DNA of 63,956 bases, filler included, from Sphacelaria rigidula (lineage: Eukaryota), in assembly GCA_964200075.2 (NCBI GenBank). It is 6 parts of 6 records of this genome, joined end to end, with 100 filler letters (N's around TTAATTAATTAA, not from the genome) between each part and the next. Parts side by side here need not be neighbours in the genome. Positions count along the whole stretch, not along the records: positions 42,707 to 53,281 come from CAXNAA020006256.1; 5 more parts are not named here. One strand, written 5' to 3'. A program made the translations under genes and the position numbers. Shown in pieces: positions 1 to 63,956 of this stretch. Positions within the stretch are counted from its first letter, which is position 1, and every line of letters starts with the position of its first letter. Below the pieces are notes generated by a model, which saw only the letters and a list, made by a program, of their open reading frames with translations, ran no database searches and was not told where the DNA came from.

Positions 1-1140
1 GATTTTAATCCTCCGGGTTCTCATCCTCAATGAAAAGCACCATCCTCAACATAGATGATCGGCTGTTAATAGGTCATCAGTTGAGTCAGCATCAACTTCA
101 CTTGAAAAACTCCTGCATGACCAGATAACCTACCCTGGCCGTCGAACGGTTAAGACGGGACCTACGGGCCTTTCGAAACGACGGGGGAAGAGTGACGCTC
201 CCTTCCCCCCCCCCCCTTACGAAATTTTCCGATTCCGACTACTTTCCATGATCGCATTCCGAAGAAAAAAATATCGTGATCATGAATAGGTCGTTTTGCC
301 GTTTCTCCGGTCGGAAAATGAAATGACGGCCGACGGAAATTCTCCTAGAGTCAAGAGCATCTCACCCTTGAACACTGCAGTGTGCCGTAAGAGGCGGTCT
401 AAGAAACGTTGTGGCACACTGTAGTGATACAAAAGGACAAGAACCAGGCTTCTAGTGTAAGGTAACGTGAAAACTGGGGCGCGGTAGAGCCGGCGGACTA
501 AACAAGTGAAAGTGGCGAAGTTCCATACCTTCACTCTTCATTGATACACCTCCAAGAAGGGGCTCTGCCAACCTAATGCAACACATGAAATCCATTCTGC
601 CCTGCCACATATCGTTTCAAGTACATGGCTCGTGAAGGCTGACGTCATTCAAGGAGGAAGTGAGTCGATTGTACAGGCGTGGCTTTATATTTCTGGACCG
701 TGGCTGGTGTCAACAACGATTGCCAGACCTCACGCTTAGTGAATGCTTAGGCCGAGATGATGACCTTGCTCTCTCGAGAGCACTCTCGCCAGCAGATGCC
801 GTTTGAGGACGAGTTAGATTTTGTTGTGATCCACATTAGGGCCACAGGAATCGCAAGATGGATTACCTTCAGAGCGGTTTTATCGTTGGCTACAGCTCCT
901 GAGAGTGTGCTCACGGGGTAGTTGTGGTGGGAGCGCTTCACGGAACACTTCAAATGGTGGTGTGTTCGTGTTCCCTGTATTATGGATGCTCCTTCGCTGA
1001 AAGCTAGAACCCCCACGCGTTCTGGAGTTGGAGGTTTCCGTTACTCATCTGGGTGCTATTTTACTGTATTTTTAGTTCTTAACGCAACCTGCTGGTGCTG
1101 CAATCGAACAGGATACAGCGATTACTGGTGTCAACCCTAG

Positions 1141-4100
1141 GGGCTTATTTGGCTCCGGAGACGAAGAAGATGTGCAATTCCTGGACGCAGTGAAGGGGCT
1201 AGTGGATGGTGCCGTCAAGCTAGCAGGCGCAGAGAGAGGGTTTGGAGCAAGAATAATGAGCGGCCTTTTCCGGAAGACTGGTTTCGTTGATGTGAGCTCT
1301 CCAGTAAAATTTTCAATTTTGCAGTTCTGTCATGATCCACAGCTTTTTGATGTGTTTCGAGATTTCGACCTTGCGAAATTCTCTTGCACGTGCTGGCGAA
1401 GGATAAGCCCGTGTAGCTACGGACTTGCGGTAATGGACGTCCGAAACCGTTTGGGTTGGCTTCTGCCCAATTCTTCATGTTGCAGGTGTCAAATTCAAGC
1501 CTATTATTTCCGTTTTGCAGTTTTTTGCTTCGCGTACACGTACGTCGTAACCGCGGCTGGATTCCTCGAGGATCATTTCACGTGTGACAATCTTTGCGCC
1601 CAAAACATCACCGCCCTTTGACATGAAAAATGAGAGCACAGGAAGTGTCTGCAACCTTTGCGATTGTTTATGGGTAGCTTTGACTTGGCACTGTCAGTAG
1701 CTTGATCGTGCGCCCTCTCTCTCTCTCCCTCATCCAATCGAACACGCCGTTTGGGAACGATCGCAGTCGTTCGTGGACTCGATCGTGTCCTTCGTGAATC
1801 GACGTCTGCAAAGCCTGACGGAGGCCTTGGCCCCCAAAGATGTAGCTGTAGCGGTGGCGGCTCGCTTGAGAAACCACGTGGAAGCCCACGACAAAACCAC
1901 CGAGGCCCTAGGCATCAAAGCAGGTCGACGGCACCACGCAAAGACCAAGCACCGGCAGAGTGACACAGATTCTCAAGATGCAGGGAAGGACGCGCATGTT
2001 GGTGGTGAAGCTGACCAAGATGGGGAGGAGGAGGACGAAGTGCAGGTGAAGGCCCTTCATCAGCTTGGTGTTGTTTTGCAATTGTAGTCGTGCGTGTATT
2101 ATTCTCCCTTTTTTCTTCCTCGCGATGGGTAGCGTGTGGGGGCTCAATTTATCTTTCCCCTGGTACTTTCCTTGACCTTCGTTTTCAAGTTGATCGATTG
2201 GTGATATGTGTACGTTTGATTCATCGTCGCATATTGAACTTTTGAGCCTGCACATCCTCATCGTATCGACATTTCAGTGATGTTTGTGGTAAACCCTAAA
2301 CCTCTCGTTATCATGCTTCTGGACGGCGTGAATCACAATGACACACTGCGGTAGGAATTCCAACCAACAAGATCCTTCCAAACCAGTGGCAATACGCCGG
2401 TTTGACCAACGGGACGCGATGGCAAACACTACATACAAGATGATGAAGCAGTAACAAAAACATGATTTTTCGTAGCTGGCAGCAAGGCAAGGAACGATTG
2501 AGTCATCAACGGTATCATCAACAGAGGCAGCGACGACGTGGCTTGTCGGCGGTCGTCCAGCACCGGTGGCTTCCGTCCTAAGAACACTTTGCGCGGTTTT
2601 CTGGTGGAGTATATATATACGTATTGTTCGACTGAGCGTGGAACATTAACACATGAACTACTGCATCCTGTTCGCTATCCACAAGGTCGTGCGTCTATGG
2701 CGACAGTGGAAACGATCCGGCGGCTTCTGGCCTGAGCAATTGCCTGACCCTGAACACCCTGCCTTCGATGGAGAAGACGAAGACGGGACGAGGGAATTCC
2801 TGTAAGGATTGAACTCGAATAGCAACTACAAATGTAGCAAGATAACAACCAGGCACTTGTTTTCCCGCCTTGGTACAACTCAATCCACTTTGAACCACCT
2901 GCAACAGAAAATATTAGTATGATATTGAGGTACACGTGTCCGAGTAATATGCACGGTGGCGGCTCGGTATATCAACTCGTTTTGCTGTGGTTTGTCAAAG
3001 TTTGGCATAGTTGGACACGCTTCCCGCACCTTTTGTGCGTGCTCGTCTTTTGTATATCAGGATTGCCTCGCGTTTTCGTCATTTTCAAATCCGGAGCTTG
3101 TTTCGTTCACTCTATTGGGCAAATGCCAAGAAACGAAAACAATTTCTCTCGATGCCGATCATGCGGTCGCAGCGATTCGACCTACTGTGTATATTATTGT
3201 CCAACGAACAGCCCAAACTGCCGTGCCAGCTGTTGCCCTGTGGCAAGTCAGCTGTTGTGTGGTGATTTATGCCGTGCTGTCGTGTCCCTTCCCTGTTCAA
3301 TTCCAAACTGATCAGGTCTCAGCTAGACGATGGTGTGGATAGTTTTCTTCTGGACTTGGCAAAGCATGTACTGCACACCGCGCTACCAGAAGATGCCGAC
3401 GAGCTCAACGAGGCGGTGGGAGCAACAACCACAAGTGCACAACGCGGCCCAACTTCCCGTGGCTTGGGGGACCAGGACATCGGAAAGGCCGCTGCTGACA
3501 CGGCCAAACGATTATCACAGCTGAAGAGTTCTGTGCTTGAGCCCATGCTCGTTCAGATATTGCGAGAGCAAGTCATCAGGTACGCGGACCGACAGGCAGT
3601 CTGCTTGGGTGGTTTTGATGCATGTGGCGACCTCCTTTGCGTTGTGGAGCTTGTCACAACGGTGACGCGCCGTTTGGCTGTCTCCCTGGCGAAAGTTGCG
3701 CGTCAAAACTGTGGAGTATCTGGTGATGCATCAATATGAACATCGATGACGCGATTGGGCTTGTTGGTTGCCCAAATGAGCGTTGGTGTAACGGTCACGT
3801 GGTGCAAAAACCTCGGCTTCCACCAGTTTTGAGAGCATGTGTTGTAGCACATTGCGTGTACGAGGGTTGCATTGCACAACCCCAGATGTGTCGGTTCGGC
3901 GTGTCACCCCAATCACGCTCACCGCCATCCTTGTGCAGCTCCAACAATCCTGCCTTTACGTGACTGTGGCTCGCACGTGTTGATTTAGTGGGCGTTCTGA
4001 GCTCGCCTCTAGGCTTGCGATAACCGCGTGGCGAATGTGTACGGTAGACTAGCACGTGAGGAACCAAAGCCATATAATGAACGGAGCTCGGCCTACCAGC

Positions 4101-7100
4101 TCGACTAGTGATGTGGTCGTTGCTCGCTGCCCGATGCATATCTCACGTGACCTCCTGGTGGCCAGGCTTTTCTGTGAGTCTTCCAAGGCGTGGCAGCTGT
4201 TGCTGAAACTTTGGTGCCCCAGTGCGGAGCTTGAGTCTATGGACCACGGTCTAGACCAGCCTGAGGTGATGATTCTGTACCCTGCGCTTCACGCGTTTTT
4301 TGGGTTGGTAGCATGAGATGCCTGCTCCAACCGTAGTTTCCGGAGTAGGTTGCTGGTACGATACATGTATGGTGAATGAGGTACGGAGCTATAGGGCACG
4401 AGGTAACGTCTTGCACACACTCGATTCTTCACGTCGTCAACAAAGGAGAGTAGTTCAAAAGACCCAGGTCCTCACAACAGCTTCCAACTCCGCTCTCTCC
4501 AGACACCGTTCGACAGCGGGCGCCGACAAACATGGGCATCACTACTTGCACTCCCCAACGCTTGCTCCATTTGCGCTTTCGGTTGAATCTGCGCATCCCA
4601 CTACTGGATCAGGCATTCTCCTTGATGGCGGGGACACTGATGCAGCTAGAGGGGGGCAAAGGGGGTAGTTTGCGGATGACGCTATTGCAAGGGCTCGTGA
4701 AGATGACCTGGAGTGGCTCTAGTCGGGAGGAGCAAGGGGCGTCTTCTCGAGGTCTTCCGCCTGCCCTCGGCCAGACTGACTCCGGAGCCAAGTCTGCACG
4801 TCCGGGTGCGTTCTTTGATACCATAAATAACTGTTGTAGTTATTTTGTACGCACATTTTGTGTTGATCTATGTGAGGCATGAGAAATTTCATCTGCATGC
4901 CGCCTACAACGTACGGAGTATCGACCCCGAGTTGAATGAATTGTGCGAAGCGAAATGTTCCGGCTGTCAGAACCTTGATGCGTAAATGTATGTTGTCAGT
5001 GGTTCGCCCTCGTTTCTGCTTTCTTCGTAGCCGAACTAGTACGGCAGCAGTACCTTGTTTTTTTTTTTCCGCTGGTGGAAGAGAAGAGCAATCGCCAACT
5101 TTTAGTCGCGTGCATTCGTCTTGCTATTGCCGTACCGCGCTTCTGCTGCTCAGCGTTTCTGTCCGACGGCAGCCAGCATTCGCTCCTTTCCAGGGAAGAT
5201 AGGTCTGGAAGCTTTGAGAGCGGAGCGGATTGGTCTGAAGTAGGCAGCGAATTCGGGGGAGGAGACGCGTCCCCTCGTAGTGGGGCGGGAAGTATGTTTG
5301 GCGCATCTGATGCCTCCTTGCCGAGGTCTTTGGCCAGTCCCATCACCAGTCAAGGGGGGGTTGGCAGTGTCCCAGAGGGCGCTCGGGATATCTTCAGCAT
5401 GCCATACACGGAGCAGGTGGGTGTTGTGTTGCTTGCGGAAGGTACGTGTTGGTGTTAGACATATGTCTTTTGGTCTTGACAGTGTGTGTGGGAGTGGAGA
5501 CGGCAATCCGTGATCCGATTTTATTTGCGGATTTCGCCGCTTTTCGAGGCCGTCTGTCCCTCACACACCTATCACATCACATGCTCCCCGAGATGCAGCG
5601 GTACACTACAGTAACAGTAACAGTAACAGCACACTACTTCCTTCCAGCTTGTACCTCGTATCGCGACGAGGTCGCGTCTGAGATGGATGTCAACATGACT
5701 AGGGTGGTGAGACAGAGCTCTCACGGTCAGAGCTCGGACGAAAGCGAAGCCGAGGTAAAGTTGGTTTCATGGCACGAGCCACAGCAACCCGAAGAAGCAC
5801 CCAGGGGCTATCCCTACTACCACCACGGCCCCCGGTGCTGTTCGGTGGGATATCTTCGAGACGAGTAAGGTAGGCGACAAACAACTGGCCTTTCGCAAAG
5901 TGGATAACTGCAAGAGAAATCACGGCTACAAGTGGGGAATACGTACAATTCGGTTGCCCACGTGGTGTCTCACCACTCTGAGACATGGACGAGAAAGCTG
6001 CACGCACGGGGTAGACGCCGAGGGCGAGAATAAGTCGAAGAACCCCAGCGCAACGTACTTGACCGATGCCTGTTTTCAGCACGGACATCTCAACGCATGA
6101 AACCGGGCCAAAGCAAGTCGACATTGACAAGATACGACCGGAGCAAAAGGCAGGGCTAAGATATCTGGCGTTGGAGCCTCTCCTTGGTCAGGACCGCAAT
6201 CCCTGGAGTGGTGGCGAGTGCGCGCCCACATGTGCCCGCTGATGGCCTCCCCCGCTCGCGGTGGCCTGGCCGTGCCGGCATCGTTAGCTCCGTCGGAGCA
6301 CATGTTCTCGTATAGTAGTCTCATCACGTCCCAACGCAGAAACAAGCCCAAATCCAAACACCTGGAGACACGCGTACGCTTCTTGATGGCTCTTGGGCAC
6401 AGGTAGAGCTGTTGCTTGGGCTAAGATCGGGTAAATGATGCTACAAATATCTGATACGTGGGCATAACGGGAGAGTAAAACTAGCAGCTGTAGTAGTAGT
6501 CGAACCGAACTCGTGGCGCCTACGTGCCCAACAGCAAATTCTGATGTGCTACTTTGGAGTTGTGTTTTGTGTTTTTTTCCGACCGCACGTCGTCAAAACG
6601 TGGGCGCGAACGATTCGAGGAAGTGGGACTGTGCCTTGGCCCATGTCTTTGAGCTTCGTATGGTGGTAATACAACATTAAGGTCTATCGTTGTCGTCGTG
6701 TGGTTGTTGTCATGGGGGTACGGGACAGTAGTTTCAGCGATTCGCCGCCTATATGCCGGTACGCAATGTACGATAGTACTCATTTGCCAGACAGTGGGTC
6801 ATCACGACTTCTCGTACAGTATGTATACTTATCCGCAAACCTTTACTCCGTCAAAATACGTCAATCCGCCGACAATAATGGAAATCCGTCTGGAAAGAGT
6901 ACGATGAATTCCTTCGGATATTCGGATATCGGCCGGAGTTTTCATTCGGCGGATTTGACCCGGATCATGTCCCCAAATACGTTATTTCGGTCCGTCGACT
7001 ATTTTGGTCACAGAGAGCATTTCTACTAGATCTCATCCCAGCTGTCCTCGTTTTTCTCAACACCGTGACATCGTAGAAACGCAGTTTTGTTTTCTGTTCC

Positions 7101-9086
7101 CATGCGCGGTGACTTGTGCAGCTATCGAGAGGCTTGGTCGGCGACAAGGGGGAAAAGTTCGTGGATGAGGTAGAGGTAAGTGCCCATTCCATCCTTAACT
7201 AGGCTTTCTTCTCTCGCGAGCACCCTGTGATCCCCGTAGCGGCGCTGTTTTCCCTGATTGTTGCCAAAGATGCTGTAGTACTACCTGTATATAACCATGC
7301 CTATACTCATATCGCACTCCGTTGACCACAGCCAAATGGTCAGCACACGAGTACTAAGACTTGACGTGCTACGCTGTGCCTTGTCACCGCTGCTGCTCCG
7401 CCTTTCCCTAAAAACGTTACTGTCACTACCGTAGGAGAGAGCCCTGGAGGCATTGAAAAAGGCTTGGGAGGATGAAATGAAACAATTTCCTCTGGCGAAG
7501 TGTTTCTTCCCGACCTCCTGGGTAATGGACCGCGTCAGGGCGGCCAGGGTAAGAGGTGTTCACAAGCGCCGAGATGATGAAGCGTCTAACGATGTTGGCT
7601 TTTTATACTCCATATCTGATGTGTTTTTTATGGTCGGCACACATTTCGAGAAAGTAGAATCTGTCTTATCCATCATCACTTGAACGTTCCCCTTGTGTTC
7701 ACGCTGAAAACTCGACGGAGCAGAGCCAGCGCAACGTTGTATTTTGGCTGATCACACGCTCTTCTCGGCTCCCTTCTGTAGGTTCTGTGGCGCTAAGTTC
7801 GCGTCTTAGCTCCGACACCAATCTCCCTCTTTCTCTCGACCCGTTTCTTTCTTGGCCTTCTCCCCCGCCCACCTTGGACTCGTTGACCAGTCCATGGCGC
7901 GAAGGCCAACAAATTTGATGATCGCCTTGTCCGCTCTAGATGCCGCCAAGGACGTCCTGAGAGGTGCATCAGACAAGCGTCTCGACACCAAAAGAGCCAA
8001 AGCTCGTGCTGCTGCTGCCAGCACCGCCGCTTTCACTGATCGCAGCGGTCCGAAGGAACAGGCCGCGATGGATCGCGGGAATGGTGAGCAGGAGGAGCGA
8101 AACGGAGAGCCCGATTCGCGCGAGGTCGAGGAGGATATGCCGAGACGCGGACTTCTCAATTGCCCTAGAACCGAGGCCGGCAAGCGGGATACCCCTGGGT
8201 GGCGAGCTTGGGAGGCGCGGTAAGCAGCACGAACAAATGTAGTACACGGCCCTTTACTTGTACTGGCGTGGTAGACTTGTTTTTACAATGAAGAGTGTAA
8301 TGGTCGAGGACGGTATCGGACGAAAACCTAGATCTTGTATTTCTGATCATGTTCGCTGAGTTCGGGACTGGCCATGCAAGTCCCACGAAACCGCCCCCGC
8401 GCGGGCAGCTACGTGGCAATATCACTAAGGGTGCGGCACTGAGCTTGTCTCACAAATCCCACATGGTCCTCCTTTGTGAGTAGGAGCCACTCTGTATCGC
8501 TCATCGTAGCTAGTGTCGTGTGTAACCTCCAGAGAGGCTATCGTCTGAGCTCCACACAACACGGGAGCACGTTGTGTGCAGTGTTGAATATATACGAAGA
8601 CATCCCACATGTCCTGTTTGAGTCGTTTTTTGAGTTAGCTAGCCGGAACTGCCGTTCTTGCTTTGGTCGCATCGCATCGCATGGTATCGTATCCTATCAT
8701 ATCGTCAAATCTGACACACATTTTGGCTGGCCATCGATTTCTCCTCTGTTCTTTAGTCATGAGTGCCGAAGTGCCCCGTACCCTACAACTGCCACTTGGG
8801 ATATATGCAAGAACGCATGGCCTCCACACGCGAAACATTCGCGTGTTTTCGCATCTGCAATATCACGCGATTGCTTGGGCCATCTTACTCATCAAATATA
8901 CTCCTTGTGCTCCAGGAGAGAATGGTTCTTCAGCGCTGACGTGTCGAAAGTGGGGCTTCACTTCGGACGATCCCTGCTTGGCGAAGAGACCATGATGCTC
9001 GCAAACGTCCTTCTCAAGAGCATCAGCATGGAGTACCAGTCTGTGGAGGCCATCGTTCGAAAACAGTGCCGGATGGCCATGCAAAA
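1141..9086 (+). CDS. Partial multi-exon gene, unknown protein. Predicted exons 1141-1291, 1767-2045, 2686-2801, 3316-3579, 4166-4265, 4613-4805, 5194-5416, 7122-7175, 7435-7548, 7891-8219, 8916-9086
   Basis: Stop-free exons bounded by AG/GT, with compatible phases at all junctions except 4805->5194, which needs a micro-exon (candidate 5031-5049) or a frameshift. Example translations: GLFGSGDEEDVQFLDAVKGL, SQLDDGVDSFLLDLAKHVL, ERALEALKKAWEDEMKQFPLAK. No domain recognised. Confidence 0.6.
5490..7030 (+). mobile_element. Internally deleted hAT transposon remnant (BED finger + hAT dimerisation domain), intronic; ends approximate
   Basis: 5846-5980 reads WDIFETSKVGDKQLAF(R)KVDNCKRNHGYKW, then after a frameshift GNTYNSVAHVVSHH (degenerate BED Zn finger). 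6200-6406 reads LEWWRVRAHMCPLMASPARGGLAVPASLAPSEHMFSYSSLITSQRRNKPKSKHLE (hAT C-terminal dimerisation motif). ATCCG/CGGAT subterminal repeats at about 5505-5535 and 6830-6965. No DDE core between the two domains. Confidence 0.75.
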
Positions 9087-9257
9087 GTGAGGAACATATT
9101 GTCTATGTGGGATATGACTTGATGGGTAGCACCTGCGGCACGTCTCCCATAAATTGGCGTGCCAGGGTGAATGCCGACGTGTGTTGATCGTCCGGTGTCG
9201 TCTTTTTGTGTTGTACAATGCCTGCACACATATCAGCGGGACACTTGAAAACTATCA

Positions 9258-9435
9258 CGGTTAGGACAAATCATCATGACTCGAAATCACCAAATTCACG
9301 ATTTCTTCGGCCTGATTGCCCAAAAGGNNNNNNNNNNACCGCTGAAATAATGCCTAGGGATTGATTCATCACGAGTCGACTCATCATACTAAAACCAAGT
9401 AATTTTCGGACGAATCATTATATGTCCGACCCTTG
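9258..9435. repeat. MITE-like dispersed repeat (second copy about 57512-57768), spanning the 10-N gap at 9328-9337
   Basis: GGACAAATCATCA..CACGATTTCTTCGGCCTGATT and GACGAATCATT..TGTCCGACCCTTG are shared with 57519-57768. That copy has imperfect terminal inverted repeats GGACAAATCA/TGATTTGTCC. Confidence 0.7.
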
Positions 9436-9631
9436 AAAACTATCGAAGCAACTCCCGTTTCACCAATATGGGCGGATCAATTCCTCACGCACGGCAAGCA
9501 AGATGCCGCGTGTGATACCCCGGCAATGAAAGGGTGATATATATCTTGATTCTTGCCCCCCTTTCCGCTTCGCCTTGTCCGGCGAAAACCCGGCGTGCTC
9601 CGTCCCGGCTTTGTAGGAACGGACCCCCTAC

Positions 9632-10132
9632 GGGTTGGCGTCGGTTGGCAGTAACACTGTAACACAAGTCACTCACTGCGTAAACTAGGCAACCAGGTTA
9701 CCGATTGTTTCTTGCGTGCTTATGTTGTTTTGCGGTAACCATGATGGAGATCGAGCTAGATCGTATCGTGCGGGGTGAGAGAACCTCAATTCCGCGGAAA
9801 GGGGATGGCCATACTACGTAGTGTTTAAATGATGAGACACCCATGAGGCAGTGTGGAACCCGCGGCTTGTCTCTGGAAGTGGCGAAACAAAAAAATGAAG
9901 GAACTCATTGGGGGCTGTCAAATACGAGATAATCAGTACGCTTCGGGCCAAACAATCTTCGCAGGATGCAGCCTCACCCTTCACGCGACTTGCCGAACAC
10001 ATCACGGCGCATCGTGCTTGGTGATTGTTTCCGAGCCTGGCCCGGCGAAAACCCGTCGTGCTCCGTCCCGGCTCTGTAGGGATGCGAGGTCAATGTTCCA
10101 TGACTACGGCGTGCTAGATCATGAGTACACGC
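9632..10132 (+). repeat. About 500-bp dispersed repeat (other copies about 23008-23497 and 29880-30230) ending in the type-B poly-C/G terminus
   Basis: GGGTTGGCGTCGGTTGGCAG..CTCACTGCGTAA.CTAGGCAACCAGGTTACCG..AACCTCAATTCC.. is present once in scaffold 1 and twice in scaffold 3. Confidence 0.85.
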
Positions 10133-10506
10133 CTTGTCCGCCCCCCCATCCCATTTTGGCCTTATACATTTATAGCACACGTTGATAATGAATACCGCAA
10201 AAGCATTATGATGACCACTGCACATTGTATTAGCTGTAGGGTTTGTCCAAAGCACACGAATAGATCCGTTAGATGAACTGGTTGTACACCCCCTAGAGCG
10301 CGGCGTGGTGTGGTCTCCAGGGAACTCCAAACCTCAACGATCTCACTAATTTTGCCATTTCCGACGTTCTTTCGATTATCACGACTAGCGGTCAACTTGT
10401 ATTAATATCTAAAAAATTGTGTATGTCCTTGCTCCGCATCTAGTAGCACACTCGCAATACGTGAAAAAACTTCAGATTCCCCCCCCCCCCCTCCCATGCA
10501 CGCCAT

Positions 10507-10578
10507 GCTCCGTCTCGAAAGGGATGCGTGGTCAATGGTCAAATGACTAAGGCAAGCAACAAATGAGTACGCCCCCCC
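10507..10578 (+). repeat. Type-A poly-C/G terminal repeat (also 21190-21255 -, 38060-38135 -, 62253-62331 +)
   Basis: AAGGGATGCGTGGTCAATGGTCAAATGACTAAGGCAAGCAACAAATGAGTACG-(C)n is conserved in four scaffolds. Confidence 0.9.
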
Positions 10579-10678
10579 NNNNNNNNNNNNNNNNNNNNNN
10601 NNNNNNNNNNNNNNNNNNNNNNTTAATTAATTAANNNNNNNNNNNNNNNNNNNNNNNNNNNNNNNNNNNNNNNNNNNN
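10579..10678. other. Artificial scaffold linker N44-TTAATTAATTAA-N44
   Basis: The identical 100-bp linker recurs at 21256-21355, 31932-32031, 42607-42706 and 53282-53381. Confidence 0.98.
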
Positions 10679-10692
10679 CATACATTACGAAG

Positions 10693-10766
10693 AAAAAACC
10701 CCACGCATCGGGAATCGAACCCCCGTTCTCTCCACCCTAATGGCGACAGTCGGGCCATTGCTACTG
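10693..10766 (-). repeat. tRNA-like (Pol III B-box) head, probably a SINE head or tRNA pseudogene
   Basis: Minus strand reads ..GGGGGTTCGATTCCCGATGCGTGGGGTTTTTT (B box/T-arm followed by a T-run). No clean cloverleaf. Confidence 0.45.
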
Positions 10767-11465
10767 TAAGATATATGTACCTGTATCATTTCGCACTTTT
10801 CACAACTTTTGCCGAGTGCTCTCTGGCTGCAAGGCATCTTAGCCCGCGCTTTCTTTTGCAGTGCACGAAGGAGGGTCAGCGGTACATTACATTTCAGGTG
10901 TGCGTGCCATCTGATACTTGTGGCGCGTGTTATTGCCATCGAAAGTCGCCCACACTGGCTCTTTTTCGCGGGGTGTCGATCCCGAACCACAAACACCTTT
11001 CCAAGATCGTGGAAAACTTCAAACAAGAACCACAAAAGCCCGTTCATGGCGGGGTATTTTTTCACCGTGATTTTCGTTGCGTTCTCGATGATTTAGGAAC
11101 ACGAAGACAGTGGTTATGCAGCGAATGTCACGAGAACATGAGAGCAAAGCAGTTGAAAACAGCTGGACATTGCCTTAACTTAGTCAGCATCTGCAGCAAA
11201 CACAAGTCGAATGGAATGAGATCCCTCATCATTTAGTTTTGACGTAAAGCCTCTAACACGGTCATATCTGCGTAATATGGGCCCCAATTATGCGAACGTA
11301 ACAATCCACAAAAAAAGCATTGTGAAGAACACTGAAGAATGTGTAGATTGGTATTAGAGGAAGGGGTCACAGTCACAGCTGCAGCAGGGGAAGTCGCTGA
11401 TGGCCCGGTGTGCATTATTACAGTGGATACCCACGGTGCGTGAAATTTTATTTTTTCAACACCAT

Positions 11466-11530
11466 GAGACCACGGCTGGACCCCTGGGGGGTCAGTTAAA
11501 GTGCGACAATCAATCAATCAAAATCAAATC
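11466..11530 (+). repeat. Retroposon 3' end with (AATC)n tail (second copy 30661-30732, -)
   Basis: GAGACCACGGCTGGACCCCTGGGGGGTCAGTTAAAGTGCGAC followed by CAAT repeats; matches the reverse complement of 30661-30732. Confidence 0.8.
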
Positions 11531-12444
11531 AGCTGTCTGATGACGGCCAGATAGAGTGGGTACAGTGACAGTTGATCAAGCAGGCTGCGACGGATCCTGC
11601 CGGCCTCATCATCAATCTTCGCCCAGTTATGGGCGAACGCCCGCAGAAACCCAGCAAACAAGCATCGTTTATGGTCCGCTATTTATGTGAGGGTTGGGAG
11701 CTGAACATTTCCGCTTCAAAAAATCTCGACAGTCGAAGATTAAGCTCCTGTCGCGCGACCAGTGGTTAGTGCCGCGGACCCTTGCCGGCGTACCTCGCAC
11801 TGGGGGCGACATCCCGGTAGAGACAATCCCATCACTACCGAGACGGCCGTGCACAGACCGGCAGCCGGAATGGCCGTTGCACTGGTGTTCTTCTAGCGTT
11901 AACAACTTAGAGTACGGCCGCACAGGCTTTGCACACGAATATTTCGGTGATTGCTGCCTCACTTCCACTTCGGCCATGTACTGTGGATTATTGGATTATT
12001 TCACGATCTCACCGCCTGATATGTATGAAAATGTATTGCACCCTAGACAAGAGCTTTCTACAGTCAGTACAACATTTAAAAACATGGACTGCGCACAGTA
12101 TAGAAGCTGTTGCCTTCTGCGACGTGCACAATACTCGTACAAAAGGGGGAACTGCGCGCAGTATGACTTCAAGACAGGGCAGGAATTTCCACGCGGTATG
12201 AATTGTTACAGCCGGCTCGCGCGCCATAGTGGCTGTGTTACCATCCGCTCAAGATAAAGGCAGGAATTATAGCGGCAGAGGCAGCCTCTTACTCTTGCGT
12301 GCGCCACCTAGAGCAAACGCACACTTAGCTGCAACACCGACCGCTGTACTAGATGTGGTAGAGCGAGGGGTGGTGAACCACGTACACACAGACAGCAAAC
12401 AATATCATACATGTATACTGTATACAAGTGTGATTTGAAATCCG

Positions 12445-12710
12445 TGCGCGCGGGGTCGGGCCGGCATTTAGAGAACCCTCCACAAGTTCGCCGTGTACTA
12501 ACGGGACGCGACCTTATTTCAGTAGCAATCACTTGCGATGTGTGCTGTGACGGGTCTCGTGCGTGATGGTGTTTTTTCCACCTCCGCACACCGCCCGTGA
12601 AGCGAGCTCTTCATGCTGGAAGTGTCCACCGCTCTTCCCGCCTCTCTTGGCCTGAGACTTTCGAAACTGCGGAATGTGACAGTACGAGTATCTACTGGAA
12701 GGTACATATT
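12445..12710. repeat. Diverged dispersed repeat, inverted copy at about 54070-54345
   Basis: Shared GCGAGCTCTTCATG.TGGAAGT and flanks; both copies give the peptide HEELASRAVCG in the ORF track. Confidence 0.75.
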
Positions 12711-13349
12711 CTCCCACACAATTGCCGCCATAATATGAAGAAGGAATAACACTGGTATATTTTCGAGTTGCGTCACCCCCGGGAGGCCAGTATCAACCTC
12801 CCGAAAGGGAACCTTGTATGTATATATGTATATATACATACAGTTATGCCCGTGAATGGGGCTCAACTTTGGGCACTATATGCCGGGAAAATGGACCGAC
12901 CACTATCCACTGCAGAACTGCAGAAAAAATGACCCGCAATCAAGCCAATCGTATGAATCACAAAAACACACGTCATCGCTAAATAACGACCTCGCTCATA
13001 TGAAATGTACTGTAACTTCACTACATACTCACAAGCCCGTGAGTGGTCGGTGTCGCAGGAGTGTTGTTGCTCCAGCGATTGCACTGATATCGTTGTGCTA
13101 GTATCGCGTCGCTGTTGCACTTGGGAAGCACACACCCACTACGTTCCATCGCACATTCACCGCCCTTCTCAACATCAGCAGTCAAAAACACGAAGAGTGG
13201 CAGTTGCGGACGTCACCCACAACACCAACCCCGGTAACACAACACCCGTTGACCCCTAGACCATCTTGAAATGTGTGGAAAATCTCAAGAGACCAAGAGC
13301 GTCCTTGTTGCAGTTGAAAGGCTATCGGGCGTGGGGAGAAGATGGAATA

Positions 13350-13982
13350 CTTCCTCTGTCTCATAAGTTAGGACCGACTTTGTCACAGACGCCCTTAATC
13401 GTGTCCGATGCTTTTTCGACTTTTTTGTTGAAACCTGTGGAGTTTTTTTAGTCAAACCCGTTTTGTTTTTGTTCTTGTTTTTTTAACTTTCGCGCATCAC
13501 TCAAAGTGGCTGAACGACCACTGAAAAATCAGTCAGCCTATGAATGGTCGATTTGCGTCCCTTTTTCCGGGGGCAAGTAAGTGTCGCAAAAAAATGAAAA
13601 CACTCTACAGCGCCGCGGCTTTAGTCGGAGTAAGATGCGGAGGGCGTCCACTCCTTGGGGTGATCGAAACATCAAGCTCCCCAGATGCCTCTATCTGCTC
13701 TCTGCGAGTCCATAGTGTAGTGTGCAGGTGGATGGGTGTAAATGGTGTTTTTGTGGACTATTCTCAAAGAATTCTCAAAAAACTAACTCCCAAAATTGGC
13801 CATTTTTGGAAACTTTTCGACCCAAAATATAAGATACAAATAATCGTTTTTATCTCCTTTTTTGCACCAGCTAGCTGTAGACAATATTTTTCTTATGATA
13901 CTCACTAAAGAATCGTGAGCAACTCCGTTAGAGAGATACGATCTGTGCCCCAACTCGATCCTAACGTATGAGATAGAGAAAG
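13350..13982. mobile_element. Stowaway-like Tc1/mariner MITE
   Basis: TA|CTTCCTCTGTCTCATAAGTTAGGACCGA...TCGATCCTAACGTATGAGATAGAGAAAG|TA. About 30-bp imperfect TIRs, TA target duplication, AT-rich non-coding interior. Confidence 0.8.
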
Positions 13983-16703
13983 TAGCATGTGAGATTGTGG
14001 TTATGCAATCCGGGGGGAAGGGGGGGCACAGGAGGCTATATTATACAAGAGATTATAGTATACAATACAAAGTGTTGTTGTCATGAGTGTAGCGAGTGCT
14101 CCTGTCGGGTTGAGTTACCGCTGTCGTTGATTTATCGCCCCCTCTTCCGGTGGCTATGTTTGTCATCCCGTTTATTACACAGCGGCGGAAATGTTTTTTT
14201 TTGTGGTGCTCTGGGATGTATTGTGTTCAGCATCTACAGGCAGTCGTGGCAAACACCACAGCCGTGGCCGCTCCGTCAGTTCAATGAAAACGGCATCGAT
14301 TTTTGTGTTGTCGACTCGTGACAGAAAACCGTCGACCGCGAACTCCATACTCCACCTCTGCGGCACAAGACACAACACGTTTGGAGCTGTCAGTGTTAAG
14401 CCGTCACGTTGCCTTTTGTGTCATGCCGAACAACACAGAAGCACAAAAAGGAGCGCTGCGTAATCAAGGCCCTTACCCACCTGTTCAACATTACATTGAC
14501 AAAGAACAAGTGCTGGAAAGCGTATGTTATCGCAAATGACATCGCTCATTTTGCTTTGTAGTATATACTGGCAGTCACAGAACAACATCAGTCGGCCGGG
14601 TCGGTGACAGCCACAGCGTCCACGGACGTTTTAAAAACTGCCTGTACATGCCTTGAGTTATGTCCTCGAATCATACGAAGTATATGCCGCGAAACAGCTG
14701 CATTTCATATTTGGAGCCGCGGGTTTCAAATGGAGGGACGAAGGGTACACGGTGTTGAGAGGAGGAATTGCCCTTTCAGCACAGGCGCACACAATGGCGC
14801 AGCACGTACCTACCAAGACAAATGTCATCCCTGATCGAATGCTGCCGTTCCATCGAAACTGCAAATTGAAAAACGCGATGTTTAGATACTGTTCTCAGTG
14901 TACACAAGCGGCAGTGAATCTCAGTACACCAACGATCGATACAACCGCTCTTCACACATAGGTTTCTGCGCTTGGCGACTTTCATGTATGACCTCGCCCT
15001 TGGCAAGTCGAGTGGTGGAGGACACTCGCTGTAGTAAAGCGAAGTCGCTCGGCACAGCCGCACAGAGCAAACCAGCACGTGGCGGCACGTGATCGGGCAA
15101 ACCGCCATCCCAAATCGCTTGGCGCTAAGAAATAACATGCGCTTCGTTACGAAGCCTCGTAAAAGGAGTAACATTTTGTCAAATTGTCGTTAGTGTAACG
15201 AGGCAATTACGGGTCGTGGCTATCTTCGGCTCCTTGTTTTACGCCATGTTAGGATAACAAATTGTCCTTTGTGCACAGGCGCATAGAAGAAATAAGCAGC
15301 ACATGGCAGCACGGAAGATGCATGTCCTTCAAAACGAAACTCGCCCGATATTACATTGTTTACATCTTGTTACTAGTATGCACAGTCCCTTACGGAAAGC
15401 ATCATCGCTCTTTCTTTTTTTTCACCTCGACAAAAGCTGCTGGCCCTCCACCAACAAGTGCCGATTTCCCGACTCTGTTTTCTCGGCAACGAGGCCGAGG
15501 ATTGGACTGCGGTTTGATGCGTGCGCTTTCCACTCACCAGAACTATTGAGTGTGGCAACAGGTTTCCGTACGCGTGCCGCGGAGACCGCAACACTTTTCA
15601 AACCGCTGTACCAAACACAAAATGTACTATAAAACGCGTTTCCTTCAACGTTCTTGGGCTTTTCGGATCCGCTGTGGCGAATTAAGCACCTCTGCGGCCA
15701 CACTCAATAGGTCTAGTGTGTGTGCGGGACGCTGTAAAGTTTCAGAGGCCGGTTTGCTTTCTGTCTCGAGCTAATTGCGATGGAAGAACTACAGCTGTCG
15801 TGTGCTAAACCTCGGTAACTTGGGATGGAGCGTGTGTCATGTTCGGCAGAGGTTCGGCAGAGGTTCGGCACAGGCCCGACCAGTCTATGACGTCTTCAAT
15901 ACGTCTTCAGGATCCATCCGCATTCGTTTTTTGTTTTGTGGGCAACGGACTTTTGGTCGTTAGGGCCTTCATTCACGGGCATAACAGTATGTACATATCT
16001 TACCGGGACCGTGTTTCCACTAGATCCCGTCGTCTTCATTTCCTGTCTCCCATTCTAGGGCGAGGACACCACCGTATTCATCTGTTGAGATCGACCCCGT
16101 TTTTGGGCCAAGGACATAGTAAGTGGGGCGACCCACGCCCTTTTGAGCCAAGAAGGGATCTGGGCGAAACAAAGGTACGGCCTCTGCCCGTGCTCCTCTG
16201 AAGTCGATCGAAAGCTAACCCTTACACGAAGGCAAGTCCACCACGGCCTAGGCAAAGCACAGGAGTCGACTTTCACGAAATTGCGGGCGCGCCAACGAAG
16301 AGAACAGTGCCACGAGCAACAAGGGCTGCACAGAAGGCCTCCTATACTTCGAGAACGGGGTGGGACGACCCACCGCCATGTACTATTTTTATCCTAGACC
16401 TTCTTTTGTCATGCTTAGACCCTCTTTTTGCTGAAGTAGACCCTCTGGTGACCGCTCTCCGCCCCTAAAACCTGATCCTCCACGCCACCGCACGGGAGAT
16501 CATCACAGGACCTGGAGCATCTCCACCGCATCTTTCCGCAGCCGAGAGAAATCCCCCGCACACACACCATACCCATCGGGATGTATAGCTAGTCCTTACC
16601 CCACGGAACAACGACGATAAAGGCCGACAATGATCTCTCACAACTTGTTGTTCTGCAACAGTTGCAGAGACCCTCTTCGTTGGCTCGGGCACAAGGTAAA
16701 CAG

Positions 16704-19700
16704 TGTTCATCATTTCTCAGAGAGCACCCAGGTAATATATCAACCCGGGAGAGGTGTAGTGGAGGTGAAGAAGCTGAAGAGTGACTGGAGCGGGGCCGTG
16801 AGACCGCGTGGATACTATACTGTACCACATTTGCGCATACTTGGCTGTTAGCACTCGTTCGTCACCCCGATCCCCTTTTCTACGTAGATCCAATCCTACT
16901 GGGCGTATCTGAATATATGAACACCCCCCGATCTGATACCTCAGTGCTCAAGCTTTCTCTTGAAAAACATATTTAAAAAAATATAAGGAGGAAATTCAGC
17001 CTTCCGAGCAAAAACCCCTTCGCTCAAACTCCAACGCTTGTGCTCAAATCCAACAGCTCTTTTTGTAGACGCCTAGGCCAGAGCACATGCGTGTTACACC
17101 GGGAAACGTCCTACAAAACCCATGCCCCACAAAGTAGCGCGGGCGGCTTCATCCGACATGTGCACAAATGCATTACGGAAACCATACCCTGAAATGTCTA
17201 CAATCGACAGACTCATATTTTGAAAAGAACGATGTGCCTACTCGCTGTCCCTTTTAAAAAGCAATGTCATACTCTGCCGCACGTCCCAGCACAACCCTTG
17301 GTCGCAGGAAGACAGGACCATCCTGACAAACATATATGCCTTCGCCTTCCTGCGATTGTCACATTCTCGGCCTCGGTAGTGAATAAAGTAACGCAGTGTT
17401 GTGTGGGACTGATACTAGACACTGTCTCTCCTCCGTACATTACCGCTGCCCGTGAAACCGATCGTCTATCCGTCTCCACATTGGCGCAGTCAGCATCGCA
17501 GTACACCGGAAGCACACTCTCTCCTGAACTGAACGTCAAACCGTAGTTCCTAGCCTTATTCAGGTATGAGAAGACTTTTACGCTTCCTTTCCAGTGCCTC
17601 TCATATGGATCATGTGACTGGCGGGCCGGAGCCCGGGCTGCGTTGGCTATGTCGGACCTGGCTACACCTGCCAACCACATTAACCCTTCTACTGCACTAC
17701 GGTACGGGCGATTTACCACCGAGTGTTCCTGCGTCACCGGTCTTAAGTCTGCAGAACCTGAGGCGGGGATATCTGAAAAATCGGTAACCTCAAAACGCTT
17801 CAACAGGGTGTCTATAAACGTAGCTCGATTCATAGACAGCGTACCGTTTCCCCTGTCTCTCTCTATAGCACACCCCATGTACCACTTTACTTCACTAAGA
17901 TTGTTGGTGGGAAATGTCTTGTTGAGGATCTCACATACACCCTCCACTTATTCTGGTTCGCCTCCGATTAAAATATTGTCGGCATGCACGACTAGAATAA
18001 GCTGTACACGTCAATCTTCCTCCTTCTTGAACGTGCGAGGGTCAGTGACTTTGTACCATCTCTGTGTCCTCTATCAGTGGTTTTGCTCAGAAGTCGGGAC
18101 CCCTGCCTCCCTGCCCGCTTGACACCCACCATAACTCGACCTTATGAGTCTACCGTATCCCCGGTCAGAGGACCACACCCTTCGGGGATCTTCATGAACA
18201 TACTTCTGTCCATGTTTGCTCGTACAAAGCCTGGGTGACATCAAATTTACGTAGGGGCCATCCCTTCTGCACTGCAACGGCCATGACCATTTTTATTGAT
18301 GTCAAGGCTGGAGTAGCTGCAAACCTCTCGAAATAGTCTACACAAATATCTGTCCAAAACCGCGTACAACGAGTCTCGCCTTCGCTTTGGTGATCCGTCA
18401 ATCAACGTCGCTTTTCCAACTAAACACCCACTCTACCGTTATAATGTTTACCCCTTCTGGGGTTTCGCCACTCGAGCACGTACCAACGTTGTTGTGCTCA
18501 TGCAACATTGCACGCATAGACAGGGACAATCCATCGTTGAGCAAGAGGGCGCAGCTCCGTTCTTGGGTGTTCAGGCATTTCCCCGCCCCCCCGGCAGTTT
18601 TGCTCAGGAGTTTCGATGGCTGTCGGCGGCAGAGATGGCGCTGTGGTTGATGGTGAGGGCGCAGGTAAGTGCGGTGTCGGTGGTGCGGATGACTACTCTG
18701 GTGGTGTTGTCAGCGCCACCGACGGCGGCGGTGTGGGCGGCGCCGAGCCCCGATCATCGATGGGATCTTGAACGGGGTTCTGAAAAATCGCCCCGCCTTA
18801 CCCGCTCCCTCAAGGAGACGGTGAAATCATTCTACCACCCCCCGTCGCTATCAGCGGGGGCTCTCGGCGCGGCATCGCCTCCCCCCCTTCGGAGTTGGGT
18901 AGCGAGAACGGTACATGACGGGAATCGCGGGGGTGAAGCGTCCACGGCTGGGGTTTGCTTCACGGACTCCTTGTCGACCGAACCTCCTTCGACGTGGTCA
19001 TTCCTCGCTTCGCCGGGCGTCGGGATACTCGCGCTCTGGCGTGCGTAGATCTTGGAAGAGGCAGTCGGAGTCCTCTCCCCTCCGAGTATTTACGGCAAGG
19101 TCTCATTTCGCCACGCAGCTTCAATCCGAGCTGCTTTGAGGTCTTGGACAGGAGGTCCTCGTGTGCGTGAGCGTGGGAACAGTGGAAATCGTTGATATCA
19201 ACGATCCGGGGGTTGAGTGGTGCGTCTGGGGCAATCACAGCGCACGCTCACGCATGCTTGTTATGACTTACTGGATCTAGTCGGTGGGCGGGCATTTTGA
19301 GGAGGTTATGATGACCGGGAATTTTCAGGGTATTGCCTGACTTCTACTCAACCCGAAAGCCGTGACGTGATCTACCGTCGGTGTGATCTACAGCAGAAAT
19401 CCTAGTCAGTGACCAAATATGGTGACGAGCGCGTGAAGCATGGTCTACACTTTTTACACGTAGCACCATACTACGACCGTCAGAGCTGAAAGCGCGAGTC
19501 AAACTTCTCTTCCGACGATCGAGTAAGTATCGCCGCCCGCACACCGCAGTACTCTATCCCTGCACTCTTCGTACTTCGTCACCTCACTAGAATCTGGCAA
19601 AAATGCTGGGTTAAACCCGTGTCAAACACCCACGGTTCGCCCCCATCTTGCTGCTCTACACTCCCCGTCTCAACAGCGAATGCACACTCGCCTGTGGTAT

Positions 19701-21180
19701 CTTCGGCGGTCTTTGTAATGCCTATGCTGGTGAAAGCCTCCGCCTCAGCATCCGAGAATATGGAGGCGTCGTCGACGACGATGTTCACCGAACCGACCGC
19801 CATAACCGCATCTTCTCCAGACTTCGGGCAGTCAAATATCGTGTGACCTTCCTCCCCGCAATTGCAACAGTACCTATCCGGACAATCTCTCGATCGATGT
19901 GTTGTCATCTTCTGACAAATGTGACAGCGCCACATCATCGTAGCCTCCAATGGACTGACTATTGGGCGGTGGAGTCGACTGATGGCTGCTTGTGTCCTGG
20001 TCCCCGTAGCCACCGCGACCGGGGCCCTGGCTCTTCCTCGGTTTTCCCTTCCGGCGCGAGCCCTTGGGTCTGCTGGGTTGGCCCTTGATAGCAAGGGCCC
20101 AGTCGCCTGAGGAAGCCTTAATTCCCTTGGCGAGCTTCTGCATGTAAGGTGTCGATTCAAAACGTTTTCGAATCGAGCCCACCACGATTTCCCTCGTGAG
20201 GGGTCCCTCACGGTCCTCGAGCATCTGCTTCCGGAGGTTGTACTCAGCAGGAAGGTTATTCACAAATCTCACGAGGATCTGTGCTTTCGTTCAGTCGATG
20301 CGGTCCATATACGATCTTAAATGCCTGGTCACTTCTTCCATCGCGGTCAGCTTCTGAATCGGGTAATCACGAACGCCAATCTTCACCTGACCATATTTCT
20401 CCAACAGTTCCAACCCAGCTCCGTTGGTCCTGGGGCTGTAGAACTCTTTCGGTCCACGCCACAAAGCTGCCGGAGAGGGGATTCGGTACATAATATCCCA
20501 GTCCCGCTTGCTATCTGAACTCGCCATTAGCATCTGCCTAGCTTGAACGTTGGCAGCTACTATGTCCTTGCCGTTCCATGCTTTCAAGTAACGCACTGAC
20601 AGCTTCGTGTTTTCCCACCTCCACGTCATGAGAGCTATCAAAAGACATGGTAAAAACCCAATCGATTCCTTCGCTCCTTCCGAAACTTGTGAGTTCGTGT
20701 TGGTATTGGGAACATTTTGAACTCTTCCTGGAAACGTTGGGGACAGCGACCTTGAATATTGGTACATCAACAACACTTTTGAACACTTAGTCAACCGTGA
20801 CCGTAGGTAGCGACTGACTCATTCATGGGGTCTAGACCCCCAGCTCCCTCGCTTCCAGTCCTGTGGTCGCTCCCAGGTGGAGCTCCCTGTCCGCTTTCGC
20901 GATAGCGCCGGTGGCCTCGGGCCACGCTAGATTCTATCAATCGGGTGTAGTTCTTGTGTCGCTCGGGTTTCCCCCCAGGGGATTCTACACTCTCGATGAC
21001 GCCGTTCCACCGTGCGCTACCGGACTCGTGATCATCTTCGATGCCATCTACTCTACTCTGTAGTGCAGTCTGCTTTGCCTGCACGCCTCTACCAAGACTG
21101 GTCAGAGCACTGAACTGACTGTTGAACTGACTCACCATGTTTTCAAGCTGAGCACTTACTAAGTCTGCTCCCTCTGAGGC
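16704..21180 (-). mobile_element. Degenerate Ty1/Copia LTR retrotransposon
   Basis: Domains in minus-strand order: gag (21138-19874), two Zn knuckles (CHICQKMTTHRSRDC, CCNCGEEGHTIFDC), protease WVFDTG (~19620), GAG-pre-integrase H..H (~19170), RT N-terminus (18450-18190) and RT/RNase H (17947-17267: PYRSAVEGLMWL, YCDADCAN..DRRSVS..QHCVTL.TTEAE). Many stops and frameshifts; integrase core missing. Candidate 3' LTR 16704-16923 (TGTTCAT..ATGAACA) follows a G-tract PPT; LTR limits are tentative. Confidence 0.92.
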
Positions 21181-21604
21181 ATCCTACGGTGGGGGGGGGG
21201 GCGTACTCATTTGTCGCTTGCCTTAGTCATTTGACCATTGACCACGCATCCCTTTNNNNNNNNNNNNNNNNNNNNNNNNNNNNNNNNNNNNNNNNNNNNT
21301 TAATTAATTAANNNNNNNNNNNNNNNNNNNNNNNNNNNNNNNNNNNNNNNNNNNNCTGAAGGCGAGACGTCCGTTTCCGCGTGGCCATATCTCTCGAGTA
21401 ACATGTTTTTTTCGCGATTGTTTTCGAGGCCGGGGTGCCAATGCCCCCCCGAATGATGTGCGTGAAAATTTCGGAGCGAAAACGGTCAAAATGGCGTGTT
21501 TGGCGGTTTTCGCGTTTCTGGCCATTTTTCGTACCCTTCTTGGGCAAAAAACGAGAAGGTATACCTTTTCTACGCCATTGCTCAAAAGAAATCGATGTTG
21601 GCAT

Positions 21605-22370
21605 TGGTCGTCGCCACAGACAAGCACGATGATATATCAGTCAAGATGCGGCAACCTTATGGGGATCTTTTTGGGAGTGCTCTTGGGGTGCTGTGCAAAA
21701 AACCGCCTGCCCTTCTTGTGCCAACGAAAGGGCTGGAGAATTGGGTATTTGCTGGTTACATTATGCCAGTCTCTCCAGCGATTGGGAATCGCCGAACGAA
21801 GACAAACGAAGGACACGAGCAAGGAGCTTCCTCTCCACCACTGCTCCTGCGGTGGTATCGTCATCTACACACAACATGTACACAGGTGAACACCGCATTA
21901 ATTGGGTGCACTCAACCACACCTACTCGAATTCAACAGAAACGAAAGATCCGCGAATAACAACCGATTCTCAAAAATGGGGTTGAACACTAAAATGAGGT
22001 TCAAATGCCACAACTAATTTTCATGAGTGGTGCGAAACAGTTACACCAAGGAAAAGCACATTTCCCTCCAAAACTCTGTGGTAGTTGTTGAGCTGATATG
22101 ACTAGATGCACCGAACAAATGCGGCGTACATGCATGTCGATGACGATATCACCAGATAGAGGAGCAACGGCGGGAAGGAAGGTCCTCGCCGGTGTCCTCT
22201 GTGTGTCCTCGTTCGGTGATTCCCATTCGCTCGAGAGATTGACATCGCGTTACTATCACATACCCAAGTTTCCATGTGTCGGCAGGCGAGATATTTGATT
22301 GTAGCACAGCCCCGGAAACAAGATCGGGATGTCCACGGTTGTCGTCTCCTGTCTGTGGCGCTGGCCCATG
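21605..22370. repeat. Pair of diverged inverted repeats (about 21605-21882 and 22126-22370)
   Basis: The arms align in reverse complement (GCCACAGACA, GGGAATC.CCGAACGA.GACA, ATCGTCATC.ACA). Conceptual peptides: WRIGYLLVTLCQSLQRLGIAER and WKLGYVIVTRCQSLERMGITER. Confidence 0.75.
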
Positions 22371-24400
22371 CAAAGATCGATTCCTCTCTGCCTCTCTGCT
22401 TGGACAGGACGTGCCTCTGTGCGCAGTAGAGCACGCGTCGTCGAAAAACAGGGCGATGCTACCGTCACCGCTACTGTTCTCTCTCACACACATGCTAGTG
22501 AAGATGGTATAGCGGCAATACCAAGATCCGATCGCAACTTGGTGAGGGGTGTCATGGCCATGGTCATGGTTGATCTTACCCGACCTGTGTGTTCACAAGG
22601 ACAAGCCTCCCACATCCCAGTTGGGGGGACGTGTGAGACATCAAACACTCGTAGTAGAGATCTTCTTGGCTTGCGGAGTGAAGAAAGGTACCTCTGCCGG
22701 TGACCTGCCTGTTACTAGCGTGACCCATGAGGAGGCGGTCACCCTCTAATCTGAGCTGTTTTGATGTACGAGCGGCCGGGTGCTACCCAGACTGTGTGTT
22801 TTCGTGTGTGTTGCAATGGGAAAACAAATGTCATACGAGGCCGTACTAAGCTGAGACGAGATAGGTTTATGGTTTCACCAGGAACAACAAGAGCAAACAC
22901 ACAAGCACGGATACGCAATTTCACACACCTCTTGCGATGCTTTAGGTGAAAACAAACATACCACGGACAAGAGCAACTGCCCCCCCCCCCCTTCCGTCCT
23001 CCCTTGAGGGTCGGCGTCGGTTTGCAACGACGCTTCAAAAACCAGCCGCTCACTGCGTAAGCTAGGCGACCAGGTTACCGTTTTTCTTTCGCTTGCGTCT
23101 TTTGGGGGAATAATCATGATGGTAGACGAGCGAGATCATTTCGTGCGTCCTGACGAACCTCAACTCCGCGCAAAGGGGATAATCGTACCACGTAGTGTTT
23201 GCATGGTAAACCACCCAGAAGGCAGTGTGTAACTCGTCGCTGTCTCTGAAAGCGGCGATGCCAGAAAATGAAGAAATTCATCGTAGGCTGCCATCCGATT
23301 GCAAGGTCATCAATGTGCTTCAGTGTACGAGGTGACTCACCCTTCATGGGACTCGCCGAACACATCACGGCGCTTTGCTCTTTGCGCTTAATTGCGAATC
23401 TGGTCCAGCGAAAAGCCGGCGTGCTCCGTCCCGGCTTTGTAAGGATGCGAGGTCAATGGTCATATAGCTACAACATGCAAGCTTAGAGTACAACCCCGCC
23501 TCTCTCCCCCTCAGATAAATCAACTCTGATTTTTCTGCAGAATAGCGGACGGATTGGTTGCAAGGAAGGTCAAAGTACTTTTCTCGAAGAAAAGCAGTCG
23601 GGCATGTCGAGACGATAACCTCATCACCATCACCACGCAAAAAACACGAGACCTGTGGAGAGCACGTTCTTGACGTTCCCGGGGTTCCGTAGTTCCGCCT
23701 CCCTAGACAACATCCACGAGGATTATTTTCCATGACCATGAATCTTACTACCACAATCCACATCACCAAGCAAAGCAACAGAAAACAACTCCGCCGAGTC
23801 GACCCCAAGCAGCACCCAAAAGGCACGAAGACACGAAGACACAAGAACGACAACACCCCGTAGCCCCCCCCCCCACACGCACAAAAAAGAAGCCAAGCGT
23901 TACTATTGCCGCCGGACCCGTGCTTCCTCAAATATATGTATACTCCGGAGTATGAAGCTCCCTTTATTCACGTCGGCACACCCATCACCCGCACCAATAA
24001 ACGCCTCCTTCCTTTTCTGTAAAAGCAGGACCAGCTCCCCGTCATCATATCTCGGGCACCCCCCACGACCATCCTCATCAGCTCGCTAGTTGTCGCAAGC
24101 ATATGGTGATCGAAGTTTCAGTGTACGGGCACCCGCACGGGCACCCTCGCACGTATTCCGAATTGTTGCTCGAGACGACATGGCTCACAGATGCGATATA
24201 CAACAACGACACAATTCTTCACGTGCACTTCATGGGGCAAGACATGAAGCCACCGAAACGTCGCTCCATTTCCGTGCGCTGGCGTGGATGGACATCGGAG
24301 CAGCAGAATTCGATAGGTGAAGACTAAGAACGGCTACGAAAAAAATGGGACTGAGCAGGCAATAAAATAAGTACAGCCTCCAGTCCGTCACGAGTATCTT

Positions 24401-25104
24401 CACGTCGGACAGCTCATGAGCTACCTGACTTTTACTTCTTATTGGCGTGCTGATCCGGATCAAACGAGCAATTATAGCTCATTTCAACAGAGGATCTTAC
24501 AAATTGTGAACGGATCTTTTATTGGGGATGATAAACCCGGAGAATTAAAATATTCGTATCTACACCAAATCTTCGAAAGATGGTTCCATTTCTCCACCTA
24601 CTGATAGCGTTTGACAACTACTACACTTGATAAAAAATTGGATCTCGATAACCGAAATGTTGGGGTCCTAGATGAAAAAAATGGGGGAATTCCGGGTGTC
24701 CGAACGGACGCCAAAATGGTTCCGAAATTGGTTTTTCACCCGGGACCCCAACCTTTCGGCGATCGAAATCGAAACCCCTATGGCGTGTAGCAGTTGTCAA
24801 AAGCTACCAGTAGGTGAAAAAATGGAACCATGTTTCGAAGATTTGGTGCGGATACGAATATTTTAATTCTCCGGGTTTCTCATCCCCAATAAAAGATCCA
24901 TCCCCAATTCGTAAGATCCCGTGTTTTTCGCCTCTTTTTCCATATTTGCTTCCGACAGCTCTGGACGCCGACCACGCGGAGTACCGCAAAGGTAGCGTGT
25001 TGGCTTCTCGGACCCCGCTGTCATGTACGTTGTATTCTTGGACAAGGGATCTGAGAGTCCTCTTGCATAAGTTAATTTAGGTAGCTCATGAGCTGTCCGA
25101 CGTG
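24401..25104. mobile_element. Foldback/MITE-like element: 26-bp outer TIR plus an inner imperfect palindrome of about 430 bp (24492-24919)
   Basis: CACGTCGGACAGCTCATGAGCTACCT (24401-24426) is perfectly inverted at 25079-25104. The inner arms pair around GTCCGAACGGAC (~24697-24708). Arm sequence also occurs at 1-41. Confidence 0.85.
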
Positions 25105-26209
25105 TGAAACGATCGCTCCGGGTATTTTTCACATTTCAACATCGCATCGGGCATGCATGGACCAACGTGCTCACACGATGATGATATCATTCCTTGGTGT
25201 GTATTGACAACAGCAAGTAGAAGAACGGAACGGTTTGATCATGCAAACGCTCTCTACTGAAAACCGAACGTCTGCGTCTGAAAAATCGCGCACGCACTAA
25301 AAAAATAAAAACAAAACGAAACGGGTTCGACTGCAACGGAGGGGGACACCACATACATACAAATTGACTATTCATCCAAATAAGACATGACTCAACTACA
25401 TATTTTCCACTACAAATAATCTGCGCAAAAGTACAACTTCTCGATACTCGAACGATCAAAATGCAAAGTACGATTGGCACGAGGAAGACATCAATCAGCC
25501 TCCACCCGCCCTTACGCAAACATGAACAGCAAGAAATACCGGGGTTATATACAGTCGCTCTTCACTGTACAAGATAGCACAAAAACGACAGATAACGTTT
25601 TCCGCAGCGCAACGGGATATCACCACTGTTAGTATGTTGTTACTAAGCATTTTCCCACGCGTGCAGTCGAGCAAACGGTATCCCACTCACCCACCACCAA
25701 CCCCACTACATATCGCAAAGTTCAAAAGCCAAATCAAAATAACATGACTGACTAAGATCGACAAAACCGAAAAAAAGAAAGAAGGAAGTTACGCGTTCAA
25801 GATTTTGCGGTATCCCCCATGGACATGTTACGCAACAAGGCCGAACGATCTACAGACGAACTGCGCAGGCGACAGATGGATAACTTCTTCACTTCATCCC
25901 GCCACTCCTCCATGACGGTTGGGGTCCTCAAGAATATTATCAAGTTCAGAAATCCATGAATGGTCTGCGGTTACATTCCGCAAGTAGGGACGGGAGGCGG
26001 CGACGGCAGATGTGGGGGGAGTAGGGGAAGGAGAGGGGTGGCGGGGTAGGCGGGGTTAATGTTGAGCAAAGTGGCCTGGTTCTTGTTCTTGTATACTTGA
26101 GCTTTGTGTCATGTTCCATTGTATTATCATGTCTGAAATGTGCCATGTGACTACTGAGCACTTCCGCAGTCAAGGCCGGAGTTTCGCATGCCCAATACGA
26201 CCTCGAACA

Positions 26210-26354
26210 CACACCCTTGACAAATGGATTACACCGTCAAAAAGTGTGCTGCGTACAGTATCGACTACTGTTGCGTCTATGGCAATAGACAATATAATAT
26301 TCCATACTGTACACAGTACACACTTCGATGATGTAATCCATTGTCGAGGGTGCG
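26210..26354. mobile_element. Small CACAC-ended MITE (related copies 30550-30956 and 62639-62752)
   Basis: TIR CACACCCTTGACAAATGGATTACA / TGTAATCCATTGTCGAGGGTGCG. Internal CTGCGTACAGTAT is shared by all three copies. Confidence 0.7.
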
Positions 26355-27409
26355 ACCCAAATTCGAGAAAAATGATGACGTATTCCGACTGAAAAATTGA
26401 TAGGAGACGTCTTATTCGAGGTACCTTTTGCGATATTAAACTCCATTGCACTGAAAAATGACCAGTTTACATCCGAGACTACCAACTCGAGGTACTTACG
26501 ACGACCCATCAATAAAGGCAACCCGGAAATCGCAGCAGCTACGCTCACGACCTATTATGCGGCCAAATTGGGTTGAGTGCGGCTTCCTGGACACCAGATG
26601 ACGTTTCAGCACTTCGATCGACGGGTCCTGACCAAGTCATTTACATTTAGACCAATCCGGAGGCTATTGCTGCCCCTCTTTTATTTTGGCTATTATACAG
26701 CAGTGCATTCAGACCTCGTCAAGAGACGAAGAATCGCTACATGGCACGTAACGACTGTACAGAGAACATCTTCAACACATTGGTGTGTCTCACGAGGAGG
26801 TTGGGCCCATGTTTCCCTCCAGAGATAAGAAAGTGGCCAATTTCCGGGGGTGATATTCACCGTTCTGTCCTGTCGCAAAGGAACGGTGGTGCTCCTGGCT
26901 ATCCTAGGGGTACATGGTAACGGTGTCGATGCTTTGATGATACCTCTCATGAGTTTGGAAGCATCATGTAGTCCGCCCTTAAATGACTATTACTTCAAGT
27001 ATCACCTCCAGCGTGAGGGTGTTCGGGGAAGTATGCTCATCTCATGTCGGGGAAGGGGGCAAGGGTAGTCTCAGATCAGCAACAATTACGTACACGTTTT
27101 AGTGACCACTGGCGTGTTCAGGAGCATCGCCATTCACATGGAACAGTCGCTGATGTTTAATTATGATCCCAGCGCGTACTTAGCGAGGGGATGGAAGAAT
27201 ATCTTCGCTGGGGCGTGTGCTGTCCCGTTAAAAAACCAAAGGGTAACGCTACTTAGAGCAGGTTGCAGGCTGTCTATTGGTACCGCACACGTGTTCAGAA
27301 TCACCATTGTTCGGCCGCAAATGGATAAAACATCGGATAACACTCCTTATTCTGCTGAGTATGCTCGAGGAGGGGATGGGTTTATGTTATCCCCGGGAAA
27401 GGGGGTGGG

Positions 27410-27460
27410 GGGGGTGTACTCATGATCATGCATGCCATAGTCATCAGACCATTGACCTCG
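27410..27460 (-). repeat. Type-B poly-G terminal repeat (also about 10060-10132, 23425-23497, 31812-31853, 42521-42600, 53211-53281)
   Basis: (G)nTGTACTCATGATCATGCATGCC.TAGTCAT.AGACC.T.GACCTCG is conserved across scaffolds. Confidence 0.88.
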
Positions 27461-27494
27461 AAAGGGGATGGGGGGCGGGACGACTGATCAAGCA

Positions 27495-27895
27495 GTGTGT
27501 GTGTGTGTGTATGTGTGTGTGCGTGTGTGTGTGTGTGTGTGTGTTGTGTTGTCGCCCCATATATTCTGGACGCCGGTCTACACCTTTCGGTATATGTGGG
27601 CGCACCAGCCGGGGTCACACAGGAGGAAGGTCAACACAGGAGCTTTCTTCGTTTTTATTTGTTCCAAGAACCCCACCTTCCTCCTGCAGTGCTTGCCTTT
27701 AATTTTCATCGCGAGAGGAGTTCAGCAGTCCCTTTCCCTCGTCGACCGTTGAGTCGAATTTCGTGTACCCACGACATAGTCGTTCTCCACTGTTGGGCAT
27801 GGTGTGCAAAAAATCCTAGATCGCTCCGACAATTGAACCCACGACCCAACCGTCAGAGGGTTTCGAGGTTACCGACTGAGCCACCGGGGTGACCG
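27495..27895 (-). mobile_element. tRNA-derived SINE with (CA)n tail
   Basis: Minus-strand head has A box TGGCTCAGTCGG and B box GGTTCAA. Body is collinear with 59716-60057; a 3' fragment lies at about 48705-48755. Confidence 0.85.
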
Positions 27896-30800
27896 AAGCA
27901 GTAGGTTAGGTGAATGCGTTCCAGCGGAGCGACCTATTTGCAGGTGGGGTATGCAAATAAGAGCGCGCAGGTCGCGAACGCCTACAGAGCCAAATCCACA
28001 AGAAACTCAATTTCAAATACAGCACACACGAAACAACGGTCGTACTCCACAGCAGCTCACAGCAGGGCAATAACACCGAACAGATTTTGTCGAAGGGCAG
28101 GATACCACAAGCGTAGGCGGCGAGGAGTTTTCTGCCCGATACTACCGGAAATCATAAAATGGATCTTTCGAACTTGGAACAGTCCTCGAGACAATTTCCC
28201 AGAACAACAAAAACAAATGTTGACAGTTGCTGCGGCGTCATGAACAACAAGCCTATCAGTTGAGCGTTCAAAGTGATCCTGTCATGTGTGTGTGCGATTT
28301 CGTAATGACAACCGTCCACACTCACTCGCCGCAGCCTATGAACGGCAAAACAGTGTATCCACGCAGATAACGACAAGTTGATGTATACTGCGGTGCTCGG
28401 TGTGCAATACACGACCGCATACACGCAAGGCGGGGGGTGAAGTTGTGAAATCACCCCTATAACTACAATACCGCTATCTGTTGTCTTCTGTGCGGACTGT
28501 ACACTCTGTACAGCCGACAACAGACAACAGTAATGCGGTAGTACTACCGTACAGGACTTGAAGTGGTCTGTACAGTTGACAAGTGGTACGATACAGGAAC
28601 ACTCCCACTACTCGTGCTGCCACCTGAACAGCCTGCACAGTACACAGACACGGGGTACAGACAGCGTGGTGTCTTGTACAACAGAAGTGCAACAGTATAA
28701 TATGGCGGTATTCTCGATAGCAAGCAGCTGCTGCAGATACAGTCGGTTTATTCAGAGCATCCATACAATCGAAAATGCGCGGTGCTTCGATGGCCAAGAA
28801 CACAGCACGACTTTAGGCTCGTCAGTATCGAGCAGAAAGCTCATCGCCACCGACTGGTGTGGTTTCCCGCCCTACGACAAGATCATTTCTTTACCGCCCT
28901 GCTGTGGCCTGCTGTAGAGTGCGACGATTGTCTGTCGTTTCGTGTCAGCAGTATTTGAAATCGGGGTTGTCGCGGATCTAGTCCTGGAGGCGTTCGCGAC
29001 CTGCACGCCTAAATTTCCATATACCACCCGCGAATAGATCGCGCCGCGTTCTAACTATGCCTCTCGCCCGTTCATGGGCATCACCATTCGCTTTCAACAG
29101 GCCCCTGACGGTACGACATAACCCCTGCGCGATCTCAAGAGAGGAGATGAAGGAATATCTCCCCCGGGGGGCCTGTAGTGTCAAAAGGCATAAGATATCA
29201 ACACTCGAGGTATATTGTAGACTTTATACTGTAGACTTTCTATCCGTAACAGTCACGTGTTCAGATTTATTTTCGTCCGGCAGCAAACAAATTAAACGCT
29301 GGATAACACCTCCCTTCCCGCTGAGATTGTTCGGGAATGGGGCACGTTGAATTCGTCCCCAGGAAAGGGGGTGGGGGGAGAAGGAGGTCATGAAGCAGTA
29401 GGGTAGGGTGAATACATTTCTACCGATGCTTCCCGCTTGCCAGGGGCATCGTCTGTCGTGTCGACATGCCCATGTAACTATAACAGCCCCCGTCGTGTTT
29501 GGGGAGGGAATAGATCGATTCCATCCTCGGCTTGGGAGAAACGACGGGTTGGAGGAAAATACCTCATTGTTCACACGTCATACCAATGTGCTAATGTGCT
29601 GAGGTGCACCGACACCCGTGTGATCATGGTTGGGGGGCGTGGGGGGTGAGGGAGGGGGGGGGGGAGTGTTTATCAAATCCCCCGTTAAGAAACTATTTTT
29701 TGTTTTTTTCTTCGTCAAATATTCGTGACATATTTCCGTATCAGCCACAAGCATTGTCACTCGCATGCTATGGGCCGAAACGGTGGATACCACCCCCTAA
29801 CTCACGGTAGAATCCGCCTCCAGGGACGGCTATTTCCTCATCCCCTGCGCCCCCCCCCCCGCCCTCCGCCCTTCCCATGGGGTTGGCGTCGGTTGGCAGC
29901 GACGCTTTAGAACACGCCACTCACTGAGTAAGCTAGGCAACCAGGTTACCGTTGTTTTTTTCGCCGGCGTTCTTTCTGCGGTAACCATGATGGTGGCAGA
30001 GCTAGATCATATTGTGCGGAGTGGGAGAACCTCAATTCCACGAAACGGGGATGATCATACTACAAAGTGTTCAAATGGTGAGACACCCATGAGGCAGTGT
30101 ATGAGCCGTGACTGTCTCTGGAAGTAGCGATACCAGAAAATACAGCAACTCGTTGCTGGCTGTCATCCGTACGCAAGATAATCAGTACGCTTCGGGCCGA
30201 CTAATCGTAGCAGGATGCAGCTCACCCCTGCCATTTGTTACAGTGAAATCCTCAACGTTAACATTCTCGGTCAACTACACAGCCCCCTGCGAAACTAATC
30301 TCATGTGAGGGAGATTAGGCATGCCATTTGGACAAAAAATTGTTCCACGATTTGCGAATATTTTTACAGTCTTCAGCTGCCAAATGTTTTTTAAAAGAGG
30401 AACACACGCGGTCACACACGCGGACACGCACGCCCTTACTTACTTCGAAACGTGCTGTACTGTTTCCAACAAGGCCTAAAATATGGATAGAAAATAGATA
30501 TTTTGACTACAGTAACTTAAAACGGGTACCGTACGAAAAGCAAACACTCCACACCCTGGACAAAAGATCATGTTGTCAAAACAAATGTACTGCGTACAGT
30601 ATGAAATCAGTTGTCTGCTGCAATAGGCGCGATCGTCGATACTGTACGCAGTACACTTCTTGATTGATTGATTGATTGATTAATTGATTGTCGCACTTTA
30701 ACTGACCCCCCAGGGGTCCAGCCGTGGTCTCACGATAGACGTACGTACCCAACAAAAAACAAAAGTGAAACACGCTCTGAAGAAAAAAAAAAAAAAAAAG

Positions 30801-31137
30801 TAGAAAAAAGTATTTGATTGTGTATTCTTTTGTCCGGGGTATGAAACACTGCACCTCTCTGGACAATATATGGTCAGTAGACGCAATAGTCCCATACTTT
30901 ACGTGGCACATTTTCATCTATACAGCAACTGCTGACCACATGTTGTCCAAGGTATGAAACACCTGTGCAGGTATGAAACACCTGTGCTGTCCCTCGTACT
31001 GCCATATTTTTTTGCGCGAGAAACAAACATGGCTACTTGTTGCTCAATGGATCAGAAAGGACAAAAATAATGTAATACACGCAATCACCCACGCACGCCC
31101 ACACACACACACACACACATGCGCACACAGTCATCAC

Positions 31138-31695
31138 CTGGAAGGAGTACTGGAGTACGTACAGCCAGAAAATAGCCCCGTACGGATCTATCGCCTCGCG
31201 AAGTCGATTAACGGTCGCCCAGCTCCAACACACCACTAGGGCGATCGGATACAGCCGTAACCGATTCACGATCCCCATCGAAGTCGACGACCGCGATGGC
31301 CGCGACGACCGCCCCCCTCCCCCTCCCCCGCCCCCACTTCGCCTTCCCGACGTCCCCCAGCTCCCTCCCCCGTAGTCATCTCCCCACTCGGTATCCGGTG
31401 GACCGGATCGGGTATCCTGCTCCTCTAGCGGTTCGTCGTACACAACCATCGCAGCCTCGAACCCCTTGATGGCGCTGTATACACGATAGCACATGTACGC
31501 ATTGATCGCGACGGCAACCCAGAGGGGTACATAGATTATACTGAACCTCCAGAAGGTACCCCACTCCAGAGACTTGAGGTCCCTCGCTGTGATTGAACAC
31601 CAAGCGCCCGCGTCGCCGTAGCTGTCCGTGCTGAAGGGCAGGGCGGCCATGACCAGAGGAACGGTCCAGCACCATGCCATCACGGAGCGGAAGCG
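31138..31695 (-). CDS. Internal exon of a GCR1/cAMP-receptor-like (Dicty_CAR-type) 7TM receptor, about TM4-TM6
   Basis: 558-nt phase-0 exon (ttcag|CGC..CAG|gtgatg): WCWTVPLVMAALPFSTDSYGDAGAWCSI..FWRFSIIYVPLW..RLRLYPIALVVCWSWATVNRL. These motifs are typical of the plant GCR1 and Dictyostelium cAR/Crl family. Confidence 0.85.
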
Positions 31696-32116
31696 CTGAA
31701 ATTTCGGAGTCAAGAATTTTTTAGAAGGACGGTAAGGGGGGCGGGGGGGGGAGGGAGGAAATATTGACATCAGTTCTCAATCCTCAATCCTCAATACTGC
31801 TCGTTATTACTGAGTATGGCATGCATGGTCATGAGTACACCCCCCCCCCCCCCCGGGGGGGGGGGACAAGATAAAAGTAAGCGAAAAAAAACATATGAAG
31901 GGGAAAGAAGCGCCGCGACGGGAAGTGGGAGNNNNNNNNNNNNNNNNNNNNNNNNNNNNNNNNNNNNNNNNNNNNTTAATTAATTAANNNNNNNNNNNNN
32001 NNNNNNNNNNNNNNNNNNNNNNNNNNNNNNNCCCCCCCCCCCCCGGGCACGGTCTCGCGTGGCCCCTTTCTCCTGCGCAGGAACGCACAGCGCCGCTCTC
32101 CTCCCCCCCCCCCCCC

Positions 32117-33158
32117 TATCGTGGAATGACTTGACGGTACCTGGTTACATAACCTTGTACTGATTCAGCGGGGTATTGAGTAAAGGTTGCTATATCACGA
32201 GCATGTTCCTGGACACCGTTGGCAGGCATTAGCAAGTCTAAAAATGCCGACGCTATAAATGGTCCCACGTGCGTGGGGACCTAAATAAAACTTTCGAACG
32301 AACATCGTCTGGCGTGACGCGGTCGGATTCCCAATCTATTTGACCCTCCATCAGTTGATGGTATACAAGAAGACTACCTCGACCAAGAATAAGAGAGAGG
32401 TGTTCATACGCCAACACGCCGCCGTAAGAGGGGTCATTAGGTCGCACAGATGTGACCTTGAAGCCCACCTAGATAAGATACTTGCTCAGTACCTCGGAGA
32501 AATCAGTACTGGCTGTAGCGTCGGTGATACACGAACAGTATTTAAGATCAGCCGGCGTAATATTACACACCTTCTGAGACTGATCAGACATAACGGCGGA
32601 CAACCGCTTTGAAAGCGCATTGACCGAGCTGCCGCCGCTACATGTCATAGTACGGGACATGACGGCCAAATCAGACGCTATTTGACGGACATGCGGGGAT
32701 ACCCCAGGCATTTGTCTGGAGTTGACCTTGTCGAACTCAACTTGTACTGTGCGCCACATAGCCGCCGTCGCTCCGCTGCGTGCATCTGAAGTCGAAGCTG
32801 ACGCGGTAGACGAGGAGGCACGGGGTGATGATGTGGTGGCGGTTGGAGGCGACGAAAGGGTCCGAGGTGAGGCTGATGACGCAGTGGCAGAGGGGGTCGA
32901 TGGGGACGCCGCTGCTGCCGCTGCTGCTGCCGCTGCCGCTGCTGCCATGTCTGCAGTTGTAGGGGACGGGTTAGCTGGTGCTTCAGCTGCTGCCCCTGCC
33001 GCGGCGGCGGCAAGGGGAACATGCTCTTCTACAGTCTCTGTTGGGGTGGGGCCCCTGGACTCCTCAACGCCAGAGGCGGGCATGGTGTTGGCGGGGTCGG
33101 CTGGCTCGTAGTCGAGGCCGTGGTTGAGTAGAGCAGAAATCGAGTGAAGGTTAGACAT
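32117..33158 (-). pseudogene. Retrotransposon gag (Retrotrans_gag-like), disrupted; probable LTR/PBS region upstream to about 33700
   Basis: ATG at 33158, Ala/Ser-rich N-terminus, in-frame TAG at 32469-32471, then TWDHL and after a frameshift ASAFLDLLMPANGVQEHARDIATFTQYPAESVQGYVTRY (gag TW..F / Q..ESV..Y..R motif). A PBS-like TGGCG lies just upstream of the ATG. Confidence 0.7.
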
Positions 33159-34792
33159 CGCTACCGTCAGACGCCAATATAAGACACAGTCGCGGACAGC
33201 GGGTGTGACGTATCCTACCCGGACAGTGGGTGTATGCAGGCCGTAGCTTCTCACTCGGTGTAAGGGTACGGAGTGTCCTAATCTGAGATGTGGACTCGGA
33301 CTGGACTGACTTTGCGAGGCACGGTTTGGGTTGAAACACAAAGCGCCCGAGTAGGGGGGGCTCCCACGGGGGAGCCTCAATGACGGGACAATGACGATCC
33401 CAGGCTGGGGATTGGAGGATAACAGTCCCAGGGTGACAGGCCTGGGAAGACGGTCCGGGTTGACTAGCCCGGGTTATTAGTAAGCGGGTCGGGTCATGTA
33501 GAGGTCCTAGTAACAGAAGTAAATGAATCTACTGTTTAGGGTGGCGAAAGCATCTTGGAGACGAAAGATTAGATACCCAAAGATCGGTTACTAAGGGTCA
33601 ACTGATGAAAAGGTTCAAGATAAAACGGCCAAGCACTCAAAAGGGCGAGTACCGAAGGACCGAGTGCCGACATATCAATCGTAAGGTTTTCTAGAGACGC
33701 ACTCACGAAGCACTCACAGGCAGCGTTTGCCCATGGCTGCTACTCTCCTTCAGCTCTCTTTACCACTCATGTTTCAGCTCTGTTTTACTACTCCTTTTTC
33801 ACCACTCGAATATTCTCCTATTCATCAAGGGAGTCATTCGCAGATTTCGCTTATCACGTCCGAAATCGATTGGGTATGAGGTCGTGTCTTGGCAAATCAT
33901 TTTTCGATCGAAAAAGTGCTGTGTAAAACAGAATCCTGATCTGGGGTTGTCATTTCAACATAACGATAGTTGAAATCTCGACTGATCAGATTAACATTTT
34001 CTCTTTCCACCACACATTTCCGACCGAAAAACAATGTGCCAAAACACGCCCTGATATATGTATCGCATGACATAAGCTGACAATCAGGCATGTCTAGACT
34101 GACGTGTCAGGAGGTAAGATTATGAACCCTGAATCGTGTTGACATTTTCGCACCCCTCTACCAGCCCACGCTTCGTCCGGGGAAAAACTGTTCACGTCTG
34201 GCAGACCTACACTATAGATACCCGCTTCCACGTCGAAATATATAGTGGGAAGCCTCCTTTTGCCTTTGAACGAAACTGTCTTCGAGTCACGTTTTCAACC
34301 ACGCAAATGAGATAAACGTCAGAAACAACCCACATGTATGTGTCGGGATCCGCATTTATCCCACCTAATGATGTCAGAGGTAATATCAGACCCCTGAAAC
34401 GCGGCGGCTACCCATGCGCCACAATATTGGCGTTCAAGTCAGTCGTGGAATATCAACCTTAAGCCCTTGCACCAATAGAGCCTTCATAAAGAAGATCAGC
34501 CTCAAGCTCATTGTGCCCCTGAAACAGAATACGGCTCATCAACAACACCAGCCCGAATCTTGCTTGCACCCTCCACAAGAACAATAACGTCCAGCAGCAG
34601 GTACGACCCTCGCGACAAGTGAAGCCCCCAAGCATGAGGTCCCGCATCAGGAGAGAAATCGCTACCAACTCTAGATCAAACCAACTCTCACGGTAGGATA
34701 GCATAGGGCATTCTTGTTCCCTCTTGAACCAGGTACTGTTGTCATCACATGAACAACAACCTTGTCGCCCCCTGCGTACCAGAGCACTTGAA

Positions 34793-36758
34793 TCAATCCT
34801 TCTTGCGCCCCTGAATCAGAATAGCCTTCATGAAGAACGCCGGGGCTCCCCCGCTTGACACGCCAGGGGCCGGCAGGCCTGGGCCTGTGGGAGCGCGACC
34901 CTCTTTGATGTCTTGTAGGACCTGCCTCTCGAAAATCGCACAAGCCTCGTCACGAACGTTTTCACGCCCAGCCGCCTCCTTTTCCGCCAGATCCAACTGC
35001 CGTCAAGATCCATCAATAGGCGGGAAGATGAGGAGTATTAGGGAGGAAGAGAATGAGGGTGGTATACGCTACTCTCACAGCGTGTACCTCAACCATTAGT
35101 GAAACGTTGTGTGTCTGAAGTCATTTAGGTTACCCCGAAAGAGACGATTTTCAACCCAGTATTGCTTAACTGCCCGTGTTGCTCAGGTTTTGCAGCCGCA
35201 GTTTGTCGATCATTGACCATCACGCGTCCTCGAGAGGGTTGATCATTGTGTTGGATTTAGAGGTACCCAACAACCAACTGCTCGTTTTTACTTCGAGAGG
35301 TGAAGCTCATCACTGGTTTTATCGACTTTCGATCTACGGATGCCGCCGCGCTCGCAGAGAGGTGGGGAGGGCGCCGGGGACAATGTGCATGATAACAGAA
35401 AAGCATAACTAACGCAAAATATGACAACATCAACCTGTCCGATGGCCCTGTGAGTAGCATCCCGTTTCGCCGTCCGTGGCCATCATCTCCTAGTAAAGCC
35501 ATCGTTTCCTCGCTGCTGTCTGATGTACCAAGCGATTTCATGACACCTTCGTTTACGTCCCACATTTCCCCCTCCAACACGTCCCGTTCCTCCTTGCATA
35601 GTTCACATCTACGACTGCATGATTTCTACTCTCGAATACTTTGCCGCAGTGTATTTCTGTGAATCTATTTCCTCCTCCACCCGACTACTGGTACACCCCC
35701 CTTGTGGCAGGTCCAGATACTCCACCCGAAATCGCAATTTGAATTTCTCGGCGTAGTCCATTAAGTTTTGCAGATATGCTTTCATCCGTATCCCCTGCCT
35801 CAACCCTCTGTAAATCTTTACTGAAGGAAGGGAGCGGGGGGGGCATGATATGAACCCTGAATCCTTTCTGTACTATCGTTCCTAGCTCTCATCCTGTAAC
35901 GCGGGATAACGTTTTCGGCTTCAACGAGACGTTGTGGGCCCAGTATAACATACTACTTGTCATCCTCCACTCCTACGGACGCGGGAGCAGGGGCGGAGAG
36001 GAGTGAGAGGATTGGAGTCGCCCGTAAACAGGCTTTTGGGTGTTTGTTACCGACCGCGGCTCTACACGACTTTATGCTGAGTGTTCACTCACATCAAGGG
36101 GCGTGGACTTCACCATGAAGGGGAATAAGTCACGAAGACCTTGACCATCGGGGACGTAAAGCGGGATGAGTATCTGTTCACCCTTGACGTCCACAAAGCC
36201 AGCGTCCTCCATCGCCTTGATCCCACCGTCTCCCCCGAAGCGCTGGACGTCGAACGGAAACTCGTCGAGTCCTTCAAACGGTCTCGACGAGATATCGCAT
36301 CACAAGAGTTATATTAATATTTTAAATGAAAACAGTACGATGTGGCCCGCGCCGTACGGGATCGCAAGTTCACCTCGAAGTGCTGCACATCTCTGGCCGT
36401 TTTGACCGTTGCATAGATTGCGCAGCGACGTCCTAATCCGTGTTTGGGAGCATCTATGGGCAAAGAAAAGGCGATAGGTGAAATCAGTATCGTAAGGTGC
36501 GAACTGAAATCATGTTAGAACCGGTGGTAACCATTGGAGCACTCCCCTGCCGCGAGATTCTTGGGCTAACCTCGACACTAATATCCAAATATCGTCCGAT
36601 ATCGACCTCTTGACGTCAGATCAACCCCCAAAACCCAGTTTCCACTAACCGTCGAGCGTGATTATAGCCTTGAACATTTTCATGGCAATAGAGTTGGGGT
36701 CCCTGTCCCAGGCGGCAACCATAGCGAGGCCCCCCGTCTTGAGTACGCGGTAAAATTG
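34793..36758 (-). CDS. 3' part of a class I SAM-dependent methyltransferase; exons 36758-36650, 36271-36093, 34996-34793
   Basis: Phase-compatible exons give QFYRVLKTGGLAMVAAW..GIKAMEDAGFVDVKGEQI..MKAILIQGRKKD*. The RVLKxGG motif, AGF motif and terminal GRK strand match UbiE/Methyltransf_11-like enzymes. 5' exons not found. Confidence 0.8.
35480..35815 (-). mobile_element. LINE ORF2 3' remnant in a methyltransferase intron
   Basis: KLRFRVEYLDLP..CELCKEERDVLEGEMW..MALLGD; homologous to 59340-59710. Confidence 0.65.
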
Positions 36759-37041
36759 CTGCGGGAATATAAGGAACATGGCGACAGCGAAACCAAGACG
36801 AGTAAGTGCGGCCTGCGGCCATGGGTTTCATCGAGACAAGCAGATTCGAAAACAGCGCAACGCCCACGGACAACAAAAATGCCGTGTTTGCATGTGTCAA
36901 TATTCAGTACGGTAGATACGGTTGAGGAAGAGAGCCGAGCCTTCTCATTCTGAAACATGCGCTGCTTCACCCTGGGTCACACTTGAGATTTGGAACAAAT
37001 ACTCACAGGTTTTCTTGATGTTATGGCTTTTCTCATGAGCA

Positions 37042-37067
37042 CCAGTACCAGCACCAGCACCAGCACC

Positions 37068-37104
<37 letters not shown>

Positions 37105-37152
37105 TAGTACAGTAGTAGTAGTAGTATAGTATAGTAGTAGTAGTAGTAGTGT
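37042..37152. repeat. (AGCACC)n/(AGT)n microsatellite
   Basis: Direct reading of the sequence. Confidence 0.95.
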
Positions 37153-37945
37153 TTTGATCATTGATATTTCTCTCGTAATATTTGTAAGTATTATCAATAT
37201 ATTAATATTATTTATATTATTATTTTATCATTATTATTGTGGAACCCACACTAGCTGTGTGTGCGACGTGAGTACGTGTATGTCATGTAAACCGGAGATG
37301 AGGTAGTTACAGGAGCAGGTAGGCCCAATAGTGGACTGCTTAAGAGGCCTAAGATTCTCATATCATACAGCCGGATTTCCGGGACCTGGGTAACAGATCT
37401 CGACGGTAGAATTGTTACAAATACCCGAAAGCCACTGACGAGTCCCGGGGAGTCATTTCTACTCCATAGCAGCTTTGACTCCGACAGCGTATCGCCCAGG
37501 TCACGGCCAATCCTTGCCTAAATGTCAAGAGAGAAAACACGCCTCGCTTTGGAGATCCTCTGGGAAGAACCACCCTCGTTAAGGCGACAACACCCATAGC
37601 CAAGGCGACCATGCCGAGCAAGAAGAACAATAACGAGTTCCTCGGACGACACGCCCTTTCAAGAAGTGCAGCAGCAGGAGAAACGTAGTGGTAATGTGCA
37701 CAATTATCCAACTAGAGAGGTGGGAAATTTGGGACTGTGCGAGACCGGTAACTTGAGAGCGCGCTACATATAACGCCCATGGCTAGTCAAACAGGTAGAC
37801 CACAGCTACCGACATACCTCCCACCGCCACAGTACGTGAGTCAGACGCATCACTCAAGCAGACAACTCTCTGGAAACGAGGTAACTCGAAATAGCACTCA
37901 CAAAGATACTACAGAACCTGCGAGTGCACAACCTTACGGCGCCCT

Positions 37946-38330
37946 TCAACTCATAAATTGAGAGCGGGTGTAACGGACAGTTTCATCGCATCCAACAACT
38001 CATGAATCGAGAGGGTGTAACAGAAAGTCTAATCGCATCTAGCGATTCCTGAAATCGCGCGGGGGGGGGCGTACTCATTTGTTGCTTGCCTTAATCGCTT
38101 GGCCATTGGCCACGCATCCCTTTAGAGACGGAGCCGAGAAATTGAGACGGGATGTCAAGCAACATCTGACTGCATTCAACAACTCATGAAATTGAGAAGG
38201 GGTGTACAGGTAGCGGCACATCTGACCGTACCCAACAACTCATAAAGTTGAGGGGTCGTGCGACAAACAGGCGGACAGCGCCCAACAAATCGATGAAGTC
38301 GAGGAGGGGTGTAGCAGACATAACCAACTA
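37946..38330 (+). repeat. Degenerate tandem array, about 7 units of 47-56 bp, interrupted by a type-A poly-G repeat
   Basis: Core CAACAACTCATGAAATTGAGA.GGGTGTA recurs at about 37946, 37993, 38040, 38136, 38177, 38233 and 38283. Confidence 0.75.
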
Positions 38331-40602
38331 GGCTGAATACAACGAGCACCTAAACAAAAAGTGACAATCCTCTGGTGAGCCGGATTGGGAACAAACACTG
38401 TTTGCTTGTCTAGCAGTACAGTAAATCCTTCCGTGAGGCCACCAAAAGAGCCCCACGTTGTGACAGTGAAAGTGCAGACTAAAGTGGAGCAGAACCTCAA
38501 CGGGAGCAGAAAAAAGAAGTGCGGCGTACAACGTAACCAGTCTTTGTACTTGGAGTTTGTTCCTCAGCAGCCTTTCTGATACAGCGGTCAAAAAGCGATG
38601 TGAGCAAACACCGATCCGTATCATCGAACATGAAGCACGACTCGTGGAGACTCAAATTGTGTTAGATGTTGCACTGTACCCCAACAAACCAGTGACGTTA
38701 CATCCCACATTGGCACGTGTTTAACCTGCAGTCACAGTGAACAACAATGCTGCAGAGGCAGTGACAGATGATTCCGCATCGGCTTTGCCTACAATCGGCC
38801 TGAAGTCCATCCGCTCACATCCAACTCGGGATACCGGGTCCACCGTATCTCTGGATCTGGATCTTTGGATCTAACAAGTGCAGACGATGCACTTATCAAG
38901 AGTTTTGAACTCATTTCTGTTGACCTTATGTTAAAAGACCAGACCCTACCCGTCGAGGCGTGTTTTGTTTTTCAACTGTCGCCTTCTAGGTGGGAAAGCC
39001 ATCTCACTCTACTCGAAGATATGTTCAAGGCGCTCAAGCCAGCGGGTCTCACCCTGAAACCATCGACCGTATAGTTTGGACCAAAAGAGCTTTAATCACC
39101 TGAGACACAAACTTTCATCAGATGGTATCAAGATTGGAGACGGCGAAAAACGACCAAGATTAAACCGTTACACATTCAGTGCTTGTTGTAATAAACTTTG
39201 TGGGAAAATGTATGCGAAATTTTAGCGGAAATGTCTCGCCTTTGGTAGATCTTGCACCAAAAGAGGCGACAGCACTACATTCTAGGAATGTTCTGCAGTT
39301 GTACTAGCAATACATCATAACGCTCCTTTTTGTGGGGTCGACATTTCATCTGTGCGACGGATCAAGTCACATTGAGATATCTATATACGACGCAAGACAC
39401 AAGCACCATATTGACTTGGTGGGCAACTGCACTGTAGCATTACGCTTTCACAGTGCAGCACAAACCGGGGAAATTAAGGGTAATCCCTGACACTCTGTAA
39501 CGACCGTTGAAATTCGAGCAGCAACAGGAAGGTGCAGTCAAACCTTTGCTCGCACCAATTTGTCGTAACCTCCCAGAGGACCCTGCTGCACAGAGCGAGA
39601 CCACAACGACCGTTCCAAATTTCAAGGGGGTACGTGAACAATTTTGAAGAGTGCAAAGTTATAGAGAACGTTTTATCGTCAAGTCAACCGATGCCAGCGC
39701 AACAAATATGTTCATGATTGTTGACAAGCAGAAATTGCAAACCGGGCAGGCAAACGAGTATGGCCGACTCGTTCAATATGTTCTTGATGAAAATGCGCCA
39801 ATACTGGAAATAGAAACATGGGCTTCCATGTTGTGCTATTCAGTCCGAGACTGTATGTTGTTCAAGTCGCACACACCAGGACACCTCCGAAAAATAGGCA
39901 CCTATCTCGATCAATTCGCGCCAACATACCCTCCAGTGGGGTTGGATTTGCCCTCGTATCACGACCATGCGTTGTCCGGCGGTCACCTCGCACTTCAATC
40001 GACATACGAAAACATCAGACAAACGTACTGGTGGCCAAACATCAGCAAAAATGTTCATAGATGGCGCATCGACTACCAAGCTTGTCAACGCCGCAAAACG
40101 ACTCATAATTGTCTAAAGTTGCCCACAGGCCACGTACCAGTAAAGAGGCCGTTCCAGCGAGAATCGGGAGTTCTGTTCAAATACAAGATGAATTCAAATT
40201 CGTCCGCTGGAGTACCGCACGAAATATATGATATTCGTGATGGCCCATTTCACAGGGCGATGCACTGTACTGGTTCCAAACAAATCAGCCGTTATAGTAG
40301 CGAAAATGCTGGCCGACCGAGTTTTCACAGCATTCGGCACACCAGAAAAGTTGCACTCTAATCAAGACAGAGTTGGATAATTGCTTGGTAAGTCAGTTGC
40401 AAACGCTCCTCAAGTGTGAGAAAACACGCACAAAACCTTTCCGCCCTAAAGGCAACTTAGTAGTCTCGGAACGAGTACGCTCAAATTTACACGCCACGTT
40501 AGCAACGCGCAGTTCGGCCGAGCAAGACAACTGGGCAACTATGCTGTCCCTTGCGCAGATGGTGTACAATATATCATACGTACAATATACGACAGTGCAG
40601 AA

Positions 40603-41113
40603 CAGGGCTTCAAAACGTTGTGAGGTTCGGACTGTGCTTCGGCAGACCAGGGCCGGAGGCAAAATGCGGCCCCCCGCCGGAGGCCCCCCGGAGGGGCCCC
40701 GTGGAGGGGCCCCGCGGAGCGGAAAAAAATGGCCTTTTCCCTTTCAAGAGACCCTCCAAATTAGCCAAAATGTTCATGGCTAATCATGTATGATTTGGCT
40801 ACTGTTTAGATAGCATTATCACGTGACAGCCTCTACGAGAGATCCCAACTTGATTATTTTCCTTAGGCGAAAAGAAAAAGAGGCCCAAATAATGAATCTT
40901 CGCCTCCGGCGAAAAAAGAGAGATCCAAAAACATTTTTTTCGCCTGTGGCGAAAAGAGCCGCAGATATATTTTTCGCCTTCGGCAACATGGATGCGGCCC
41001 GAAATGTTTGGCTGCGGCAAGCCGCAGATGAGCCCTTCGGGAATCTGCGCTGCGCGCAGATTTCCCTAAATATCTGCGCTGCCGCAGCGCCGCAGGCACT
41101 TCTTGAAGCCCTG
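40603..41113. mobile_element. hAT-type MITE inserted in the Gypsy integrase
   Basis: TIR CAGGGCTTCAA/TTGAAGCCCTG with a perfect 8-bp TSD GTGCAGAA (40595-40602 and 41114-41121). Confidence 0.93.
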
Positions 41114-44100
41114 GTGCAGAAGACCTGGTAGTATCTCATGTTTGGTCGGCAGCTGAAGTTACCGGTTGGAATAATCCTAGGCTTTCCCAATGAGGGGCAC
41201 GCAGCAGATACCGAATGAAGAGTACACGGTATAAACGAAAAACAGCTTGCAGCTAGCTTTTGAACTCGCAAGGAGCAACTTGAAGGAAATACGGACAAGC
41301 AGAAAGCAAGAAATGACTAACTAAAGCTACACTCGATCTTCACACCTGCCCAAAAAGTATTTTTACATCGACTACATCCAGTCGCGGCCGGCCCAAATCG
41401 AAAACTAGTATCACCGTGGCGAGACCCGTACACAATCTGTTCTCAGGCATCTCCAGTGGTATACAAAGTCAAGTCAGGCGACGATGCCGAAGGAACGTTA
41501 ATACACCTCGCGCGCTTGAAACGGTATTATTCACGAGAGAAACCACCGGTCCCCGATTCCGATCGCTCTACCGATTTTTTCCTGGGACTTTTCCTGGGAA
41601 AAAGGTTGTTTCCGCCGCAGTTGGACCGTCCGGATGTCACGAACCATAGATCGAACACTTCATAGTTGACAAAGGGATGAGGCATAAACGTGGTTCAGGC
41701 AGAAATAACCACTCAACTGCAAGTACCGTCTTCGACTCAAAGGTCACGTTCTATCAGCAGGCCTAAGGTACACAGCGGAAGGGGCTCTACAATGTCGACA
41801 CCTTACACGCGCGTATAGAATCAAATACAACAACGCGCCTTGACCTGACCCGCCCTCTCAAAATACGAGAAAAATAAAGCAGGCTGGCCGTCGGCATCGC
41901 GAAAATGCAGGAGAAACGTTTTTTAAGTTACAGTCACGATAACTGGAGTATGAAGACAATATGGTCGTCACGGTTCTTGTGACGTCATCCGTGAAGAGAG
42001 ACTTGGTTCAATTATTTGAGCTCTCATCAGCAAGAAGGGATCGCGCTGAGGAGGATAACGGTGAAAGCTTTTTCGACTCACAACAAAACCTCCGAGGATA
42101 GAAGTGGCACGCACCATTGTTTCTGTCTCTGACAGCATCCTTCCCCCGTTTACCCTGTAACGTGGAAGTCACCAGTAGTTTCACTACACTGCAAGTCATC
42201 ACACGGAGCTTGCACTGACGTGTCATTCTATACGATAATCTATGCATGTTATTTATCCGATGCCAAGTCACATGACGGAACCTTGCATAAAAAAGTAAAC
42301 CCAAGGTTTTCCAGCAAACCTTTACATGAACTTGTAGAGGAATGTTGATGCAATGTACTGGTTAGTGTTTACTCAGCCCCCAGTGCAGAGGATACGAAAC
42401 GTTCAGATACAGGCCAGTATAAAAGTATCACAATAATACACACAACGTGAAATCCAGGTAGTCCCGTTTCCTCGAATTCTCGCCTCGATCCCTCGAAAAT
42501 AGACTCGATAAGATTCGAAGGGGGGGGGGTGTACTCATGATCATGCATGCCATAGTCATTAGACCGTCGACCTCGCATCCCTACAATGCCGGGAGGGAGC
42601 CCGCTANNNNNNNNNNNNNNNNNNNNNNNNNNNNNNNNNNNNNNNNNNNNTTAATTAATTAANNNNNNNNNNNNNNNNNNNNNNNNNNNNNNNNNNNNNN
42701 NNNNNNGTCAGCCGTGGCTTACCACTAGTTATCATTATTCTTATTCAAAATGCGCCGTACTCATAAATATTTGTATCAAAGGAGAAGGTCTAAGACGTCT
42801 AAGGTCGCAAGAAATCAACTGCTGCGTAAAGTATACCGTAATTGAAGCAGGGGGTGTTTCGGCCGCGTTTTTTACGTCATTAGAGCCAAGGAATAGCAGG
42901 GACGGTATTGGAAAGGCGAGCCTACGTCTGTGACCACGGGTTCGCGAGATCGGACTAATGTGCGGAAATAATAATAATAATAATAAAGAGCCACACTCCA
43001 CATTCACTCCTGCAACATGGCTTGATTCTTTTCCAATTTTGAAAAGCCGAGGTGATGGAGGATCAAATTGTCTCTTTCCGGATACTCTGGGCATTGTTGT
43101 ACGTGTCGTAGTTACCACGAATCAGAGTTTTTCCCGTCAGGTGCCTTGGAGCGTATCTTAATTGGGACATTTACCTCTAGCTTCCGACACGTTGTGCGTG
43201 AGTTTCTGTTTCAGTACCTCTCAATGTAAAACGCGGGAGAGGGTGGTGAGAAGTGCCGAAACCGACAGTATTTCCTCTATTGTTTCCCGTGTGCACGGCG
43301 TGGCATATAGTACAGATACAGTTCAGTCCTGCCGACGCTGCACGCGTGCGTTGAATCTCACGAAGGATGCAGAAGGTGAAGATTGTACGCGAGATGGAAC
43401 CAGGGACTGAATCTGGCCGAGCGTTTCGAACAAATTTTGCAGGCCGAAATGCAAGAAAAAAACGAGAAAACATTTGGTGGGCCACACTATTAACGACGGG
43501 AAGCAAGCACGAATGCGGACGTGCTAGTTCCCAGTAGAAATCATGAGCAAATCACTGGAATAGGGATGACGACCTTTCTTGTCTGCCCTACATATGCGTT
43601 CAATTGTGGAAGATACCTCTTCGCAGTGACATATCAGAGACTGATGCTACACATGTACAAAGAACCAGCGCAAGCAGGGACAAAGTAGGAACGGTCCGGA
43701 AGGTCCAGATTACCGAGGATCCTGTAATGCCGACGTGACTCGACAACTCGGGGTGATGTCAAGAAGAGCAAATATTGGGACGGTCCAACATCCCCCGAGG
43801 TCTTGGTCGCCCCTGGCGACCACTTCTAGTCTGGCCCAGCTTCTTGCCTACATATACAAGAGGAAAATCATCGCTAGCCTCGGAGTTCCTTCGGCATCAG
43901 GACGGCAGCCTCCCCCGTAGGTCTCTGACTATTTCAGCGATACGCCTTCGTCACACAATCCTCAAATCAAGATATAGTGCACATGAGACGTGAAACGCAT
44001 GAAAATATAGAGCCCCAACCTTGTCGTAGGCTTGGTTGGAAAATGCGACGGGATGTCGAGCTCGAACAACATTCGTGGAAAAGACACGAAGTCTGAATCC

Positions 44101-44977
44101 GTTATATGGTGTGAGACGTGGCCCAATTCTTGTTTTCGTTGAAAGGTAACTTTTTGGAGAGCACGGTCGAACGCATCGCGAAGAGAGCAAGCTGATGTTC
44201 CATAGCATAGCAATGCAGTTTTCAAACGTCTCAATGAAGCCGGGTTGGATTTGAGCGCGGGTTTGTCAGCAACATACACTATTAACCGCACAAATCAGTT
44301 TTAGTTCACTACACGGCGAAAACAAGACCAGATCTCCTTACCAAACTCATTCGATATTTCATATCTTTTTGCCTACCATCTGTCACCTACACCAACCACA
44401 AGATGAAAATGGAAGGGCATGGGAGGCCGCCATAGTCCCATGTACTACATACTTAGTCTACCCAGCTCGAAATTGAAGACAGAGGGGCATGAAGTTCGAC
44501 AAAATGCAACAACCTGTGATCGTGAAAATCATCCAAAAATCAGATCAACCAAAGCTGGCCTCCTCACGACACCAAAAGCCACGACACATGGGAAAGGACG
44601 GAACATACTGGCGTATACGATGGGTACAGCACAGGGGCGGGAACCACAATAGTGCCGACGAACGACCGAACGGAATAGAAGAAGCTAGGAGAGCGGACAA
44701 AAAAAATAGAGACATTATAAACAAAAGAGCAGCTTGCTCACAAGCACATACTACGGAGACGAAGTGCGACTAAGCGAACACTGAGGATAAGAGGAGAAAA
44801 AGCAAGCAAAACGCGGAACCACAATACGACGCACGACAACAGCTAGTTCTAACTCATCATCATAGTGACAGGCATGCTGTGTGCCCTCCTTCCTTCACGG
44901 CCATCGACACAAAGTTACAATCAAACGTATTCCGGTAAACCAATACTACCACCAAACCCTTGGACCACGAAAATAAC

Positions 44978-45179
44978 CAAGGGCAGGTCGAGTAGAGTAT
45001 ACTCGATTGCGGGGTATTTTGAAAGTCGTACTCAAATTAAACAAATTGGGGGTAGGTTTTTAGGGATCGCTTTCCAGTTATTTTTCGGGTACAACTTTCA
45101 ACACTCTACTCTTTTGAGTACCTCAAGTACGTCTTTCAAAATACCCCGCAATTGAGCATACTCTACTCGACCGGCGCTG
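44978..45179. mobile_element. hAT-type MITE, about 200 bp
   Basis: 40-bp inverted repeat with 2 mismatches (44986-45025 vs 45133-45172). Near-perfect 8-bp TSD AAAATAAC/AAAACAAC. Confidence 0.8.
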
Positions 45180-46216
45180 AAAACAACACAAACGCACCAC
45201 CACACCCCCCGTAGAAACCGATGCTTAGCTAAAAATTAATTTGCCACAACTGATCGTAAGGAGACAAAGGGAACGACAACTGCCGAACTTGCACAGCCTT
45301 TCAACTCCGCCCGAGCAGCTGAAACGCGATGCGGGAAACATAAGTAAAGAGATCTTAAACTCAACGCAAACGTGTTTGTTGAAATACAGTTACCACCACC
45401 GGTGGCACAGTTGACACTCACAATGGACGAACAAACCCCTCATGTAATATCTACTCTGCACCTACGATGACAACAGCTTTGACCAAAAACTTGACTCTAC
45501 GTGCTGACGGGGTGAAATAGCCAGCCCCGAGTCACCGCACGACGTGAAAAGTGAGGGTGAGCATAATGCCCGCAACGCAGTGAATAAATCAACACGTAGG
45601 TAGTAACAGGATACATGGGCAACGAACCACAAACAAGCCCCCTATGGCATGCCCCGCATGATTAATGCAGGTTCAAAAAATGCCTCTTTCGTCGAGCGGC
45701 ATATTTACTAGAAAATGCTGATTGTACACAACACGACACAATACAATAATACCTGGTTGCCGTAATCCTGCACGAGCTGAAAACAACTAGACAGCAACAA
45801 AACATCTTGCACACTACAACCCAAATCCCCAGAAACGCGAAAGCCCATTTCAGAAACTGGAAGTAGGAAAAATAAATAAACCATTGATGGTCCGATACGC
45901 CGCTTGGATTGCCCTGCAACAACAGTATACGCCATGACTATACGGAGCAAAATCAAGACATTACGCCGCCTCCAGCCTTCGGATCCTGGACCCGTCCCAG
46001 TGTTACTGCGGCGGAGAGCAGCGTTGAACGTTCACGACCAATCAGTTTGTGCATTGTATAATACACACCACACACGAAGGAACACACTACGCCCAACCAC
46101 AGCGCCACTTTCCCACAAGTGTTGGGTCACATTCGGCCTATCCAGCTCCCAGGATAAAGAGTCCAAACCCCTGCAATGCGCACTTAATCCAAGAAGTTCT
46201 TGTTCGCGCCCCCTAG

Positions 46217-49200
46217 CTAAACGTGTTCGAAAGAGGGTACCCCGCCGACTCGGCGTGTCCAAAGCAAGCGTTTCCGCCGACCCTCGACAGAAGACTGCTG
46301 CGTGTCCGCATCGGAATTATTCTGGACACATTGAGCGCCTTGCCTTGGGGTATCCACAATTCTAGTCTTATTCGACTTGAACAGCTGAATTCTCCGCATT
46401 TCTCCGTTTCGGTCGTTCTGATCTCCTGGCCGGTAAAACAGAACCCCAAACATCAAAGGTACCACGAGCCAAAACCCGCTGATTTCTCCCAAAGTACCCA
46501 CAATATCAAGGGGATCTATTGCCGAAAGACGCTGGTAGCTCTGCGAGCGGACGTCAAACTGGATCGAAGCCAACGTATCTGTCCCGTAGTCCTCCGCTAG
46601 AGACTCGGCATTTTCGGCGTTATGCCATGCTGACACCGTCGTACCGGCCACCGCATAGGTGTGAGATACTTCTTCTGCCAGGTTCACACTCTGACTGTAC
46701 GTTAAGAACCCGCGGACGAACGGAACCTCCGTGGGATCGAAGCTTATCGGTGAGTAGAGAGAGATGGGCGGTCGGCTCACGATTTCTGCGTCGGCGCCTC
46801 CTTCCACAAGATACAATTTCACGCTCTCGTGGGCGCCTCGGTTCGCCGTGGCGTTATAGAAACTGTTCCAGAACACCAGCATGTGGAAGTTCCACACCTA
46901 TTGACACAATGCACGGCCACAACATATTGGGGAAATGGGGTATACCGGCAGTGAACGCAACTGTGCTGGCACTGCGGCATAAATGTGCTCGCAAGAATAT
47001 GTCGCGAAGGGCACAACGTAGGTGACGATGCAACACGTTACAAGATATGACATGGATCGTGGTACTCTGTACGGAATGCAAGCTCGACGATTTTTCCCGC
47101 ATGGTGGGACATGTGTGGGCAGCTGCGTAGCGTGTGGATGATTCTCCTGCGCCAACCGTTGTTCCACTAGCCCCCTACGTCACAGCTGCGCGTGCTTCAC
47201 CTCTTCCCCCTCCCTCTCCTCCTTATGAGAATCCAACCGCGGATGTATGTCATGGCAGAGCGGGGCCAATTGTAGGCTACTACTACGCCTCAGCCGTGGG
47301 GCAAACTAGCCTACGGAAAATAGGTCGCGGGACCTACCACGACATATTTATTCCAGGTTGGCTACGTACAAGCGGAATAGGGAAGGATAATTAATCCAAT
47401 GGTAGATTACAGACCGCTACCAAGCCATAGTCCAGAAGGCTCCTTCTTATCTCCGGCACTATTCCGAGGACGGTTGGCATTGGTTTGGTTTACTCACATG
47501 CTCCTGAGAGTACAGGGGCTCCGGACACCGAACAATCGCTTGGCGGGCTTACGCGCACCAACTCCCAATCTTAGACAATGCCTGATACGGCCGACTACAC
47601 CGGAAAATACTTGAGATGATGTTTGATGCTCAAAAACAATAAATTTCGTGGTGTAATATCCATGCTATAAATACCAGCATGGCGGATGAAGACGATTGCA
47701 ATAGCAGGATCGATGTATACTGTGCATCCCTATATATGCGATGACAGGAGAAAATGGCTTGCCTGCGATGTCTCCTTGGCTTCCAAAATCGATAGCTTAA
47801 ACCTCGTGCAAGTGTCCGAAACCTGCTCTGGAAACATCACCACCGTAGTCGGGTAATCTTCATAGCCTGTGGGTGTTGTGTAGCCCGTGTAGTTATACCT
47901 ATCGGTGGGCAGGAATACGCATGGGAACAACATTGTGGTCATCACTCTCGAGTAGAGTTGACCACGGAGAGCCTTCGTTCCCAGTGCGCCATGTTTTCCA
48001 TTCGCGCGTTGGGGTATTAGCAGAGCACAAAGTTCCAGCGGTGCAAGTCGCCGTTGTCTGAGCTAAGCTACTATGCCACGATATTAATAGTAATATAGAC
48101 TCGAGTTTTCATAGATTACAAACTTAACCCTTTGACCGCGAGGGTAGGTCACCTGCTGGATTGGCCTTAATATTCACTTGAAAGAGTATGCATGGTCCAG
48201 ATGGACTACCCGCACCGCGGTCCAGGGGTTAATTAAACTTCCATAACATCTCGACGTTTCAACAGCTAATGGGGGTGGATAGCGCCGCCAGTACCCGACG
48301 ATATCTAGGGTATCTAGGGTATCTACTGCCGAAATTATCGAGTATTCCAGGTTGCCTGAGATACTGAGACTCCGAAACACCAAGGCTGACGTCGGTATAC
48401 CCTTTAGAGGTTGGCAGCGTTCACCACGGTATCTATTCATCACAGTAATGCACGGTGATGTTTGAACGGTAACTGGTCACCGTGATACTCATCGGTACAG
48501 GAAGCAGCCACCATGATGATGCACCGTAAGTTTTGGACGGTAACGGGCCACTCTTGTGCTCATTGGTACGGGCATCAGCCACTACGGGAGTGCACGATAG
48601 TGTCGGTTCTTTTGTGTACATCTTCGGCGTTTCGCAACCCACGGCAATAACCTATGCCCTGACAAGACAAAATCATACATGCACCTGTTGTTTGCAAAAT
48701 CCATACGCGGGTAGACCGGCGTCCAGAATAAATGGGACGACAACACACACACACGCAAGCCCAGACTACTGAACACCGGCAGCTTTTCGCAGCTACAAAA
48801 TCAAAGAGGGCTCATGAAATCCAGAGCTACGGCCAGCGGTATCAACTACTTGTTCAGTGGTCAGGAGCCGTGAAAACACCGCAAGTTGAAAACAGCGTGT
48901 ACTTCCGGGAGATAATAAAAAGGAAAAGCGGGAAAAATGCCAGAACTAGATGAACAGGCTTCCTCCCAATCATTCAGTGGGGCGGCCAACGTTTCACTAC
49001 GAGGCATTGCAATAACGAAGTATGAATGCGATGTACGCTCAGTTCACCCGTAAACGAAAACATCCCCTGTGAAGCTCTCCGCACAAGCAGCACCATTACT
49101 GTCTTCATCCCAACATCCCACTCTCGATCCGTAGGTGTCTCCCTCGAAGCAAAACCAAATGTCCGGCAGCTGGTGTAGGGTATTGCGACGGACGTTTGCG

Positions 49201-49850
49201 AGAGCAGAGACAATTCAATTCAGGAGCACAAGTGGCTTCATTCGATCTTTCCGCAAGGCGAAGAGCAACCATTCACCACGTGATGGCACTACTACAGTAC
49301 GTGTGAACGGTTCGTCTCGAAGTAGTTGTCAGACCTCAGGTGCAGGGACATCGACACACATGGGGTCATCGCTAAAGATTGACGACAAATGATCACCGTC
49401 CCGAATGAAGGGTTTCGCGGGACTGGCTGATCGCTCCATATCTAGGACCTCCAGTGTTTGGTTTGAAAATTTACGAGTTCTTGCGGTGTTCGAACCTTAA
49501 ACGCGCAGCAGGAATCAAACGATATTGAAAAACCAATTTCAACAATACATGGTCCAATGGTCCCACAACTCGCTCAAAATAAGGTGTCCACGTCAGTGCT
49601 TTTGACTCAAGCAATCCATCCAGCCACAGAGAAAAAGAGGTTAAGCCTGGCCCGGGCAGCATTGCAAGCTCACCTCAGGGTAGCGTTTTAACTTTGTGGG
49701 CTAAATACGTGAGTAGCAATACCTTCGGGAAATGTACACGTGGCGTCGGACACCCGCTATATTCTCGCCATGCCTCACCTGAAAAGGCTCTTCCACAAGC
49801 TCCAGCTCCACGGGCGGACTCGCACGTTGGTCGAACCCGCTTTTCAGTGC
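46217..49850 (-). CDS. Partial gene: candidate 2-TM trimeric ion channel (PAC/TMEM206- or DEG/ENaC-like). Exons 49850-49779, 49169-49048, 47898-47763, 46897-46217
   Basis: Four phase-compatible, stop-free exons give ALKSGFDQRASPPVELELVEEPFQ|LPDIWFCF..|..|VWNFHMLVFW..LASIQFDVRSQSYQRLSAIDPLDIVGTLGEISGFWLVVPLMFGVLFY..stop. One hydrophobic helix follows a beta-rich ectodomain with NxT sequons. The gene call is firm; the family call is inference. Confidence 0.7.
48128..48228. mobile_element. Miniature piggyBac-like element
   Basis: TTAA|CCCTTTGACCGCG...CGCGGTCCAGGGG|TTAA: TTAA target duplication and CCC-starting TIRs. Confidence 0.7.
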
Positions 49851-50221
49851 CTGAAGAGAGGAAGGGCAAGGAGGCCTTGCGTCAGGAGAGGGAGTGACCT
49901 CGTGCAAGCGACGAGTGCTTTCGCGGTACTGGTGTGGGTGTTCGTATTCAGGTAACAGTACCAAGAACAGAATTGCATACCAGTGGCAGACATAACGAAC
50001 GAAACGTCGCCAGCTTTCCAAAACATCTTGTGCTTTATGATGTCTCAATGATATGGGTGACATTCGATAGAAAACTACTCCTTTGAAGGTTCCCCGACAG
50101 TGTTGGTTTGATCAATCGTGAACGACAGTAAGTAGGTGCGAAGGTCAGATAAAGTGTTGTGCCGAGTCGTTATAGGCTCACAAACAACCATCAGACAGCG
50201 CGGTTTGCGATACGGGCCATA

Positions 50222-51400
50222 CGAGCTGGGCCGGTCTAGACGCAAAGTTGTGGTTTGCAGACCCCGTCTCACCTCAATTTTGAGAGTTGGACTTTCAAAT
50301 TTGGTACGGAAATCAATATAGAATAATAAAAGTAACTACGCCGGGGCGGAAATATATATATATATATATATATATTCGTCAGTCAGCGGCATTATCCTGA
50401 AAACTGGGTACAGGAAAATGCCGTTAGCTCAAGAAAAAAGTTTGTCCCGGTGTAAATATTGCTCCATACATTCTCCGTACCAAATTTGAAAGCCCAACTC
50501 TCAGGCTTGAGGTGAGGCGGGGAGATTGAGAAACCGTGCCGGACGAAATTCGGAACAGTATTTTCCACGCTATTTACCGGCCCAGGTTTGGTACTTGTGT
50601 TTCGAAATTTGTGTAAGATCTCGCTAGGCCATAATGAACCAAAAAAAGTGCGATAGGTTAATTAATATTTTCTTCACCCGTGTAGGGCGTTTTAGTATAG
50701 TGCAGACCATATTTTCACGAGAACGCCCGTACCTCTTCCAAGAAAGATATGAAGACCCATGATTTTTGCTTCAACATACATTTGCGCTTGTCCATTTTTT
50801 AAGTCCCAAGTCACACTTGCAAAAACTAAGCTGGAAAACTGACACAAGTTCCGAGAACACTGTCCATTTTTCCTCGGAAATCTCCCAAAAAAACGAAAAA
50901 ACGGGGAAATTTATTTATGTATATATATATATATTACGCTCTAGCGATTCTCCATACGAAGTTTCAAAGCACAACTCTCAAAAACTGAGACGCGATACCC
51001 CGATTTAGTGCATTTAGTGTCTCTGATCGTAATATATTGATTTTAGTACGGCACCTTGTGAAAACCACATATCGAGATATAGAACGAATTAGGCAAAGTT
51101 GAAGGTACCGATCGTTTCACCGTACTCCAGGGAATGTCCACACGAGAAGTCATCATCATCTGCTGTATATATCGTTCGGTGTTCCATGTAGACTTTAGTG
51201 TGGACGCTATCTGCGTACGGTATATGAAATACTAGACATGGGGTTTAACCATCGAGAAAAACATGGTCTAGACTTTTGGGCAGATGGGCACCTTTCCGTT
51301 GATCAGACGATTAATACGATATTCGGATCACGGCCCAACTACTGTGTCGATGAGATATTGTTTTGAGAGCTCAAGTCCGCGTCTAGGCCGGCCCAACTCT
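50222..51400. mobile_element. Tc1/mariner-type non-autonomous element (CGAGCTGGGCC TIR family)
   Basis: TA|CGAGCTGGGCCGGTCTAGACGC...GCGTCTAGGCCGGCCCAACTCT|TA. Internal inverted repeat at about 50265-50310 and 50475-50520. Same TIR start as 60266-60876. Confidence 0.8.
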
Positions 51401-53746
51401 TACGAGTGAGGTGCCATGTTGTTTTTCGATTTACCTGGATTTAGGTCGAAGATAATTCTCGGCCCTAACAGCGACCTCGATGTTCGCGTCTGCGCTGGGG
51501 CGGGTTTCCAGCCCCGGGTACTACAACGGAAGAAACTCGAGTTGCAGGTTCACCCATGTGGCATGTGCAAAATCAAGAACGAATGTTAGAGTTAAGCAAG
51601 CACTAGTATGACTTCCTGTGTGCCGGCTTGCCTAAAGTTGTCAGCAACCTAGCTACCGCAGCGGGTGTGCAGTCGCTCTTGATCAATACGATGCTATAGT
51701 GCGAAAGAGAGCAGTCATCAGGCGACTGTCGCCTGCACTGTGTTGGACACTTCCTTTTGGGGGGGGCAATCCCAGTCAGATTTTCTCACAACCTCGTTTC
51801 TTATGAGACGGCCGCTGCTGTAATTTACTCCACCTCCCCATTCCTCATCAAACATCTTATAGGTATCTACACTCGGAAGAACGCACGCAAGCGCCCCTAT
51901 TCGAATATGACCGGACTCAGTCCTTGTACATGCGGACTAGGATTCATTCGGGTACAATTCGGTTCAGACTGGACATGCAGTTGATTTTGGGGGCGGCATG
52001 ATAATGGACCATTTAAGTGGTCGATAGTGTAGTATGGCAGCTTGTACCCCATATCAGGCGATGTGCACGGTGCCCACTTCCGCTGCCACTTGGTTTTTGC
52101 TGCATATTTCAGCTCTGGAGGAGCTTGCATAGTTTGTGTTTGGCGAGTGAAGAATAAGTGAGATTGATACAAAATATATATTACGTTTTCCCCCCCTGTC
52201 TTGAGCACCTCGTCCATGAGGCTTTCGATAATTCTAGCGTTCAGATAGCGTCGTAGATCAGTGACCATATAGTTGAAGAATTATTCCGACTGGATAGCCA
52301 CACGGGAAAAATACTTGACTATACAGGGGTTGATTGAACGTTCGAGTAGTCCTCACGTGAGCTTGATCACCAGCAGCAAGAAGCTGAGAGACAGTTGAGC
52401 GATGGCTACCCCCAAAGACAGTAAGCACTAAACAGATGCCAGCCGAGAAGATTCGGCTGATGGAAGCCAAGCAGAGATAGTTGATTGAGGCCGCGAAGCA
52501 GGAGGCAAGACGAGACGCAATTGCCAAATTTGAGAGTGAAAGAAGCATGCATACGGAGAGTAGAGGATACGATTGAGAGTAAAGAGCGGTCAATAAGTGA
52601 ATGAACCGTTTCAATTCCTAAAAGCCCCTCTACGAGGCCCGATATGCTTTCTGTAGCAGCTTGCCTCTGAGGCCCTTGATATCCCTGAGCAGGATACCGA
52701 CGTGTAGCTGTAAGCACACGCTAGAGATGGAGCCAAAGAAAAGCACACACGGAATGAAAAAATGGCTATATTAAAGCGAATTATCGAAGCCACTCTCAAT
52801 CAGCGCTCTACTCTCAATATCACGAAAACGTTGATAGAAGTGTCTTGAGTCCCTTATTTCATAGGTCCCGGTTAGGGTTTTCCACGAGTCTAAGGAGGAA
52901 CTGAGAAGATAGTTGGGATATGTTGCAGTAGATAACGCTCAACGAGCTTGGGAAATTACCATCGATAACATCACAGCTCGTCAGATAGTGGATAAGAATT
53001 GATTACTCTTGAGACGGGGTTGGGTGAGTCGCCTCCAGTCTTTGTGAGCAGGGCAAATCTGATAAGACTCAAAAGACAGCAATGCGGCGTTGTGATTCTC
53101 AACACTATCGTATGTGCGTCGTCTGTCATCGGTATTGACATCCAAAGGGCTATGTTGCTTGCAATGCCTGAGATAGACACTGCAACATTAGAACATACCA
53201 TCAAAACTGTGGGGGGGTGTACTCATGATCATGCATGCCGTAGTCATCAGACCATTGACCTCGCATCCCTACAATGCCGGGNNNNNNNNNNNNNNNNNNN
53301 NNNNNNNNNNNNNNNNNNNNNNNNNTTAATTAATTAANNNNNNNNNNNNNNNNNNNNNNNNNNNNNNNNNNNNNNNNNNNNGGGTGTGGCGTGGGGGCGC
53401 GGGGGGTGGTGGGAGGGGTGGGGGGGGGAGGGGGGGGGAGGGGGGGTGAGGGTACACCCTGTTACAACGGATATGTCGATAGCATGTTCCGTACAGCAAA
53501 AGCCGTAAACATGTCATTGAGTTTGGACGGACTGTGCGCTCAAGTCCCGCTGTGCTGCTACACGAAGTTGGTGGTAGGGGTAACGTTGCGACAAGTTGGG
53601 GAAAACATGTCCACAGGAGAAGGGAATAGCAATCCAAGAGTTGAGGGTAACGGCGGCGCATGTGGACCTCAGACTCTAGCAGTGCTTAAAGGACTCGGGC
53701 TGAATGTCAGTTGAGCCAAGATCACCAACGCTGAACCCTTTTCCTC

Positions 53747-53942
53747 ATCGACCGTGAAGACGACCTCGTCTACTCACGACATAGTCACTCTCCGCTGTTG
53801 CGCACAAAGTGAGAAAAAAACTCAGATAATGTACCGTCACCAAGATTCGAACCCATGTCCCAAAACTCAGATAATGTACCGTCACCAAGATTCGAACCCA
53901 TGTCCCGACCGTGAAGGGGTTTACAGCAACTGGGCCACCGGC
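53747..53942 (-). mobile_element. 5' part of a second tRNA-derived SINE, with a 45-bp tandem duplication containing the B box
   Basis: Minus-strand head GGTGGCCCAGTTG..GGGTTCGAATC. AAAACTCAGATAATGTACCGTCACCAAGATTCGAACCCATGTCCC occurs twice (53817-53906). Body resembles the 27495/59716 SINE. Confidence 0.7.
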
Positions 53943-55753
53943 AGTTGGTACCAACAGAGCCGCTGTCTGTGATTTATCCAGCAATGCACCCATCGGAGTC
54001 ATCGTACCAAGGATGTGTTTAAAACAGTGTTGTTTCCTTTCGATAATATGGAGGTATTAGGGCACGAGACGTGTAACTTCCTGTAGATACTGTCATATTC
54101 CGAAGGTTTCACTTGTCCGAGACCAAGGTTGGAAATCATCACGGAAAGAAGAGCGGGGACTTACTTCCACCATGAAGAGCTCGCCTCAAGGGCGGTCTGC
54201 GGACGTGAAGAAAGCTGCATCGCTTGCGAGTTATGTAACAGGATAGATTGCAAGCGATTTCTACTGGAAAAACGTGCCGGCTCGGTAGTGCACGACGAAG
54301 TTCGTGAAGGGTTATGTACGTGCGGGCCCCACCCCGTCTGCACTGGTCCGAACACAAGTGATGCAGTACAGCACATCATATACTGCGGGCCGGCTGCAAT
54401 AGAGACCGCGCACCACCCGCATCAGTGACGCCTGTAGCTGCACAACGTGCTCGATGCACAGTAGCAACGTGCAAGGTGATATGGCACACCGCAGAACGTA
54501 ACATCCTTCGTATATCTCTGCCCTGCAGTGATTTCCACCTGTCTTCCGTAGTTCACCACAACATGTACCCAGTCGCTTCTGCTGCCGTCAATGTGTACGG
54601 GTAATACCACCCGTCGCAGGTCCAGATTTTCGTAACCCGACCGTCTTGCAGCTCAACTCGACAACATATTTCAGCACTGTGCGCAGTACACTTGTTTTCA
54701 AGTTGAACAGAAATATCTCGTCCATCGTTGTACAGATCACACACTTGCACGGTTCATGCCGCCAGCATATATCTCACACACAACTAGACGATCGAAACAC
54801 TGCACACACTCATCACAGGTCATACACAGGTCATACACAGGTCATACATGCGAGTATTTTATTAAGGCAGACTGCGGGGTGTATGTTGCGCATATCCAAT
54901 GTTGGACATGTGACCCCATAGAACGGGAACATTTTTCGTGGTTTGAGTCGCGGGGGCTCACGTGGCGTTGAGAGCACTGGCCGCATACCAAGCATCGGAA
55001 TGGAGGGGACTCTGCAACCGTAGGGGGTGAGAACCTTCCTTCACAGTACGAATGTGAGTATGCACCAGCTGTACTTGCTCGGGTGGCAACTGTACTGTTG
55101 TCCTCCATCTAGTAAACGGGGGGCGCCGCTGCCTAAATACAACGCCACATCCATGCATGCATGCAGTGGGCCTTGTTGGTGAGTTTCGCTGTGATGCAAT
55201 ATCCGCACCAAGAGAGCTGGATTGAACTCAGCCATCGAAGTACCCCCAATTTCCCTGCAACATTCAATCCTTGCCTGCTTGCCTACTCTTGCAGAGACCA
55301 ACGCTGTTGATGTGCAACTGCCCCGCACAGGGCTAGCGACCATCTTATACTCCTAGAACCTACAGGGTAGAACATCTAAATCGGAACAATCGAATCCAAC
55401 TCGTCCGTTTTTGTTCTTCATTGTCGTCCGTGTCATCAGAATAGTGTCTCCTGTTCAAGACGCGTGCACGAAATACTTGCCTGCTTTCCAACCGATCCAT
55501 TGGTATGCCCATTCGAAGTCATCCCCCAGCCGTCCCAGCTTGCACGAAAGCAATTTTCTTTGGCGGGTGTATGTGCTAGCACTAGACACTGCCTCCGCGT
55601 CGAATGCGCTCGAAGTTTTGATGACTGAAAATTAGCACTCAGACCCGCAGTCAACATCCATCGCGGTCTGAGAAATGTTTGCCGTCCAAGCCATAGATGA
55701 TGGTTGGGGTGCATCACCTGTATCAAAACGGCGCCATCACCGTGATCAGCACC

Positions 55754-58700
55754 ATGTCGTCGTTCATGCAAGATACAAGAGATCCTGAAGAAAGCCTTAT
55801 CCTTCTAGAGCTTCTAGGAGAAGGGTGAGTATTCTTTGTGCTGTCATGGTATGTCCCCACGTTGGATTTTTTAAATCGGCCGACACGCCGGAGTCGTGCG
55901 GTGCATTCATGGCGGAGCACCTTCATACTACGGTAGTCCGTAGTACGGTAGTCTCGGCACAGCATGCCAGTATGCCAGTATGCCAGCCTTGTGCGTATCG
56001 TGTATGGTTTTGTGTAGTGAGATGTAACCCGTTTAGGGTATGTGTCTGCCTGCCGTCTTTTTCATCAGGCCTTGCAGTAGAACAGGACAACACAGGGTAG
56101 TGGTGTAACATCAGTGGTAGCTCACAGCACAGGCAGGATACCGGGACGATGAACAGCATACGACCGCATTTTGTCGTACAGTGGTAAATCTCCGTGATTT
56201 TCCTCAGGAGCGTTGGCATGTTCTCTCTGCTTCAAACTTCCGCCATGTGCAGGTCGTATGGAGCGGTGTACCGAGCGGAACGACGGAGCGATGGGACTGA
56301 AGTAGCCGTAAAAATCATCCCGGCGGATAATCCCGCTGACTTGCTGAAAGAGGTCGACATTATGTTGGCTTGTGCAAGCCCTTACATAGTCCAGTTGCAC
56401 GACTGCTTCTACAAGGTACGAAACTGAAGATGGTGCAGTACAAAGTAGTAGAGAGCACCTATCACCCATCAGCAGGGAGGTTTGTACGGTCATTTACTCG
56501 ACTTCAGGGTGTACGGGAGCCTTCTCGTTATTTCACTGGTGCTCTCAGCTGCAAAGCACCCACACATGCATCTTGTGCGACGAGCACAGGCCAAATTGAA
56601 GCTCAACCGCTATCCTGACCCTTTGACTGCCAAGGTTCTAGCTGCTGAAGTGGCATCATTTTCACTTGAAAAATAATCGGAATACCCGGATGACCCACCT
56701 AGCCGCCAAAGGGTTCATTCATTATACTCTCGAGTACGCGTAAAATGCTACTGCCAACGGCTATTTGAATCGCACGGTTCGTGCGACGAAGGTTTGAACA
56801 TGCGCACATACCCCGCTACGTGCGAATCAGCTTGTGAGTACACTGTTGAACTACACCATCTGACCTTCCTCAAGCTGGTTGTATGGTGGCGTACTGTATA
56901 CTGTAACGGTACGAAGGGTGGGGTGCTGCGCCGCTCACTGTTGTCGCTGCACACCGTTGACATGTTCCTGGTGTGCAACGATGACAAAACAGTACAGTCG
57001 ACACAGGGGGTCTCAACTACACTATGTTTTGTAGAGTTAATCGGGACTGACCATCGGTCGGTAATATATTGTCTTTCCCTTGCTCAAAAAAATAAATCAA
57101 CCATCCAACCATCCATCCTCAAACAATCTTTAATTTAATTAACTTTGATTATTTATAACCCGTATTATTACTTTCAAATAATATTATGTTGATCGAACAT
57201 GAAAAAAAATCGGGGAGATAGCTTCACCGATAGTTTTGGAGGGGTTTCATACAGAGTGGAGATGCATCAAAACAAGGGGAAGCGGAGTTCATAGACAATC
57301 CCGTGCTTTGCACCACCACAGAGCACAGACACGCAGACGGGTACATAGTACAGCTGTGGACTACAAGTACGCACGCGTGCTGTTCTCAAGGAACTCCGAC
57401 GCTGGAGAGGGTGTACAGCAGAATGCGGCCCCCGCTGGCGGTGGGGCTTCGCGCAAATCGGAGTAAAATATGAAAGTCATAATATAATAGTGCAGTCCGC
57501 GCTTGAGAGGTCCACGGTAAGGACAAATCATCACGGATTCGAATCACCAAACCCACGATTTCTTCGGCCTGATTACCCAAAAGGGAGAAAAAGTTGACCG
57601 CTGGTCCACGAGGTATTCATGCAACTTTTGCGCCATTCCACATGTCTGGGCTGCGTGTACCTGGGTTGCAACGCTGAAAACAAAGCCTAGAGATTGATTC
57701 GTGCGATTCGCATCAATTCCACTACAACCAAGTATTTTCCAGACGAATCATTGATTTGTCCGACCCTTGGAGAGATCCAAGCCGACACACCGTTCGCCCA
57801 CGGTGTGATGTTGGATGTTTGGAAAGCACTTGGCAGATATTCTTGCACAGCACAAAATCCTCTGGCGTGCTGGCGTGTCATTTCTCACGTAAATACGTTG
57901 GGAAAGCAGGGGAACTCAGTAGGATATATCCGTCGGTGTGTGGTGTGGGTTGTCGAAAGAACGGAACTTCAGTATCAAACAAAAAAAAAGTACCCGATGT
58001 TGGTTGAGCACGGGAGCACAGTAGAGTGTACTTGTCGGGGTGTGGTGTCGCTTGTTTTAAGAAAAAAGAGATTGTACTAATCAACCCATCTAGAGAGTAC
58101 CCGACAAAGAGATTAATTCTCAACAGATTGTGTACGCTTGTACACGTTCGTCAAAAGACAGAACCCCCACCCCCCCCAAACGTTACACAAAAACCTTGCA
58201 CATATCCTGTCTCCTTCCTGATTCGCCGTCTGTGGTCACGATCTATCCCCCAGTGTGGCGATCGTTTTCTCGCTACTCCTAGGGTTGCTCCTTTCCAATT
58301 ATATGGAGGCATTGTACGGAAATTATGACTCATCATCCGCAGCGTCAGTCGGAGACGGTCATACTCTAAGGCCTAAAATATGGTGAGAGACTAGAGGGCA
58401 GACGTCCTTGGAAGAGAGTTCTCCACATCAGCACAGATTCCTGGCGCTACAGACCAGCTTTCGCGCGTTTGATAGCTAGATGGGAGAGGATGCGTATCAC
58501 TACGAAGGTGGAAAGAGTTTGTGCACGATATGTATCCGCGCACGGTAATACCCGACGAAGTTGACACTGAGTGTTCCAAGTGCCAGTACAACGAGTACTG
58601 TACTATGGAACTGACTGTACGATGCGAGCCACGCCTCTACTGGGCTAGAATACCCGCGATTCATTCGTGAAAGAAATCGAATTGCAGCTCGCACTCTGTC

Positions 58701-61700
58701 CTATTCTAGAACCAAGTGGAAACTCCTTACAGGGGCGATCACGTGCATGCCAGAGGAGGGTAAATATCTTCACGTGGGAGCACACTACGGAAGAATATCT
58801 GATTAATTCTGATAGAAGAAAGCTACAGCAACTGCCTTTGTTATTTTCAGACAGTCGTGGTAACGCCCACGCTAGGCCTGGCGCTGTGAGGGAGGAGACG
58901 TTGCCCCCTGCCCGAGCAGGTCCGCAGTGGTCCTTGACAGAAGACACTCATCTCCTCGGCTGCGTTGTGCGGCCGCATCTTGCTCGGCACGGCGTATAAA
59001 ACTCAGGGGCATCTGCCTGTAACACGTGGAGGACCTCAACTGGTGGTCATTTCCGGCTTTGATGCCAGCTTCGACCAACAGGGGGCCGATGTAAACAACA
59101 AGGATGGCAAGATCTACTCCTGTCTCCGCGCGGATTTCATATCGTTACCCTCTAGAATTGTCATCAGAAAAAAAAAATGTTTTCGGGATCACTGCAGCAT
59201 CGTGCATAATCATCCTTTCAAGCCACGCAGCGCACAAAACGCCTTGGATCGCCGAAACTGCTGCGTCAACTCCTGCCTGTGGCTTCAGTCTACACATACG
59301 TCAAGTTTCAGCATTGTTGGGGTGCATAATCTCCAAAAATACCGCCTCCATATTATTGAAAAGGAATAGCACTGTGTTTACGAGTAACGTATCAAACAGT
59401 TTCATGCAACCTTCGGTTACTTTCCACATTTCCCCATCCGACACGTCCCGTTCCTCCGTTTATAGTCCACATTCGGCCACTGTGAGTTGTACTCTCCACG
59501 TTTTGCCATCCCACAGCGGCTATTCTGTACATCTAGTCCCCCTTCACTCGACTACTGCTATACCTCCTTTCTGGCAGATCTAGGTCTCCCACCCGAAATC
59601 GCAGTTTCACTTTTTTTGCCAAGCCCACTGGGCGATGCAGATATGTTATCATTCTTCTACCCTCTCTCAACCCCGCGTAAACCTTCAGCTACTTTTCCTT
59701 GTCTACTTTACTAACCGATCGCCCCGGTGGCTCAGTTAGTAACCTCGAAATCTTCTACCGGTTGGGTCGTGGGTTCAAATCTCGGCTGATCTGGGTTTTT
59801 TTTCTTACACCATGCCCAACAGTGGAGAGCGACTATGTGGTGGGTACACAGATTTCGACTTAACGGTCGACGAGGGAAAGGGCCTGCATAACCTCTCTCG
59901 CGATAAAAAATGAAGGCAAGCACCGCCGAAGAAAGGTAGGGTACTAAAGAGAAATGAAGACAAAAAAGCTCCTGTTTGACCCCGGCTGGTACGCCCACGT
60001 ATACCGAAAGGTGTGAACAGGCGTCCAGAATAAATGGGACGACAATACAACACACACTTTGCGTCTTAGCGCTTCTTCTTCCCTTGTTTCCATTATGGTT
60101 CTTACTTTGGTTTTGTACTCGCCACATTCACCTATGGGCCCATGTCCTGCCATACTTTATCGACTACGCTCTTCCACCTTTTTCCAGCCTGCACTTCCGT
60201 TACTTGATTCCATACGGCCCTAGCAACTTTGACTGGCAAATTCTTGGCATGCTCCTTACGCTATACGAGCTGGGCCAGCCAACAATAGGTGGTTCTCTCG
60301 CTCAGGCGACGCACGACGCGATATTAGGAGATGGACGCTAAAATTTTGACAGCAGCTTTTTATGATCAACATGAAAAATATCACGTGAGCAGCGGAGAAA
60401 AATAGAAGAAAACAGGAAGTTATGGGGATTTTAAATTTCAGCAATAACACGATAATGTCATTGGTCCAGGAAAAAAATGAGAATCTACAGCTGCTCACGG
60501 GACGTATCCTTTCCTTGAGTGCAGAAGGTCTTCGTGAAAATTTCAGCTGAAGAGTCGTCGAATTTGGCCGTGCGTGCAATGTTCTGCGTGACGCTGCTGC
60601 ACCTCACCAATACCCAGTGCGGGGTGACTGCTGACGTGGACCCACCGCATTGAAAAAAGCACTCCGACACGCTGTCGCCCAACGATATGAGGCGCACCCC
60701 GTACTCCATACAGTACAATAACGTCATCGGCAATACGACGCCAATCGAACGGTTACGCAGTCCTTTGTCATCATGTGGGTCTGCGGTTCACAGTGATACT
60801 TCCATGGGGTTCATTCGGGAAACTGGGAAAGCTGTGGTGTGAGCAAGTTTTGCCGCTTTTAAGCTGGCCCAGCTCGTATTGCCATTTCAGACTTCTCAGG
60901 TTTCTATTTGTTCCAAGTGGGTACAATCCCAATTCTGTTCTCAACGTTGTAGTACTCATCGTTTTTGAGCATACAGGTATTTTCGAAGATGCTGTCATCT
61001 GTACTGTTTCCAGCTTTAAGTTCGCGTTCCCCTCCCATAGTTCTCCTGCATATTCCAGCTTTGGTGCAATCACATTCATCAGAATACACCTCTTGATCGT
61101 AATATCTAGGTGCGAATCTCTTAGAATCATCGTCACCTTGCCTATCTGTGCCTTAGCCGTTAATATTTATTTATTTATTTCCTCGTCTAGCATATTAAGC
61201 ACTTTTGCCACATTCTGCCATCTTCTCCACCATTCTCCACAATTTTATTCTGATCCGAGTTGCCCACATATTTCCCCACAGCCCATTTGTCCATAGTGTG
61301 TTGGCCTTTTGTATATCTAGAAAGAAATAGTACGTTGTCAGCCCGGCATCTTTCCTACCTTGAAGAATGTTACGTTTGTATGCACATTGTCTACGCAACT
61401 ACAGGGGGGTGGAGGGGGAAATTGGACTCGCACAGCGAACGCCCTCGACTTCGCTCGATCGCTCCCTGTGCTCGCCCGGCTCTATGCGCTCGATTTGTAT
61501 TACCGTAGTATCGAAGTTGTTCTGTTGGATCCTGTGAGTTTGAAGCCGCAGGTTCTGTCTCTTCGATAGTTTTTCTCGATTGAACCAATTCCGATCGCTC
61601 TCGTGAAAAGCAATAACTGTTTTCTGAAATTCTACTGATTCGTTGCGCTACTGTAAAAGCAAAAAACTACGTTTTTTAGTCCAATAAAAAAAGAACACCC

Positions 61701-62887
61701 TCCTGACAAAAGAGGTCTTACTCCGTATCACCCCGACGACACCAACTTGTTTTTTTTCGTCCTGAGCACATGTTTTATTTCCCAATATCTATCGACTCAT
61801 GAGTGCTAGAGAATCAAATATAAGAATCCAATTACAAAATTCGGCTCGTTTGTTTGCAGACTAGTACTGTTATCATTTCGTTTATTGCTACCGATACACA
61901 AGCCTAGCAGCGAGGAATTGGATGGTGCGGAGTTCCGAACCCGAACATTAGGGCGAGATCCTTCACCAGCCACACGCGTCATGTCCTGAACAATCAAACC
62001 AGACTTGCTCTTGACATTCTCGCTTTTCATTGCCATTTGTGTTGATTCCCAACGCTATGCTCTGCTTGCTCTGTTATCAGCCATGAACCACCCCTCGCCC
62101 TTGCCGGATGTAGAGAGATACTTCGGGGGGCTGATGTTCCGTCGCATTTTTTGTGGAATTTTCATTTGTAGACGCACGTTTCATACGGCACCTCGATGGA
62201 CGCCTCTGCCGCCCAAACTCTAATGCTCCCACCACTTTCCCGCGTTTGCAGGTGCTCAGTCTCGAAAGGAATGCGTGGTCAATGGTCAAACGACTAAGGC
62301 AAGCAACAAATGAGTACGCCCTCCCCCCCCCTCCCCTGCCCTTCCTCTGAATGCTATCTGCGCGTGGCACAGGACAACGAGGCATGGCTTGTCATGGATT
62401 TTGTCGGGGGCGGGAGTGTATGCGACATTTTGGAAGCGTGCGAAGTCACACTGTCAGAGGGAGAGGCCCGAGAGTGCGCAGCGTGGACAGTACTTGCGCT
62501 GGACTACTTACACAGTAATAGAAAATTGCACCGGGTGAGCTGCGGACTGCCTGCGGACAGCGTAATCGTTTTCTGCATGACGCTCAAGAGCGTGGCTATG
62601 GTTTGGATGGAGCTACAGTCTTTAGCATCAGCGTGATGCACACCCTTGATAATGACAAAAGCCTACATTTAGCAAAAGTGTTCTGCGTACAGTATGTAAC
62701 ATCGCGCCAACTGTCTACGGTGTGACTTGATAGCTGACACTAGATGGGTGTGCTCCCCTAAAGTATCTGCTGTTCGCATCGTGGCTGGTTTTTTACGCAT
62801 TTCATCATGCAGGACGTGAAGGCGGGAAATATTCTTCTGACTCTAGACGGCCGCGCGAAGTTGGCCGATTTCGGGGTTTCCAAGGAG
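55754..62887 (+). CDS. 5' half of an STE20 family (MST1/2-Hippo-like) Ser/Thr kinase; exons 55754-55824, 56253-56415, 62373-62534, 62813-62887
   Basis: Spliced translation MSSFMQDTRDPEESLILLELLGEG|SYGAVYRA..VAVKII..LLKEVDIM..YIVQLHDCFYK|DNEAWLVMDFVGGGSVCDI..YLHSNRKLHR|DVKAGNILLTLDGRAKLADFGVSKE. All introns GT-AG and phase-consistent. Confidence 0.93.
59716..60057 (+). mobile_element. tRNA-derived SINE nested in the LINE
   Basis: A box TGGCTCAGTTAG, B box GGTTCAAATC, CA tail; collinear with 27495-27895. Confidence 0.85.
60266..60876. mobile_element. Tc1/mariner-type MITE nested in the LINE
   Basis: TA|CGAGCTGGGCCAGC...GCTGGCCCAGCTCG|TA, a perfect 14-bp TIR. Removing it rejoins LINE codons KWQY-SVRSMP. 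Confidence 0.88.
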
Positions 62888-63867
62888 GTGAGACTTTTTG
62901 GGGGGAAGCAGTACCCTTATCATGAGCTGGCTACAGAAGCATAAGAGTCTTTCCCTACATCCTTCGTAAATAGCTGCGATTGAGAAGCCCAGCCTAGCAC
63001 ATTTACTTGTACACCATGTAAGAGCAAACGATCATATTGTTGAGCGATCTAAAATGCAGTTACTCTGCTTCGATGTCAACCCGAGTGTTGATTTTTAAAT
63101 TCGAAAATCTTGCAGCTTTGATGATGACACTCATGCCCATGCCCTATAGATGATGACGAGTGACCCCACTGTGTTCCGTTCTAAAATCTACTCTACACCT
63201 GAAGTCGATCCATATTAATGCTTGAGCCATCCCGTGGCAGGTAGGGTATGTTGTAACGAAATGGTCGCCTGAACCTAAGCCGACTTCCAGACCCTTCTTG
63301 AGGCAGTGAAGAGTACTGAAGAGTGTTTTTGATGTTGAAATTCCGCGACGTATAGCTTGTTGACGCACTAGTTCCGTGACAACGCACGTTTACAAGTGTG
63401 GACTCGTGAGGTCTTTTACATGGCCATGGCGCGCGCTTTCTGGCAGTGCATCATTTCTTGCGGAGCGAGACAAGTGTCACGAGAGATCTTCAAGCGTTGA
63501 GACGACGGACCCGTGTGGGGGTGCTCCATCGCCTTTTTTTTCATTGTTGATTCAGATGCCACCCGCTTGTGTACAGTTCTGTAGGCTGGTTCACGCTCAC
63601 AACCTAAAATTGTGCCATCAGCAAAAATGCATTTCGCAATATTTACCCGATAGTCGCATACATGGATATATACCATACTCACCACCATGAAAAGCTGAAG
63701 AGCGTGACACAGCTGGATTTGTGTCATACTGGTAGCGCGAAGGGCGAAAAGGTACTTCGACCAATCAGCGCCCTTCAAATTGTTCTGAAATTGAATACAC
63801 GAGTTCCAAGCCCAATTTTCACCGAACGTCCACATGCCTCAAATCGTGATGATCGCCATTGCGCACC

Positions 63868-63902
<35 letters not shown>

Positions 63903-63956
63903 ACGCCCCCCCCCGCCCCCCCGCTGCGCAGGCGTGCCCCCGCCCCCGGGGGGGCG

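What the first reader, a model, noticed from the sequence alone, without database searches (positions are those of the whole stretch)
46217..49850. Candidate PAC(TMEM206)/DEG-ENaC/P2X-fold trimeric ion channel in a putative alga
Seen: four spliced exons encode a post-TM1-like segment (FDQRASPPVELELVEEPFQLPDIWFC), a compact ~230-aa beta-rich ectodomain with four Cys and NYT/NAT sequons, then SIQFDVRSQSYQRLSAIDPLDIVGTLGEISGFW-hydrophobic and a polar tail. Established: DEG/ENaC channels have P-V..FPxVTxC after TM1 and a long beta strand leading to ..L.DIGG.. at TM2. The proton-activated Cl- channel PAC shares this two-TM trimeric architecture with a similarly small ectodomain. Inference: motif spacing matches that superfamily and the size fits PAC-like better than animal ENaC. 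These channels are characterised mainly in animals, so an algal member could be an undescribed pH- or ligand-gated channel family. The TM1 exon was not found and probably lies beyond the scaffold end.
Basis: partly seen in the sequence, partly recalled or inferred. Interest (0 to 1): 0.75.

Follow-up and report, generated by a model that had tools for sequence, protein, structure and literature searches.

The report
Brown algal ASIC/PAC-fold membrane protein family
A spliced brown-algal gene belongs to an unnamed, expanded family predicted to fold and form trimers like animal acid-sensing and epithelial sodium channels, but in a stripped-down form without their usual ion filters, so it is a candidate new type of algal ion channel.

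Summary
Four minus-strand exons give an open 336-aa frame with four ectodomain Cys and NYT/NAT sequons. Transcript-like contigs skip one intron (GC-AG), and dN/dS against paralogs is 0.22-0.25. The TM1 exon is not in the window; paralogs and a 58%-identical brown-algal homolog have TM1, not a signal peptide. At least 10 family loci lie in this genome, with relatives in other brown algae and Chara. The homolog's AlphaFold model (pLDDT 76) matches only DEG/ENaC and PAC structures (VIA Z 10.6-13.0, next 7.7). Its predicted trimer scores 0.50 against 0.00 for controls, with a Glu and a Gly ring on the axis. Weak sequence signal points to DEG/ENaC (Pfam ASC over cut-off in 3 of 20 relatives), while the DEG/ENaC filter, HG motif and thumb, and PAC's lysine filter, are all missing. 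Best reading: a minimal trimeric channel, probably cation-conducting, stimulus unknown. Conduction is untested. This scan noted similar folds before in a fungus and in protists (unchecked notes).

The parts
49779..49850 (-). First exon present (24 codons): end of TM1, invariant Pro, strand beta-1
   Evidence: AG/GT sites and frame; same 72-nt exon in paralogs; Pro invariant in both family clades
49048..49169 (-). Second exon: LPDIWFC (the DEG/ENaC FPxVTxC-like strand beta-2) and three Cys
   Evidence: contig piece of run X3 begins at 49169; family profile aligns this segment to ASIC FPAVTFC
47763..47898 (-). Third exon: NYT sequon and fourth Cys
   Evidence: joined to the last exon in contigs of 3 of 3 RNA-guess runs
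46898..47762 (-). GC-AG intron
   Evidence: skipped in X1-X3, present in X5; GC donor at the same place in C3253, C9808 and C18877
46217..46897 (-). Last exon (226 codons plus stop): palm strands, pre-TM2 strand, TM2, basic motif, polar tail
   Evidence: ORF; 65% and 62% identical to two paralogs; strands and helix in the homolog model
46436..46504 (-). TM2 (residues 242-264); G247-E248-x-x-G251 is the predicted pore axis; E248 codon at 46486-46484
   Evidence: hydropathy; dN/dS 0.04-0.06 over residues 218-266; E361-E361 and G364-G364 are the best-confidence contacts in the homolog trimer
44140..46216 (-). Probable long 3' UTR (about 2 kb, with a repeat near 45007-45140)
   Evidence: covered by contigs of X1-X3; 45130-46896 lies on the same contig as the spliced exons; contigs show neither strand nor end
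49851..53281 (-). Repeat-rich intron running to the contig end; TM1 and N-terminal exons lie outside the window
   Evidence: no TM1 match; X1 record 2 has 1100 nt 5' of 47896, of which 196 are explained by window exons

Best explanation
The gene encodes one subunit of a trimeric, two-helix membrane channel of the DEG/ENaC-PAC structural superfamily, in an unnamed minimal branch expanded in brown algae. Both termini are cytoplasmic. A roughly 225-residue acidic, glycosylated beta-sheet ectodomain (palm core, probably two disulfides, no thumb) assembles round a three-fold axis. Three TM2 helices cross at small residues (G244, G247, G251) and line a central pore, with a ring of three Glu (E248) at the position of the Asp in ASIC's G-D-I-G-G. 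Most likely it passes cations with low selectivity, since it has the acidic ring but neither the DEG/ENaC filter nor PAC's lysine. It would open when an outside or lumenal cue moves the palm sheets; protons, ions or osmotic change are candidates. Shown: gene, splicing, selection, family. Predicted on a 58%-identical homolog: fold and trimer. Inferred: pore, cation preference, disulfides, gating. My odds: fold 0.95, trimer 0.85, conducts ions 0.65-0.7, cation over anion about 3:1.
For: AlphaFold model of P0001 with 54 sequences: pLDDT 75.9, pTM 0.66, helices 90-122 and 355-377 around a beta ectodomain. VIA against 48,161 chains: ranks 1-11 are all DEG/ENaC or PAC (Z 13.0, rmsd 3.4, 193 aligned for ENaC 6wth_B; Z 12.9, 3.2, 224 for PDPNaC1 9jf7_A; Z 11.5, 5.7, 229 for PAC 7ji3_A); rank 12 is Z 7.7 over 73 helical residues. 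All 41 Foldseek rows shown are PAC or DEG/ENaC, best E 1.9e-10. Family profiles A1 and A3 against 177,635 PDB sequences: 15 of 15 hits each are ASICs (E 0.012-0.68), aligned at TM1/beta-2 and, without gaps, at the pre-TM2 strand and LGDIGG. Pfam ASC matches 14 of 29 members of A1 at E<=1; 3 of 20 relatives pass the 23.6-bit cut-off (34.4, 31.6, 23.7). That clade is homologous to the window's clade (HHalign 98.7%, E 2.6e-16, 179 columns). Trimer of P0001 70-390: score 0.50, best of 3 controls 0.00; the mark was reached by 21 of 30 solved pairs and 0 of 23 single chains (eukaryotes 17 of 29 and 0 of 30); runs agree in at least 57% of contacts, pLDDT at least 58; best contacts 361-361 and 364-364. 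Strongest selection is on the pre-TM2 strand and TM2 (dN/dS 0.04-0.06).
Against: No function was measured. Fold and trimer were predicted for a homolog, not for the window protein, whose TM1 exon was not found in the assembly. The trimer pass may come from the model's memory of solved ASIC/PAC trimers; only 1 of 7 eukaryote pairs with no older solved relative passed, and the calibration held two copies, not three. The window's own clade has no sequence signal by itself: 0 Pfam families for the four exons, none significant for P0001/P0002, 0 PDB hits for profile A5. The ASC matches cover only the TM1-beta-2 segment (profile positions 11-104 of 455), and PDB profile hits are weak (E>=0.012). TM-scores to solved chains are modest (0.31-0.41 by query, up to 0.57 by target). 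The Glu is typical of the window's clade only; the other clade has N, S, A or T there. An ERGIC/Erv46 cluster, not known as a channel (recalled), also appears among Atlas structure rows (TM 0.35/0.54).
Confidence: 0.6

Rival explanations
1. A non-conducting trimer on the same scaffold: a sensor, structural protein or ER-Golgi cargo adaptor like Erv41/Erv46 (ERGIC), whose TM2 glycines only pack the trimer.
For: Both known filters are missing (0 of 35 TM2 segments). An ERGIC cluster is among the ten Atlas structure rows, TM 0.35/0.54. Some relatives carry cytoplasmic WW domains, which suggests scaffolding (3 of 29).
Against: All clear solved-structure matches are channels. Weak sequence similarity goes to ASIC/ENaC at both TM junctions. 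A charged Glu ring on the axis, under strong selection, suits a pore better than plain packing.
Confidence: 0.22
2. A PAC-like proton-activated chloride channel.
For: Foldseek ranks 1-12 are PAC chains. Ectodomain 208-238 residues in 15 of 17 parsed members, close to PAC (aligned chain range 65-334) and far below ASIC (41-464). TMEM206 cluster at Atlas feature score 0.86, a lead only.
Against: PAC's anion filter is a TM2 lysine seven residues after the crossing glycine (K320 after G313; PMC7904269, passages). No K/R lies within 11 residues after the TM2 glycine in 35 of 35 segments, and the window's clade has an acidic residue in TM2. No TMEM206 (PF15122) match in any Pfam scan. VIA puts DEG/ENaC at or above PAC.
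Confidence: 0.12
3. The family is real but this copy is a truncated duplicate that lost TM1 and makes no channel subunit.
For: No TM1 exon could be assigned to it: the three close TM1 exons found are 89-93% identical to each other and so fit the paralog trio, which is about 75% identical to the window gene.
Against: Open frame, dN/dS 0.22-0.25, and a 3002-nt contig with about 900 nt 5' of the window's exons, enough for TM1 and an N-terminus like the 113-208 residues in P0001/P0002. The assembly is in 27,214 contigs.
Confidence: 0.05

Closest known systems
DEG/ENaC family (ASIC, BASIC, ENaC, FaNaC, PDPNaC1/BRTNaC1; Pfam PF00858)
   Same: Two TM helices; P-x(11-13)-[FL]P-x4-C after TM1; long pre-TM2 strand running in register into L-G-[ED]-I-[SG]-G; palm fold (Z 11-13); predicted trimer with TM2 on the axis; weak sequence similarity.
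   Different: Ectodomain about 225 residues with 4 Cys, no Cys-rich thumb or acidic pocket; no HG motif (W-x-P-x-x-V-V-x-x-H-R instead); no G-x-S filter; TM2 shorter, with a Pro in the window's clade.
PAC / ASOR / TMEM206 proton-activated chloride channel (Pfam PF15122)
   Same: Same core fold and compact ectodomain without large peripheral domains; top Foldseek matches (E 1.9e-10; TM up to 0.57 by target).
   Different: No sequence match; 7-11% identity in structure alignments; no TM2 lysine filter; acidic residue on the axis; multi-gene family in algae.
Non-metazoan Deg/ENaC homologs of Cafeteria roenbergensis and Tunicaraptor unikontum (PMC10507113)
   Same: Deg/ENaC-type proteins outside animals, one from a stramenopile.
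   Different: Those cluster by BLAST with animal Deg/ENaC and group with clade B; the paper's search with animal queries found one stramenopile species only (passages read). The brown-algal family is far more diverged. I did not compare the sequences (supplement not read).
Unnamed two-TM clusters of Mucoromycota and ciliates (PF27811 Y80K_N on 19-43% of some clusters) in the ESM Atlas
   Same: Nearest clusters by language-model features (0.91-0.94) and by predicted structure (TM up to 0.64 by target).
   Different: Leads only: no alignment, no function; not found by phmmer among the 66 hits as far as names are known.
P2X receptors
   Same: Trimeric two-TM architecture (PMC10378246, passages).
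   Different: Not among listed PDB matches; a viral P2X model scored E 0.014, TM 0.17.

Membership tests
DEG/ENaC-PAC structural superfamily | Beta-rich palm ectodomain flanked by two TM helices | tested here: met
   Model of homolog P0001; ranks 1-11 of 48,161 chains, Z 10.6-13.0 against 7.7 next
DEG/ENaC-PAC structural superfamily | Trimer with TM2 lining the axis | tested here: met
   Prediction only, on P0001: 0.50 against best control 0.00; may be from memory of solved trimers
DEG/ENaC (PF00858) | Pfam ASC score over the curated cut-off | tested here: inconclusive
   Not met by the window's exons or P0001/P0002, nor by a six-frame family search of the genome; met by 3 of 20 relatives of the sister clade, over TM1-beta-2 only
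DEG/ENaC (PF00858) | Post-TM1 FPxVTxC-type motif and pre-TM2 LGDIGG-type motif | tested here: met
   Profile alignments to ASIC1 at both places; P, P, C, G, G conserved in both clades
DEG/ENaC (PF00858) | G-x-S (GAS) selectivity filter in TM2 (motif recalled) | tested here: not met
   0 of 35 parsed TM2 segments (of 84 proteins, most of them fragments)
DEG/ENaC (PF00858) | HG motif before TM1 (motif and place recalled) | tested here: not met
   0 of 37 segments; selected by the family's own W-x-P motif, which sits at about that place. Tested on homologs only, as the window lacks this exon
DEG/ENaC (PF00858) | Cys-rich thumb and finger domains | tested here: not met
   4 Cys and about 227 residues in the window and P0001; 3-8 Cys in 17 parsed members
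DEG/ENaC (PF00858) | Amiloride-sensitive Na+ current | not testable with these tools
   Needs electrophysiology
PAC / TMEM206 (PF15122) | Sequence match to TMEM206 | tested here: not met
   No PF15122 match; no PAC chain in PDB profile searches
PAC / TMEM206 (PF15122) | TM2 lysine anion filter (K319/K320; PMC7904269) | tested here: not met
   0 of 35 segments have K/R within 11 residues after the TM2 glycine
PAC / TMEM206 (PF15122) | Compact ectodomain without thumb | tested here: met
   208-238 residues in 15 of 17 parsed members; Foldseek top ranks
PAC / TMEM206 (PF15122) | Acid-activated outwardly rectifying Cl- current | not testable with these tools
   Needs electrophysiology
P2X receptors | P2X ectodomain fold | tested here: inconclusive
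   Not listed; an unlisted family is not excluded
ERGIC / Erv41-Erv46 | Lumenal fold and Pfam PF07970/PF13850 | tested here: inconclusive
   Atlas row TM 0.35/0.54, under the bar for naming; no Pfam match; not listed in PDB searches

The most novel reading that the evidence does not exclude
These proteins are a surviving minimal form of the DEG/ENaC-PAC channel: PAC-sized, yet still traceable to DEG/ENaC by sequence. They would link two animal channel classes described as alike in structure but unrelated in sequence, and show that the thumb, the sodium filter and the chloride filter are later additions. Brown algae expanded the family to ten or more genes per genome as a working set of ion channels with their own lower-pore motif, and Chara carries a relative.
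Probability: 0.35. Interest if true: 0.85.

Novelty: new variant of a known kind. Interest (0 to 1): 0.62.

Why it matters
PAC and DEG/ENaC share a fold but are described as unrelated in sequence (PMC7904269), and whether they share an ancestor was called unclear (10.1101/2022.06.28.497943). A family of PAC size with residual DEG/ENaC sequence signal is the kind of intermediate that makes this question testable. It also has neither filter, so it is a natural test of what the bare scaffold conducts. For brown algae it names a multi-gene set of candidate channels, now annotated as unnamed proteins, that can be expressed and recorded directly and knocked out in Ectocarpus.

Tried and rejected
Pfam scans of the four exons and of P0001/P0002 found nothing useful. 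A single-sequence AlphaFold run of P0002 failed (pLDDT 35.8) and was not used. phmmer of P0029 against PDB gave one unrelated repeat protein; the profile of the window's clade alone gave 0 hits. A Pfam ASC search of the genome gave 0 matches, which means little for an intron-split, diverged family. The viral structure library gave no real match (best TM 0.17). P2X and ERGIC were absent from the PDB lists; this does not exclude them. A hydrophobic-looking frame just upstream of 49850 was considered as TM1 and rejected: no match to the TM1 profile, and homologs have an intron there. Joining C6256 to C4586 or C7441 by contig ends was rejected: the shared ends are a common repeat and the identities do not fit. 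The last word-index search with alignment A3 returned only 2 proteins, so the range outside brown algae is poorly sampled. No listed holder is on record as RNA. Paper searches: 'proton-activated chloride channel'+'algae' gave 2 unrelated papers; 'ENaC'+'Ectocarpus' 5, none on this family by listing; 'degenerin'+'brown alga' 0; TMEM206/ENaC/P2X/superfamily 3 reviews; ENaC/Foldseek/proton-activated chloride/fungi 3. Searches were noise. One search is void, because the phrase 'deg enac' does not match the slashed form (0 occurrences even in PMC10507113). Earlier-findings look-ups by sequence and by genome were empty.
Full report
Setting. The window has runs of N around a 12-base linker about every 10.5 kb. 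Places 10679-21255 are contig C6253 and the finding lies on C6256, which maps to 42707-53281. I infer that the window is a string of separate contigs, so nothing beyond 53281 is a true neighbour. The genome has 244 Mb in 27,214 contigs. The closest named homologs are from brown algae.

The gene. Four minus-strand exons (49850-49779, 49169-49048, 47898-47763, 46897-46220) join into 336 codons without a stop. Acceptors are AG; donors GT, GT and GC. The protein has four ectodomain Cys, the NYT and NAT sequons, 33 acidic against 12 basic residues before TM2, and one hydrophobic stretch at 242-260. I laid 3 of the 4 runs guessed to be RNA (all one study) and one DNA-like run. In 3 of 3 a contig passes from the third exon to the last, skipping the GC-AG intron; the DNA-like run is continuous there. 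The other two junctions were not in the printed tables and are inferred from a piece starting at 49169 and from bin depth. One 3002-nt contig holds 1100 nt upstream of 47896, of which the window's exons explain 196. The GC donor is kept in three paralogs. Against two paralogs dN/dS is 0.22 and 0.25 over 266 codons, 0.04 and 0.06 over the pre-TM2 strand and TM2, and 0.61 and 0.47 in the tail.

TM1. A profile of 37 family TM1 segments finds nothing in the window. Three close TM1 exons lie on C7441, C23179 and C4586. They are 89-93% identical to each other, while the window's last exon is about 75% identical to its paralogs, which are 85% identical to each other. So they fit the paralog trio, and the window's own TM1 exon was not found. 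Full-length homologs P0001 (58% identical over 278 residues) and P0002 (54% over 296) have 113 and 208 residues before the window's first residue, with TM1 at 97-115 in P0001. That is a membrane anchor, not a signal peptide.

The family. phmmer over 1.84 billion representatives gave 66 hits at E<=0.001, most of them single-exon fragments. They fall into the window's clade and a second, more varied clade (long branches make deep forks unsure). The two clades align by HHalign at 98.7%, E 2.6e-16. The Chara protein matches the second clade at E 1.3e-13 over TM1-beta-2. In this genome, 10 contigs carry the TM2 side of a family member and C18877 carries a further exon. These are lower bounds.

Fold. 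A model of P0001 built on 54 sequences reached pLDDT 75.9 and pTM 0.66, with helices at 90-122 and 355-377 around a beta-sheet domain. Foldseek lists only PAC and DEG/ENaC chains among the 41 rows shown: PAC first (E 1.9e-10), PDPNaC1 at 2.8e-9, ASIC from 2.3e-7. VIA over 48,161 chains puts 11 DEG/ENaC or PAC chains first (Z 13.0-10.6), then drops to 7.7 for helix-only matches. On Foldseek's own top 1000, ENaC and ASIC reach Z 12-13 and PAC 11-11.7. The fold is therefore clear, and the choice between PAC and DEG/ENaC depends on the method. The ESM Atlas independently lists PAC, ASIC4 and an ERGIC cluster by structure, all under its naming bar, and unnamed Mucoromycota and ciliate clusters as nearest.

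Sequence signal. The window's exons and P0001/P0002 match no Pfam family, and the clade profile hits nothing in PDB. Whole-family profiles hit only ASICs, 15 of 15 each, but weakly (E 0.012-0.68). The aligned parts are TM1 to FPAVTFC and the pre-TM2 strand to LLGDIGG, the latter without gaps. Pfam ASC matches 14 of 29 members; 3 of 20 scanned relatives pass the curated cut-off, all over TM1-beta-2 only. No scan matched TMEM206.

Pore. A three-copy prediction of P0001 70-390 scored 0.50 against 0.00 for the best of three controls; runs agree in at least 57% of contacts and pLDDT is at least 58. The mark was reached by 21 of 30 solved pairs and 0 of 23 single chains, on eukaryotes by 17 of 29 and 0 of 30, but by only 1 of 7 with no older solved relative; the pass may be memory of solved trimers. 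The surest contacts are E361-E361 and G364-G364, which are E248 and G251 in the window protein. By the alignment this Glu stands where ASIC1 has the Asp of LGDIGG; that this Asp forms the outer gate and calcium site is recalled. None of 35 parsed TM2 segments has a G-x-S filter or a K/R within 11 residues after the glycine, and none of 37 pre-TM1 segments has HG; a W-x-P-x-x-V-V-x-x-H-R motif stands there (the GAS and HG motifs are recalled). In PAC the filter is K320, seven residues after the crossing G313, and K319E makes the human channel cation-selective (PMC7904269; passages and Discussion read). An acidic ring with no lysine argues for cations. The ectodomain is 208-238 residues with 3-8 Cys in 15 of 17 parsed members, 2 of 19 not parsed, so the thumb and ASIC's acidic pocket are missing; pH gating is possible but has no specific support.

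Mechanism and rivals. Most likely a minimal trimeric channel with low cation selectivity and an unknown outside or lumenal trigger (0.6). A non-conducting scaffold or ERGIC-like adaptor gets 0.22, a PAC-like chloride channel 0.12, a truncated copy 0.05. By defining features it is neither a DEG/ENaC proper nor a PAC; it works like them only by prediction.

Prior knowledge. PMC10507113 (passages) reports Deg/ENaC homologs in Cafeteria and Tunicaraptor, found with animal queries in one stramenopile species. Its preprint (10.1101/2022.06.28.497943; passages) says PAC and Deg/ENaC lack apparent sequence homology. PMC10378246 (passages) says the same. PMC7935092 (passages) had nothing relevant. I read no supplements; the sequence list of PMC10507113 could hold brown-algal entries that I did not see. 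The searches found no paper on this family; the library lacks most subscription journals, so this is weak. Two earlier notes of this scan describe PAC/ASIC-fold proteins in Podospora and in protists; I did not check them, and they suggest the wider superfamily is broad.

Verdict. A real, selected, spliced gene of an unnamed brown-algal family with a well-supported DEG/ENaC-PAC fold and neither known filter. New variant of a known kind; interest 0.62.

Noticed in passing
window 10579-10678, 21256-21355, 31932-32031, 42607-42706, 53282-53381: Paired N runs around a 12-base all-frame stop linker; the window appears to be separate contigs of about 10.5 kb strung together, so neighbours across them are not real.
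   Followed up: partly
window 31036-31776 (-): 247-codon frame matching Pfam Dicty_CAR (22.4 bits, cut-off 21): part of a cAMP-receptor-like GPCR gene.
   Followed up: partly
window about 56190-62940 (+): Exons of a Ser/Thr protein kinase that looks STE20-like by eye; the one exon scanned gave no Pfam match.
   Followed up: partly
window 39648-40358 (+) and 17270-17947 (-): Retrotransposon remnants: integrase zinc-binding domain (E 3.7e-13) and a copia-like frame by eye with no Pfam match.
   Followed up: partly
window 53211-53281 and L022 end (C4586): A very abundant short repeat ends both contigs and shows extreme depth in all runs; possibly the terminus of a mobile element.
   Followed up: no
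P0035, P0039, P0047, P0048, P0067: Some family members carry cytoplasmic WW domains; P0048 seems to repeat the ectodomain and P0067 has a long N-terminal extension, which may be fusions or gene-model errors.
   Followed up: no
P0061: A Chara braunii hypothetical protein has both family motifs and a long low-complexity insertion in the ectodomain; Chara is a classic excitable alga (recalled).
   Followed up: partly
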